From positions 137,454,001 through 137,518,000 of the forward strand of contig JBITNC010000001.1 in assembly GCA_050084985.1 (NCBI GenBank): a stretch of 64,000 bases of DNA, in the 5' to 3' direction. The notes beneath the pieces are model-generated. The model did no database searches. It was not told the DNA's origin and saw only the letters and a program-made list of their open reading frames with translations. Made by a program: the position numbers and the translations under genes. The DNA comes from Nageia nagi (taxonomy: Eukaryota > Plantae > Pinophyta). Shown here piece after piece: positions 1 through 64,000 of the stretch. How positions within the stretch are numbered: position 1 is the stretch's first letter; every line of letters begins with the position of its first letter.

Positions 1-330
1 CCAATACACAGAGTTATCAGCTATGGAAATCCTGCAAGAAATGGAAGACCATGACTTTGAGCCATTACAATCCAGATATAATCAGCTCCTGAAATTGGAG
101 GAAGATCACAACAAAGCATATGAGTCATTCCAGCATTGCTAGAGCATCGTCAAGAGATGGTTTGATAAGAAAAAGTCTTCCCGGGTGAAGTTTGAACCGG
201 GTGATATTGTTCTCAAATGAGACGAGGAAAGAACAAAACCCAGGAGACACCAAAAATGACTCTCTTTGGAGCGGATCTTATGTCATTACCCAAGCTATGC
301 AACGGGATCTATTTAAAGCATTATCGGGTG
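1..330 (+). pseudogene. Ty3/gypsy (Tat/Ogre-like) integrase C-terminal remnant
   Basis: Manual translation LQEMEDHDFEPLQSRYNQLLKLEEDHNKAYESFQHC*SIVKRWFDKKKSSRVKFEPGDIVLK*..WSGSYVI resembles the post-catalytic and GPY/F region of gypsy integrases; it contains stops. Confidence 0.75.
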
Positions 331-657
331 ATGAGGTAAAATCGGATTCCCCGCAAGGCATTGTATAGTGTAAATACTGTAAATAATTATTTCTGTAAAT
401 GGTGTAAAAAAAAATTATTATTTGCATAGTTTTCAAGAAGAGTTAATAACCTTTAATGATCAAATTTATTAGGAATTTCATAGCCAAGTACTCAGTTCGA
501 CACTAAGCATATTTTGAGCACTCAAGTTTTAGAGCATTCAAAGCAAAGAAATTTCAGAGCCAAGTTGCCTTATGAAAAAAATGAAGTTGCAAAACCTCCT
601 ACTACCCATATTACAATTTTAATGATTACCAGAGGTTCAAGAAAAGGCGAGATTATC

Positions 658-3600
658 ATGGCGACTTCTCAATCATCCTTTGCAACCAAAATAGAGTAAC
701 TTGACATTGACTTACTTTCCTTGCAAGAAGAATATCTCGAGAATGCACCAAGAGTGAACTGCACCGAAATAGGAGTGATCAGTCATATGGATACATGGAG
801 AGCTGACCCTAGCCATGTGCTTTTGAGATTAAAGACTCCTGAAGTCACTGGAAAAGGAAAATCTCTTGCTCATTCTAGGAGAGATGTTATGATTGATCAA
901 GATTTGGCATATTATGTGCCCTATGAGTCTTTCACATGCCCTGAGCTCTTATACTCCCTAACGCACAGGCGTCATCAAAAGGGGTATCAAATAGGCATGT
1001 ACAAGGGCACTGAAGAGGAACAAACTTCAGAACCAATGTTTGAAGCGGTGTTGGACTACTCTCCGGATTCCATTATCCAAGCATTTGCTATTCCAGCAGA
1101 CTGGACATTTCATGTAAAAAAGCAAATTGATTTAAAAAGGGAGAAATTTGATTTTTATATAAATGAAGATGAAATGCTGAACTAGATTAATTGAAGATAC
1201 CAGGATAGCAAGCAATCAAAACTCTTGCCGAGCTATCAAATAGCTCTTTTTCAAAGGAGAAAAGATAGAGAAGTGCTACAAGCACTCGCGGTCATTCTGG
1301 GGAAGAAGACCTAGATAGAAGCAGATGAGGCCATGGTACACATGGCATATAATATTTCAGAATGCCATGTCTGCTATGATTTCCTGGCCTTCATAACCAA
1401 AGAAATTAAGAGATGCTTATTCAAGATAGAGAAGTCAGATTTTAGGCATTCTTCCTATCTCTGATGGCTTTTCATTCATCAAAATTTGGACAAGTTAGTA
1501 GGGACAAGGCTCCCAATTGAGCCAACCAGCTCCAGTGATGCCTTGGTGCCAATTGATTTGATGGTACCAGTTTTGAGTAAGTTGCATGGGTCTTACTATG
1601 AGTTTATGGACAAGTTTTATGCCACCGCAGTAAAAATTGACTGAAAAATTCCCCAGTAGGCTGCGCAAGAGCACAGTAAGAGAGTTACAAGGTGGGAATA
1701 AAATCGGTGACTGGTACTTTTTGAAAGACCGCACCGTGATAATAAGGTATGGATATTTTGATAGAGATGGGTAGGCAAATCTGTGCAATAGAAACTATAT
1801 ACGGGACTGGGGGAAATTTCAAGTCTACTGTAAATATACCGGCATCTACAAAAAATCACTCTGTTAGAGATAGGATGTACAGAAAGCATTACTCAATTCA
1901 TTATACAAAATTTCAAATTAAATAAGCTGGAAACTGCATGGATGTATGACCCATCAGGGGAGATAACCCAGTTAATAAGGACTAGCAAGAAACGTTCGAC
2001 ATTCATACATGACAGTAGGCCCCATATTGAGTATTTTGTAAATAAAACAGAGCAGGAGGCAGAATTATACCTTGATTGGGAATTTGTACCTTTAGATAAA
2101 GCCTAGATGGCTTTGGAAGGAATAAAAAAGTATAGAAACTAGGAGAATAAGAGGTAATATTTTGTCCTCAACCCAGAGGTCCTCACCCAATTAGCATATC
2201 TTGGATGGGGTCCCAATAAAATTCATTATTTCACAAGATTCAGATTTGAATACACCACCAAAATTCACCACATTGAAAGTGAATTATTTGAAAATTTCAA
2301 ATATGACAAATATTGGGAGGTAGAATATTCTAAAGATCCACTACCAGAATTGGGACAGCCCTTCCCTCCTCATTTTCGCGGGAAACCCGCAACAGAGGAG
2401 AGGACAATGCAGAGAAGACAAACAGCTATCATTATTCAAGCTTCAAAGAAAAGGAAACAGGACCCCTCAGATACCACCACTTCTTCCCGAGAACCTTCTC
2501 TTAAGAAGAAAAGAAAGATTCAAACCCTTACTCAAAAAGAGCAAAAACTAGAAAAGGAGCAAAGGCCCATAAAAAAGCCCCGGTCAGCCACAACAAGGTC
2601 ACAGTCACAAGTGATTGTCCCTTCACCTTCAAAGGCATTGGAAGAACTTCCAAGGGTGGTTATGCAAGAAGAAAAAATTCTTGACCCTGAAGAATCTAAC
2701 CAGCCACAAGATACTGAAGCTGGTTGTACAAAACAAGCCCAAGAACAACAGCAAGAGGAAACCCCAGCAGAAGAACAAAGTCAAATTCAGCCAAGCAGGG
2801 AAAGTGTACTTGAGGCCAGAGAAACAGCGGCAGTGGCACCCAGAGGAGGGTCGGGAGATGATGAAGATGATGATGATGAGTTTAATAAAAAGGACTCTAG
2901 CCCAATGGATGACCTTGAAGAAGTAGGTGAGGCAATGGAAGAGGCCGAACCTGAACTAGAGGTCCAGCAATTAACTCCTCCCGGCCACCTCAACCAATTC
3001 AGCAACTTAAGACACCTATTACAGGTGAAATTGTTTCCACTCATTCTTTTATTCCAATTACCTCACAAGAGGAAATAAAATCAATTTTTTCTATACAAAT
3101 TGTAGAGCTCATTGACTACGCAAATTTTGTAAATAAATCTCTTGTGCTGCCTAAGCAATAGTCGAGAATTTTAAGCAAAGTCACAGAGACGGGAGATATT
3201 AAAATTGCTCAGATGCCTTTTAAAGGACATCTGCAGCTGACTCCCACAGCTATAATAAATGTGAGTATGCAGAGTGCACCAACCATTGATCAATCCAAAT
3301 TCCTGGTCAACACTTCAATGGCAGCCGGAAAGAGTCTTCAATCAATAAAGACTAAGATTGAAAAATTGAATAAGAAAGTTGATCAATATAAGGACTGCTC
3401 CCTCAAGGATAAAACAATAACCGGGTTGCAGAACAAGAATAAAGAATTGATTGTAAAGTTGGAGAAGCAAAAAATTGAATTTGATAAGAGCATGGCGACA
3501 TCAAAAGATCAGCTAGACACTGCGAATCAAATAATAGAATAACTTAAAGCTCAGGCTACAGTGGTAGATGCTCAAAAAGTTAAGAAAATTGAGGCCGAAA

Positions 3601-4470
3601 TGCAAAATATCAATGCAACGAATAAAATTCTATCAGAAGATAATGCAAAGCTACTATTGCTGATGAAAAATTTTAGAAAATCCTTTGGTAGAGCAAGTTG
3701 GTGACAAAATGATAACATTATCTCACTTGCACCTACTCAAGTAACAAGCAATTCAGGCCATTAAAGAATTTCATGCTCAATGTGCTCTCCATAAGCAAAC
3801 TCTAGACATATCCAGGAAAGTCTTAGAAAGGATGTAGGTCCAATTGAGGATTTTAACTGAAAAAGAGTTCACAACGATTACCCCAAGGCCTAAGCAGTCT
3901 TATCAGAAAAAAATCCAAGAAATCTGTGATCTCCAGAGCTTGGTATTCAATATGGATCTCAATAAACACCAGCTCATAACAGAGTTGGAATTTGTCAATA
4001 AATTCTTTAATTCTTTAGTAGAAATAAAAGCTCCCAAAATATGGGAAGAGTAGAATGTATAGGGTAGTGTTGCCAATTGGTAGCCAATACCATTCAATTT
4101 TTGGAGCAATCTTTCTTTGAGACACAAATCTCAGATTTATAGCAGATAAATGAATTGGCTCAGGTGTAAAATTTCTACATGCTGGAAAGTTAAACGGTAT
4201 TTTAGAAGGGTTCAAGTCAAATACTGAAAAGATCAAGGCCTCCCTCATCCTCTTACAACCTGATTATAAAGAATTGAGTGAACTCAACAATAGGATGCAG
4301 GCCTTCCTCCCACAAGATATGATGGTAGCAATTGAGACTGCGACTAGATCTTCTTCAGGACAAGTCATTGGAAGTAGCAGTTGACCGGTTCTTTTCTCCA
4401 GCAGGTGGAGAGCCCTGAGAGCCGCCAAAAGATTGTATTCCTCCAAAATAATACTCAAAATCTGGGTAAT
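658..4470 (+). pseudogene. Degenerate extra ORF (non gag/pol) in the 3' region of a gypsy element: globular N-terminal domain, acidic linker, coiled coil
   Basis: ORF fragments 721-1185, 2350-3078 (K/E/Q-rich, poly-D), 3213-3542 and 3844-4053 (heptad-like) lie directly downstream of integrase; motifs align with the ORFs at 11290-14798 and 31396-34297. Confidence 0.75.
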
Positions 4471-4904
4471 CTTACTATTCTTTATTCTTTATTATTTCAT
4501 TTGCCTTAAAGCCTGGAAGCTATGTATAAAAGAGTAACCAGGAAATCACCATTCTTTTAGAGTCTTCGTGTCTTGTATTCTTTAAACCATTCCCCCTATT
4601 CACATTCCTACTCCCTAGAGTGTTGGGAATCATTTTGTAAATAAAGTCATCCAAGAGTTTTGTCTTTCTTCAATACCCAGGAAATATGTAAATAAGGCCA
4701 CCCAGAGATTCTATCAAAACACTTGTGTTAAATTTATATTCTTTTACTCTTTAATAACCATAAGTCCAGAATACCCGAAAATCATGTCATCTTCTCCAAA
4801 TGCACCCAAGAAGTCATGTATCAAAATTGCCTGAAATCATATTTGTCGCCCATGAAAGTCCAAGACTTGTATATATATGCAGAGTTCAACTCTTGAAAAA
4901 TGCA

Positions 4905-5360
4905 AATAGAGCCTGAGGATTTCAAAGCATGACATAATAATTTTCAATCAAAATAAACAGGTCCCAGAACAGATAGTAGGCATCGTAGATTCTTGAAGAT
5001 CATTGATAGAGCTCGACGATTTCAGGAGATGATGTCACATTTTTTTGAGAAAATCAGCAGGCCCCTGAAGAAAACCAAATCATCAGTAGAGCCCGAGGAT
5101 TTTGGAGGATGTCGTCACAAGTTTCAACACAAATCAACGGGTCCCGATCAAATTAAAATGTAAATAGTACCTAAGGATTTCAAAGCATGATTTCACTTTT
5201 TTTTGTAAAAATCAACAGGTCCTGGAGAAAACCAAATCATCAGTAGAGCCCGGGGATTTTGGAGGATGATGTCACATTTTTTGTAAAAATCAGCAGGTCT
5301 CAAAGGAAACCAGATCATCAACAAAGCCTGAAAGAAGAACATAGAGCCCGTCGAGGGAAT
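4905..5360. repeat. Degenerate tandem array (about 80-95 bp units) in retroelement 3' UTR
   Basis: Recurrent agagcccgaggatttYRRagRatgaYgtcaca...aaaatcaRcaggtcc at ~4908, 5008, 5088, 5168, 5245, 5343. Confidence 0.8.
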
Positions 5361-5427
5361 AGAAGAGTAATGTATGAGAAAGAACACCCGGGTCCACTTC
5401 ATCTTAAGTGTTTGACCCCCGAGACCC

Positions 5428-6490
5428 TGTTAATGTGTCAACACCAACTCATTTCCACATAACAGTGGTAGTTCTTCTCGACCTAAGCATACATAATATC
5501 TACCAACCATCATTACTCTGATTACTGACATCCACAGTATACATCATGAAGATTGCAAAGGAGTAGATGAAGGCTAATAAAGCAAACGATCAAATCGTAC
5601 CAATCGATGTGCAATCAAACAACTGCTCAATCTACCACAGTACCGCTCTCAATCAGCAATAGTGCTAAATTCAATCAGCTACAGGGTTTTGGAAGGAGCA
5701 GTCAATGACATGTCAGAAAGATTGCGACTCTATGGACATGGTTGACCGGAAGTTTCAAATCCCCAAAAGATCCAGAAAATTCGGAGAGTTAATGTTGATT
5801 TGAACTTGTATATTGTACAATCTAGCACAGTTGTAACATTTGTGTAAATAACACTGTTGTAGTTGTTTCATTCAATACTAGTAATAATGTATCATAATGA
5901 GATCCAACCACCTAAAAGGGGAGGAAGTTGCATAAATAGCTAGTTTTAGAAATTAGAACGGTCGGATATTCTAACAAATTTGTCTGATCTATAAGAGCAA
6001 TTCATACATGACAATACGAACAGACAATGCTTTGCTCTCTTGCAACAAAGTGGCTATTATTGCTTTTGTGAATGTTATGTATGAAATGTTTACTTCAAAT
6101 TGTGGTTGTGTATAGTGATTGCGAAACCCCAAAGGTGAGGAAGTTTGCTATTCTTAATCTTGGCTATAGATTGTCGCCTATGCTGCAATGCTCGGTTGTA
6201 AATTTCTTGTTTTAGTTGTTCGTTTATTTATCTCTTTCCTGTTACTCTTTACCTTTTTATCCCTTTCCTCTTACTTTTGATCTTCAACATAGATAAGAGC
6301 AGGCTTATAACCCGAAGATTGAGCAAAAGATTTACACGAGCGCATTCCCACCACCTTCTGCTCTTTCAAGGAACCTATTGTTGCGGCAAGTGGAGAACAC
6401 GACCAGCCCAAACCCTTGAGGTTACACTATATCGATCAACAAATACCCAGTTTGTTTGCTATTTGAAGGGTATATTTTTGTGCTAAATCA
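5428..6490 (+). mobile_element. Probable 3' LTR of the element at 1-5427
   Basis: Begins tgttaatgtgtc and ends gtgctaaatca; TATA-like cataaatag near 5931; follows the 3' UTR repeats. No clear PPT and no TSD pair visible. Confidence 0.5.
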
Positions 6491-6607
6491 TATTTACAAT
6501 CTAAGGAGTGGTTGTTCAAACCCTAACTCTGATAAGCCAACAAAGTCCTGAAACCCTCCGTTAAAATGTCAAATCATTCATAAAGAGAAGAGTGAAGAGA
6601 GTTTTCC

Positions 6608-7011
6608 TTGGAGAAAAGAAAGCTCAAAATGTCAGAAAATTCATTTGTAACATTGCAGAGAGCTCAAATAACCATGTGTGGAATTTTGAATAAAATGGAT
6701 GGGTCACACCACCAATTAGTGTCTCAACCTCAACAGGTAACCCAACAACAACAAGGGTTCCAGCCACAGCAACAAAATATTGCTTCTACATCGCATGCAA
6801 CTGAAGGAGAGAGCTCTAATACAACCAACCAAGGAGAAAACTCAACTAGGATTTTGGGCACTCAAACTTCAAGACTTTGGAGACCCAATAAACCCATGTT
6901 CATCCAAAAGCAAGTAGTTGCTGAAATTGTACTTGATGAGTTGGCTGCCCTTTTCCAAGAATACTAAGGGAAGTCAAATGACTTCAAGAATGTTGTTCCC
7001 TTCGATGCCTA
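6608..7011 (+). pseudogene. Retrotransposon gag-like N-terminal remnant, truncated at the LTR starting at 7012
   Basis: RPNKPMF...DELAALFQEY*GKSNDFKNVVPFDAY resembles VLDELFKEYKKKFEAFRSMITFKNY at ~51080, which follows a PBS. Confidence 0.5.
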
Positions 7012-8099
7012 TGTAATGTACCTTTCTAGGGTTTATCCAATTTCTTACTTAATTAAGTATTCATTCACAAATTAGGGCATCAAAGTAAATGCTCATTAAC
7101 CATCCAAACATGCACTTAAAACTGAAATATAACAGCAGTAGCCAAATCTGATACAAAGCTCATATAACATGTGAATATCACCAAACTCGGGCATAACTTC
7201 AGATCTGCAACATAACAGAAATATAGCTCCAAAATACTCTAATCCGCATACATTCTCATGCAAAATGAAGATAATAGTATAGCAAAAACAAAGGAGCCTT
7301 CATCCACATTCAAGATGCAATATGAGAGCCAAATGTCATGAATAATCAACCAAGAATAAGTACATGGTTGTAAGAAGCCTATAACAAGTTTTAGGGCAAA
7401 ACCCAAGACTCAGAGATGCTCAACCAAGACTCCCAAAGGTTGATGCAAATCCCAAGGAGGCTCCCAAAGCTAGTGCAAGGCTCAAGATGACTCCCAAGGG
7501 TTGGCGCAAGCTTCCAAGTGGCAAAGATGGATGGCGCAAGTCTCTAGATAGCTCCTCAAGGTTGGCACAACCTTTTCAAGTGAGTATGAGTGTAGAAGAG
7601 CCACTTCTAGGCTAGGAATTAGCCCCAGTCCTTAGAAGGTAAAGAGAAGAGCATCCCCAAACGTTGAATGATCCAAGATCAAATGCACAAGATGATGTCT
7701 TCAAGTGAGCAAATGACTTGCCTTTATAGCATTCCAAACTTGCAAATATGTCCTCAAAAGGAAGCCGACTAGGAGGGGAGAAAATAAAAATTTTAAATGG
7801 CCCCAATCCTCCATAAAATGGCCAACTTGTATGTAGGGGCATAATTCATCTTAATGACCCTATTTATTAGCTCAAATAAATATATAATTTTCCAAGGGCA
7901 TAATTCATCTTAATGACCCTCTTTAGTAGCTCAAATAAATATATAAGTTTCCCTTTTCAAGCGCTTGCCTTTGAGGCACAAATATAAATATGATAAATAC
8001 ATAATTTGACAAATAAAGCACTCCTAATCTAAGTACTAAAGATCACAATGAATAGGCATGAGGGATGGTGTCTAGATATCCCAAATTGGGGACATTACA
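7012..8099 (-). mobile_element. 3' LTR (~1.09 kb) of a minus-strand gypsy element
   Basis: Termini tgtaatgtacc...ggggacattaca; adjacent PPT on the minus strand; similar to the reverse complement of the solo LTR 40070-41144. Confidence 0.85.
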
Positions 8100-8100
8100 A

Positions 8101-8116
8101 GTCCTCCCTCCTCAAA
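8101..8116 (-). promoter_or_regulatory. Polypurine tract (PPT)
   Basis: Minus strand ...gcaatttgaggagggaggac immediately precedes the LTR; the same context (tgcttgRggR...gcaatttgRgRRgg) occurs at 53174-53207. Confidence 0.8.
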
Positions 8117-9184
8117 TTGCTTGCCCTCAAGCAATTCCAAACGCATTCCAAGGTGATGCTTGTCTTCAAGTGTACCAAGCGATGCTTGACTCAATAAATG
8201 TCCTCCAAATGTGCTAACAGACTGTCCAAATACTCTTCAAAATAGCCCATTGATGATATCAAGAGAATGCAATCATGAAGGCAGCTGTTCCAAGGTGTAG
8301 AAGCAAGAGCAAGAACTGTTGTTGATGATGTATACCTATCCAACCAAATACTTTTTGCCCTGCTTTCAAACTAATCCCAATGCTTCGCTGTCCAAAAAAT
8401 GTGAAAAGTCGCAGCGGATAAGATGCTGACCTGATTTGTTTTAGATGCTAAAATGTTGTTCAAATGCTTGCCAAGTGTTATTCCTTCATAGGACTTTGTT
8501 GTCATATCTCGAGCCAATGGTACTGAACTTGGTAGGGTTGTTCCCAAAAATGAGGTGCAAATCAGTCAATAGTGGACTGATTTTTGAGTCCACAAACTTT
8601 GTCTTTCTAAATGCATCAATCTTCAAACCAATCTCCCAAACTGAACTGTATTTGTTTGTGTCAAAGTCATATAGAAATGATCGTAAATTTGTACCTTGTA
8701 TGGCAACATCAAGATTCATACATGTTGTTGTATGAAGTATCATTAAATGAGCTCTTCCTTGCTGCTGTTTTCTCATTGGCTGAAGTGGCAAGGACGGAGT
8801 TTTCTCCTTAATCATATCATGAACTCTCTTTGAGGCCATAATACCCTACTATCCAAAAAATGAGTATCTGTGGGTACCAAATGTGTCCCTTCCTATCATG
8901 TAGTACACTCCTTTGTAGGCAGCAACATGGCTGAGTTTGCCCTTCACATTTTGCTTTCCATCTTCCCCTAAATTGTCATAAGAATCAGAATTTGTATCTT
9001 GCTGTCCCTTGCTATTTGTAATGAGTTTTGGTCCTCTTTCACCTTGGAATGACTACTGCTACTTCCAAGAGCACTGCTGTCCATGTTTGTTGTTGTGTAG
9101 GGCAATTTTTTTGTCATATACTTCAGCTTCATACACCCCAAACTGAATCTAGACCAAAAGGATGAAAACATACTTGATACATTG

Positions 9185-9780
9185 TCATATAAACCAATTG
9201 TATTCCCTCTCCATGTGGCATGGAATGTTGGGACTGGTTTTTGCCGTCAAAAGCTGCCTTAGGATGTTGCAAAAACTGAGAGCACTGCTGTTGTAACTGT
9301 TATACCTTCTCAAAGAGGTGTTATGGCTGATATGGATAATCTCTAAACTGTTAACAGCTGTCCAAGGATGTGTGGCATGGGTGCCTCTCAAAGTGATCTT
9401 CCTCCCATGCTCAAAGAAACTCATTTCCAATTCTCAGTAATTTAAAGTGACATCTCCCAATTGGTACAATCATTGGACCCCTAGAATGATGTAAGGAGAA
9501 CCACCCATGGGGTAAACATAGAAATCGGCTATGATGATGCCATTTCCAATGGTTACTTCAAGGTCTCTAATCATCCATTTACACCTAGTTTTGTATCCCC
9601 TAGCATTGGTGACTCCAAACTCTTGAGTTTCAATTCTTTTCAAGTTTCTTTTAAGGGAAAAGGCTTTATCAATAAAATTATTGGTGGCACCATTGTCTAC
9701 TAGGGTAATAATGGATTCTCCTATAAGGTGCCCTTCTAGTTAGAGATTGGGGTATTTGATGGGTTTAATCAAAAGTTTAA
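9185..9780 (-). pseudogene. Aspartic protease remnant (second copy) of a non-autonomous gypsy element
   Basis: Translation LEGHLIGESIITLVDNGATNNFID...ADFYVYPMGGSPYIILGVQ*LYQLG...MEMSFFEHGRKITLRG contains the D(S/T)GAT-type and ILG motifs. Confidence 0.85.
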
Positions 9781-11289
9781 TGAGTTCCCGAAGATCCCTT
9801 TTGATTCTGTTGGGGGGTAAATGGTGAACTATTTTCATTTTTAAGAATTGAAGAATGTGAAGGGGAACTAAAATTAAATGGATTCACATATGTACCTTGT
9901 TGGTATGTTTTTCTTTCGTAGTTCAAAACATGCACAAGACTTGGAGGAAACAGTGTTACTTGCTTCCGCCTAAAAGGACTGGTTACCCCAAGCGCTCAGT
10001 AGTCAAAGATGTATGTTGTTAACCGTATAAAAGGGAAATACAACGTCGGAGTTCCCTTCCACAATAAAGAAAGACTACAAATGTGAATGAAAGCGATGAA
10101 AGATCACAAATGCAAGGACAAACACAGGGATAAATACAAAGGAATACAAGGAAAAGGAAATGACTTATGAAAGTATCATCAATGATGTAGTGTCTCGGCA
10201 GGTCGTTTTTAGATTCATTAAGGTCAACGCACTCACTATCAAGCTAGGCAACAAATAGCAAATATGCTCAAATCACTACCAGACGAGAGCAAGGAGTTGT
10301 AGGGTCTTGGTGGAAGACTCGGTGGAAAGGGTATAAGTGAGGTGAGGGCGTGAGTGCAAGAACCTAACCGAATGATATAAAGACAAGTTATAAGCCTCAA
10401 AATATATCCACTTACATGCAAATCATGCAAAGAATGAACTCAAACCTACTCAAATGAATATCCAGTATGCAATTCAAGGAGAGAATCATTCAAATATGCA
10501 TAATCCCATAAATGATATTCTCACAATATTGACTTTGTAATATCATTCCTCAAAGGAAACACATTCATAATGATATTCAACAATAAACATGCATAAAACC
10601 CCTTATGCAACGAACCTCTATGCAATGGAATGTGAATGCTAAAGGATGCAATAGCTCAAAAATTCTTGTACACATAAAAGCTTATAGCCAGCATCTCAAA
10701 ATATAAGAGCCTCAATATGCAATATTTCCATTAAGTGCAAAGTCCCACATGTGCAACAATGTGTAAAATCATGCAATAATTCAAGTGCAAAATTGCAAAT
10801 ATCCTCCAATGCAAATATCCCAAATGCCAAAATCCCCTTCTAAATGGCCCAAATGGGGTATAAATAGGCCACTAGAAGTGTCGCCCTAAAGGTATCGAAT
10901 CTAATGTGGTGTGCACACACACAACACACATACTGATACAAAATCAGATTGTTCACACAAAACTATGCAAGTGGCACCTAAAAGCTAACAAAATATAAAT
11001 GCCACCGTCAAAATGCATCTAATCTACCTCTAATCTATGCAATAGCGAATCAAACATGCAATAAAAGGTCTGAAAAGTCTGACATCTAAACCAGCAGGAG
11101 CAAAACCTCATCCTTGCACCGGTCAAAGCCATGAATGAGTTTGACAGATTTGATCTGGCGGGAGAAAAACCTCATCCCTACACCAATCAAATTGAATGAA
11201 ATAAAGTCTGGCATAATAACCAACATCAAGTATGCATTAAACAAATGAAAAGATACCACAGACAGGATCTATGGGTGGATCAGACCTAG

Positions 11290-14200
11290 GCCAGATCTGA
11301 TCCGATATTGGCGAATCTCCACTCCTCGTTGATGAGACTGTACTACTCAATGGTCTCCTCCAAGAATGCCACAATCTTTCGTACACCCCTAGAAATCATG
11401 CCAACGATGATACCATTCTGTCGAATATAATCCTCTATTTTCTTCGATGTAGCCTAAATCTGGTGTCTCCAGATGACCATCCGCCTCTCATGGACGATGG
11501 GATGCCCCACCTTCGGCAAGCTAAGATCATCAACATCAAGATGTTCCTATATCAGGTTCTGAGCCTCAGCCAATACCGCCTCCTTTCTCACATTGTTGTC
11601 TTCCCCTTGGAACTTAAGCTGATAGACATATTCCCTCATTTGTTGTTCAACCTCCTTTCTCAAGGGGATTTTAATTTTTCAGGGCTCCATTGCACTTTTC
11701 AAGTCCATGGTTCAACCAATCGTGATGATAGGTGAACTCGTGGCAATAAATCAACTTTTCAAGATTTAGCATAAATATGCTGCAGATGGGAGACATTGGG
11801 AAGATGGCTATCTAACGTGCTAAGGTGTGTTGAGATTTTCCCCTTGAGGTCCCTCATTTCAACACCTTTAGCAAGGAGCTTGTAGATTCGATAAGACAAT
11901 TTCTCGATGGCCTATATCACTTCCTTCTTCAGCTGCTCCATCATTTCCCATCCCTCATGGAAGGAAGTCTACCTCTACAAATCTAAGGGGGTGGCGCTAA
12001 CTTTCTGGAACTCCTCGATGATTTTTTTGCTAGCCATGAGTTCTCTTTTCAATCTCTTCACCTCCTTTTTGGCTTCGTAGCCTTCCTGCTCCATGACTAC
12101 AACATTCTGAGTGACTATGTGTTTTTAGGCTATCAATCCTAGTTTCACAAGCATCTTGAATGTCTCAATGATGCAGTGTTCTGCTCTTTGAGGGTGTTTC
12201 TCCTTTGAATAGCAATGGCTGATGGAGATCTCCTTTCGAGAAGTGGAGACAAAAGTATCAACCCTTCGAATTTTCTTGTCATCCAAAAGTTCGTCTTCCT
12301 CATCTTCAGAGCGCAGGTCCTAGTCTATATCTTCATCATGAGCCATGCTCATGCTGAGGGCTCTAAGGCAGGCATCCACATCAAGATCCAGATGCTTAGT
12401 TACTGGCTAAGGAGGAAATCTCTGAACCAGCAATCTTCCTCTGTCAATCTTCTTGACCTCTTTCACTGGAGTGGTCTGAACTACGGTAATCACCTTACTG
12501 CTTTCTCTTCTTTTTCTATTCCTCAGTCTCTCCATCTTCCTCATATCCTCCATTTCCGCCTATAAATATGCCCTTATTCTATGGCTGGGGAGATCTCTCA
12601 TGGCCCGTCCTCTTTGTGGAGGACTTATGCGAAGCGGAGGGGACTTCTTCCTATGCTCAACAAGACACGGTTTGGAGGCGGCAGTCTCTCTAGCACACTT
12701 TTCTCCAACAATTTGGAAATCATCTTCATATGTTCCAACGTCACTATCTCATTGTCATCCGGGAAAGTTTCAATCTCCATCTCATCGGGTGCAGAAGCAC
12801 CTATAGCTACATCCTCTTGCTCAAGGACACTGGTAGCATCATCATCATCTTCTTATTCTTCTTTTCTTCCGCCACTTTCTGATTCTTCTCCAGAATCTTC
12901 CACTGCATGGTCAAGTTCTTCATCAGTCTCTTCATCGGAAGAGGAAGTAGAAGTAGAACACTTAGAACTGGAACTGGAACTTGGTTGCAAAGGGGGAACT
13001 TTCTTTCTGCATCCAAGAGAATGAGTATGTCTGGAAGGGACAACTTCAGTAGGTGAATCACTAGCACAAGCCTCACCCACTACATCATCTAGCACGTCCG
13101 AGGGGAGAGCGTGATAACCAACGTCCTTAAAATCAACTACCACCACGCTACGCTTGCTAGGACCCGGGATCAATTCCCTCGGAGCCTCTTGCCTCTTCCC
13201 AACAAGGAGTAAGGGCTTCTTGCCACGTAGAGATGCAGTACAAGCAAAAGAATGTGACATCTTGATCCTGAGAGGGACCTCCTTTGATTTGGACTTTGTG
13301 GTTCAGGATTTCTGAGGTGGTTTTTCTGTTTGAAGTGGAGCCTTTTTCTTTCTCAGAAGAGCATCTATTCGTGCAATCTCCTCCTTATCCTGCACGTTCC
13401 TATACCTCTCCACATTTCCTAAAGACTTATGCGCAAATGCAATAGGTTTGTGGAATGCAGTATCATAGAAATGTGCAATTACACCCTTAGGATCATAGTT
13501 TCTCGTAGCCACCTCCTTGGAAAAGGCACACTACTGTAGCTCCTTCATGTGGGTTGATTTCACCCATGTCTGACATACATATTTCGATATTGAGATAGGC
13601 AAATTAATGGTCCATTCTTCTTCTTCCAGACTTTCTCCTTTAAGAACAAAAGTTGCCTAGCAAACTCCATGAGGATTAGTTTGTCACTAATGTATCTTGG
13701 TAGGAGTAGGGGTCATTCCTCTGAGCCATAGACTCTGATGTATGTATAGTCAGCGTTTTGCAAAAAGAAATCCGCATGTACACTGATAGTTCGGATAGCC
13801 ACATCAGAAATCCTCTTTACTACGGACTCCCCTTTGATATCTTTGTAGAAATCATACTCCCAATGATCAATTCTCTCACAAAAATATTGGAACTTGTTCT
13901 GGTACCACCACTTTGGATAAGCTCGCCACACAGGAATGCTCATTTGCCCCGGATATCTTTCGTCAACCAATTCCTGGATCTAATCTTGCCATGCAGCAAC
14001 AAGTATACAAGCTAAGAGTTCATATAGAATCTCTTTGAGGAGCCAAAATAGGCTAACTGGTGGCATAGGGCATCATTGATTACCCCAACCCATCGGATAG
14101 CCTTCCCCAAACTAATAACTACAATGAAGCCTGTGAACTCCCTCCTATACCTGGTGTCGTTCTCCTGACCAGTGACCCTTGACAAGAGAATGATCAGCTT

Positions 14201-14798
14201 GGCCACAACAAGTAGGAACTCCTCTCTACATGCGCTGATCAACCTTTGACCTTGAAGATTCTGGTAAACTTCCAACAACCAGAGCCAAATATAGTCCCCA
14301 TGTCAGGCTGTGGAATCATAGAATTCTTCAGAATATGCCAATGTGTAATCGTCCCCATATCTTCTCCAGCCAATGGTTGCTTCAATTCTAGCAGGGGAGA
14401 AATTCGTGATTATGTTTCCCTCTATGTCCTGTAGGACTTTTGTCATATTCACACTTTCTGGCTACCTCATGGAACAAGTCAGGAAAAGGTACTGCAAGAG
14501 GCATCATAGCGGCATTGAACAAGCCACATGTGTGGATGAGCTCTTCTGATAAGTACTCCTGATGGAGGCTGTGGAGGCTAATGTTTGGATAGGGTCTAAG
14601 TTTCCCAAATCTGTAACACCAACAAAGATGTGTCTCCTCTTGAATTTGGCTTCAGGGAGCCCTGGTCTCTCTCTCTCTTGAAATTCAATCAAGCTTTCTT
14701 TTGAAAGCCGGGTCATCTAGATTTTGGTTACATCTCTCAAATAGCTTGCCTTGAATCTTCTTGGACCTTAATGGAGGTAGTCTGATACTGGAAGCCAT
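11290..14798 (-). pseudogene. Degenerate ~1100-1170 aa accessory ORF inside the giant LTR
   Basis: Collinear fragments 14504-14716, 14012-14278, 13713-13970, 13303-13512, 12853-13260 continue into an acidic and coiled-coil part down to ~11290; strong peptide similarity to 31478-34297 (e.g. FTGFI.VIS.G.AIRW...DALCHQLAYFGSSKRFYMNS). Confidence 0.85.
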
Positions 14799-15047
14799 GC
14801 AAGAATGTCTGAATACCCCAAGAAATCCCTAAAGACAAATTTGGACATTGTGAAAGATGCAACAAAGCAGAATCAAACATGCAAATTTGTGTTGTAGGAT
14901 GTCTAGCACATCGAATGATAGTTGCTTCCCCCTTTTATATGAGATGCATGGAGGGTGAATGCATGGCAGGGTACATGCTTGCCACTTGTCTTCTTCTCCT
15001 CTTCACTCCTGGCTTCTCACACTTGACCAATTTCACCTTGCAATTAT

Positions 15048-16428
15048 GGGCGCAGTTTTGGATGAGTGCTTGAGCACAGCTTGAAAAGCATGCGACTAGG
15101 CCTAGAGTCACTTGTCAAATTTCAGGGCATAATTCTTCACCTCAATTGTGGGCGCATGGATCTAGATGAGTGCTTAAGCATAGTTTGAAAAGCATGCGAC
15201 TAGAATTAGGGACTACATTGAAATGCCTTAACTCAAAACAAAGCTAACTGGATGCACATCCCCTAAAACACCTTATTTCTCCCTGGCGCACTGTTTTAGA
15301 TGAGTGCAAAAAGCATGCATTAGGAATGGTTCGACTGGGGGAAAGGATGGCAAATCTGAAATGAAGTGATTAAAATGACTAAGGGGTGCGGTGATATTTA
15401 TAACATTATGAACTGCCATGTGTCACCTCTGGGTTGGTCAAACTAGGGGTCAAATGACGAAGCAAAATCAAGGGCGCATGGTTTTAAAGGAGTGCAAAAG
15501 CATGTGATGAAAAGCATGTGGCTATGCTTTTAAATACCTAGCCAAATTCCAAGTTGACACCAAAGCTTAATTCCTGGTCGCACCGTTTTGAAAAGGTGCT
15601 AAACCATGCACCTTAATCCTTGCGCCTGGCATGCTTCCCAAGACTAGAAATTCAAAAATGTCAAAAAATGCAAGTTTGATATAGGTCGCATGTTTTGGAG
15701 AGGGTGCTTTCTCTCCCTTAGTCCCACGCAATGCTCCAGAAAAATTTGCAAACTGAAATACTAAAGCTAACTTCCCTTTTATAGCCTTCCGGATAGGACA
15801 AGTGTCGCCATATGATAGGTGCAGGAGAGGGTCCAATGCATGAGTCTCCACTTGTCAACAAATTGGACCCAACACTTAGCCAATTTTCACTTCATGAATC
15901 TAGTCACACGGTTTGAGCAAGGTGCAAAAGCACTCACTGGAAAGCATGCGACCAGCCTTGGTTGTTCGAAAAAATGGCTAAGTCCTTTTCTTCCTAGTCG
16001 CATGGATAGAGTAGGGTGCAAAAGGACTCATTCGAAAACATGCGAAAGGCTTTCATGGCCTTAAAAATGACTATGTATGAGACTTCCTCCTTGGTCGCAC
16101 CCTTTGGGGTGAGTGCAAAAGCACTCACTTGAAAACATGTGACAGGTTTTCCACACAAGAAAAATGCTACATATCATTTTGGTTGAGTGCAAAAGCACTC
16201 ACTTGAAAATAGGCGACAAGCTGAAAACATGGTTTTTCTTTGCATTTTGACCAAAATGACACCAGATATGAAATGCAATGAGGGAGAGACGAGTTTCTGC
16301 AACATGAAGGACCTCCAAAAGTACAATTCTAAGACAAAAGATGCAAGTAATAAGGATGAAAATGCAGCAAGGGGCTGGTCGCACAGTTTGAGTTGGGTGC
16401 AAAAGCACTCACTCAAAAACATGTGACT
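15048..16428. repeat. Array of ~11 imperfect ~53-bp palindromes (GGTCGCA...TGC-AAAA-GCA...TGCGACC) with non-identical spacers
   Basis: Units at ~15048, 15150, 15284, 15471, 15575, 15683, 15901, 15995, 16092, 16175 (partial), 16376; the 16092 unit has the perfect inner stem gtgagtgc-aaaa-gcactcac. Confidence 0.85.
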
Positions 16429-16859
16429 GAGGGAAAATGTGCAATTCTAACCTGGCTTGACCATGAAGGAGCAATTTAAACATGTTTCCTAAAGCTAGAC
16501 CAAAACATATGCATTTCCTTTGACAAATTACTTCCATGCATTTCCTTTTTTTATTTCGAGGGTCCTCAAAATGCAAATTTTTTTTTTTTTTTTGGGGGGG
16601 GTGGGGGGGTTGTGCAGGCACAACATAGCTTCTTCTTGGATGCCCCTTGGTGTTAGAGTCCACCTTTGTTCCAATGGCCTCGTTCTATCCTCTTGTGGTC
16701 TCATGCTTGAGGCGACCTCTTCTTTGGTACTTAATGTGGTTGCCTCCAATCTCTTAATGGAAATTTTGGTTCTTATCCTCCTTGATTCCTTGAAATGTGA
16801 TTTCACAGCCTCCACTATTGAACTTGAATTGCAAGGTTGTGTGGTTGGTGGTGTAGTCT

Positions 16860-17245
16860 CCTAAGGATGCCAACCATTATACCCCTAAGATGACATGAGG
16901 TGAATCACCCAATCAAAAGATGAAGAAATCATCTTCAATAGTGTAGTCTTTCAAACTAAACTTCATATTAGGCACCTACTTCCTACAAGGTGTGATGTTT
17001 CCATTTCCAACTATCACATCAAAACCCAAAAATGGTTCGATCTTCATCTTCTTGGCGGTGGCTAGCTTCTCATAAACAAAGTTGTGGGTAGCACCCCCAT
17101 ATATCAAAACTAAAACCTTCTCTCCCAAAACTTCTCCTGAAACTTTGATAGTGAAGTATTGATTCATACCAATCAAAGTAGCTAATGTTACTCCTCTTGA
17201 TGTTGTTCGTGTAGTAGACTTTGGATTGGATCTTTGGATGTTCAT
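16860..17245 (-). pseudogene. Aspartic protease remnant (first copy) of the non-autonomous gypsy element
   Basis: TIKVSGEVLGEKVLVLIYGGATHNFV...DDFFIF*LGDSPHVILGV*WLASLG; the catalytic D is replaced by Y. Confidence 0.85.
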
Positions 17246-17314
17246 GGTTCTATATGATGGCTCATCCTCATCATATTCATCAATATCTTCATGTTCCTCA
17301 TTTGATGACTCTTC

Positions 17315-18060
17315 TTATGAAAAAACCTCAATGTAATGTATGGCTCCCTTGCCAAGGCAACAGTGACTCGATGTCCAAGGTTGTTTGCAACTAAAGCATA
17401 AATTTTTCCTTCTTAGTTCATTTCTTTCATTCCTCTCTTCCTTGGTTCTTCTTGTATATGTGATGGCAAGAGCAAGCGTGGGTTTCCCACTTGATGAATC
17501 TCTTCTTGGTGGTGACATGTCCTTCTTGAATGGTGCTCTCATGCTAGGTCTATGGTATGGTGTCACTTGCTTGGTCTTGGGAAGAGTAGAGTCTTCAAGA
17601 GTAAGAGCCCTCTTGATTACATCTTGTAGAGTAGGTGGGTCAAAGGCTTTGACCAAACCCTTCAATGGTTTCTTTAAGTCCCTCCATAAAGACGAAAGCT
17701 ATCCTCCTATCTGACACATCCGAAACCATAACTAAAACTCTTTGAAATTCTTCAACATAAGTGCCCACAGTTGTAGTTTGTTGAAGTGTGGCCATCTCTC
17801 TAAAGTATTCTTCCTCATATTTCCTTTCAAACCTGTCAAGAACCCTTTTGCAAAATTCTTCAAAGTCCCCAATCTTGTCATGACCCAATGTGGTGAAGCC
17901 ATTGTGCCACCACTCATATGCTATGCCATCAAGGTAAAGGGAGACAAATTTGATTGCATCCATTTCTTTCATAGGGCAAAGAGTGAAGTAAGTTTGAAGC
18001 TTTTGTATCCAAGCCATGGTGTTTTCCCTATTTCACCATTGATAAATGGGAACATTAGAT
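17315..18060 (-). pseudogene. gag: Ty3/gypsy (chromovirus-type) gag with zinc-knuckle remnant
   Basis: AWIQKLQTYF...AYEWW...LQQTTTVGTYVEEF...FMEGLK (Retrotrans_gag-like) and ELRRKNLCFSCKQPWTSSHCC; frameshifted. Confidence 0.9.
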
Positions 18061-18103
18061 TAGGATTACTTCTGCTTATTTTAGGAGTATTTGGCTGATT
18101 AAT

Positions 18104-18960
18104 TGTAAGTTCCACTTGGAGAGTAGTTTAGTACTCCAATTATGGAATGTTGGACCGTTATTTAGCGTATTATGTACATTTGAGTGTCTAATTATGCCAA
18201 TAATGATGTATTTATGATACCAAGGCCATTGTAATTGTAAATGCAATATTAGTCTCCAGTAATGAAGCGTTGCATATTCCTAGCCTTGATGATTGTAATA
18301 TTGACATTAGATGGTCCTTTTGTCATTAATGCTACCCTCTTCGAAGTAGAGCATCCATCTAGGTGTTTACACCAACTTCGAGGCACTATGAAGACTCCTA
18401 TGCTTGGATGGGGCACATTTGGCATCCCAAGACATCAAATGGCTCCCGCACTTGGACATTGGGCTTGTGAGGGCATCTAGACCCCCTATGTTGAGCATTA
18501 GGCATCCCTAGGAACCCACATCACACTCTTGGAGGTTTGCTAGCTTGAGCGTTGATACCGAAGCACATGGAAGTATCCCCTTGTCCAACGTTGGCATTAT
18601 TGGCCCTTGGATGTGATTACTCTCATCCCTAGGCATCCTATCTTAGACGTTGGCATTGAGAGCACACGGATCACTCTTGTAAGCCATTGGATCAACTCAA
18701 CTCGAGATTGGAAGATGAACCAACTCGCCTATAAAAGGAGGATTCCTGGAACACATGAGATATGTTGAATTGATAATTAAAACCCCCTTCTATCAGATTG
18801 AGTGTGAGAATTCTATCTCTACCACATGTAGGCGCCAATATGCATTTGAAGTCTTGAAGCGATTGAAGGCTAGCCTCTTGCTTACTCCAGTCATTCGAGA
18901 GAGGAACTCTGGTTGTTCCATCATTAAAGAGGTAAGGAACTCTGGGCTTGACCTTGCCGC
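18104..18960 (+). mobile_element. Truncated LTR related to the 45199-46173 and 47794-48891 family
   Basis: Starts tgtaagttcc; 18240-18285 matches the reverse complement of 45985-46030; short ggcatcc/gacccc repeats; cctataaaagg at ~18728. Confidence 0.55.
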
Positions 18961-19070
18961 TGCTGAAATTAGTGAGGCCCTAGAGCCATCTACAATAACC
19001 CTATTGGAAGAAACCCTAGTATAAGCTCCTTAGGTACCAAAAATACCATCACAAAAGCATAAGCCAATCC

Positions 19071-19452
19071 AGATCACTACATCCTAGGCAAACCTTGGAG
19101 TTCAATTTACAAGTTCCTCCATCAATCTTAGGCTTGCTTCACACTAATGAATATGCAATATACATGTTTCCCTCTCAACTTTAAAAGCCTATGTCCTAGA
19201 CACATGCTCTAGACATTCCTACATGTTCAAGAATCAATACAAAGAAACAATTCCTCTTTCAATCATCTTTATAAATGAGCCGATTGAGATCACTACATCC
19301 CAGGCATACTTGGGAGAACAATTTACAAGTTCTCTCAATCTAAAGCTCACTCACTCTCATGAATATGCAAGGGACATGTTTCTCTCTCTACTTTAAAAGC
19401 CAAAGTCCTAGATACAAGTTCAAGAGATTCCTCAATGTTTAATACAAAAGAA
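19071..19452. repeat. Two-copy tandem repeat (~217 bp period)
   Basis: agatcactacatccYaggca...aatttacaagtt...ctttaaaagcc...gtcctaga at 19071 and ~19287. Confidence 0.85.
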
Positions 19453-20151
19453 CAGTTTACCTTCTATGAGACCCTAGTAAGATCCTGTAGCTTATCCTAA
19501 AAGGCTAAAACTCAAGATGGTCATTTTTTGTCTTTTTATGACCAAAACTAAAGGTATTTAGATTTGTATATTTGAACAGCAATGACTCATAGAAAATCAA
19601 CCATGAAGGAGGTGTTAGAAGAACTAAATGTCTTTTAAAGCTTCTACTACCCAAGTTACTACTAATATTAGTTCTGAAATACCATGTATTTTGTATTATG
19701 CCTTAGTTTCTCTATTTTTAGTCTTTTTCTTATTGGCTTTAGTGCCCCCTTTGGGCACAATTCAGAATTTTATTCACTTATTTCTTGAGAGTTCCACAGA
19801 CCTATTTCTGTTACTCGTAGACATTAAATGAAAATTGCCTCATTCATACTTTCTTCTTATCAAATCTCTGTTCCCTATGACATGTATTTCTGATCTCACA
19901 ATTTAAAAATTTTCCATCATAAGCATTGAATACCCTGTATCAATATCCAATTTATGCACTTTCCCAGGCAAAATTTTAGGCCCTGAATATGGAAATTTAG
20001 TCTAGGTCTTATTAAAAAAGCTTGTTTCATATTTCCTTTATATATACTCACTTGTGTTCTTTAAGATTGTGAATCATCTCTCTTTCTACAGCCCAATTTG
20101 AATTTTTCTTTATTCACTGAACCATCATCTTTCCCTATACCAAATTTTAAT

Positions 20152-22705
20152 TTTTTTGTAAGTAAAAAAAAAATATGTATTAATTTATTGGAATATCAAA
20201 GTACATCTCCTGCCTTTTCAGGCATAAAGTATTTTGAGCCATGTTTTAACAGTGGATGTGGGAATATGCTCCCTCGCATCAAAACTACTACAACATAATA
20301 AGCATAAAAGAAGCCATGCAAAGCAATAACAACTGGATCTACATGCAGCAAGTATTACTGTCATCAAAGGAGAAAATTGAAAAGAGAGTTCCGCTGATCC
20401 ACTAAGACTACCATCTAGGAGGATGTCCATAACAAGTGAAGTCACCTTTGTTGAAAGCCCAGTTAGCCATTGCATCTACCACCCTATTCTCTTGTCAAGG
20501 AATGTGCATAAATTCAACTGAGTTGAATCTCTGCTGAGTCAGCTGATTTTTTTCCACCACTCTTCCTTCTCTCTAATCTATATTCTTCTGATTGTGTTTC
20601 CCTAACAAGTGATTTATCAGGGACTCTGATCCAGATGAATTTTTCTCTAGCCCAGTTTCATGGCTTCATGTAATCCACTCAAAATAGCATAACCCTCTGC
20701 CAAGTTATTAGTTAGAGTACCTACATACTCTGAAAAGAGAAAAAGAGAACCATTCGAGAGTCGGCCTATTCCCCCATACTCGCTTTCCCTGGATTCCCCA
20801 TTGAAGCTCCATCTGTATTTATCTTTCCAATTCCTCCTAGGGGGGTCTCCATTTCCCAGTTCTGTTAATTCTGTGGCCATTTGTGGTTGTCCTTTGTGGT
20901 GTAGCCAGCATTAGGGTAACTTGAAGTCAGGATAATATCTCTATCCACTTTTGGCTAGGGTTCTAGGGGTGATTCAACAGATGTTGGATTGTTTCTATTA
21001 TGTTGGCTATTGCCAAACATAGTAGTTGTCCCTATGCTCTTGGTTAAAAATTCTGTTATTCCTTTCCTTCCATAGATTCCACACAAGGAAAGTCGTACCC
21101 GTTCAAATTAATTGTCTAGTATATTGATCACCTTGTTCCTACTTAACCCATTCCATCCATGGGTGCTCAATGAATGAGATTCTAGACCATTGAATACCTA
21201 GTATGGCTGCCAAGTTCTTACACAATTTAATTGTGATAGAACATTCTACAAAGAGGTGGCAAATTGTTTCCTCATACTTCCAACACATTGCACACCTAAA
21301 AGGCCCATGGATCCCTTTTTTCATATGTTGTTTACCTATTAGCACTCTTCTGTGAAGTAGAAGCCATATAAACAAATGCACTTTAGGCCATAGCTTTTGT
21401 GCCCATAGCTGCTTGAAAAAATCTTTTAGTGGGCTGGGGTTGCTTTGTCAAAGAGACGAGTATCTAGAGGACACTATATACTTTACTTCTTTCTCCCCCA
21501 TCCAATGGAGTCCTCCTCCTGAGACATGAAAGGGATCTCATCTAGAGTATCATATACATTTCTTCCCTCTATACCTCTGAGGTTTGAACTGGTCATTTCA
21601 CTACTGGAATCTGTTGTCTTTCTACCTCCCAAATCTTAGTTTGAGGTTTGTAGAAGTTTGCTACCTTTACCCAATTGGTATTCAAGAGATTCTCCATAAC
21701 TAACCCACAAATTAGTTCAGAAGTTTGCCTTCTATCCATTGTGGATCACCCAGAATCGTCATTTCTTTATCATTTCCTCCCCTGTTCTTAGTACCACTAG
21801 GATACGGGATCCTCTGTTGGGTAGTGGATAACAAATGAGCTCTACCGGGGTTTTATTTTCAGCATATCTCACCCTAAGATTCTTTGCCCATAATGCCTCA
21901 AACGAATTCAACAGTCTTTAGTATAATTTAGCAGCCAATGCCTTGTTCTTTTTGGTTGCTGAGCAGAATCCTAAACCTCCCTCCTTTTTGTGAATTCATA
22001 AGCAATCCCATTTTAATAGTGCATTCATCCTTCGCTCCATTCCAAAGAAATCTATGGCTAATTTGATCTAATTCTTTTAAGATCACCTTTGGAATGTCAG
22101 GAGATATAAATGGGAATTGCCAAGAGAACTGCTTTGACCAAAGTCATCCTCCCTCCTATGGAAAACCATCTATTCATTCATTTTCCTAATTTGGCTTTTA
22201 CTTTTTCTGTCAGCCAAGCCTATTCCTCCTCCTTTTGCCTTCCTTCTTTTAGAGGCATGCCAAGATAGGTGATTGGAAGAGAGGCTTTCTTATATCTCAA
22301 TTTCTCTCAAACTATAGTTAGAAAAATCGGAATCAGATCAGAATCGTTTGGTTGCAGGATTCTGGTTTTTTGAAAAATTGGACAAAATCAGCAAAAAAAA
22401 ATGAAGGAATTTCTTCGGTTTTAGCTAAATCTCAAAATATCTCAAAAAATCGGATAAAATCGGCCAAAAAAGGGGATAAAATCGGCAAAAAATCATTGAC
22501 CGATTCAATGCTGATTTTTTAGCGAAAAATCACGATTTTTTGCTAGTAAAATCGAAATCGGAAAAAATCAGATAAACACTTATTTAAAAAAAATCAGATC
22601 CGATTCGAATCAGATCGTTTGCTTGAACCGATTCCGATTTTATCCGATTCCGATCCGATTTTTCCAACTATGTCTCAAACCATTGTCTTTTGCCTAGGAG
22701 AACTC
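20152..22705 (-). mobile_element. 5'-truncated L1-clade LINE (RT C-terminus, zf-RVT, RNase H, A-rich tail)
   Basis: SLPITYLGMPL...IGGRMTLVKAVL...RFLWNG; HLFIWLLLHRRVL..FRCAMC...ETICHLFVEC; TNNLAEGYAILSGL; FMHIP*QENRVVDAMAN; minus-strand AATAAA and A-run ending near 20152. Confidence 0.9.
22313..22672. mobile_element. hAT-type MITE inserted in the LINE
   Basis: TIRs (c/t)atagttRgaaaaatcgg / ccgatttttccaactatg; perfect 8-bp TSD tctcaaac (22305-22312, 22673-22680); subterminal aatcgg repeats. Confidence 0.92.
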
Positions 22706-22759
22706 AATTTTATAATTTCGTAAGATCCAAGTTAGATGAAGGAGTATATTTATGACAAT

Positions 22760-23720
22760 TAACACACATGTTAAGACAGAGACTGTTACAAGAGAGTATT
22801 AATAATACAAACATTTAACATTTACCCTACGGTGTTATGAGTGCCAACAAGAGGGACATTTGAAGAAGAATTGTTTGCGTACCCAGCAAAGCTCGACCAT
22901 GAAGGATAAGGTCCTGAATGCATAAACGATGCAAAACCCAAAGGCGAGGAGCATCCAACAAAATCCAAAGGTGCATTGTGAGACTAAAAGAATTTTTGTT
23001 ATGGACTCCCAGCAGAAAAAACATCAGACCAATGTGGAATAAAGTAACGTATCTGGTGAGTACTTAGTCCTGACAACTACTCAAAAGGCTTCTACAATTT
23101 GCTTTGGGGAAAAGAAGGAACCAGTGACAAAAAAAGAGGATTCTCATTCGGAGAATGATAGGGTTCAATCACCAGATAAAACTATTCCGATTGTAAAATT
23201 AAAAATACATCTCGACTAAAGAAAGTCAGTTTTCTCAAAAAATTGTTGTAGAACGGAAAAAAGATTCGGTCCAGCCAAACAAAAATGTGGAACAAGCTAC
23301 ATCACCTAGATCCAAAAGTAGGGTTGTTTCTCAAAAAAATGTGCTTGACACTGATTATGAAATCATCAATGAGCACCAGCCAACTGAAAAGGAAGGCTCT
23401 GTTGATCAAACAACCATTAGATACTACCTTAGAAGCTTAAAATGCAAAAGTGCTTTCTCAGATTTACCCAAGGTGAAAGAAGAGGAACCATTGGTGCAGG
23501 AAAATAATAAGCGCAGGATATAAACTCAATCTGCAGCAAAGTCCTCAAGAGCTACGGTTATTGATGGAAGGTGTCTGTAGCATGCAAGATACTTTGGGAA
23601 TTAGTAAATTCCTGACCAATATGGTGATGGTATAAAATAAGGCTCATATGTAATATCCTGAATATCAATTTTTTGTAAATAACGGTTTTGGGTCCCTGTA
23701 TAAAAAACCTTTTTAATAAA
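22760..23720 (+). mobile_element. LINE ORF1-like fragment (CCHC knuckle plus low-complexity tail) ending in a LINE-like 3' tail, with no ORF2
   Basis: LP/LRCYECQQEGHLKKNC at ~22825-22875; decayed frame continues through ORF 23287-23523; ends ggttttgggtccctgtataaaaaacctttttaataaa. Confidence 0.55.
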
Positions 23721-23943
23721 TTTACCATTGACCATTTAACATTAACTTCTATGATGAATTACCACAATGAATGCTCAAAGATACAATCATATATTTTTAT
23801 TTGGGAAAAAATACATTAAACATTTGCTTTATCATCATGAAACATACATTTTCACAATTTGCTTAAATAGCTTTATGGTCAAACATAACTAACAGGATGA
23901 ATTTTTTTCATGTTTTCCAAAGTTTGAAATGCTTAGTTTAATT

Positions 23944-24540
23944 CAATGTTTAGAAAAATGGTGATTAAACATGTTTTTCAAATCTGATATTTTTTGTTAA
24001 TAAATCGTCATTTTGTTTTTGGAAAAAAAAGGTGAATTTTTCTGCAATACAAAAAGATGCGATTAAATGACAAAAAGTCATGATTTTTCCCCAAAAAGGT
24101 GAATCACTTAACAGGAAAAAAAATGTATTTTGTTAAGGCTGCTTGATCGTCATTTTCTTGACAAAAAATGCAATGTTTTGCACAAAAACATGCAACTTTG
24201 TGGGCAGAATGATAAAAGTGTGGAAATGACATACATTTTGCAGATAACTTTTTATTTCATAGGTTTTTGTGTATATTGATGTTATGATTTATGAACATGA
24301 ATTATGATCCACTATCATTTTCTTTAAATTTATGTCATGAATGTGTTGTTGGATGACATGGCCCATATGGAAATGTTTTCTGTTAATTAGATAAGCATAT
24401 TCTATGAAAAATATAAAAAAATTGCAACTCTTTTGTTTTTTTAATGTGCCACAATTTTTTCCTAACTTTTTCGATTTTATGCTGATTTTTAAAATTTGGC
24501 CTAAAGCCCCTTTTTGTCATTCATGTTTTTTTAAACATTG
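23944..24540. mobile_element. hAT-type MITE (second family)
   Basis: TIRs caatgtttagaaaaa / ttttttaaacattg; 8-bp TSD gtttaatt/ctttaatt (7 of 8 match). Confidence 0.8.
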
Positions 24541-25199
24541 CTTTAATTACTGAAAATTTCCCTAAAAGAATGTGTTAATAGTTTTCTCTTATTCTACAGA
24601 TACTGTATCTTTTGCATTGCCGATTGACATATTTCAATGATTTTCTCCATGGAATTTATTCTGAGTATGGTTGCATTTTTTGATAGGATTTCTCATATGT
24701 GCTAAATTTAACCTACTTATAAGCATCTTCTTATGTTTAAGAACAATTTTGGGCTTCATTTTAGATTAAGTGACCACATTTTTCTCCTTAACATCACATT
24801 TATTGCAACATATACTACTTTCTGAACACACGATTCATCTTTTCATTTTTTTCTCATGTCCTAGAATGTTGTTTTATTCTCAATGTAATTTGTATGTCTA
24901 CATATCTTGTATTTCCCTCCCTCAGGAAGGAGGCAAAATTTTAAGAAACATTTTTACTTAATAAACTAGTTGGTATATTATAATATTGCAAAAAAAGAAG
25001 AAATACAAGTATTATTAACAATAAAGAAAAACATATTGGTTTTTATAAATACTTGTAAATCATAAAAAATCATGTAATTGTTAAACATTTCATGTAAGCA
25101 CTTGTTTAATGTGCTTCGGAAAAATTGTAAAATACTGAACCTAATTTTTTGAAAAAAATCATGAGAAATAGGCCAAGTGGTAAAAAGGCCAAATATTTT

Positions 25200-25376
25200 T
25201 CATATATAATAGTGTAGGGTCTTGCCTACCTCTTTTCTAATGCACTTAGATTTGCTTCTCCTTGATAATTTTCTGAAAAGACCACTGAATTTCTGTCTGA
25301 CAGCTACCCAATGCATCCTGTGAACCTCAAACTTTCCTGCATTTGAATAGCTACCATACTTCACAAATAATCGCAC
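25200..25376 (-). CDS. Host gene, last exon found in this window (AT5G16520-like membrane protein)
   Basis: Acceptor attgcag|GTG, phase 0; VRLFVKYGSY...KCIRKE. It either splices at AG|gtaggc (exon end 25230) or reads on to TGA at 25200. Matches the recalled LRRYVAYTW segment of the family. Confidence 0.75.
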   Translation of the reverse strand: MRLFVKYGSYSNAGKFEVHRMHWVAVRQKFSGLFRKLSRRSKSKCIRKEVGKTLHYYI

Positions 25377-25499
25377 CTGCAATAAGTTATATCAATAGGT
25401 TAACATCCACAAATAATTAAAACCGTATATTCATCCTAGTAGAAAGATACACATCAAGGTAAGAGTTCTTCTTGACTCAATAGCAATCTAAAGCACAAA

Positions 25500-27190
25500 G
25501 TGAATATGTAAATTTTGCAGGATTGAAAACAAATTCAAAATTCTTATCTTAGAGTTGCTGAAATATGATGCTGACCATGTGGCATTTCCAAGTCAGCAAA
25601 ACGAATTTGTCCCTCATTTTGTAACTGTAGAATATTTCAATTTGTAACTAAAGGAATATTTCAGCTTGTAACATTTGTAGATTATTATTCTTCATGTAAT
25701 AGGTTAGATTCTTCAGTTTCTTAGTCTTAGATAGAGTAATATCTATTGTATTGTATTTGTACAAGTTATCAGAGAGTGTAAACACGAATTCAAGAAGAAG
25801 AAAATCCATTTTCCCAGTCTGATGTGTTTTCTAGCATTGTGCAGTCCAGATTTTACAAAATTTTGAACAGCCTACTTTGGAAATTAATATCTTTTTCAAT
25901 GTTACTCCATTTACTGAACGTAATATACCATTGGAAAGGTATTACCAAACACTTTCCGTCCATGTGACACATGCCCTATTTTGTTTATGTTAAGCACTTC
26001 ATTTTCACCTCTGAAAATTGTATTTTAGTCTATTCTGCCCAAAACCTCAACGTGCAGTAAAGTTTACTTGGGTACACATTATTGAGCAGAATTTACTTTG
26101 AAATTTTCATGAGATTCATATTTGTTTTGATCCTCTGTTTCATTGTTTGTAAGTGCGCTGAAGTAACCTCAGTAAACTTCATTTGGTATCAAAGCTTTGT
26201 TCGGTTAGAGGGTTTGAGTCACCTATGTGGCTTTTTGTAACAATTTATCAAGTTGTTTTTTAAAAAAATTTACAAGTTCATTGTTGTTAGTGCATAATGG
26301 CCAACAACAATGACTCATTGTCAACCCTAAGTTTGATGGAACTGATTATGAATATTGGAGCATTAAGATGAAGACTTTGTTGATGGGTAAAGGTATTTGG
26401 GATGTTATAGAAGATAGTTACATAGAACCAACAGATTGGAGCATTATTGTTGCAGCAGATCGAACAACATGGAAGAAAGCTTAGAAAAGGAATTGCTTGG
26501 CACTTTATCATGTTCAATCAGCCTTGGATAAAAGTATTTTTCAAAGAATAGAAGGTTTTAAAATAGTTACTAATGCATGGAAGGCCTTGCAAGATAGTTA
26601 CCAAGGGAGTGACCAAGTCAAGCAAGTGAAGTTGCAAACTCTAAGAAGAGAGTTTGAAAATTTGATAATGAGAGAGGTTGAAAGTGTTGGTAATTATTGT
26701 GTAAGGGTAAAGGTTGTTGCCAATAAATTGGCAACTCTTGGAGAAAAACTCGAAAAAGTGGTTGTTGTCAGGAAAATGTTGACAACACTCACTCCCAAGT
26801 GGAACTATGTAGCCATTATTATTCAAGAGAGTAAGGATTTATCTACTCTTCAATTTGATCACCTGATAGGATTCCTTATATCTCATGAAGAGAAGCTGAG
26901 AGAAACTATTAGTGTTGTTGAGGAGAAAGCATTTTCTTCTAAGACTGATGAAGCAAGTTCTAGTAGGAAAGAAAAAGGATATGGCCAAGGAAGAGGTCAA
27001 AATTCTTCTAGAGAAAGAGGAGGTAGAAGAGGTGGTGCAGCAAGTAGAAGGAGAGGCAGAGTTGATAAGAGGAATGTGCAATGTTACCATTGCAATAAGT
27101 ATAGATATTATGAGAGATAATGCAGATTGAAGGCTAGAAATGATGGAAAGATAGCCAACTATGGTGAAGAAGAGACTACTGAAAAAAAAG
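25500..27190 (+). mobile_element. Truncated Ty1/copia element: 5' LTR remnant, PBS, gag
   Basis: LTR ends ...aaacttca at 26181; PBS tggtatcaaagc (Met-i type) at 26184-26195; left boundary approximate. Confidence 0.8.
26297..27180 (+). pseudogene. gag: Copia gag (DUF4219/UBN2-like, CCHC knuckle)
   Basis: PKFDGTDYEYWSIKMKTLLMGKGIWDVIE...KLQTLRREFENLIMRE...VQCYHCNKYRYYER*C; contains a frameshift and stops. Confidence 0.9.
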
Positions 27191-27474
27191 TGACATAATT
27201 AAGATACCAAGTAAAAAGAACCTATCAATAGTACTAATCACAACAATGGACTATAAAAATTGAAGTCATTTACCATGAAAACAGATAAATAGCTTGAAAA
27301 TAGTGAATCAGAACCATTCTTATTATGTTAATGAAAAGATAATGCTACTTACATGTGAACCAATAAAGAACTGTAACCTTAAGTAAACACGGCATATAGA
27401 AATATAAAATGTTTGTTTACACCGTATGCAATTAGCATAAGCATTCATTTTGACTGTTTTGTATTTCACACTAC

Positions 27475-27564
27475 CTTTGCCCAATGAGCTCTTGCACGCT
27501 CCTTTGCTACAAGTCTATTCAATAGCTTCTCTTGAATTAGCAACTTAGGAAAATTCCTTTCACA
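27475..27564 (-). CDS. Host gene internal exon (90 bp)
   Basis: ttgacag|TGT...AAG|gtagtg; CERNFPKLLIQEKLLNRLVAKERARAHWAK, phase 0/0; matches the recalled CEYRIKKLRNED...HWDK segment. Confidence 0.85.
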
Positions 27565-29140
27565 CTGTCAATTAGAAAAGAAAAAGATAAATTACTAGTT
27601 AAATATAACTGTAGTTGAAATGATTTCAAAAACCTTTTCAGGGTTATAAAGACGAGAGTTCATAAAAATCAACTAGTTTCCAAAACTCTAGTGTAAAATC
27701 ACTGCCCAAAATAGATCATCAAGGTTATATGTTTTGACTCTTGAGAAAGAATAAGGATTTGAACTGATATAAAATGGCTTTAAATAACATTAACACATGC
27801 ATATGTTTCAAGAGGAAATATTCTTATTCAAAAATATCCAAATTAAGAATGAAACTGAAATAGAAATTTATGCTAATTAAACACATATTTCATCATGCTA
27901 AATAAAAAATAGTTCCAAAAGCTTTATTAATTTGCCTTGATTGCTTATATGGAAGATTGATTGCATTATTAAAGCCATATGGAAGCTTGGTAAACAAATG
28001 TTTAAAAATATTTTTAACAACAACTGCCTTGATTTCCTACCCCCCTGATTTATGCACAATTAAAAGCTCTATATAAATTTTCATGAATTGTGTAATATTC
28101 CGTTTTTCAAGGTCCCTTTTAAGAGCACTTCACTCTCACCAATTATTCCTTATGATGTGGGACGCACCTCCTCTTGGAGACATTCTTGTGATTTAGAGTT
28201 ATTTTATGTAATTAGAGGTAATTACGCCATTCTATGGCATCCTATGGATGAGCGTTCATCTTGGGTGCAGCAATGTGGTAATTGAGCACTTAAGGTTGGG
28301 CTTCCTTCTTCTAGGGATCTAATGTGTGATTTTTAATTAATTAGGAATATTTTATTATTTAATTAGGAGTTTGGCCTATTTCCACCATTAGATGTAAAAA
28401 TGTTATTAATGACCTCAATCTATGCTCCTAAAAGTTGACATCTCACTTATGGGACATAAGTTGTAATTTGGTGGGCCCGATAGGTCATTTAGGCTAGACA
28501 TCTCATCTTGGGGAGTTTATTAATGTTTTGTAACCCCCATGAGGAATTAGAATGTCTAGGTTGGGTCGACCATCTCTTTGAGTGAAACATCTCCTATAAA
28601 AAGCTATTAGAGTCTCATTTGAAGATATGCGTGATCAAATTATTATTTTATGGGCGTGAGCTCTCTCTCCATTCCTCATGTTCATGCAAGGCAGGTACTT
28701 GAGGTATGACATTCCTCAAGCCTTAGCTAACTGCTACTTCGAGGCCTAACATTCCTCAAACATCCAACAACTGCTACTTAGGGTTTGACATTCCCTAAGA
28801 TTATTTGAAGATTGTCATCATTGTTGAAGAGTCCTAGAATCCATCATGGATTCACTCCAATGACTGTTGCTAAGATCCACCACTGTTGAGTTTGTGTGCA
28901 CCTCATGCTCTACTGAGGAGGGCTTCCAACCCCTAACGTCATACCTTGGGGGTATTCTGAGTCACTTGCACTACCAGATTTGCATTCGTGGAGAGCCAAA
29001 TGCCAAATGTCTACCAGGTTGAAACGTCTCATTCTTGGGCACATATTTCCTCTTAAGAGGCTTGTAACTCGTTTCTCTTGCTTAGATATATTGTTCAAAA
29101 TTTTAAATATAGTTTTTCGACATCATTTCCTTGTGTGTAA

Positions 29141-29485
29141 CATAGTTAGAAAAATCGGAATCATTTGGTTGCAGGATTCAGATTTTTTGAAAAATCAAAT
29201 AAAATCGGCAAAAAATCAACATGGAGAAAAAATGCAGGAATATCTCCTATTTGATATTAAAAAAAATCGGTTTTAGCTAAATCTCAAAAAATCGGCAAAA
29301 AATCATCAACCGATTCAATGCTGATTTAGCAAAAAATCGGGATTTTTTTTGGCAATTGAATCGGAATCGGAATCGGAAAAAATCAGATAAACACTTATTT
29401 GAAAAAAATCGGATCCGATTTGAATCAGATCATTTGCTTGGCCAATTCTGATTTTAGGCAATTTTATCCAATTTTTCTAACTATT
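29141..29485. mobile_element. hAT-type MITE, same family as 22313-22672
   Basis: catagttagaaaaatcgg...atttttctaactat; internal sequence aligns with the 22313 copy; TSD only partial (gtgtgtaa/gtgtgatt). Confidence 0.85.
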
Positions 29486-29825
29486 GTGTGATTCAAATTT
29501 TGCGGAGCCTCATAAAATCAAACATAAATGCATGAGAGAAATTTTGTCCAAGGGAATGCATGCATCATATTCCACTTAGAGGAAACATGTTAAAATTTGC
29601 ATGTTCATGAGTCATTATGGTCAATAAATTGCATTTTTCATTAGGCACATGCCCCCTAAAACGTTCACCCTCCTTCATGCTGCATTTTCAGCGTTCAAAC
29701 TTGCATTTTTGGTCCTTCAATTGCATTTTCAGGTCCCCTCATGCTGCAAATTTCATTCCCCTTCATTTGCATTTGCATTCAAAGTAATTTTGGTCAAGTT
29801 ATCAAAGAAAAATCGTGTTTTTCCC

Positions 29826-31030
29826 CAGTCACATGTTTTGAGGGACATGCTTTTTGCATGTCCCCAAAATGGTGCGACCAAGGTTGTGAACTTTCATACT
29901 TAGAAAATTTTTGCAAAAACATAGAAAAGGCCCAGTCACATGTTTTGAGGAACATGCTTTTGCATGTCCCCTAAATGGTGCGACCAAGGAGGTGGATGTC
30001 CAATACTTAGAATATTTTGAAGTCATTCAACTTGCAAGGAAGAAAGCTAGTCGCATGTTTTGAGGGACATGCTTTTGCATGTCCCCTAAATGGTGCGCCC
30101 AACTTTGAGCAATAAAATTTTGCTAAGTGTTGATCCCGTACGTTGACAAGTGTGGCTACATGCATTTGACCCCCTCTTGCACCAATCATAAGATGACACC
30201 TGTCCCATCTGAGAAGGCTATAAAAAGGAGGTCAGCCTCAATTAGTCTATTTGGAAGGTTAAGTCCAAAGCACTGTGTCCCCTAAAACGTGTGCCCTGTT
30301 CCAAATTGCATTTTTCACGTCATTTTCATTATTTTTTGGAATTTCCTACCTTGGGAGGTGTGCCACAAGCTAGTCGCACCATTTTTAGTACATGCTTGGG
30401 CATTCCCCCAAATCCATGCGCCCAATCCCAGACGTCCTGGCCCAAGGGTAAAATTGACTAAGTGTTGGAATTCAAGAAGAGAGGGCCAAGCGCATACTTT
30501 AAGGTGCATGCTTTTGCACCCATTCCAAAGGGTGCGACTATGAAATAGAGCTTCAAAGTGTTATTCTTGGGCGCACACATTCTAGTACATGCTTTTCCAC
30601 ACCTTCTAAACCATGCACCCTTCACTCCACTCCATCATTTCACCTCAATTTTGACCAACCAGAGGGTGACACGTGGCAACCTAGAAGACTATAAATATTA
30701 AGCCACCCCTTAGTCATTTTCATTACTGCATCTGAACCCTAGTCGCACCATTTCAAGGACATGTTTGAGCACTCATCCAAATTGATGCACCATGGAGGAA
30801 TAAGGAGTTAGGGTTTTGTTTGTGCATCCAGTTAGCCATTTTTGGCTAAGTCATTTCATTTGAGACCTAGAAACTCTGGCGCATGCTTTGCAGTACATGC
30901 TTTTCCACTCACCCAAATCCATGCACCCAGGTGTGAAGTGATGTATTGTGCTCTAAAATTTGACTGACCCACGATCCAATTGCATGCTTCCCAGGTAGTG
31001 AAAAAGCACTCACCTCAAACCGCGTGCCCT
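29826..31030. repeat. Array of ~9 imperfect ~53-bp palindromes in the second giant LTR
   Basis: Units at ~29826, 29934, 30048, 30371, 30488, 30568, 30740, 30876, 30978; inner stem gggacatgc-tttt-gcatgtccc; outer agtcRca...tgcgacc. Confidence 0.85.
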
Positions 31031-31395
31031 GGGTTTACAAGTTGAAATTGACTAAGTGTGAGACAGTAGGAGTTGAGAAGAGAAAGAGACAAGTGGCAAA
31101 CATGCATCCTACCATGCATACACCCTCCATGCATCCCCTATCAAAGAGGGCAACCTTGATTCATTTGTGTTGGACGTCTTGCAGCCCAAACCTGCACATT
31201 TACCCCCTTTTTGTTGCGCCCTCTAAGACATCCAATTCGGTACTAGTCGATTTCTAAGGCATTTCCAACCATTTTCAGTCCTTTTCCTACACATTTTTCA
31301 GAATTCAAAGCTGACTTCAAAAGTGAGGCCGTCCCCACTCAAGGCCAAGAAAGTTCAAGGGCAGTTGTTTGAAAGACATGTGACTAAGAACCAGA

Positions 31396-34297
31396 TGACA
31401 AGGCTCTTGAAAGAGAGCCAGATAGGTCCTCCATCAGCAAGGAGGACCTATCAGATGAGCTCATCCACTCATGTGGATTGTTCAATGCCACCATGATGCC
31501 TTTTTCAGTTCCATTTCCTGAATCGTGTTACGAGGTAGCCAAGAGATGTAAATACAACAAGAGAGTCCTCTTGGACACAAAGGGGAATGTGATTATGGAC
31601 TTCTTCCCCAAAGGAATTGAAGCAGCCTTTGGTTGGAAGAGATATAGAGATGACTACACATTGGCAAATTCAAAGGAGTTTCATGATTCCACTGCCCGAC
31701 CTGGGGACTACATTAGAACGTGGCTTTGTGAAGATTAATAGAATATTTAGGGCCAAAGATTGGTTAGCACCCGTAGGGAGGAATTCCTCCCTACAATGGC
31801 CAAGTTGATCACTTTGTTGTCCAGAGTCGCGGGTAAGGAAAATGACCCTAAGTATAGAAAGGAGTTCACAGGGTTCATTGCAGTAATCAGCTCGGGGAGA
31901 GCTATCAGATGGAGTAAGGTGATTTGTGATGCCCTATGCCACCAGTTGGCTTACTTTGGCTCCTCGAAGAGATTTTATATGAACTCCTATCTTGTGTACC
32001 TGTTGTTCCATGGCAAACTCAAATTCAGATGAAAGGTATTTGGGTCAAAAAGGCATTCCTGAGTGGCGGGTTTACCCAAAGTGGTGGTATCACAACAAGT
32101 TTCAGCATTTCTATGAAAAGAATGATAAGTGGGAGTACTCCATCTATAAAAACATCAAGGGGGAATCAGTCGTGAAGAGGATTTCTGATGCTGCCATTCA
32201 GGCCATCACTGCACATGTAGATTTCTATTTGCAGTATGTTGATCACACATTCATCAGAGTCTATGGCTCAGAAGAGCAACCCCTACTCCTGCCTAGATAT
32301 GCCAATGACAAGCTCATTCTCATGGAGTTTGCTAGACAGTTGTTGTTTCTAAAAGAATGAGTATGGAGAAAGAAGAATGCAACTATCAACTTGCCCATCT
32401 ACATCGCAAGTTATGTTTGCCAGAAGTGAGTTAAGGCTAGCAACATGAAGAAGCTGCAACAGTAAGTCTTCTTTAAGGAGATGGCAGTTACAAATTATGA
32501 TCCTAGAGGTGTGATTACTCATTTCTATAGCACTGCATTCCAATAGCCAATCACTTTTCAGCATAAATATTTAGGGAATGTGGAGAAGTATCGAAATGTG
32601 CAAAATGAGGAGGAAATTGCAAGGATAGATGCTCTTTTGAGCAAAAAAAAGATGACACCCTTCACGCAGAAAAACCACCTCAAAGACCATGCACTGTGAA
32701 AGATAGATCTAAAGAGGTCCCACTCAGGATCAAGTCGTCCCCTCCTGCCAGTGTTGTGCCTCCACAAGATAGAATGCCCTTGCTTCTTGCTGGGAAAAGA
32801 CAAGAAGCTGCAAGGGAGCACATCTCAAGACCTAGCAAACACAACGTGCTAATGGCCGATTTGAGAGATGTTGGTTATTGCACTGTCCCCTTGAGAATGT
32901 TGGAGGAAGCTTGTGTCAATGATTCACCCACTGAAGACATTCCTTCCAAACCCACTCGTCCTCCTAGATGTAGGGAGAAGGTTCCCCCACTACAACCAAG
33001 TTCTAGTTCTTCCGAGCATTCTACTTCTTCTTCCGATGCAGAGATTGATGAGGAACTCGATCGTACAATAGAAGGCTCCAAGGAAGAGTCAAAGAGCCAA
33101 AGAACTAATGAAGAAAGTCGTGGTGAAGGAGAAGGAGAAGAAGAAGATGATGATGATGATGATGATGATGATTATGCTGATGAGCAGTACCCCGAACAAG
33201 ATGATATAGTTGTAGGTGCTTCTACACCTGATGAGATGGAGATTGAAACTCTCCCAGATGATAATGAGATTGTGGACATTGAGACCTATGATGATGAGGT
33301 CCGAATTGTCGGAGTAAAGTGTCCCAGAGAGGTGGGTGCCTCCAAGCCCTCTCCTGCTGATCACCAAAAGAGGTCACCCTCGTCTTCCCAGAAGCCCTCT
33401 ATGAAGAGGACCAGCCATGAGAAATCCCCTCAACCACGAAAGAAAGGCATATGCATTGGTGGTAATGGAGGAGATGAAGAAGACGAGGGGGAGACCAAGA
33501 AGTAGAAAAAGAAGAAAAAACAAGAGGAGCATTAGGGCAAGGAAGTTGCCCTTGTTCAATCTACTCTAGCCAAAGAGGTCAAGAAAGTTAGCAAAGGCAG
33601 ATTGTTGGTGTAGAGGCTTCCTCCCTAGCCAGCAACCGAACATTCAGACGTTGAGCTGGATGGTTGCTTTAGAGCCCTCAACATGAGTACGGCTCACTAT
33701 GAAGAGATAGACCAAAACCTGCACTCTAAAGATGAAGAAGAGGAGCTTTCCGATGGTGAGAAGATTAGAAAATTTGATAAATTTGTTTCCATCTCCCGAA
33801 AGGAAATTTCCATTAGTCATTGCTATTACAAGGAAAAGCATCCTCAAAAGGCAAAAGACTATTTGATAGAGACGTTTAAGATGCCTGTGAAGTTGGGACT
33901 AACAGCACGCAAGCACATAGTTACCCAAAATGTTACAGTCATGGAATAGAAGGGCTATGAAGCCAAAAGGGAGGTGAAGAGACTGAAGAAGGAACTCACG
34001 ACCAGTAGAAAAATCATCAAAGAGTTACAAAATATCAATACCACCCCTCTTGATCTGAAGAAGCAAGCCTCATTCTATGAAGGATGGGAGTTGATGAAGA
34101 AGCAACTGAAGAAGGAGATGATGGAGACCATTGAGAAGTTGTCTTCTCAAATTTATAGCCTCCTCGAGGAAGGTGTTGAAATTCAAGATCTCAAAGCCCA
34201 AATCACAGCACACTTCGAGAAGTTTGACAGCTACCTTCCTAACGCCACCCACATGCAGCAAATTTTTGTTAACAGGCCTCAAAAACTGTTCTACTAG
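31396..34297 (+). pseudogene. Degenerate accessory ORF of the second giant LTR (C-terminus lies in the inverted block at ~35070-35420)
   Basis: ORF fragments 31478-31738, 31760-32032, 31992-32360, 32696-33505 (with (GAT)n poly-D), 33683-33949 and 33974-34297 are collinear with 14798-11760. Confidence 0.85.
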
Positions 34298-36410
34298 GAA
34301 GCTGTAGGGTCTTGGTGGGAGACTCGATGGAAAAAGGGTAAATGAAGTGAGGGCGTGAGTACAAAGACCTAACCGAATGGCATAGAGACAAGCTATACAC
34401 CCCAGAATACATTCACTTACGTGCAAACCATGCAATGAATAGCTTACTCGCTTTAACAAATATTCAATATGGAACATCAAGAGGAAAACTATTCAAACTA
34501 GAGCAACATGCATGATCCCACAAATGATAATCTTCACCGTATTAACTTTGCAAAACCATTCCAGAAAGAAATGAACTCAAAATGATATTCTATAGCATGA
34601 ACAAAAGATTTCTTTTCTTGATTGCAATGATCTCAATATGATATTCAAAGTGAAATAGAGATATGACAACGTACATCCATGATATGCAAAGAATCCCTTA
34701 TGCAACGAATCTTTATGCAATTCAACAGTATGGAGAAAATCTTGTACATGTAATCATATACAAAAATCCTGCAGAAAATCCCCTTCTAAATGTCCTTGAT
34801 GGGGTATACATAAGCCATCAGAAGTGTTGCCCTAAAGGCATCAAATCCAATATGGTGTGCACACACGCAACACACATACCGATACAAAATCAAATTGTTC
34901 ATATAAAATGATGCAAGTGGCACTTAAAAGTTGACAAAATATAAATGCCACTACCAAAATGCCTTTAATCTACCTCTAAACTATGCAAAAGCAAATCAAA
35001 TATGCAGTAAAAGTCTGACATCTAAACCGGCAAGAGCAAAACCTCATCCCTACACCGGTCAGAATCATACGGTTTTCCATACACCCCTGGAGATCATGCC
35101 AACAATGCTATCGTTCTACCGAAAATAGTCCCCAATTTGCCTGGATGTAGTCTGCATCTAGTATCTCCAGATGACCATCTATCTCTCATGGATGATGGGA
35201 TGTCCTACCTTTAGCAAGCTGAGGTCATCAACATCTAGATGCTCCTGGATCAAATTTTGGGCCTTTGCCAATACTGCCTCCTTTCTCCTCACGCTATTAT
35301 CCTCCCCCTGGAACCTGAGCTGGTAGATATATTTGCTCCTCGACTTCCTTCCTTAAGGGGATTTTGAGTTTCAAAACTGTATTGCACTTCTCAAGTGCAT
35401 GCTTTAGCCAGCCGTGATGGTAACTAGTAGTGATTTGAGCACATATTGCTATTTGTTGCCTGGCTTGATAGTGAGTACACCTACCTTTATGAATCCGAAG
35501 ATGACCTGCCGAGACATTGCATCACTGGTGATATTTTCATAAGTTCATCTTTCTTTATATTCCTATGCACTTATCCCTGCATTTGTGATCTTTCTTCACT
35601 TTCGTTCACAATTGCAATCTTTTCTCATTGTGGAAAAGAATCCCAAAGGTGTGTATTTCTCTTGTATACGGTTAACAACATGCATCTCTGACTATTGTGC
35701 CCTACATCATATTCCATGTGAACGCTTGGTGTAACCAATCCTTTTAGGCGAAAACAAGTAACGATGTTTCCTCCAAGTCTTGTGCATGTTTTGGGCGAGG
35801 AAAGAAAAACATACCAACAAGTTCATTCTAATTTTAAAATAAGTGTGGAGTGATAAGCATTAACTTACGAGCATGATTAGGGCATATTTGAGTTATTTGG
35901 AATTTATGGAAAAGTAAGGAATTAATTCAGTAATTATTTGAGCTATTCCTAGTTGGGAATATTACAAATTGATGATCAAGGTTTAAGTATTCAAGAACTA
36001 TTTTTAGCAGTAAATTTATTTTCTACACAAGTTAGCTCTTACTTATTATACTTAAATATTTATTTATATATTATAACAGGGTCATTAACTATGTTAATAT
36101 TATTATAAATATAGAACATATAGTTTGTATTATTAGATTCATCCCTAAGTAATTGACTATTCCAGGGCCACATCATATCATATATTCTATACAAAACAAA
36201 CCACTTCCTTTGATGATTGTTGGTTACCTATATTCACATGTGACGCAAAGAGCAGCATATGCATAACAGGTCAGCATTGGGCAAATAGAATTTTGTTATC
36301 AGAGATATAAGTACAAATTACAATGACATTCTTGGTTGGCCTCAAAGACTTGGGCTCACTAATCCACATCTACACTTTCCATATGCATTCTACTTGCTAA
36401 ATGAATAAGA

Positions 36411-36616
36411 ACTATCAAGATGTATGGGTAGACTACTCATATATACATTTGGGGTTGTCATAGTCCATTACATTTTCAGGTAGCCTATGCATGTGAGTGT
36501 TTATGTCTATCAAACTATCAAGATGTGTGGGTTGTCTACTCATATGTACATTTGGGGTTGCCTTATTCCATTACATTTTCAGGTAGCCTATGCATGTGAG
36601 TTTTTATGTCCATCAA
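36411..36616. repeat. Two-copy tandem duplication (~103 bp)
   Basis: actatcaagatgtRtggg...gtagcctatgcatgtgagtKtttatgtcYatcaa occurs twice head to tail. Confidence 0.9.
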
Positions 36617-39600
36617 ATTTGACTTAAGATCTAAACTAGAAGATGTTTTGACTCGCATGCTTTATCATGTGGCCTCTGCAACAGGATCTTTAGACTCCAA
36701 TGAATTCTAGCGTGGAATATATTAAGTATGTTGAAGCTCACTTGACGTGAGGGGTGACCACCATTGAAGTATGTATAGTCTTACATTGAAATCACATGTG
36801 CCCAAAGATGGCAATAGCTGCATTACTCACATACATCATCAAAATGTACATGCATTGCATGTATGTCTCACTTGTTTGTGGACATTGTCTATATGGTTTG
36901 TTATGTTGTTGTTACCACTGAACATAACCTATGTTTTGTTAGTGATCATTAGTACTTGTTTGGTTATTAGCAGTTACTGTAAACCATCCTACCTATAAGA
37001 TGGAGAGTTATTTCTATCCTCATGCATGTTGCTTGAGGGATAAATGTCAGGCATGTGAGAGCAGTCTGGCAATCATAGTCATTGTACAAGTGATTATGCA
37101 CAACAGCATATGAATGCTCATGTTTCAATGATACAAGCATTGAATCATTGTTGCATATGTATCATTTCCTAATGCAGAATGTGTCGGCTTCGTTCTTTTC
37201 ATTTATTACCATGTTCTTTATGCTTTTAATTGATTGTATACAAATTATATATATACATTCTACATCTTTTCATTGTTGCTAAAAGAGTATACTGTCAATT
37301 CATATGGCTGTAATGTGTATGCCATTGTGAATGTGTAAAATTTTCCTATGGGAGTTATTGTTCATGTCAATTAGCGTATGCATCAAGCATGTGTTCATCC
37401 ATATATGCTATTGCTACCCATCCATTTGTTGTCATTTCATATTGTAACCTGTTGAGACGTTTTTCTTTCATCTTACAAAATGTCATCAAAAGATAGCAAA
37501 ATGGAAAAGCATCGCAACATTTAGATGAGATAGAATTACCTATCCCCGCTTGAAAGGATTCCTACCCCAAGATTTATGTTTTAATATGCAAAGCTCTTTG
37601 GTAAATCTTTGGGAATAGTTCAAATGGGAGATGGTAGCTGTTAACTTGTGTTTTCAAGGTTTCTAGAGTTTGTTTTCTAGTTTAGAACATTTTCTTAACT
37701 TCACTGAAATTTGTTTAAGTGCATGATCATTCCAAGGCTTTTGCAATTGTAAAAAAATAAAAGTTTAGTTAAAAGAAATTGAAGACAAAAGAATGCAAAT
37801 AAGAGAATAGAATGGGAAAAGGTTTCTAAGAAACAAAAATAAACTTATCACAAGTGAAGCATTGGCTGGATCATTTACTTTCCGGGTTTGTTAAGAATCT
37901 TTCATTCATTCATCAAATTTGTAAACAAACAAGATTCATTCGAATTGCTACACAAATAAGAGCAGGTCTTGATTTGATTCCTAAGAATCACCACATGAAG
38001 GATGAAAATGTAAAGGTGCAAACATCACACGGTTTAAATGAAAGATTTCTATTAAACGACATAAAAGGTAAACATGTCCAGAGTACAATCACTTTACATT
38101 CAAGATATGAAAAAAATAAGCAATTTAAACACTTCAAATCATATTCAACTAGCTTCTCTAAAACTCAAAGTTTTCAAGACAATGGACACAAGCATTTAAA
38201 TCACATCATGCAATGAAACAGATTTCATTCATGACATTCATATCCCCAAAGATGACAAATCCTCCTTGCATTGCTTTCATCAAGCTTCTTCCTCTCTATT
38301 CCTCTATCCTATCTACCTACAAAATGACCCATATAGGATATTTATAGTCAAAAGTCATAATTACATAGTGTTGCCCTAATGCAAATGAAATGAAATTGGA
38401 ATTTACTAAAATTACTCTTCCTCACAAGGAAATAAACTAAGTAAATGAAAACTTCTCTTAAAACAAATAACATTTAAAACATAGTCTTTAGCCCGCTTTG
38501 TCTGACCTTTCGACTTTGCTGAGAGTAATAATCTTTCCTTCAAATCTTCCTTCACAAAAGCACCAACCTTGTTTAAACCAATTTCGAACCCTTTACATTA
38601 TAACAAAGAACCGCCATGGAGTCTTCCCTAGTATCGGATATTTCTTATTTGTCCACTTAGGCCTATAATATTGATAATTTCGCTAGTCAAGTGTTAAATT
38701 TTCCTTATCATATCTCCATCTCTCATAATTTCATCATCTTTGAAGAAATCCTTATAGTCCAATTTTGTCATTTGGCATACAATCTTCATCTTTAGAGCTT
38801 TTGCCTAGTTTGTAAAATTTGAACATTTTCCCATGGTATTCTCAATTCAATCATGATGAAAGAAAGGAAGTCTTTGCAGACATTCATTTTTTCATCTCTT
38901 TGTGAGCCTTTGTTTTTGGAAGAACTCATCCTCGATCTGAAAGAATACCTATTCCAACAAACAAGGTTAGATTGGACCAATCTTGGATGGAAGATCTTCA
39001 CTAGGACATCATTTCTAAAGCTTCAAGTGGTTGTCCTAGATTTTCGCACCACTATGAGGGTTTAAACTTTTAAGACAGCGAAATGGTGCCACTTGGAAAC
39101 AGGTATCTAGGCCTTGCACACCAAAGGGGAATGTTAAAAATTTAACACCCTAGAATGGAGCAACTTGGTCAAGAATGAAATAAGTATTTTTGCACCTGGA
39201 AAGATTTTAAAATCTTAAGCATTGAAAATGGTGTGAACTATGGGCAAGACAAAACATGTTTCACTCTTAGAATGAGTCTTAAATTCTTAAGGCATCAAAA
39301 TGATATTAGCAGGAGCAATTTAATGTTTCACACTTGGGAGGACTCTTTCAACTTTAAGTTCTTGAAATGGTGCGATTGGCAATGAGCGTTTTCAGATCTA
39401 GATTTGGGGCAACGAGAGAAACTGAGAGAATGATGTGAAAATGAGAGGCTTGGAATTGTATTTATAGGCTCTTCTTCTCTTGGGACATGAGTTGGCTCCT
39501 CTGGGTGAGTTGGTCAGCCAAGTCAACATATTCTAAGCGTTGAAAATGGTGCGACTGGAGGGAATTCGCACTTGGAATAAGTCTTACAAGCTTAATACTT

Positions 39601-40069
39601 CAAAATGGTGCGAAATTGCCTAAGACACTCTTGAGATGTGATTGGAGAAAATTTGCATCTAGAAAAATCTTAAATTTTTAAAGGTTCAAAGTGATGTGAA
39701 TAGGGGGAATTCACACCTATCACACCTCTTAACATTATAATCCTTGAAAATGATGTAAACCGGTGTATTTTGCATGTCAAATGACTCTTACCCCTTTCAA
39801 GACCTCCAAATGTTGCGACCAAGCTATTTTCGCATCTCCTAAGCATCCTAATTTTTTTAATGCCCAAAAATAGTGAGCTCAAGAGAAATTCGCATCAAAA
39901 TGGAGTCTTGCATTTTGCCTATGAAATGGTGTGCTCAAGTGCAGTTCACATCTATAAAACTTCCTACTTTTCTAAGATCTCCAAATGGCGACCAAGCTTT
40001 TTCGCACCAAAAACTTATCTTACAATTTTAGGTCTCTGAAATGTTGTGCCCTTTCCAATTTTATGACCT

Positions 40070-41144
40070 TGTAATGTCCCCAATTTCGAGAAACCTTGTT
40101 GAAAGCATAACTTCCGTCACAATCCATGGATCGTCGATTTGTCTTTTAGAATGAATAGAGAATCTTGTGCCAATCGTTTTGACAGGTCACACAACATGGT
40201 TCCTTCAAGAAACGAGGAAGATATGGCCTTTTGATGATTCCCCCAAGCCAGTTTCCTACTATCGTGCGTGCAGGTGTCAGTTTATAAATATTCTATTTAG
40301 ATTATGAGTCTTTGTTATTTTATAATAAAAGTGGGCCATGTTTTGTAATAAGGAAATATATTATTCCATAATTACCCAACGTCTAGCTTAGGAGGGGTCA
40401 TTTTTCAATTAAGAGTTATTTATATTTCTAGGTTGGGTCGACCAACCACTAATTAGAATGGGACTTCTATAAAAGGGAAGTGAGCACCTCATTTGAAGAC
40501 ATCATCTTGTGTATTCGATATTCGATCATTCGGAGCTTAGGGATGCTTTCTTTCTCTACCTTCTAGGGCTTAGGACTACTCCCTAGCCTAGAAGTGGCTC
40601 ATCTACACTTCTACATCTCTTGGAGAGCTTGCACCTATCACTCTTGCCACTTGGAAGCTTGTGTCAACCATTGGGAGACATCTTCAGACTTGCGCCTAGC
40701 TTGGGAGCCTTTTTGGGACATGCGCTAGCCTTGAGGAGTCTAGTTTGAGCATTTCAAAGTCTTGGGATTTGCCTTAGAACTTGTTACAAGCTTGTTACAT
40801 CCCTATACTTATTCTTGGTTCATTATTGATGATATTGACTCTCATATTGTGTCTCGAATGTAAATGAATGTTCCTATATAATTCTGCTATGCATCTATCT
40901 TCTTTGTGCATGGGAATGTATGCGAATTGAGTACTTCTGGAGCTATATTTTTGTTATGTAATAGATCTGATTGTGTCCTAGTTTTGGTCATATTCATATG
41001 TTATAAGAGTTTTATATCAGATTTGGCTAATGTTGTTATATTCCAGTTTGAGCGCATATTTTGGATGGTTAATGAGCATGTTCATTGATGCCCTAATTTG
41101 TGAATGAATGCTAAATTGGATAATCCCTAGAAAGGTACATTATA
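40070..41144 (+). mobile_element. Solo LTR (1.07 kb), same family as 7012-8099
   Basis: tgtaatgtcccc...aggtacattata (terminal CA decayed to TA); perfect TSD gacct (40065-40069, 41145-41149). Confidence 0.92.
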
Positions 41145-41589
41145 GACCTTAAGGAGGTGCGAATTTTCTCTAGGCCCCTTTAAGACTACACCATGATGCC
41201 AAATCCTTCCTTGAGCTTATAAATATCTCAAAATTGGTTCAAGCAAGCTCAATTTTCACCTTTCACCCCAATTTCACATTTTTAATACCCAAAATGATGC
41301 AAAATTGGTTATTTTCGCACCAAAAAATGATCTTACATTTTTAAGACCTCCAAGAGGTGTGAATTTTTCTCTTTAACCATTTAAGACCTTCTTGAGGTGT
41401 GGATTTGCCTTTTAACCTTGTAAGACCTTGAAATGGTAGGTCTTCACTTGGATCTTAACACTTTTTTATATCTTTCAAGTCTCCATTCCACTTAAGGCAT
41501 CAAAAATGCCTTACTTGGTGCCTCCAAAACAATTTCCTTCATTGTTTTGGTCAAAATTGAGTCCTCAAAATTTTGACCAAAGAAGAAGA

Positions 41590-44500
41590 TGTTGGGAAGG
41601 AAACCTTTCCTCTTCCTAGGCGATCGCCCATACGATCAAGACAGGAAACCGACCCAACATGTAGATGAGAACGCGTTACTAAACTCCTCTTGTAAGGACT
41701 GATACCCCAAGGTTTCTATTGAAAAGCACGTGTCATTAATACGAGCTTTAAATTGTATAGGTCTTGTTTGGGAATCAGCTGAGTGGTGTAGTAGAGGTAA
41801 TAATTGTTAACTCACATTTTTTGTAGGGACTGAGGTGTGTTATTTTACAATAGTTAGAAAGTTGCTATAAGTTTAAAGAAAGTGTAAAATAAAAAAAGAA
41901 AAGTGAATGAGAATGTTTCGATACTGGTGAGATGACAAAGAAAAGGTCACAGTGAAGCAGTGTCTAAAGTTTCTCACTTCTGGATCATTCAAGAAGTCTC
42001 ATTAGAAGTCCTCCAACCTAAAAATAGAATAACCTAAGTTCAATCTATTATTAAGAGGAGCGAGGAGGAGAGCTGACTCTCAGTACTCTGCAAGCAGGAC
42101 CGACGCAATCAAAAGAAAGACACAACACAACACAAACTTGGTTTTGAATGAGGAAATCCAATTTGATGTCATAGAAGAAAGAAAAGCTCAAAATACATTC
42201 ACTTACTATGCAAATTATGGAAAGGCAACGATTTTGGAGTGACTCAAAACCTTTTTAAAAATTTCAAAAAAATTTCCTAAAATTCAGGAATTTTCAAGGA
42301 AAAGCGTGAAAGATTCTAAATCATCTCAAAAAGTTTCAAAATAGTCAAATCCACAATCTCACAAATGACAAATCTCTTTGTTTCAAGTATTCCACCACTT
42401 TGTATTAAATTTGTGCGAAAATTACAAGGATACATCAATTTGCCAATTTTCCACAAATTTTCACTAAAAACATTCTACCTCAAAAGTGACCCCCTTTGGT
42501 CTATTTAGACTTTTTAATTTGAGGGTGTTGCCCTAATTCTTACAAAAGCTTTAAAATGCTAATTTGAATGCTAAATTAAGATTACAATATCGTTTTAGTG
42601 GGAGAACAATCTCATCCCACTAAATTATTCTTAAAAAAATATATTTACAAAAAGTGATGCCCTCTAGCACGTATTTCGAGGCATTTTGCATCAATTTAGC
42701 AAAAATTGGAGCTTCAAATCATCTTTCTAGATCCTTTTGTCAATCTTTTGAGCTCCTTCCTTCTTTAAATCTAGATTTGCCTTTGATGTGATCATTGTGG
42801 CAAATTTTCAAATTTATTTTTTGGTGAAAAATCCAAACACTTCATTGGAATTCCATAGCCATGAAAACATGTGCCTAGCCTTTTGGGGCATTTCCCTTGC
42901 TCAAAAGTGAAATTTTGTAGACCTAAACTCTTGAAATGCCCTTTTCCTTGCTCACAAACCTTCAAACTTGAGTTTTGGACAAAATTTATCTTTTTTCCTC
43001 ATGCTAGGTGCCAAAAATCATCTCTATGGTTTTCCCATAACCTTGCAAACCTGCACCTAGCCTTTTGGGCCTCAAAACTTGCTCAAAATTGAAAAATTGT
43101 AAGTTAAAATGTGCTAGAAATGATGTTTTTCGCCTAAAGGATACCTTGGAATCCATTTTAATGAGTTTTGCACTTATCCCTCCAAGTTAGACGCTAATTT
43201 TCATTCTTATGGATTTAGAAAAATTGGAAAAACTGCACCTAGTCTATAGGTGACCAAAAATTGCTCAAATTTGATTTTTTCAAGACCTAAATGTGCTCAA
43301 AATGCCATTTTGCACCCAATGAACCCCTCAAACTTGTGTTTTGATCAAAATTTATCAAATTTTTCATTCTAGGTGCCATTTTTAACTCCATTGGAATTCC
43401 ATAGCCTTGGAAAACTGCGCCCAAAATTTGAGGTTCTCAAAATCGAAAATTTTGAGTATTAAATGTGCTTAAAATGGTCTCTTCCTTGTTCCCAAGCATC
43501 TAAACCTGTTTTTTGGTCAAAAAGTACTTCATCTTGTCAATCTAGGCGCCAAAAATCAGCCCATTGGATTTGGAATCATTTGGAAACTTGTGCCTAGGAA
43601 TTTGGGGGTCAAAACTTGCTCAAATTCGAAAAATTGAGGACCTAAAGTGCCTTAGAATCACCTCTTCCATCCATCTATGCATTTACATTTGAATTCTGAA
43701 GCATTTCCACTTTTCCTCCACAATCTAGGCACCAAAAATCATCTCTATGGTTTTCCCATAGGCTTGAAAAACTGCACCTAGGATTTGAGTGCCTTAGACT
43801 TGGACTTGAAATCCGATACCATTTGCATTTATCTTTGAAAAACATGCACCATTTTCCCTCATTTGGGTCTTCAATACCTTGGAAAAAAGTGCCTAGGGCT
43901 AGGGGTACTCAAACTCTCACTTCCGATCCATCCCAGACTCAATCTGTGCAATTTCGACCACTCCCAGTATTTCCTAGCTCAAACTCAATCAAAATGCCAC
44001 TTTCAGCACCTTCGAGCTCAAATTTTGCATTTTCGATGATTTCTGAGCTCAAACGGTGCAAGAACGACCATTTCCACCTTTCCGAGCTCAAACTCGTCAT
44101 TTTCGGCACTTCCAAGTTCAAAGTATTCATTTCTGCCCATTTCCAAGCCTTAAGTGTGAAAAAACGATCATTTCCGGCATTTTCGAGCATTTCTAGCTAT
44201 TTTGAGCTCAACTTTGCATTTTTTATCATTTCCGAGCTTTCTAGGTTCAAATGGTGCAAAAACGCACATTTTTACTATACTGACCACTTCCAAGCTCAAA
44301 ATTGACCAAAACACGCCTTTTCATGATAATGACCATTTTTGTGCTTTCCGAGCTCATACTTAACAAAAACGCTTATTTTTGTCACCTTAGCTACATCCAC
44401 TACTCCCGGACTTAGACTTGGCAAAAATGCTCATTTTCATCATGCTTGGCATTTGTGAGCTCAAATTTTGCAAAAACCCCATCTCCATTGGTTGTACTCT

Positions 44501-44695
44501 AAACCCAAAACTCTGATACTCTTCAGAGTCTTCGTCGCAAGATCTCCTTGAATCGCTCCCTGATATCATGTTTGCACTCTTCAGAATGAACTATCCATCA
44601 CCGAAAGCCAATCTCAAGGCAATACACCTCATTACCTTTGCAAAAATAAGGTCCCCAAAATCTTGTATTTTGGGGTGTGTTGTGCAGGCATAACT
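41590..44695 (-). mobile_element. Solo LTR (3.1 kb) with a terminus related to the giant LTR
   Basis: tgttgggaagg...ttgtgcaggcataact (compare ttgtgcaggcacaaca at 16625); perfect TSD gaaga (41585-41589, 44696-44700); internal repeats at 42870-44460. Confidence 0.88.
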
Positions 44696-45198
44696 GAAGA
44701 TACCCTTGGATATTTTTCATGTCCATCAATGGAAATTATTGGGAAGAGTAATCATGGACAATTGGTAAACGCAAATACAAACAAGAGGCATGGGATTCTA
44801 TTGGTGAATTACATAGGAAAGTTTTAGAATTGTACATGAAAGCCTCTTCAAGCAAGTTGTTCATCCAGTGGTCCACGATTGCATTAGAGCCAAGGGCATG
44901 AATTTCAAGTTTGATGAAGAAATGTTAATGGAATAACAATGTTGTGTAAAGGGTTGTATATAAACTAAGTTGCAAGAAAATTCAAAAATAAAGATTGAAG
45001 ATAATTGTCAAAGAATGGGACTATAACAACGAATTTGACACGTTTCAAAACATGTGCAAGTAGTCTAAGTAAAGAGTTGGATGGAAAATAAACTTTGACA
45101 AAGAGTTGCAAAATGAGAGGATCGTCACCAATGAAGATAGATAGTGGGAGGATTGTTGACAAGGAATTAGTGTTTAATGAGACTAGTGACAACTTGAA

Positions 45199-46173
45199 TG
45201 TAAAGACCCAATTACAAAATCAAGTGCAAACAGCTCAAACAATGCAAGTAAACCCCAACATCTGGTTTAGGGCATCTGAATTTAGCATAAACAACACAAT
45301 ATTGCCAACGTCTGGCCAAGACCAGCATATACCAATATTCAAACCCTCACAATGCCAACATATGGCTTACACAAGCATACATGCACAAAAGTAATCCAAC
45401 AATGCAAACATGGACAAGCATACCAAGTAATATGGAGATCAAGCTGCCCAATGGTTGTATTAATGATGTGAAGTAGCAACAATACAATACCAAGCCCAAT
45501 AGAGTTGATGTTGGCCTCAAAGGAGCCAACTAGGGCACAACATGTATCCTCAAGCTGGACGAACGGATGGGACAATCTTGCTCCCTCAAAACCTGAATCC
45601 TCTTCACTGAAGGAGCCCTCCTCAAATCTTGGCGACCAACTGAATGGCAGAAGCTCAACCTCGGAATACCACTGGATGGGCTAGGGTGTTGCACCAAAGC
45701 CGTAGACTAACAAGATCCCTCAGCCTGCTAATCCTCCTAGATGTTGCACCTAAGGGTTTGCTTAGCGTTGCGCTAAGACTCTTGTCCTCTGGACGATATC
45801 AAAGATAATAATAATCAAGTATATCCAGCAATTAGTCTAACCTTCTTTATATAACAATTCCTAGATCTGAAATCATCACTCTAACCCCCAAGTCCAACGA
45901 TAGCCTCCTAGAGGCCCTTAAATGCCCAAACGTGGGGTTAGATGCCAATGTTGCCTAGGGATGCCAATAATTACAAGATCCAATGGCTAGATATGCAACA
46001 CCTCATTATTGGTGACTAATATTGCATTTACAATTATTCATTGCCTTGGTAATCATGTATTACAACTCATACAAGTGGCCCCCATAAAACATACTAAATC
46101 TATTATCAATTACCAAACTCACTCCTAAATATAATCCATAATTAATTCCTATCCCAAGGAATGGGACATCATA
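45199..46173 (-). mobile_element. LTR (~0.98 kb), inverted relative of 47794-48891
   Basis: tgtaaagaccc...gggacatcata; reverse-complement homology to 47794-48891; flanks ttgaa/tctca do not form a TSD. Confidence 0.75.
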
Positions 46174-46859
46174 TCTCATGGGGTCAATACAGAGATGTTT
46201 CTAGATTTCCTTGAGCGGTCATGATATGGAAGATTAGTCCAACTAGCGAACTTCAAGAGGCCATAACTCTTTCATTTCCTAATGAAACCATGTTGTGTAA
46301 CCTATCAAAACGTTTCCCAAGAGATGCCCTATCCAAAGAACAAATCGAATCAACTTTGCAAATAGGTACATAAATAGAATATTCACAAAAGGGACATTAC
46401 AATGAACAACAACAAGAAGGTTTTTGATAGTAGTGATGAAGGGCACAATGTTGGTGACAATGAGACACCAAATTGTAGCCTTGGATGGAATAGTTTATTT
46501 ATAGGCTAGGGGAATAAGCAATTATAGTTGGGATTCTCAAAGATGACAGAGAATGTGTACAACTAATCAATCCTTCTACCAAAGGATAAATGGATCACAA
46601 ACACATCAAGTGTTGTCAAGGAAAATTTTGTTAAAGCAACAAGAAGCCCTTTTAAAAGATGGGTATTGTAAAAGCATCAAGTGAAGAAAGTTTTGGAGAA
46701 AGTTTTGTAGATGCTTTACATCCATCGGATTTTGTTGATGCCTGAAACACAACTTGTGCAACAAACTTTGTACCATATGAACTTGAAGAATGCAAAAAAA
46801 AATGAACAACACAATTGATAAGATGACTGAATAAGGAATGGTCTTCAAAGTCAAGACCA

Positions 46860-47300
46860 ATAAATAGGTGTCACTTATAGTTATAACTTAGAAATTTAAA
46901 GGACAAAGACCAAATTCACATTTATGTGAATTTTTGGAGTTGAACATAGTGACAATTAAAGACCTATTTCCAAGCCCAATCACAAACTCCGTGATCAAGG
47001 AAGTTGTGGGACATAGGATCTATTCATTGCTCGGTGAATTCAGTGAATATAATCAAATAAGCATGATGAAGGAGGACAAGTTGAAGATGACATCTATCTT
47101 TGAGAATAATATTTACAAGTACAATTGGGTGTCATTTCTGCAATGGATCAATGGCATTCCAATGTATCATCTTGTAGATGTCTAAGACAAATTTTGAAAT
47201 TTATTGGTCAATATATGGTAAGAAGTCAATACATCTATAAATAAAGGAATGCATGAAACTTGTTCTACAATGTAAGGTTGGACTTAAATCCAAAGTATCA
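46860..47300 (+). pseudogene. Highly decayed gypsy reverse transcriptase fragment
   Basis: ELNIVTIKDLFPSPITNSVIKEVVGHRIYSLLGEFSEYNQISMMKEDKLKMT resembles the consensus LN..T.KD.FP.P....V.GH..YSF.DGFSGYNQI....EDK.KT. Confidence 0.8.
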
Positions 47301-47793
47301 ATTCATGATGTTTGCAAACACTTCTAAATTTCCATTTTAACTATATAAAATAATTTTATTTAAGTGATTTACTTTATTTGTGCAAAATTTAAATTTGGAC
47401 CTACTTTGGGTAAGTCAAAGTTATGTAAGTGAATTTCTCTAAATTAGCATTATCTTCTATGAACATTGTTCCAAGTGAATCCACATAGTTGTACTCAATC
47501 CAATTTGTGAATTCTTTATAAAGAACTCCCAAGTGTTCATTTCAAATATGACATGACAAGGAAAAGTTATGCCCAATCATCTTGAATGGGCATTATCAAA
47601 GGTCATCAAGAAAAAGCAAGAAAGAGTGAAATAGCATCCTCTATCAATGCAACTAAATCATAGAAGCATCCAAAAGCCGGAGCATGCCTCTCCTAAGAAG
47701 TGCAACATGAAAGAAGAAACTAAGCCAAAATGCCTAGCTTTGTGGCACCTAGGTTCAAAATGCCCAATGTTTTGGCACCCAAGCCCAAAACAT

Positions 47794-48891
47794 TATGACA
47801 TCCCCCTTGTATCATTGTAATTAGTTATGGAATTCTATGAATTACCCTTTTGTATTATATTTTATTATTATGTTATGCTTTAAGTAATACTTGGGATAGA
47901 AGACTTAATGGGTCATTGGACCCCACAGTGAACCCCAAGTGGGATATAGATTAGGTGTTTTAATGTACTTGGAGATCCTGATCATGATTGTGGGAATCCC
48001 AAGGTCTATTTAGCACTTAGGTGGATGGATGAGCACTTGTATACATACACTAGCCTTGGGCAAATTCCTATACACCCACATTGGTCCATGATGACACCCT
48101 AGCCCCACGCATGACTCCTAGACCCACATTAGGCATGCGTGGCACCCTAGACCCCCATGTTGGCATTTATGGCTCCTGGATACCCACGTTGGACATTTTG
48201 GGCTCCCAAGAGGCTAATGTTGGATTAGAGGAGCTAGGTGATGACTCCTAGGTTAGATCCAGATCCAATGATGTGTTATAAAAAGGCATTGTAGGCTCAT
48301 AGTTGTATATGCTTGATTATTATTACATTTGATATCGTCCAGAGGACAAGAGACTTAGTGCAACACTAAGCAAACCCCTAAGTGCAGCATCTAGAAGCAA
48401 TAGCACCCTTTCCCATCTGGTGGTATTCCGAGGTTGCACCTCTACCTTTAATGGTTTCCAGGATCTAAGGACAGCTCCTTCGGTAAAGAGGATTCGAGTT
48501 CTGAGGGAGCATGACTATCCCATCCATCAATCCTGCTTCAGGACATTTGTTGTGCCCTAGTTGGCTCCTTCGAGGCCAACATCCAGCTCTAGGACCTTGG
48601 TATTGTATTATTGCTATTTCATATCATTTTTATAGCCATTGGGCCATTCAATCTCAAATTTACATTGTGTACTCGTTCATGTTTGCAACGTTGAATTATC
48701 TTTGCATATATGTGATTACATGAGCCATACATTGGCATTTTGAAGTGTTGTATATTGCTATCTGCCAATTTGGACTAGACGTTGGCATTGTGTTGTTGTG
48801 TATGCATTATCTTGATGCCTTAGACCAGACATTGGGGTTTACTTGTGTATTTTGAGCATTTTGCAGTTGATATTGTATTTGGGTCTTTACA
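47794..48891 (+). mobile_element. Solo LTR (1.1 kb)
   Basis: tatgacatcccc (decayed tgtgatgtcccc)...gggtctttaca; TSD aacat/aacac (4 of 5 match); short U3 repeats at 48070-48200; ttataaaaagg at ~48276. Confidence 0.82.
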
Positions 48892-50099
48892 AACACCAAA
48901 TGTTCAAGCACCGTAGGCCAAAATGCAAGTGCTTTGATTTGAAACCTTATAGACCCTACAATTGAACTAGGTTGTTTTAAAAAGTTCAAGCATTTGTTCT
49001 ACCATCATCCTAATCAAAATCATCATCTTGGAATTATCTTGAGGGTTATCATATTTGAAATTATCCAAATGTATTATATGTCTACAACTAGGGTCTACTC
49101 TCCAAGACCACAAGTTGTTTGCCAATAAGCCTCCAATCCTCCACCCTCTAGATAAGTTTTCTTTGCATCTCCTTATGTAGAATTACCTAATCCTAATTGT
49201 TAGACAATATACCACATATTACAATTAACCTATTTGTGTCTCTATTATGCCATTAAATACGGTGTTGGGACACATTCTGTTAAGAAGGGTTGAAAAGAAA
49301 CCCAAAAAATGAATGCAACATAATGCATGGAAGTGTTGAGATATATTTGTAATTTGAAGTTTTTCCTCAAATTTGTTAGATAATACTAAAGGTTCATCAA
49401 AAACATCGCATTAGAGTTCTACCCTTGTATATGTTAACATGCAAGGGATTTTTGTTCATCTAGAGCTATGAGTAGTAGACATGTGAAGAGTTGAAGTTGT
49501 GATTGATCAATGCACAACTATTGGCAAACTCCAATTGGAGAAAAAAAGGTTCACACTCACATGAATGCCTTTAGTAGTTGTTGGTTTATAGAACACAACA
49601 TCCACAAGCTAAATACTCATATCTATTTCATAAGCATACTCATGCAAAACTACCTTGAAAGCTAATTTTGTAGTCAAAGCACATCGTTCACAGATGCAAA
49701 GATATAGCTACTTTCTGAACTGGTGCCCAAGCTAATGCGATTTCTTTCCATACGTTTCTTTTTAGGGATTTTCCATGTATCTTTTCATTTAGATTTTGTA
49801 ATACTCTTCTATGCCCAAGTAATATAAAACGCAATTTCCCATAAACGAGTCTATTTTTTAAAGCATTAAGGTAGCTTGTAAGTTGTACCCATATTTGTGA
49901 GAAATGGAATTGGCAAAACACCTTTTGGTTGGTGGATTCGGATTAATCGAGAATCTGCAATGTTGAAAGATAGCTAAAAATGAAAAATTTACATTATTGA
50001 AAAAGGTATGTATTTTTATCTTGGTATCTTGCAACAAGAAATGAAACATAGAGTTATGAACTATACTTCCAGAACTTAAAGCTGAAACAAATAGATGTG

Positions 50100-50290
50100 A
50101 CCATGGTAGTAAAAAACCAGTAGAAACAAGCAATGAAAAAGATAGTAAATAAACAAGTAGAAAACCAATAAATAAACAGATATGCCCATGCACACGCTAA
50201 AGGCATAAGTAGAAAAAAACAGTAGATAAACAAGTAGAAAAAACAGTAGATAAGCAAGTAAAAAAATTGTAAAAACAAACAAAAAAAAAC
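50100..50290. repeat. Degenerate ~24-bp tandem repeats (aaacaagtagaaaaaacagtagat)
   Basis: Directly visible; probably subterminal repeats of a decayed DNA element. Confidence 0.7.
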
Positions 50291-50309
50291 TGACTGAAGG
50301 ATCTTATAA

Positions 50310-53300
50310 CTAGTTTTCCTCAGCTGGTCAAGCTCATAGAAGCTTGTTGATCTTGTTTGCTAAAGTAAAAATAAGAAAATGAAGTCATATTTGGCCTTTT
50401 TGACCTCAAAATGTACTTTTTTCCTGAGCCAACTGATTTTTTCCAAACAAATCCTCAAAAAACTGGGATTAATTGGTCTACTTGAGGATTTAAAGATATT
50501 CATTTATGTGTGTGAGTAGACTATAAGACTGAGTTTCATAGAGTAGAAGGTGTTGTTACTTCTAATTGTTTGGGTATTTGAAAAGGATTAGAAGTGATGT
50601 CTATCCTTAGAAGAGACATCCTAATTTCTTAGACAACTTCACATCATCTGAGAAGTTTGTTTGATCTAGAAAGAGGTCGTTTGGAATTTGAGGTAATATT
50701 TTTGCGTTATTTCCTTTTTTTTTTGGACATTATTTCAAGTTGGGAGTTGTAAGGCAAGTCGGTCCAAAATTTTAAATATATTTGGTTTCATCCTCAACGT
50801 CCAGACAATTGAGGATAGGTTGCCTAATTTTAGGAGACTTATTTACCAATTTCAATTGTATTTTCGAAATCATATCAGGAGTATTTCAGTCTTTAAATAG
50901 TTTCAGTGGTATCAACTCACATCTTCAGTTGTATCAGTATTGTGCATTCAAGTTTGAAGGTTTGAAGCATTAACTACAACATTGAGTGTTTGGAAGAGCC
51001 AGACGCACAATTGAAAGTGGTCGTCCAGCCTAGGATACCTTTGTCAATATATTTGACAACGCTCTGATCATAGAAGGATGGGTGTTAGATGAATTGTTTA
51101 AAGAATACAAAAAGAAGTTTGAAGCATTCAGAAGCATGATAACCTTCAAGAATTATTTGGAGATGTATAAGGCAAAAAGTTACCAGGCAATTCTCAAGAA
51201 ATAGGAGGAAAAAAGGAGCTGCTCTTCATGGTTGTCCAAGGCCTTAAATCTTAACATAAAGATGGATCGTACTCCATCACAAAAAAATCTTGCCAACAAA
51301 CATATTGCCTATGAAAGGAATCACGAAAGAGAGGAACAGCCAAATGACACATCAACCATGGAAACATCCCACAACTCACCATTTATGGCATGTCTCAAAG
51401 CTTTGCCAACTTTGGAACCCATTTCATTCATGTAGTCAACAATGAAGAAGAGGACGATGACCAAGGCATGGAAGATAACACCAGTGAAAGATATGAGGAA
51501 CATTCTGATTTTTGTATTTGGGATGACATGGATATCTACAATGAAGGGTGGAAAGAACAATTGCTAGTAACAGCTGAACAAGAGGGGCAAGTTTTGGTAA
51601 AGATAGACAATGCCAAGAATTTGTTGGAAAAACTAATTTGTGGCAAAGAAGCAGTAACAGTTGATGATTTACAAAGGATCATGAATACAATTAAGGAGGT
51701 AGAGACCACCTACTTGTATCTGGCCAGTGATAAGATGTTCATGGAAGAAGTCTTAACGCAGATGAAAGTAAAAATTCATGAGCTCTCCTACGAGCTCAAA
51801 ATTTAAAGAGATGATCAGCTCTTTTAGTTTCAACAATTGGAGGAGCTCGAAGTCATTACTAGGATTATATGAGAAGTCAAAGTTTGCAAAGGATGAGGGC
51901 AAATTGCAGCAAGAAGAACATTTTGCACTCACTAATGAAAAATCATGCCATAAATCAAGAATGACAGCCTTAAAATCCAACTTAAGGCAATTTGATCAAG
52001 GGAAAATCAGTTTGGACATGACATCTAAGGATGACATGAGGAGGGATCTCTCACAGAATAGGCATGCAGTTTACTCACTATTAAGGCATCTAGGCATCGA
52101 TCAATATATTTTGAAGTTATCATAAATGAGGGAGTTTTGCAAAAACAAGTGGAAGCATCTACCATGGAAATCAAGAAAGCATTAAAATGAGATTGCTTTG
52201 GAACTGATTTTGCAAGGGCAGCAGTAAGTATGCTTGAAGGAACATCAACCAACATCTACTATAAGAAAGCATCCAAAAACGTGTTCATCTCCAAGAAAGA
52301 AACCACCGCCATTGGCATAATTGCAGGTATCAAGAATGAACAGCCTTATGGAATCCTCCTACAAACCACCTTGAAGGGTAGCCACCTCATGTTTAATTGC
52401 TTGGGCATGAGAGAATATAGTCAACTAGGGGGAAGATTGAGCTTTGTAGACAACCTTAAAACCCATTGGAGCAAAGAAACCACACAAGATTGCAACAAAA
52501 TGATAGAACAAATTTTTGGACAACCATATAAGGAAGATAATAAAGGTTATGGAGATACTTTGGCATGGTTGTTTGAACTCCAAAGTTTGAGAATGGAAAA
52601 AGATTACTGCTCATTGTCCACCAACCCCCAGATGATGGAGGGATTCAGTCCATGCATAGAATAACCGTAGAATGCAGAAGATTTCCAGGAAGAAGATATG
52701 GTTTATTTACGTCAGCAACCTTACTCTTGGTCACCATCCAAAAGAAGAAAGAAGGAAAAGATGAAGACTCACTTCTATGGTCAATTCAAAATCTCATGTA
52801 AGGAAGAAAAGGATAACTACTAGTTGGAATTACCCCAAATAGTGGGTTCCACAGCACATTCCATGTTTCTTGTCTGTTAAAGACCCTTGAACCCCACATT
52901 AAACCTCTCCAAGACTTACCCCCTAGATACGAGGGAGGAAACCTTATGTGGGTACCCAAAGATATACTTGGCAGTAGAAGGAAACTAAGGAAGAGGGAAG
53001 TTCAGGAAGTCCGAGTTAAGTTGAAGGGTTTACTAGAAGAAGACGCTATTTAGGAGGGATCCAAAGTTACAAAGACAACACAAAAAACACTTAAAGATTT
53101 GCAGACAACACTTGAAGATTAAGATGAACATGGAAAGGAGCAAGAGTTGGCTACCCCACTTGTACTTTTGAATTGCTTGGGGAGATGCAATTTGGGAGAG
53201 GCGGATTTGTAATATTCCAAAATTTAAGCATTCCAAATTTCAACCTATTTTTAAATGGAACGCTTCTCTTCATCGTAAATTTGTAATTTTTGGAATATTT

Positions 53301-55400
53301 TAGCATTTTTGTAATAGTCTGGTGTCGATGGGACACAATAAAATATGAATTTAACCATATGACGATGAATGCCTCATTCTTGGATGCAAAAATTATGAAT
53401 TGAGCATCCCAAGGTGGATATCTTGATTCTAGTAAAACCCATATAGAATCTGGAAAGATTTGAAATAAGAATATGAACAGAAGTAGAGTTTAATCTTTGA
53501 AATTTAGAGTGGAGTTTAAATTCCAGATCTGCATTTAAGAATAAGTATTAAACCCTTCTTCATTATGCATTGAAGATCTAGCAAAACTCATATAGGATCT
53601 GGAGAGATTTGAAATAAGAATATGTTGAGAAGGAGAATTTAATCTCTGAAATTTAAAGTGAAGTTTAAATTCCAGATCTACATATAAGAATATAACTTTG
53701 TTTATTATTTTAGGAAAATTGAATAATAAATACAACTATATTAAAAGTGAATGATGGCTCTAATTTAAATAATATATTATTTAAGAAAATTAAATAATAG
53801 ATTAAAATATAGAAAATGGGTGTGATAAGTATTTATGTAAATTTTAAAAAAAAAAAATGTGTATGTGAATATTAGTGAGAAAGCATTTTAATATTAAATA
53901 TTTTATAAAATATATATGCATGAATTCCATTAAGTGGTTTTCATTGGAGATAATATTTTAAGGATATAGGAAATAATTAAAGGATTTTATTGAATTAATA
54001 TTCTAAGTTTTGTAATAGCTTAAAATATTTAGAAGTTAAGCATTGGCTTTTTGATAAATTTAGAGAAAAAAATAATAATAAATTATACATTTAAGTAATG
54101 AGAATATTACTTAGGGTTTTTTTTTTCTTAATTCTTAAATCAAAATTAATTATATTATTTTAAATGTGAAATAATATAAGTTTTGGATTTTGTCGATTTA
54201 ATAGGATTTTTGATGATGTTTCTAAGGTTTGATAAGATTATTGTTTTACTTATATGATAAACAATCATTCAAATACTTAATTGATATATACTTTTGAATA
54301 TAGTTAGATGTGTATTATAATTCAAAGGGGTTTTTAATAGATAATAAATGACTTACTATTTATAGAGAGTATAAAATAGTAAGTAGTTATTCAACTGAAA
54401 ACTTCTATTGTTATTAAGATTTATAATTTATCTTAATAATAAATTATAAAATATAATCAGTATTAAAGAACTATTTGAATAAGTGGTAATCTTATGATAA
54501 GGAATTTAACCACATAGGCAAATAAGAAGGGAGGTTTTTATTTGTGATTATATGAAATTTACTTAGTTAAGAAAATTTAAAGTAACATGATAGCTTTAAT
54601 ATCTAGATAAGCCTCTTGAGGTGAGGTATCCTATTTTAAGTTAGAAAGTATGGATTGTCTATTTTGATATATATTGTAAGTATGGGAAATGGTCCTAAGT
54701 TATTTATTTTGATTATTGTAAGAATTAAAAGATTCCTTATGAGCATATTGGTATGTAATTAAGATGTGTATTTACATGTAGAATGTTGAGTATTGTTGTT
54801 ATTAAGAATTGGTATTAAGGAGGAGATCTATAAAATAAATGAATATGTTACTAAAGTATAGCTAGACAAGTATGAACTTCATATTACCTAATTAGAAAAT
54901 GAATACGTTACTAAAAACAATGGCTTAAATTGAATGTGGCTTGGATGTAAGTGATAATAAGTAAGTCTTACATTCAGTGATTGTTGATATCCAATTGTTA
55001 CCAAAGATAAATATGCTTCTTGATGAATTATATCTTATGGTTGATTATGAACATCATTTGAAAAGGATGTTTGTGTGTCTTTACTTAGAGATATTTGATA
55101 ATAAGGAAAGTGTAACTCTTTTAGATGCTCTTGTTTATGAGAATTATGCACTTGAATGAGTAGTTTGTTATGACAGTGATTTATCTCATTCTTGTTGATT
55201 GTTACTAATCATTGTTATTCATTGAATGAACCATTAGGGGTAAATGACAATGAGAAAGTTAAACAAGTTAGAATTCTTAATTTTAGTTATTCGTTATGAA
55301 TGCCTTGGTGAGAAAGTTAAAAAATGAGTTAACTATGTTGAAAAGAGGTTTCTTGAAATTATTGATTGATTTAGGTTCCATGGAATTATTGATTGATTTT
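50310..55400 (+). mobile_element. Non-autonomous chromovirus-type gypsy remnant: LTR end, PBS, gag-like start, integrase tail and chromodomain, PPT, AT-rich 3' LTR
   Basis: tttca|g|tggtatca PBS at 50907; ELPQ..FHSTFHVSCL..TL and VPKDILGSRRKLRKREVQEVRVKLKGLLEEDAI at 52820-53060; PPT at 53191-53207; LTR tgtaatattcc from 53208. No RT, RNase H or integrase core seen. Outer limits approximate. Confidence 0.7.
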
Positions 55401-55499
55401 GGCCTAAGAATGCTATCTCCAATATGGGCATCTTTGCTTGTTTAAGAATGCCTTGTCAAGGAAGGGATGGAGTGATTGGATCTATGAATGCTTTGGCCC

Positions 55500-57385
55500 C
55501 AGTTGGAGGTGCCTCACCATGAGTAGGTATGGTTGTTGGCTACATTGAAAGCACGCTACAGTTTCCTTTGTTTACTCTTCACTTTGTGAGTCATCAATAT
55601 ACATATCTCTTACCTTCTTCTTGCCCCCGTGGATTGTTTGATATACCTATTGGGCCATTGGCCATTGATGGACCTTACTTAAGCAAACGAGCCTTTATCA
55701 CTTTTTCATGTTTGTGGGCCCCATTGTTTCCTATGTTTGGTTAATGGCGAGATCTTCTGTCTACTTTGCGATGCAATCACCTAGAAAACACTTATCGTCA
55801 AATGCAAAAGAGGACCGACAACTCATGCTCTTTTGGAGCTATGATTTGGCTTTTTCCATTTGCAACAAAATTCATCATCAATCTTTCAAGATCGATAGCA
55901 TAAATGAACTCCCACTTGTTTTGTTTCTTGCCCCTAGTGTCATCATGTGGTAAGCCCTCTTACTTGTCACCAAACATCATGCTCCTAACAAGATTCCCTT
56001 TTAGCTCCTATCTGCTATTATCGCTAGTTGTTGATCGATTCAATAAATGGTTAGTGTTGCTTTGTCACCAACATCCCTTGTTGATTAGACCAACGCTCAC
56101 CATTCATTTATTGCAAGGTTCTTTTGTCTATTTTGTAATGCAATTGCCCGAACAACACTTACCACTAAATGTAGAAAAAAATTGATAACTTGTGTTCTTT
56201 TGGAATTGTGCCTTGACTTTTCCCATTTGCAACAACACTAATCGTCAATCTTTCACGATCGAGGGCATACATGAACTCCCACTTGTTTCATTTCTTGTCC
56301 CTAGTATCATTAGCCAACATCACATTCTTAATAGGATTTTCTTTTAGCTCCTAACTTCTATTATCGCTAGTCATTAAGCGATTTGATAAACAGCTAACAT
56401 AGAACTACCACCAACATCCCTTGTTCTTTTATTAGACCAACACTCATCATTTGATTTGTTGATATCTACAACACATGTTGTTCAAGTTCTATTCTTGTCT
56501 TCTCTCCTTAAAAATGAATGCTTACTAGTGATCTTTTAAATCAATGATCAATGTTGTTTTCTTTCTTGGTTGCTTGATGTTTACCAATGGTAGTGAAATG
56601 TTCACTATAGAAGGCATCTCCTAGGGTCATTTTATCAATGAATTGATATAGGGAATGTTGTATAGTAAAGTGATTTTTCTCTCTACGATAGCATGCCTAG
56701 CTTTTATGGTAGTGATGGTTGTCAATAATCCATCTCCTATTTACATTAATGATACCTTGATTGAGTTCCAAGGAATATCACAAAGTAAAGTGATTTTTCT
56801 CTCTTCAGATGTAGAGCTCTACAACAGTCTACCTGAGAGATCTCTCAGACCAAGAAATTTATCAGTTCTTTTTTCCAGCCCATCTCAGACTCTACAAGCA
56901 CCAAGGACCCTCTAGACAAAACCACTCAATAGGCTAGTGAGCACAAGTTGGTGCAGCAATGTCTACCTCCACACACAGCTACCAATGTACCCTTGCACAT
57001 CCTTATCTTTCTCTCTACTACAGAAGATCCTTTGGCCTTGGATGTTAGGAGTAATTCCAGGGAGACCTAGCTTGGTCTTCCTACCTCCAAGCAATCATTG
57101 TTGGAGGTGATCAGAACTATCATCCGCCCCTTCACAGCGGTGGATGATGATGTGACCATTTCCACCACCTCAAACTTGTGACATTCCCAAATAGGCTCTT
57201 TCAACATTGTAGAATATTCATTGGCCTCTATTCTGATAATAGACTCTAGTTTGTCTAGCTTTTTATGTCAGTCGTAGGTTTCTCAAATGCTAGAAATTTT
57301 TCTTTTAGATGGATTGTACCTTTGAGTCTCATTGACCTATTTTTTATCACCCGTGGACATTAATATATTTCCTTTCTTTCTCTAT
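55500..57385 (+). mobile_element. Decayed non-LTR retrotransposon 3' portion with an internal ~365-bp tandem duplication (55753-56455)
   Basis: 3' end cattgacctatt...cacccgtggacattaatatatttcctttctttc matches the reverse complement of the ends at ~60690-60745 and ~63435-63500. Confidence 0.6.
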
Positions 57386-57869
57386 TGGAAGCATGCGTTT
57401 TGTTGATAATGTATGTGTCATTCTCCTAAGTATGCTTGTGATGCCTTAACTGGTTTCCATGTGCTTGAGCACTTGGATTTTCATACCGTCCTCCATTTCT
57501 GATTTGATCATGGGGCTTTGTTTGGGTGGGTAACTATCCATGTAAACATTCTCCAAGGTTTTGTTGACTCAAATGCCACACAAGGATGTTGAGATGAATA
57601 TAATTATATTATAAATTTAATAATTCCAAGATATATCATAATCATTTTCCATATTGTCAGTTTTGATCATTTAATACATTTAGCTGTTTTGTGGATTGAG
57701 TGTTTTTTTTTTTTAAATAAATTTCCAAGTTATAGATGAAGTATCACAAAATCAATAAGTTGCAGACAACAATCTATATCCCAAGGAAAAATGACCTCTC
57801 TGAACAAGTATTATGTGACAACAAACAAAGCAATATGTTCAGTGGCATCTAGCAAAACTCTTAACGCAC

Positions 57870-57940
57870 CTGGAACATGATGATATGAAAGATAGATCGA
57901 CAAAAAATATACAAGCCGCCAAGGTAGCCCAAGAACATTA
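57870..57940 (-). CDS. Host gene internal exon (71 bp, predicted transmembrane segment)
   Basis: ctttgcag|TA...CAG|gtgcgt; with the G from the previous exon it reads VMFLGYLGGLYIFCRSIFHIIMFQ, matching the recalled VSFLADLGGLYCISIGIFFYLLVQ. Confidence 0.88.
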
Positions 57941-58096
57941 CTGCAAAGTAGAGTGAACAATTATTAGCATCTTTCACGGCTTGAACCTTTAATCATTCAT
58001 TGTTCCTTTCAGATCTCTTAATAATGTACAAAGAGTTTTATAACTTTAACAATCTTAATAACAAATACTGTACATACATAAATATAAAGTGCTTAC

Positions 58097-58788
58097 CAAC
58101 ACCAAAGTAACTACGATGTGTAGTTTCCACTAGATACTGTGAAAGAACATTGACCTGCAATGCTACCTTTACTCCCTGATTCTTAGCAAAGGAATCTTGC
58201 ATTTCTTTTGTGTTTCCTACATAAGATCCAGATGTAAACATATGAAACATGATTTGCATAAGCTTTTCATCACCTTTACTCTTAAATATTCGAGGAACAA
58301 AGTTCAAACTCATAACATTCCAGTCAGAACCCCGTATTGTTGCAGCTGAAGCAGATTTTCTGCTATAACCTGCAGGAAGAATGGCTGACAAAGTACTCTT
58401 AAGTGTCGTTAAGGTTGTTGCAGAGGCATTTATTTCAAAACCGACTGCTGAAGCAACTAAGCTTGCATTTAGTTGGTCTTGAAATTCCCACATAAATAAG
58501 TATCTATCACTTTCAACAATGCAACCTCTGCAAACAATTCTGAAAAGAGGCCCCTTGGAAGTGTCCACACAAGATGGTTTGCTGAAATCTTCAGCTGTTA
58601 CATTTATCATAATTCCATCATCACTGCTCAAGAAAAGCTTGGTCCCCATAATCTGATTGCACTGAAGCTGGCCTACAGTAGTAACATTAATTTCAATATC
58701 ATTCCTGAACATCTCAATGTCCCTCCTTTTTGCAGGTGTCAGGTATTGAATGGTGAATGTGTCTGATGAAATGGCATTATAAGCTAAA
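58097..58788 (-). CDS. Host gene large exon (692 bp), uncharacterised plant membrane protein similar to Arabidopsis AT5G16520
   Basis: ctgacag|T TTA GCT...GTT G|gtaagc; stop-free 230 codons within ORF 58038-58832. Motifs NDIEINVT, C.DTSKGP...C.GC, ASAVGF, RG...N..SLNFVPRI and LSQYLVE recall that family. Upstream exons were not found in the window. Confidence 0.88.
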
Positions 58789-60241
58789 CTGTCAGGTAAA
58801 GGAAAGTGGGTCAAGAGGGAAGTAAGGAACATTCAGATTCATAACTTTTAAGTAAAGAAAACAAAAGAAATGACCTTACACAAATTTTAGTGAATAAAGA
58901 AATCAAGTGAAAGAATTTCAAGAATGCTCTGATTTCTTAACCAGAAATATGACAAAGTTACTAAAGATTTTATTTCTAACGGTCTTCAACTCTTTCCAAG
59001 AAAAGTATACAATAAAAGGTAAAAAAGTAAAGTCAACATTTAACATCCTTCAAACATATTGCTTTCTAGGACCTATCAAAGGTTTTTAAATATCACCAAT
59101 GTAGGAGGTAGGATTTGAACTTCGGAACTTCAATGTGAGGGCCTTCACACCTCACTTGATCATCCATACTATATAGCACATCAACAATGAAGTAGTCCTA
59201 AGTAACAGACTGAATATGCTCACAATAGATGAAATTTTGACAAAACAAAAATCAATAAGAGACACCTTCTAAGTGTTTATAATATTTTCTGTGATCTATG
59301 ATTGGCCACAAATAGGATGCATAGAGATGCACTAATATGTATAGTTATAAGAGCTAAAATCAAGGCCCCACACAAATGATGCGCCCCAAAGGTGCCTAAA
59401 GAACAATGGAAAGAGATCCTGTCATAAAAGTTGTTGGAAGCTAATGCTGATGAAGACAAAATGCAACTCATGTTTTTGAAGCATACATGTGTCATTTTGC
59501 TCATCCACTTTGATGTTGTGAATGATTTTGTAACAGTAACTGTGCATATTCTTTGTTAGTACAACTAGGCACATATTCTTGTAACTGAAAGGAAGACAAA
59601 ACATCATTCCCAACCCATATTTGTGTGTAGCATAACTAGATTCGGACATAAGAACTGATAAGTTGTAAGTGTGTTATTTTTGCCCTATCATTGCTGTTGT
59701 AATTGAGTAATAAAGATCAATCATCTTGTCCTCATTGCTATGCAAAACTGTTACTCTGTTTATGTTTGTCTATGTCAAATGTAGCTTAGTCTTGCTACAT
59801 AGAATGCCTTCCCGCAAGTTTTATCTCATTGGCACACTTTCACAGAACACCCACAATCTGCTTGTCACATTTCCAGAATGCCCAAGATCTGCTTGTCAAT
59901 CACAAATCACCCGTGATCTATTTCTAGGCACTGTTAAGTCATCTGATTATTGCTGAATGTTGTTTTCGTCCTTCATTGTCACTATTTGGGGTTAAAATCT
60001 CCATATTTCACATTTAATAGTAGAGCCTAGCTGCTCTTAGGGTTGGAGTGAACTTGTATTTGTGATCTTTCTAACCACTTATCACATTCTTGTGTAAGTT
60101 CATTTAAAATAGATTTTATTTATTGTTGATTAAGCATCATGTTCAACAACAATAACTCCCTTCCCATTTCAAAGTTCAATGGGCAAAATTATGACCGATG
60201 GCGCATCAAGATGAGGATGTTGTTAACAAGCAAAGATTTTG

Positions 60242-62719
60242 CTATTTTCTATGAGCACCCATACCTGCCCCTCAAGGCCCCAAATTACTGAACCTGATGT
60301 TTTTAGGAACTTTGGGATGGGTACAAAATGTTCCTATGGAATACCCTAAATTCCTTTTTTTTTTTGTTGGTCCATCCTCATGATGTTTCATGCCTAGGGG
60401 ACCCCAACCGAATATGTCCCCCTTTTGAGGATGTCTAAGGGGACTTCCAAGCATCCCAGAGACTCCTAGCCATCCTCGAGACATCCCAAAGACTCTTGGC
60501 CATCCCCAAGACACCCTAGAGACTCCTAGCTGTCCCTGAAACTTCTAGTCTTTGTTAATTTTTTAAAATGAAATTTCTTTTACTTCTTAGTTTCTTACAA
60601 CCACTAAAACTACTAGTTCACTTTCATAAACCTATAGTTTCTTAGTTGTGATATAAAGTGACCAAAAAAATTTGAAGTCTTATAGTGGATAAGAAAGAAA
60701 GAAAATATATTAATGTTTGCAGGTGACCAAAAGTAGTCATTGGGATTAAAGAATACAAGCATGATATAAAAACAAGTAGGGCCCTCAAAGGCGCTTCCCT
60801 AAAAACCAAGTGAGAAAAGACAACAACAACTAAGTTGAATACAATGAAAGGGTCGAAACCGTGTAAGACAAAGATACAATAGGATAAATCACAATCCAAG
60901 GCGGGTCAAAAAACCAAACCCCCCTCAACCTCATTGGGGCAGAGAGTGGGGGCACTCACGTTTGTGTGGTCTGATGGGGGCTCATCAACCCTCATGGTTG
61001 AATCTACGATGGCACTGCTAGAAGAGAAATAGGATAAGATCTGTCGAGCCCTCAAGAGGTCTTGAGAGTCATGCAAGCGTCGTTGAGCACAACGTGTGGG
61101 ACGAGGGCAATCCTCTCTCTCCCTCTTACGGACTCTCTCCACCAAGAAGGCCCGAAAGGAGGTAATACAACAGACACATGTCAGGTACTAAGTGAGAAAA
61201 AAGACACTTCCAAAAGAAAAAGGTCTCTCTGATGTAGAGGGCGATGCATTGTTGATCAAAGTACTAGAAGAAGGTGGTCAACGAGTTGTGAGAATCATGG
61301 AAAAGACAATGGTATTGGCCCTGTAACTCATAATAAACCGAACAACAGAAGACGAAGTGCTCCTCAGACTCTGTCTCCATTGAGCATAGACATCAAGATG
61401 GTGTTTTGTCTCAATCCTCAACTGATGTAAGCAAACTCAAAAATTGTCCAAGGAAAATCCTCAACCCAAGTGGCAAGTGTATTCTGATGTAAGCAGGAGG
61501 AAGGATCAACCCTCTGTCTAATTGGAGGTAGTACTAAGAGTAGTGGGCCACTTTGGGTGAGAGGGGTTGTGAGGCCACCCAAGTGGTTTGGATGAAGGAC
61601 CTATATAGCATCTCTCAAGTGAGTGTCAATGAATCATCTAAGGAACCAAGTGCATCTCCATTTGGCTTCACGAGTTTGTCCAAACAAAAGCCAAAACGTT
61701 ACACCACCTTCGAGGCCTCTGAATACCAGCACCAACAACATCCTTATGCTACTAGGTCCCTCACAAAAGTGAAGTCCCGACATGGAAGTCCATTTGTGCC
61801 ACCGTAGCGACCTGCTAGACTAAGGAGACAACAAACAAATAGGACCAATGAAACAATCGCCCACACCCAAAGGGGTTGGCAATCAAACTCTGCAAGCATG
61901 ATAATGTGGAGAACAATCCCCTTGCTCCAAATGGAGTGAGATAATGTGTTGATTTGTATCCTCTCTATAGTCGTCCAATGGGCAAATCTCAAACTAAGTC
62001 CCCAAACCTTTGCACGATAGAGCACTGTATGTATGACTAGGGTCTAAAAAAGTTGAAGCTTGGATTGTATAGCCAGAAAATGGAGTTGAATACATTGTCT
62101 CTCAAGGGAAGAGATTGTTGTGTAGCTACTGCAAATTCTAGGTGAGGTTGTTGCTCTCATGGAGAAGTTTGGCCCGCAAAGAGCATTCCCAAGTAAGTGT
62201 AGGAGGAGATGATCTCAAACACTATCACGGAAGGTGAATTGGGATTGATCTATCAAGCTCCTAAAGGTATTGAACACCAAAACCTTATTCTTGCCCAGGT
62301 TTGCCACTAATTCCTATCTAGCACTGAAGGAATACATGGCATCTAACAAGCATTGTAGACCTTCTATTGTGTGAGAATGCAATTCTATATCATCAATAAA
62401 GAGGAGAATAGAAATCCAACTACTAAGAAAAACTTCCATAAGATTGTTGGTAAAGAAAAAAAAATCAGCTAAAAAAAGAAAGGTGTATCTTAATAGTTAA
62501 AAATATATTTAATTTTTAAAATTGTATTTAATATTTTAAAATATATTTAAATGATTCATTTCATAAGAATATTTAAAAATCAGAAATCTGTATTATATTT
62601 TAATATTTTCATCTCCTTGCCATTCCTATTCAAACCAAAAATTTGGCCAATTCCCAACTGTCCCTAAAATGCATCTCCTTGATCCCAATTGTCCTTATGT
62701 CAAAAACTCTGGAACATTG
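60242..62719. mobile_element. Probable MITE/non-autonomous DNA element inside the Copia gag, itself interrupted by a LINE
   Basis: Right end ...ctctggaacattg resembles the CAATGTT TIR of 23944-24540; Ygtccc subterminal repeats on both sides; left TIR and TSD degenerate. Confidence 0.5.
60688..62420 (-). mobile_element. 5'-truncated non-LTR retrotransposon (RT C-terminal region plus 3' UTR)
   Basis: VLYRAKVWG...WTTIERIQ...IMLAEFDCQPL; the 3' end ttaatatattttctttctttc is shared with two other copies. Confidence 0.7.
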
Positions 62720-63432
62720 AATCTTTAAGTTATTGTTGAGTCTAGTTATGTAGAGGTAGCTGATTGAAACACTATCCCTCGAAATGGCATACAAGTAAAG
62801 GAGGAGGCCAAGAAGAAGAATTCTTGGTTTTGTACCACATTCAATCACCTCTATACAAGAGCTTGTTTCCAAGGATAACAAATGCAAAGTCAGCCCAAGA
62901 TCCTCGGAAGGCTCTACAAGAAGCTTACCAAGGAATTGACCAAATGAAAGTGATCAAGTTGCAGGCCTTGAAGAGAGAGTTTGAGAATCTAAAAGTGTGA
63001 ATATTATGTTCGAGCTAAGGATGTGGTTAACAAAATAGCCACTCTTGGAGAGAGAATGGTGAAAGAGGTTGTTGTCAAGTAAGTGTTAAGGATTCTGACA
63101 CCAAGATGGAACCATATTACCATCATCATTGAAGAAAGCAAATATTTGACAACATTAGAGTTTGTTGGTTCTCTTATGTCTCATAAAGAGAGATTAAGAG
63201 ATACTTTTGGTGAGGCTAATGAAGGCTTTTTCCTCTAAGGTAAGATTCTCAAGAAGTGAAGGTGCTAGTGTAAACACCCAAGGGCAAGAACAAGGAAGAA
63301 ATAAAAATTCTTCTAGAGGAAGAGGAGTTGTTGATAACGGAAGAGGAAGAACTGATAAGAGGAATGCCCAATGCTACCATTGCAAGAATTATGGTTTTGA
63401 AAGAGAATGTTGAGTGAAAGTTGCCCATGAAG

Positions 63433-64000
63433 GAAAGAAAGAAAGAAAGAAAAAGAAAATATATTAATATCTACAGGTGACCAAAAGCAGTCAATGGGAC
63501 TATGAGATAAAAATGTATTAAGCAACGTGCAAGGGCCCTAGAGATCCCTCACAAGAAACAAACTAAGAAGTACAATACTATACAAAAGTTCGATAGAAAG
63601 TCTAAACCCTTACAATGAGTACATAATCGAATATTAAAACAATATAATTAAGATTAGTCAGAGGGGAGAGGACTCTCATGTAATGGGCTCCCCTCAGATT
63701 GTGGTCACTGTAACCTTATCATTGCGGTTGGGAAGAAAGAAGGATGTGATTCATTGAGACCATTGAGGAATAGGATCAACACAAACTTCTTGTCTAGTAC
63801 GTCACGTAAACAGAAGAGGGTCATCTCTCCTCCTACGATCTTCTTCCCCAAAGGATGCACAAAAGAATGAAGTCATCAAACGATCACTTGTCGAGACTTA
63901 GGCATCATATAATAGACGTTTATTGAGAATGAACACCTCCCTGAGATATAGTGCCACACAACATTGATCCGAATACTGAAAGAAGGTCGATATCGAGCTA
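63433..64000 (-). mobile_element. 3' end of another copy of the same non-LTR family (runs off the window)
   Basis: gaaagaaaaagaaaatatattaatatctacaggtgaccaaaagcagtcaatggga closely matches 60695-60746. Confidence 0.75.

Follow-up and report, generated by a model that had tools for sequence, protein, structure and literature searches.

A precise 6.7-kb TG..CA insertion in Nageia nagi carries a decayed gene and is probably a solo LTR of a giant Ty3/gypsy element

The window analysed here is the whole stretch of 64,000 nucleotides of Nageia nagi DNA, and positions are counted from its first base. An older Ty3/gypsy element within it is interrupted by a unit that starts with TGTTG at 9898 and ends with CAACA at 16625:

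9898..16625, minus strand taken as sense (the strand of the ORF): TG..CA unit of 6,728 bases, likely a solo LTR, delimited by its ends, the empty site and a jump in depth
9893..9897, plus strand: left target-site duplication, TACCT, from the empty-site joint
16626..16630, plus strand: right target-site duplication, TAGCT, with one mismatch to the left copy
17000..18032, minus strand: Ty3/gypsy gag and first protease-like motif of the host element (PF03732, E 4.8e-12), upstream of the insertion

The unit is a precise TG..CA insertion with a 5-base target-site duplication, as the initial annotation had claimed for a unit of 6.73 kb. Six sequencing runs each contained 5-13% of the sampled words, and contigs were examined from five. 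In contigs of the host repeat, position 9895 is joined to 16629, skipping 6,733 bases (6,728 plus 5); this empty-site joint was seen in three of four runs (3, 2 and 2 contigs), with none in run X3. Because the contigs rejoin the empty site, the insertion site is more than chance. All four runs show an abrupt rise in summed contig depth at position 9898 (from 13.6 to 1041, 20 to 243, 52 to 349 and 2 to 28), and at this sharp end the flanks are mixed in all four, with an agreement of 0.46-0.65. The right terminus is unreadable in the runs, which skip the homopolymer stretch 16567-16613. Contig depth cannot rank parts of the unit, and the greater depth of the left 1.3 kb was not used. These observations show that an integrase-type event inserted the unit into the older gypsy element.

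No retrotransposon core was detected inside the unit, in agreement with the claim that it has no gag, RT, integrase or terminal repeats. Motif scans detected no RT, RNase H, integrase or gag motifs, and neither a Pfam family (searched with ORF pieces of copies 2 and L006, described below) nor a motif of integrase/DDE type was found. The terminal inverted repeat comprises 5 bases only, there is no terminal direct repeat, and comparison of the left and right ends yields a single 15-base match. Within the unit, neither a primer site nor a polypurine tract was found, and no internal polypurine tract followed by TG is common to the copies. TIR DNA transposons such as Ginger have long terminal inverted repeats and a DDE transposase/integrase. 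The unit has neither these nor the two terminal direct repeats by which LARD, TRIM and TR-GAG elements are recognized. Its interior is laid out as follows:

9898..11285, minus strand: non-coding end block with a sharp boundary, from alignment with L006, L013 and L014; putative R/U5 side
10859..10866, plus strand: conserved TATAAATA box, candidate main LTR promoter, antisense to the ORF and reading TATTTATA on the ORF strand
11286..14798, minus strand: decayed accessory ORF of 3,513 nt, about 1,170 codons, dN/dS 0.14-0.16
about 11780..12140, minus strand: heptad-repeat region, a predicted coiled coil (translation; heptad score on the copy-2 piece)
about 12450..13300, minus strand: acidic, Ser/Pro-rich linker with a Lys/Arg-rich patch (translation; composition of the copy-2 piece)
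13611..14771, minus strand: N-terminal domain of the ORF (matches of profile A2, Atlas look-alikes), PMD/Transposase_32-like by a weak lead
14932..14939, minus strand: TATA-like box some 140 bases ahead of the ATG, also in L006
15402 and 15783, facing the ORF: two further TATA-like boxes, both also in copy 2
15045..16427, both strands: dispersed array of a 52-base motif, nine copies on one strand plus further inverted copies

More than half of the unit is coding. The ORF of copy 1 (9898-16625) is damaged by roughly 15 premature stop codons and eight or more frameshifts, and its make-up of a globular domain, an acidic linker and a coiled coil is as initially described for a decayed ORF of 1100 or more residues. 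Judging from its pattern of codon substitution, it is a genuine gene once under purifying selection: dN/dS among three copies is 0.14-0.16 over 885-1,080 codons (0.27-0.34 in the linker region), whereas reading in shifted frames, as a control, gave 0.74-0.79 and 0.97-1.23. The initial annotation had named a dN/dS near 1, combined with the lack of an intact ORF in any copy, as an argument against a functional gene. The dN/dS is not near 1; as for intact ORFs, none of 282 candidates (533-1,698 residues) encodes an intact full-length protein in a word-based search, which could miss intact copies. A 15-base repeat flanking the ORF (11047 and 14870) was attributed to chance; copy 2 shows no evident counterpart.

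The affinity of the protein is a lead rather than an assignment. The N-terminal domain resembles PMD/Transposase_32 proteins encoded by the extra ORFs of Ogre and Athila, at a level below Pfam cut-offs. No Pfam family passed its cut-off in three ORF pieces each of copy 2 and L006. PMD, one of the families initially suggested for comparison, was not confirmed by Pfam: PF10536 matched none of 8 homologues in one set and one of 31 in another, the latter with E 0.023 and 14.3 bits, where the cut-off is 34.9. Transposase_32 (PF20167) and ATHILA (PF03078) gave no Pfam match with the ORF pieces or the homologues. For a homologue at 37% identity, the nearest predicted structures belong to plant clusters with PMD (14% of members; TM 0.56) or Transposase_32 (TM 0.53), and feature scores are 0.85-0.89 to clusters including DUF1985 and PMD; these Atlas look-alikes score below the level at which the tool itself would name a family. 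A sequence search of the PDB gave no match, and fold searches of the PDB and of viral structures were empty, with AlphaFold models so poor (mean pLDDT 37.6 and 47.4) that this is uninformative.

The unit belongs to an abundant family that, in contigs of the sequencing runs, shows one sharp end and unrelated flanks. Five long copies were compared: copy 1, a second copy in the window and three from metagenomes (L006, L013 and L014), which share a terminus followed by three different flanks. The latter are 3 of 20 metagenome pattern matches; the other 17 are unrelated to the unit, as are 24 of 24 matches in prokaryote genomes and the one match in a viral contig, and a protein scan of 91 stretches of viral contigs found no relatives of the protein. 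The TG end is the same in all five copies. From 9898, the first 100 bases are 89-90% identical to those of L006, L013 and L014, and the right ends of copies 1 and 2 agree at about 60-73% per 200-base bin. Density of the core motif is 7.2 per kb in the array of copy 1, 5.3 in copy 2 and 0.18 in 36000-64000. The second copy in the window is represented by two features:

29486..35819, plus strand (opposite orientation): diverged copy 2, far end uncertain by a few bases
34297..35422 (approximate): inversion private to copy 2 that severs the 3' end of the ORF; L006, L013 and L014 are arranged like copy 1 as far as they extend

A diverged copy had been noted at 29490-35819, and the two copies are indeed 69-84% identical in blocks. 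What had to be revised is its integrity, with the internal inversion, a 350-base MITE at the far end and no clean target-site duplication. Copies 1 and 2 are both defunct today, and neither has an adjacent internal region.

Array, TATA boxes, ORF and end block keep their order in copies with near-saturated synonymous sites (dS >1), so the layout has been copied through many rounds of replication. The layout of copy 1 also recurs in a copy about 72% identical to it, and is thus inherited rather than the product of a one-off deletion. A reverse-transcribed element needs terminal redundancy, and since the unit has none, it would itself be the repeat, left single by LTR-LTR recombination. The unit is thus probably a solo LTR from a giant Ty3/gypsy element of Tat/Athila type, and its accessory gene would lie inside the LTR. 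Such an LTR would have expanded across a 3' extra ORF in sense orientation, for instance via an upstream polypurine tract. With the extra ORF inside the LTR, each transposition would produce two gene copies, of which every solo would keep one.

Where within such an LTR the gene resides hinges on orientation; its probable place is U3. Reading the solo LTR with the opposite polarity, which is rather unlikely and is counted within the solo-LTR reading, would make the left 1 kb U3, the TATAAATA box at 10859 the main promoter and the gene antisense within a 5.7-kb R/U5. The best-conserved TATA box faces away from the ORF, an orientation in which the gene would be antisense within R/U5. The box is a canonical TATA on the plus strand, identical in four of the five long copies (copy 1, L006, L013 and L014) and altered in copy 2. 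On the ORF strand, however, it is also legible as a variant TATA box, and the opposite polarity would require a strong-stop cDNA of several kb. In addition, the variable, array-bearing side of an LTR is more typically U3. A precedent for antisense genes exists in Ogre and Retand, whose extra ORFs are mostly antisense (60% and 86%; PMC6317226).

No paired copy around gag-pol was seen in the contigs, where shared flanks can be hidden, and no linked gag-pol of the unit family was recovered. Alternatively, the unit may never pair around gag-pol, being a stand-alone TG..CA element moved whole by a foreign integrase at the DNA level or as a circular intermediate. We regard this as improbable. It would account for the two unpaired copies inside 64 kb and for the lack of a primer site or polypurine tract beside the conserved end, which is the end that the outside copies reach, in all five long copies, with mixed flanks and no common one among the listed loose ends of short contigs. 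In conifers, moreover, solo LTRs are usually the minority, at 1 per 4 to 7.5 complete elements (PMC5751070). Yet rice Retrosat2, with LTRs >3.2 kb, is reported to have 2.6 solos per complete element (PMC3485330), and a primer-site junction could hide since contigs collapse shared flanks; in run X6, a 2,970-base contig (depth 11.8) does extend beyond the left end. The 5-base inverted repeat and the absence of detectable DDE and RT motifs also speak against a stand-alone element. Also unlikely is a derivative of an ordinary Tat/Athila element by deletion or recombination, in which about the left 1.3 kb would be the true LTR, and ORF and array the 3' internal extra-ORF region between a full LTR and a stub. 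An extra ORF and tandem array beside the 3' LTR are a described layout of the Tat lineage (PMC6317226, PMC7264820), and conservation is far higher in the left 100 bases than at the right end. The right end nevertheless matches no part of the left block, and neither copy 1 nor L006 has a polypurine tract with TG between ORF and left block. A G run close to the right end of copy 1, on its inner side (near 16590-16609), would suit such a derivative as a polypurine tract, but it is missing in copy 2 and was rejected. Finally, a layout shared by copies with dS >1 needs inheritance, which reverse transcription could not provide for a one-LTR derivative.

If the unit is a solo LTR, the gene and array might act together. 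Host PMD proteins are reported to be associated with DNA motifs and to oppose Polycomb silencing (10.1101/2024.09.27.615353). It is conceivable, though on balance doubtful, that a nuclear PMD-like regulator binds the 52-base array in its own LTR and prevents silencing of the promoter. A still bolder proposal, for which we see little chance, is a self-contained LTR module of array, promoter and large PMD-like anti-silencing protein binding the array; its mostly unpaired copies would be stand-alone cassettes seeded through a giant plant genome and keeping gag-pol relatives active in trans, or the module would have moved without ever flanking gag-pol. The initial view of a solo-LTR cassette of array, promoter and gene survives as far as a mobile unit, a selected gene and an inherited layout are concerned, whereas "self-contained" describes the layout only, with no intact ORF found.

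LTRs of such length and extra ORFs are each already known in plants, as described for Ogre. At 6.7 kb, the LTR would stand at the top of the size range reported for plants (Ogre LTRs, 1.9-6.5 kb; PMC6431247). A large gene inside a plant LTR would be an unusual location, and we found no published example of a plant ORF placed there. What extra ORFs do for plant retrotransposons is still an open question (PMC7264820), and one located in an LTR beside an array and its own TATA boxes would offer a compact system for the question of array binding and promoter protection. Solo LTRs would also be seen differently, as recombination would drop gag-pol yet leave the gene. This class would escape tools that confine the search for extra ORFs to the region between LTRs.

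Among retroviruses, lentiviral nef is a protein gene within the LTR, and both nef and MMTV sag are much shorter genes than the ORF here. Both come from vertebrate retroviruses, and a sequence relationship is not expected. As would hold for the gene here, sag lies within the LTR, where it overlaps U3 and is thus copied into both ends (PMC9147501). In plants, rice Retrosat2 is similar in its LTRs >3.2 kb, in solos that outnumber complete copies and in an extra ORF under purifying selection, but this ORF0 is internal, upstream of gag-pol (PMC3485330).

The gymnosperm TatII and TatIII elements are large (8-18 kb), carry extra ORFs, in sense in TatII (5' 23%, 3' 26%) and antisense in TatIII (18%), and commonly have 5-base duplications (PMC6317226). 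Their size leaves little room for two 6.7-kb LTRs and gag-pol, so that an element with such LTRs would probably exceed 18 kb, and an ORF in the LTR is not mentioned for them in the available part of that account (PMC6317226). PMD and Athila ORF-1 are the extra-ORF domains typical of Ogre and Athila (PMC6317226). Athila ORF-1/Transposase_32 (PF03078, PF20167) and PMD (PF10536) proteins (PMC11728184, PMC5418596) are retrotransposon-borne, as the protein here would be, and the predicted fold of a homologue is nearest these clusters (TM 0.53-0.56). The protein here is much longer (about 1,170 residues), its acidic linker and predicted coiled coil being further differences. Ogre, of the Tat lineage of Ty3/gypsy, is an angiosperm clade, and Ogre extra ORFs are described as internal, 5' or 3' of gag-pol, whereas the ORF here lies inside the TG..CA unit. 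Ogre is nevertheless like the unit, taken as an LTR, in its long LTRs, its 5-base duplications, which prevail in the Ogre and Athila lineages, and its tandem arrays, and it has extra ORFs with PMD or an SMC-like coiled coil, to which the ORF here may be comparable (PMC6431247, PMC6317226).

Both the feature and the former gene within it are real, and the likeliest interpretation is a giant solo LTR in which an accessory gene is embedded. The termini proposed in the initial annotation, together with a 5-bp target site duplication, were confirmed: the unit begins with TGTTG at 9898, ends with CAACA at 16625 and is bordered in the window sequence by the 5-mers TACCT and TAGCT. It lies within an older, minus-strand Ty3/gypsy element, which retains a gag and shows protease-like motifs in a motif scan. 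Two such motifs stand in tandem behind the gag on the minus strand, at 17095 and 9691, separated by about 670 bases if the insertion is left out of the count. When contigs from four public sequencing runs were aligned to window 9500-17000 at 80% likeness, those of three runs joined 9895 to 16629 and skipped 6,733 bases, i.e. the unit plus one copy of the 5-base duplication. These contigs stem from further, uninterrupted copies of the host repeat, and because they skip exactly the unit and five bases, the unit represents a precise, integrase-type insertion.

Features of the unit and its host element (window positions)
14939, 15402 and 15783, facing the ORF: three TATA-like boxes upstream of it (sequence)
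15045-16427: array of a 52-base motif, nine repeats and further inverted ones (repeat analysis)
10859, plus strand: TATAAATA box within the block downstream of the ORF, identical in the unit (copy 1) and in metagenome contigs L006, L013 and L014
17643-18032, minus strand: gag of the host gypsy element (PF03732)

A single minus-strand ORF of 3,513 nt begins at 14798 and terminates with a stop codon (11288-11286) that L006 has as well. Of the decayed ORF of 1100 or more residues claimed initially, one reading frame conserved under selection stands, but an intact full-length product was found in none of 282 candidates in the protein search. In copy 1 the ORF is interrupted by about 15 premature stops and no fewer than 8 frameshifts, and the ORFs of L006 and of copy 2, the second family member in the window, are also broken, mainly at other positions. 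Pairwise dN/dS (Nei-Gojobori) among three copies was 0.16, 0.14 and 0.15 over 885, 1,080 and 907 codons (bootstrap range 0.10-0.20), against about 1 expected if there were no functional gene; these values are approximate, as dS (1.25-1.78) is near saturation and the reading frame was picked by fewest stops. Gapped or stop-bearing codons were excluded, as were the 25 codons surrounding each of two frame-ruler slips. Shifted frames of the same alignment gave 0.74-0.79 and 0.97-1.23. Constraint was strongest in the N-terminal and C-terminal parts (0.04-0.18) and weaker in the linker (0.27-0.34). The low dN/dS in the true frame indicates that the ORF was functional in the lineages giving rise to these copies.

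The proposed architecture of globular domain, acidic linker and coiled coil was recovered by composition analysis as an N-terminal domain followed by an acidic, Ser/Pro-rich linker, a Lys-rich patch and heptad repeats. An alignment search yielded 38 relatives among 3,901 candidates, all fragments of 88-405 residues and none with an informative name. A Pfam scan of ORF pieces and relatives gave no family above cut-off; one of 31 scanned relatives matched the plant mobile domain (PMD) below it (E 0.023). Our own structure models of the protein were too poor for fold searches. By ESM Atlas features, the relative P0007 lies near Transposase_32 and ATHILA clusters (0.79-0.81), and P0021, which is 37% identical to copy 2, falls close to clusters of DUF1985 and PMD (0.85-0.88); by structure, P0021 lies near a PMD-containing cluster (TM 0.56) and a Transposase_32 cluster (TM 0.53). 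These look-alikes, all below the bar for naming a family, are mutually consistent and point to Ogre/Athila extra-ORF domains; PMD/ATHILA-type domains are described as typical of such ORFs in excerpts of PMC6317226 and PMC11728184. The host is a plant, judging by the retroelements in the window and by the look-alikes, all of them from Streptophyta; that it may be a conifer is a guess, prompted by protein motifs and by air metagenomes among the data sets that contain the sequence.

The diverged second copy was likewise borne out: it spans about 29486-35819, is inverted relative to copy 1 and is 69-84% identical by block. It alone has an inversion at about 34297-35422, accompanied by the loss of about 250 bases around the ORF stop. 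At its far end, the site of a 350-base MITE, no clean target duplication was readable. This MITE, with short terminal inverted repeats, occurs at 29141-29485 and at 22314-22672, the latter with an 8-base duplication; hAT elements make 8-base duplications. An 18-base left-end pattern matched 20 metagenome loci, three of which (L006, L013 and L014) are family members that have a common terminus and different flanks. L006 spans the left block, the entire ORF and its promoter; its first 80 bases are an inverted piece of this ORF that came either from a different copy or from a misjoin. Over a short left-end reference, summed contig depth climbs abruptly at 9898 in all four runs, beyond which the bases are a mixture (agreement of 0.46-0.65 at 9898). 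The step marks the edge of an abundant family, depth being no measure of copy number.

Other repeats in the window, 66-76% identical, are pairs or degenerate tandem blocks at 7014-7735 and 40461-41142, at 45199-45936 and 48183-48891, at 55753-56461, and at 42839-43781. A copia-type gag (PF14223, E 2.9e-22) at 26485-27117 has a second copy, 64% identical, at 62906-63441, and open frames of 200-306 codons with no Pfam family lie at 2158-3078 (+), 58038-58832 (-) and 43700-44305 (+).

The left and right ends of the unit do not form a terminal direct repeat. A reverse-transcribed element needs terminal redundancy, and a unit lacking it is most simply itself the repeat. Its layout, being common to copies with dS above 1, was inherited through replication, and it holds no internal polypurine tract plus TG common to copies; derivation from an ordinary element with a 1.3-kb LTR is accordingly unlikely. 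That the unit is stand-alone and was moved in trans appears rather improbable. Outside the conserved end, none of the five long copies has TGG within 5 bases or a G-rich purine tract, and the loose contig ends listed have no common flank; contig assembly collapses such flanks into short pieces and may hide them. In run X6, a 2,970-base contig (depth 11.8) extends past the 9898 end and may represent a shared internal region or else a copy in an organelle genome. A mostly-solo family would be unusual if the host is a conifer, because conifers have one solo for every 4 to 7.5 complete elements, according to an excerpt of PMC5751070, which also reports no link between solo frequency and LTR length in spruce. 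In rice, the long-LTR element Retrosat2 has 2.6 solos for each complete copy (PMC3485330, excerpt).

As to polarity, the 14939 TATA-like box is found again in L006, and those at 15402 and 15783 in copy 2. The core of the 52-base motif is about 40 times denser in the array than in window 36000-64000 and is enriched in copy 2 too. Downstream of the ORF lies a 1.4-kb block whose terminal 100 bases are the best conserved (89-90%). The 10859 box faces antisense to the ORF as TATAAATA, or, read on the ORF strand, can be taken as a variant of TATTTATA; being readable both ways, it is compatible with either LTR polarity. The chances that the gene sits in U3 in sense are about even, and a solo LTR of opposite polarity seems improbable.

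Probably, a Tat/Athila-type element extended its LTR over a 3' extra ORF together with array and promoter, and the unit is its solo LTR. The gene would then be copied in duplicate whenever the element transposed, and a solo LTR formed by LTR-LTR recombination would still contain it, along with the array and the promoter. Perhaps, the encoded protein was a nuclear regulator that bound the array in its own LTR and opposed silencing. This tentative role is favoured by analogy with host PMD proteins, which are associated with DNA motifs and counteract Polycomb (10.1101/2024.09.27.615353, excerpt) and have common ancestry with gypsy-encoded PMDs (PMC5418596, excerpt).

Phrase searches of open papers turned up no plant LTR described as containing an ORF; such elements may be present in Additional files 1 and 3 of PMC6317226. 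The single match of one of these searches, in an excerpt of PMC1560396, was a host gene within an element rather than an LTR ORF. Based on the portions of the sources consulted, the separate components are already known: long LTRs in Ogre (1.9-6.5 kb; PMC6431247), extra ORFs in plant retroelements, placed there in the internal region (PMC7264820; PMC6317226), and a gene overlapping U3 in MMTV (PMC9147501).

Follow-up and report, generated by a model that had tools for sequence, protein, structure and literature searches.

In Nageia nagi, an array of spaced 50-bp palindromes lies directly upstream of a broken open reading frame (ORF) and may be read, at a probability of roughly 45%, as a set of promoter-region binding sites in a gypsy-type solo long terminal repeat (LTR). 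Such sites would be recognized by the dimeric accessory protein of the element itself, in keeping with the logic of VANC and the PMD proteins. The window, by which we mean the whole 64,000-nucleotide stretch analysed (contig JBITNC010000001.1, forward-strand positions 137,454,001 to 137,518,000), is the source of all four arrays that were analysed in full. The array of the first copy (array A) is a genuine, constrained and unusual feature. It occupies window positions 15047-16427 on the minus strand, which is the coding strand of the ORF, and comprises ten complete dyads with plus-strand starts at 15047, 15151, 15285, 15473, 15577, 15903, 15997, 16094, 16168 (a degenerate unit) and 16378. A lone 23-bp half-site at 15685-15707 on the plus strand completes the array, scoring 28.1 bits with a position weight matrix (PWM) whose training median is 25.0. 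Both this count and the position of the array, upstream of the ORF when its coding strand is read, agree with the initial annotation, which had claimed about 11 units.

The dyad core follows the pattern GKCGCA-N14-TGC-N4-GCA-N14-TGCGMC. Some 17 nt had initially been placed between the triplets of a unit of about 53 bp; the measured values are a 50-bp core and 14 nt in each arm of every one of the 18 units listed from copy A and its sister copy B, as found by a geometry scan that permitted 13-16 nt per arm gap and penalised departures from 14. Half-site spacing across copies, which the same annotation had named as a check, is thus conserved. The centre of the dyad measures 4 nt in 16 of the 18 units and 5 nt in two. 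With the geometry fixed and a match required at 14 or more of the 18 motif bases, the window holds 15 matches (eight in array A, seven in copy B and none outside them), while 20 simulated dinucleotide-Markov windows gave a mean of 0.0. Across 38 half-sites, information is concentrated at positions 1-6, 10-12 and 20-23, the intervening columns being almost unconstrained. Comparing copies A and B over six orthologous unit pairs gives 81-83% identity in the motif blocks and 58% in the rest of N14 (Fisher p 2e-5), a result that is partly circular in that the motif columns were picked from the same units; at synonymous sites of the ORF the two copies differ by 50-72%. No match to the degenerate dyad pattern was obtained from the prokaryotic genomes scanned. 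Exact-pattern matches in metagenome contigs came from two loci in bacterial coding sequence dissimilar to the window and were set aside as chance.

Sequencing reads extend the view to other genomic copies, which at 16424 and in the degenerate unit come nearer to a perfect dyad. Loose read ends accumulate at unit borders, where differing spacers are joined, and duplications and deletions at the level of the unit are visible. Read depth is far higher over units than in spacers (for example 2,539 versus 11-351); this excess stems in part from multi-mapping, as each copy holds about ten units, and it is not taken as a measure of conservation. Where the CpG sites of the motif have departed from consensus, 12 of 13 changes are methylation-type transitions, and the copies studied were therefore not lastingly protected.

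The spacers of the arrays measure 24-276 bp, a broader range than the 30-170 bp first proposed. Their supposed dissimilarity holds when they are compared with one another, since within a copy only 2 of 64 pairs align, namely 0 of 36 in copy A and 2 of 28 in copy B that beat all 200 shuffles; for the most part the spacers are thus no leftovers of a tandem repeat. The dissimilarity fails between copies, where spacers of A are 69-80% identical to their positional counterparts in B in all four cases compared. Consequently these are not free, CRISPR-like spacers, and the constraint extends to the whole region and not to the dyads alone, as it would in any promoter. Three TATA-like boxes of putative function sit on the minus strand within or directly after array A. 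The first (15778-15783) belongs to a promoter-like module within a spacer and recurs in copy B at 30219. The second (15397-15402) recurs in copy B at 30690, where its spacer aligns with that of the first, and the third (14934-14939) lies some 140 nt upstream of the ORF's first ATG and is degenerate in copy B (31139). CCAAT- and G-box-like motifs are also present in the spacers. Blocks, spacing and boxes together form the pattern of putative protein sites in a promoter region, and the fixed spacing with conserved blocks fits sites for binding on double-stranded DNA.

Array and ORF are carried by a discrete insert, as had been anticipated. Element A (9898-16625, minus strand) is 6,728 bp long, begins with TGTTG at 16625 and ends with CAACA at 9898 when read on the minus strand, and consists of the array at its 5' end, the ORF and a 3' non-coding part. 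It is flanked by a 5-bp target-site duplication, the left copy of which (9893-9897) matches the right copy (16626-16630) at four of five bases; in a sister contig the match is five of five (at 16628). Contigs in three of four public runs contain the empty site and join 9895 to 16629, omitting 6,733 bases that correspond to element A plus one copy of the duplication. All four runs cover the element over its full length, with reads at its 5' end stopping at a nearby homopolymer. Air metagenomes make up three of the six runs in which the sequence was located, two of them among the four just mentioned, and together with the nested retroelements they fit a plant of large genome, probably a gymnosperm. 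The element sits within a gypsy gag-protease region. That host element (18032-16629 and 9895-9380, minus strand) encodes gag and then two different aspartic-protease regions in tandem, with no reverse transcriptase before a polypurine tract (PPT) and LTR at about 8100. In the insert (9898-16625) the depletion of CpG and CHG is weaker (0.38-0.42 and 0.54-0.76) than in the gag-protease part of the host (16630-18030; 0.16 and 0.15). A contig from run X3 with a depth of 163 spans the end of the insert into the host (16175-16847) at about 96% identity, and the empty-site contigs have a depth of 149, these depths being contig means; the filled site, too, may exist in several copies.

From its termini, duplication and empty site, element A is likely a gypsy-type solo LTR, which bears out the initial annotation in part. 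Against a firm assignment to LTRs, the window showed neither a PPT nor a paired LTR of this family, and a primer-binding site (PBS) follows none of the four related 3' ends. A separate question is whether the container could be a self-standing TG..CA element moved in trans by an integrase and not a solo LTR, which we consider unlikely. The missing PBS would fit such an element, as would the failure to identify any gag or pol of the group in the window and the target duplications at both A and the shorter relative C. Solo LTRs are moreover rare in Pinaceae, at about one per 4 to 7.5 full elements in the accessible text of PMC5751070, ratios that may not apply to this host. The insert itself speaks against a self-standing element through its combination of TG..CA ends, a 5-bp duplication and an inverted end of just 5 bp, which is the signature of an LTR. 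A further objection comes from a probable homologue of the ORF found after an integrase-like tail, described below as element E.

The ORF (11350-14798, minus strand, left end approximate) spans about 1,150 codons and is interrupted by stops and frameshifts in both copies A and B. Its layout consists of an N-terminal domain of about 450 amino acids, an acidic low-complexity middle and a predicted coiled-coil tail. Between the copies, differences at third codon positions are about double those at second positions; in four segments dN/dS comes to 0.16, 0.06, 0.26 and 0.13, values obtained by a simple count near saturation (pS 0.50-0.72). The codon-position bias and these ratios indicate that the ORF once encoded a selected protein, as the initial annotation had assumed. 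HMMER returned 100 proteins at E<=0.001, including one repetitive artefact (P0065) that was excluded from the alignment of 84 of the matches (A1). One homologue of 1,010 amino acids shows a similar succession, with an N-domain followed by a charged middle and a long tail of helices. Cluster look-ups for 20 of the 100 matches gave singletons, two of them named 'hypothetical protein'. Pfam yielded no matches for the window frames, the 84 members of A1 or the 15 members of A5; specifically, no DNA-binding domain, PMD, DUF1985 or Transposase_28 was matched in the window frames and homologues, and no TRP28 in the window frames. A PDB sequence search with the ORF family found no match, nor did a fold search of two models (pTM 0.51 and 0.40) against PDB and BFVD. 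The best VIA Z scores, 3.6 (rmsd 3.3, 57 aligned) and 3.1 (rmsd 3.2, 51 aligned), belong to unrelated proteins in a library that may lack PMD and VANC structures, and the homologue model is confident only for residues 300-450. Word-indexed protein searches returned the query alone, three single-protein queries found no relatives in viral contigs, and none of the listed sequencing runs that match the window is RNA. The ORF product is predicted to start with a helix, beta-hairpin and helix and carries a W-x5-I/L motif, features that may resemble PMD, DUF1985 and Transposase_32.

Relatives of element A elsewhere in the window show how the array and the ORF relate to each other. The sister copy, element B (29485-35819, plus strand), is 72% identical over the ORF and has nine dyads at 29828-31028, three of whose units form a 115-bp tandem repeat with an 82% match. 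Its 5' limit is approximate and its 5' end is interrupted by a MITE; relative to A, its 3' part (34300-35422) is inverted, which cuts the tail of the ORF and leaves a short inverted match at the breakpoints. The MITE, of about 345 bp, occurs in two copies (29141-29484, the one in the 5' end of B, and 22314-22671) and is hAT-like; it has terminal inverted repeats and seems to have produced an 8-bp duplication. A more distant relative, element C (41590-44695, minus strand, 3.1 kb), has related termini and a perfect 5-bp duplication, and no trace of the ORF was found in it. Within a 182-bp repeat it carries six dyads (42826-43778) in a 6-14-3-4-3-14-6 layout with inner triplets TGG/CCA. When scored with a PWM trained only on copies A and B, five of these dyads have one arm placed at 1, 6, 9, 30 and 36 among 121,858 other positions, with the sixth at 1,386 and the opposite arms ranking poorly; the A/B symmetry axis ranks best of 60 in C. 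Two further features of this element were noted, an imperfect inverted repeat TGTTGG..CCAACA of its own in the terminal 70 bp (41590-41659) and a second, different repeat array at 43960-44480 with a GAGCTCAAA core at a spacing of about 100 bp.

Adjoining it, element D (37450-41589, minus strand, 5' limit approximate) shares its 3' terminus with A and B and is interrupted by another LTR at about 40070-41140. It holds about 14 weaker dyads of 50-bp span (39043-40050 and 41314-41442) with inner triplets TAA/TTA, and none of its frames matches the ORF family profile; a short degraded reading frame after the array (38480-39000, minus strand) likewise gave no match to the profile. The motifs of C and D were first spotted by eye. 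Outside A and B, the outer motif derived from those copies peaks at a span of 50 bp, with five matches (four of them in D) against a mean of 0.35. Symmetry in D is weak, at 9 of 23 pairs where chance would give 6, and its axis comes second of 60. The 3' terminus is common to all four elements, the local end alignments alone being borderline against shuffles. Also common to all four arrays are the outer CGCA block and one T/A tract, and the inner triplets differ by family with both arms altered together. On sequence evidence, then, the dyad geometry is kept across families as the inner letters change on both arms. Since arrays are present in the ORF-less elements C and D, the array does not depend on the ORF in cis.

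A probable distant member of the ORF family, element E (660-4400, plus strand, limits approximate), follows a stretch that resembles the tail of an integrase by eye only, with no Pfam match. Its ORF aligns to the family in three colinear pieces of 7.2, 7.1 and 8.2 bits, scores reached by 0, 1 and 0 of 300 shuffles, and neither pairwise hhalign nor BLASTP gave a significant result. A probable homologue in this position suggests a family of gypsy accessory ORFs. The region of element E (1-5443) also has an array of a 78-bp repeat near a CAACA end, in which no clear dyad of the A/B kind was found. Elsewhere in the window, an uninterrupted stop-to-stop frame of 264 amino acids at 58041-58832 (minus strand) looks like an exon of a host gene and has no Pfam match.

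Several other processes could have produced such units. They might form RNA hairpins or DNA cruciforms, an idea already raised by the initial annotation, with a role for instance in packaging, strand transfer or the generation of small RNAs; the present results leave this improbable. On the minus strand, 13 of 19 units do form folds of 10 or more dyad pairs when RNA parameters are used, as any dyad could, and the inner-triplet differences between families are complementary. An arm, however, pairs with its own partner (6.05 of 14) no better than with arms of other units (6.10 of 14; p 0.58), and the covariation score of 0.108 lies below the 0.127 of shuffled sets, 463 of 500 of which scored at least as high (17 units, two with 5-nt centres having been left out). 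Covariation between own arms was absent from all four arrays (permutation p 0.97, 0.80, 0.39 and 0.99), RNAalifold found no consensus pairs in the dyad units and Rfam gave no matches; the power of these tests is limited by the 17-19 decayed units. With no covariation between the arms of a unit, selection for an RNA hairpin is unsupported. A similarly remote prospect is that an ancestral inverted repeat spread by neutral tandem amplification and has been decaying since. The 115-bp tandem repeat of B, the 182-bp repeat of C and the rearrangements of whole units in reads are what amplification would leave behind. Against neutrality stand arm lengths that are constant while the spacers vary so widely, a core conserved above its own N14 and above synonymous sites, and a geometry that persists across families otherwise barely alignable.

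The dyads could also be enhancer sites for a dimeric factor of the host in an LTR promoter, with an unrelated ORF that borrows the promoter, a reading that deserves consideration though we think it rather unlikely. It would account for the arrays of the ORF-less C and D, the outer CGCA block and T/A tract common to all four arrays and the TATA-, CCAAT- and G-box-like motifs of the spacers. GCATG, which we take to resemble the RY element of B3 factors, is 7-8 times denser within the arrays than outside them and points the same way. A single conserved factor, on the other hand, would not predict family-specific inner triplets on both arms, and a 50-bp dyad with 23-bp half-sites is oversized, as the usual sites of plant factors are far smaller. 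The joint change of both arms between families is what would be expected of a homodimer with a family-specific preference. An element-encoded binder has to contend with the lack of any ORF trace in C and of a profile match in D, so that nothing binds an array to an ORF on the same element.

Under the preferred reading of sites for an element-encoded protein, each dyad would serve as a double-stranded site for a dimer, most likely of the accessory protein encoded just downstream, which in each arm would contact the outer GKCGCA block, the T tract and the inner triplet. The array would grow and be shuffled by duplication of a unit together with its spacer. Once bound, the protein would maintain promoter activity or protect the promoter from silencing, the role that VANC and PMD-C proteins play at their motifs, and relatives that lack the ORF would draw the cognate protein from an internal region or in trans. 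The locus offers a testable pair, that is, a selected protein family and a candidate target of rigid geometry with family-specific letters. It bears on the question of how LTR retrotransposons multiply in heavily methylated giant plant genomes and on the function of their accessory ORFs, which the accessible text of PMC7264820 treats as an open question. One may go further and speculate that a protein-plus-target code is widespread among LTR-type elements of plants, combining an undescribed dimeric family with family-specific 50-bp dyads. Gene and targets would then lie within one LTR-like unit, so that solo or self-standing copies would carry a complete cassette for anti-silencing or self-activation. 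We hold this broader proposal to be unlikely; if true, the code would be the retrotransposon counterpart of VANC. A gene of 1,150 codons within an LTR-like unit would be unusual among plant elements. A literature search over titles and the starts of abstracts, weak in that it reached few subscription journals, found no description of an ORF inside a plant LTR or of such dyad arrays.

Known systems offer several points of comparison. The hr palindromes of baculoviruses with IE1 and the E2 sites of papillomaviruses are arrays of imperfect palindromes with fixed spacing that are bound by an element-encoded dimer, and the sag gene of MMTV is an ORF inside an LTR. These are animal viruses and their likeness to element A is by analogy. 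Closer in kind are the Retand, Tat and Athila elements, which are gypsy elements with an extra, possibly DNA-binding ORF and family-specific repeat arrays. In the accessible text of PMC11963269 and PMC7264820, their ORF and arrays lie in the internal region between pol and the 3' LTR, whereas here both lie within the 6.7-kb TG..CA unit. Retand itself has an antisense ORF with TRP28 and LTRs of 0.3-1.2 kb according to the same sources; here there is no TRP28 match, the repeats are spaced dyads and the window contains no reverse transcriptase linked to the element that could place it by phylogeny.

Turning to the PMD modules, MAIL2 associates with a palindromic promoter motif (M2M), PMD-A is retrotransposon-encoded and PMD-C resembles the DUF1985 of VANC, as far as the available parts of bioRxiv 2024.09.27.615353 and PMC13547354 indicate. 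Both MAIL1/MAIN-M1M and MAIL2-M2M rely on a promoter-proximal motif that sustains expression, and the palindromic M2M can be likened to the present dyads by description (bioRxiv 2024.09.27.615353). Those modules, as there described, are host genes with single motifs and a PMD detectable by Pfam (PF10536), whereas the present case is an array with no match to PF10536 or PF20167 (Transposase_32). In VANDAL elements, the accessible text of PMC5735166 reports that VANC binds short motifs multiplied by tandem repeat formation, which likewise places a transposon accessory protein beside non-coding, tandem-multiplied motif arrays that differ between families. Arrays differing between families are present here too, in A, B, C and D with their family-specific inner triplets. 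The VANC targets reported there are motifs of 8-9 nt on Mutator-like DNA transposons, in contrast to the 50-bp dyads in a TG..CA unit with a 5-bp duplication found here, where the ends are of LTR type and neither DUF1985 nor, in the tested insert frames, a transposase was matched. By analogy, the finding would resemble systems of the VANC and PMD type in the way that it works.
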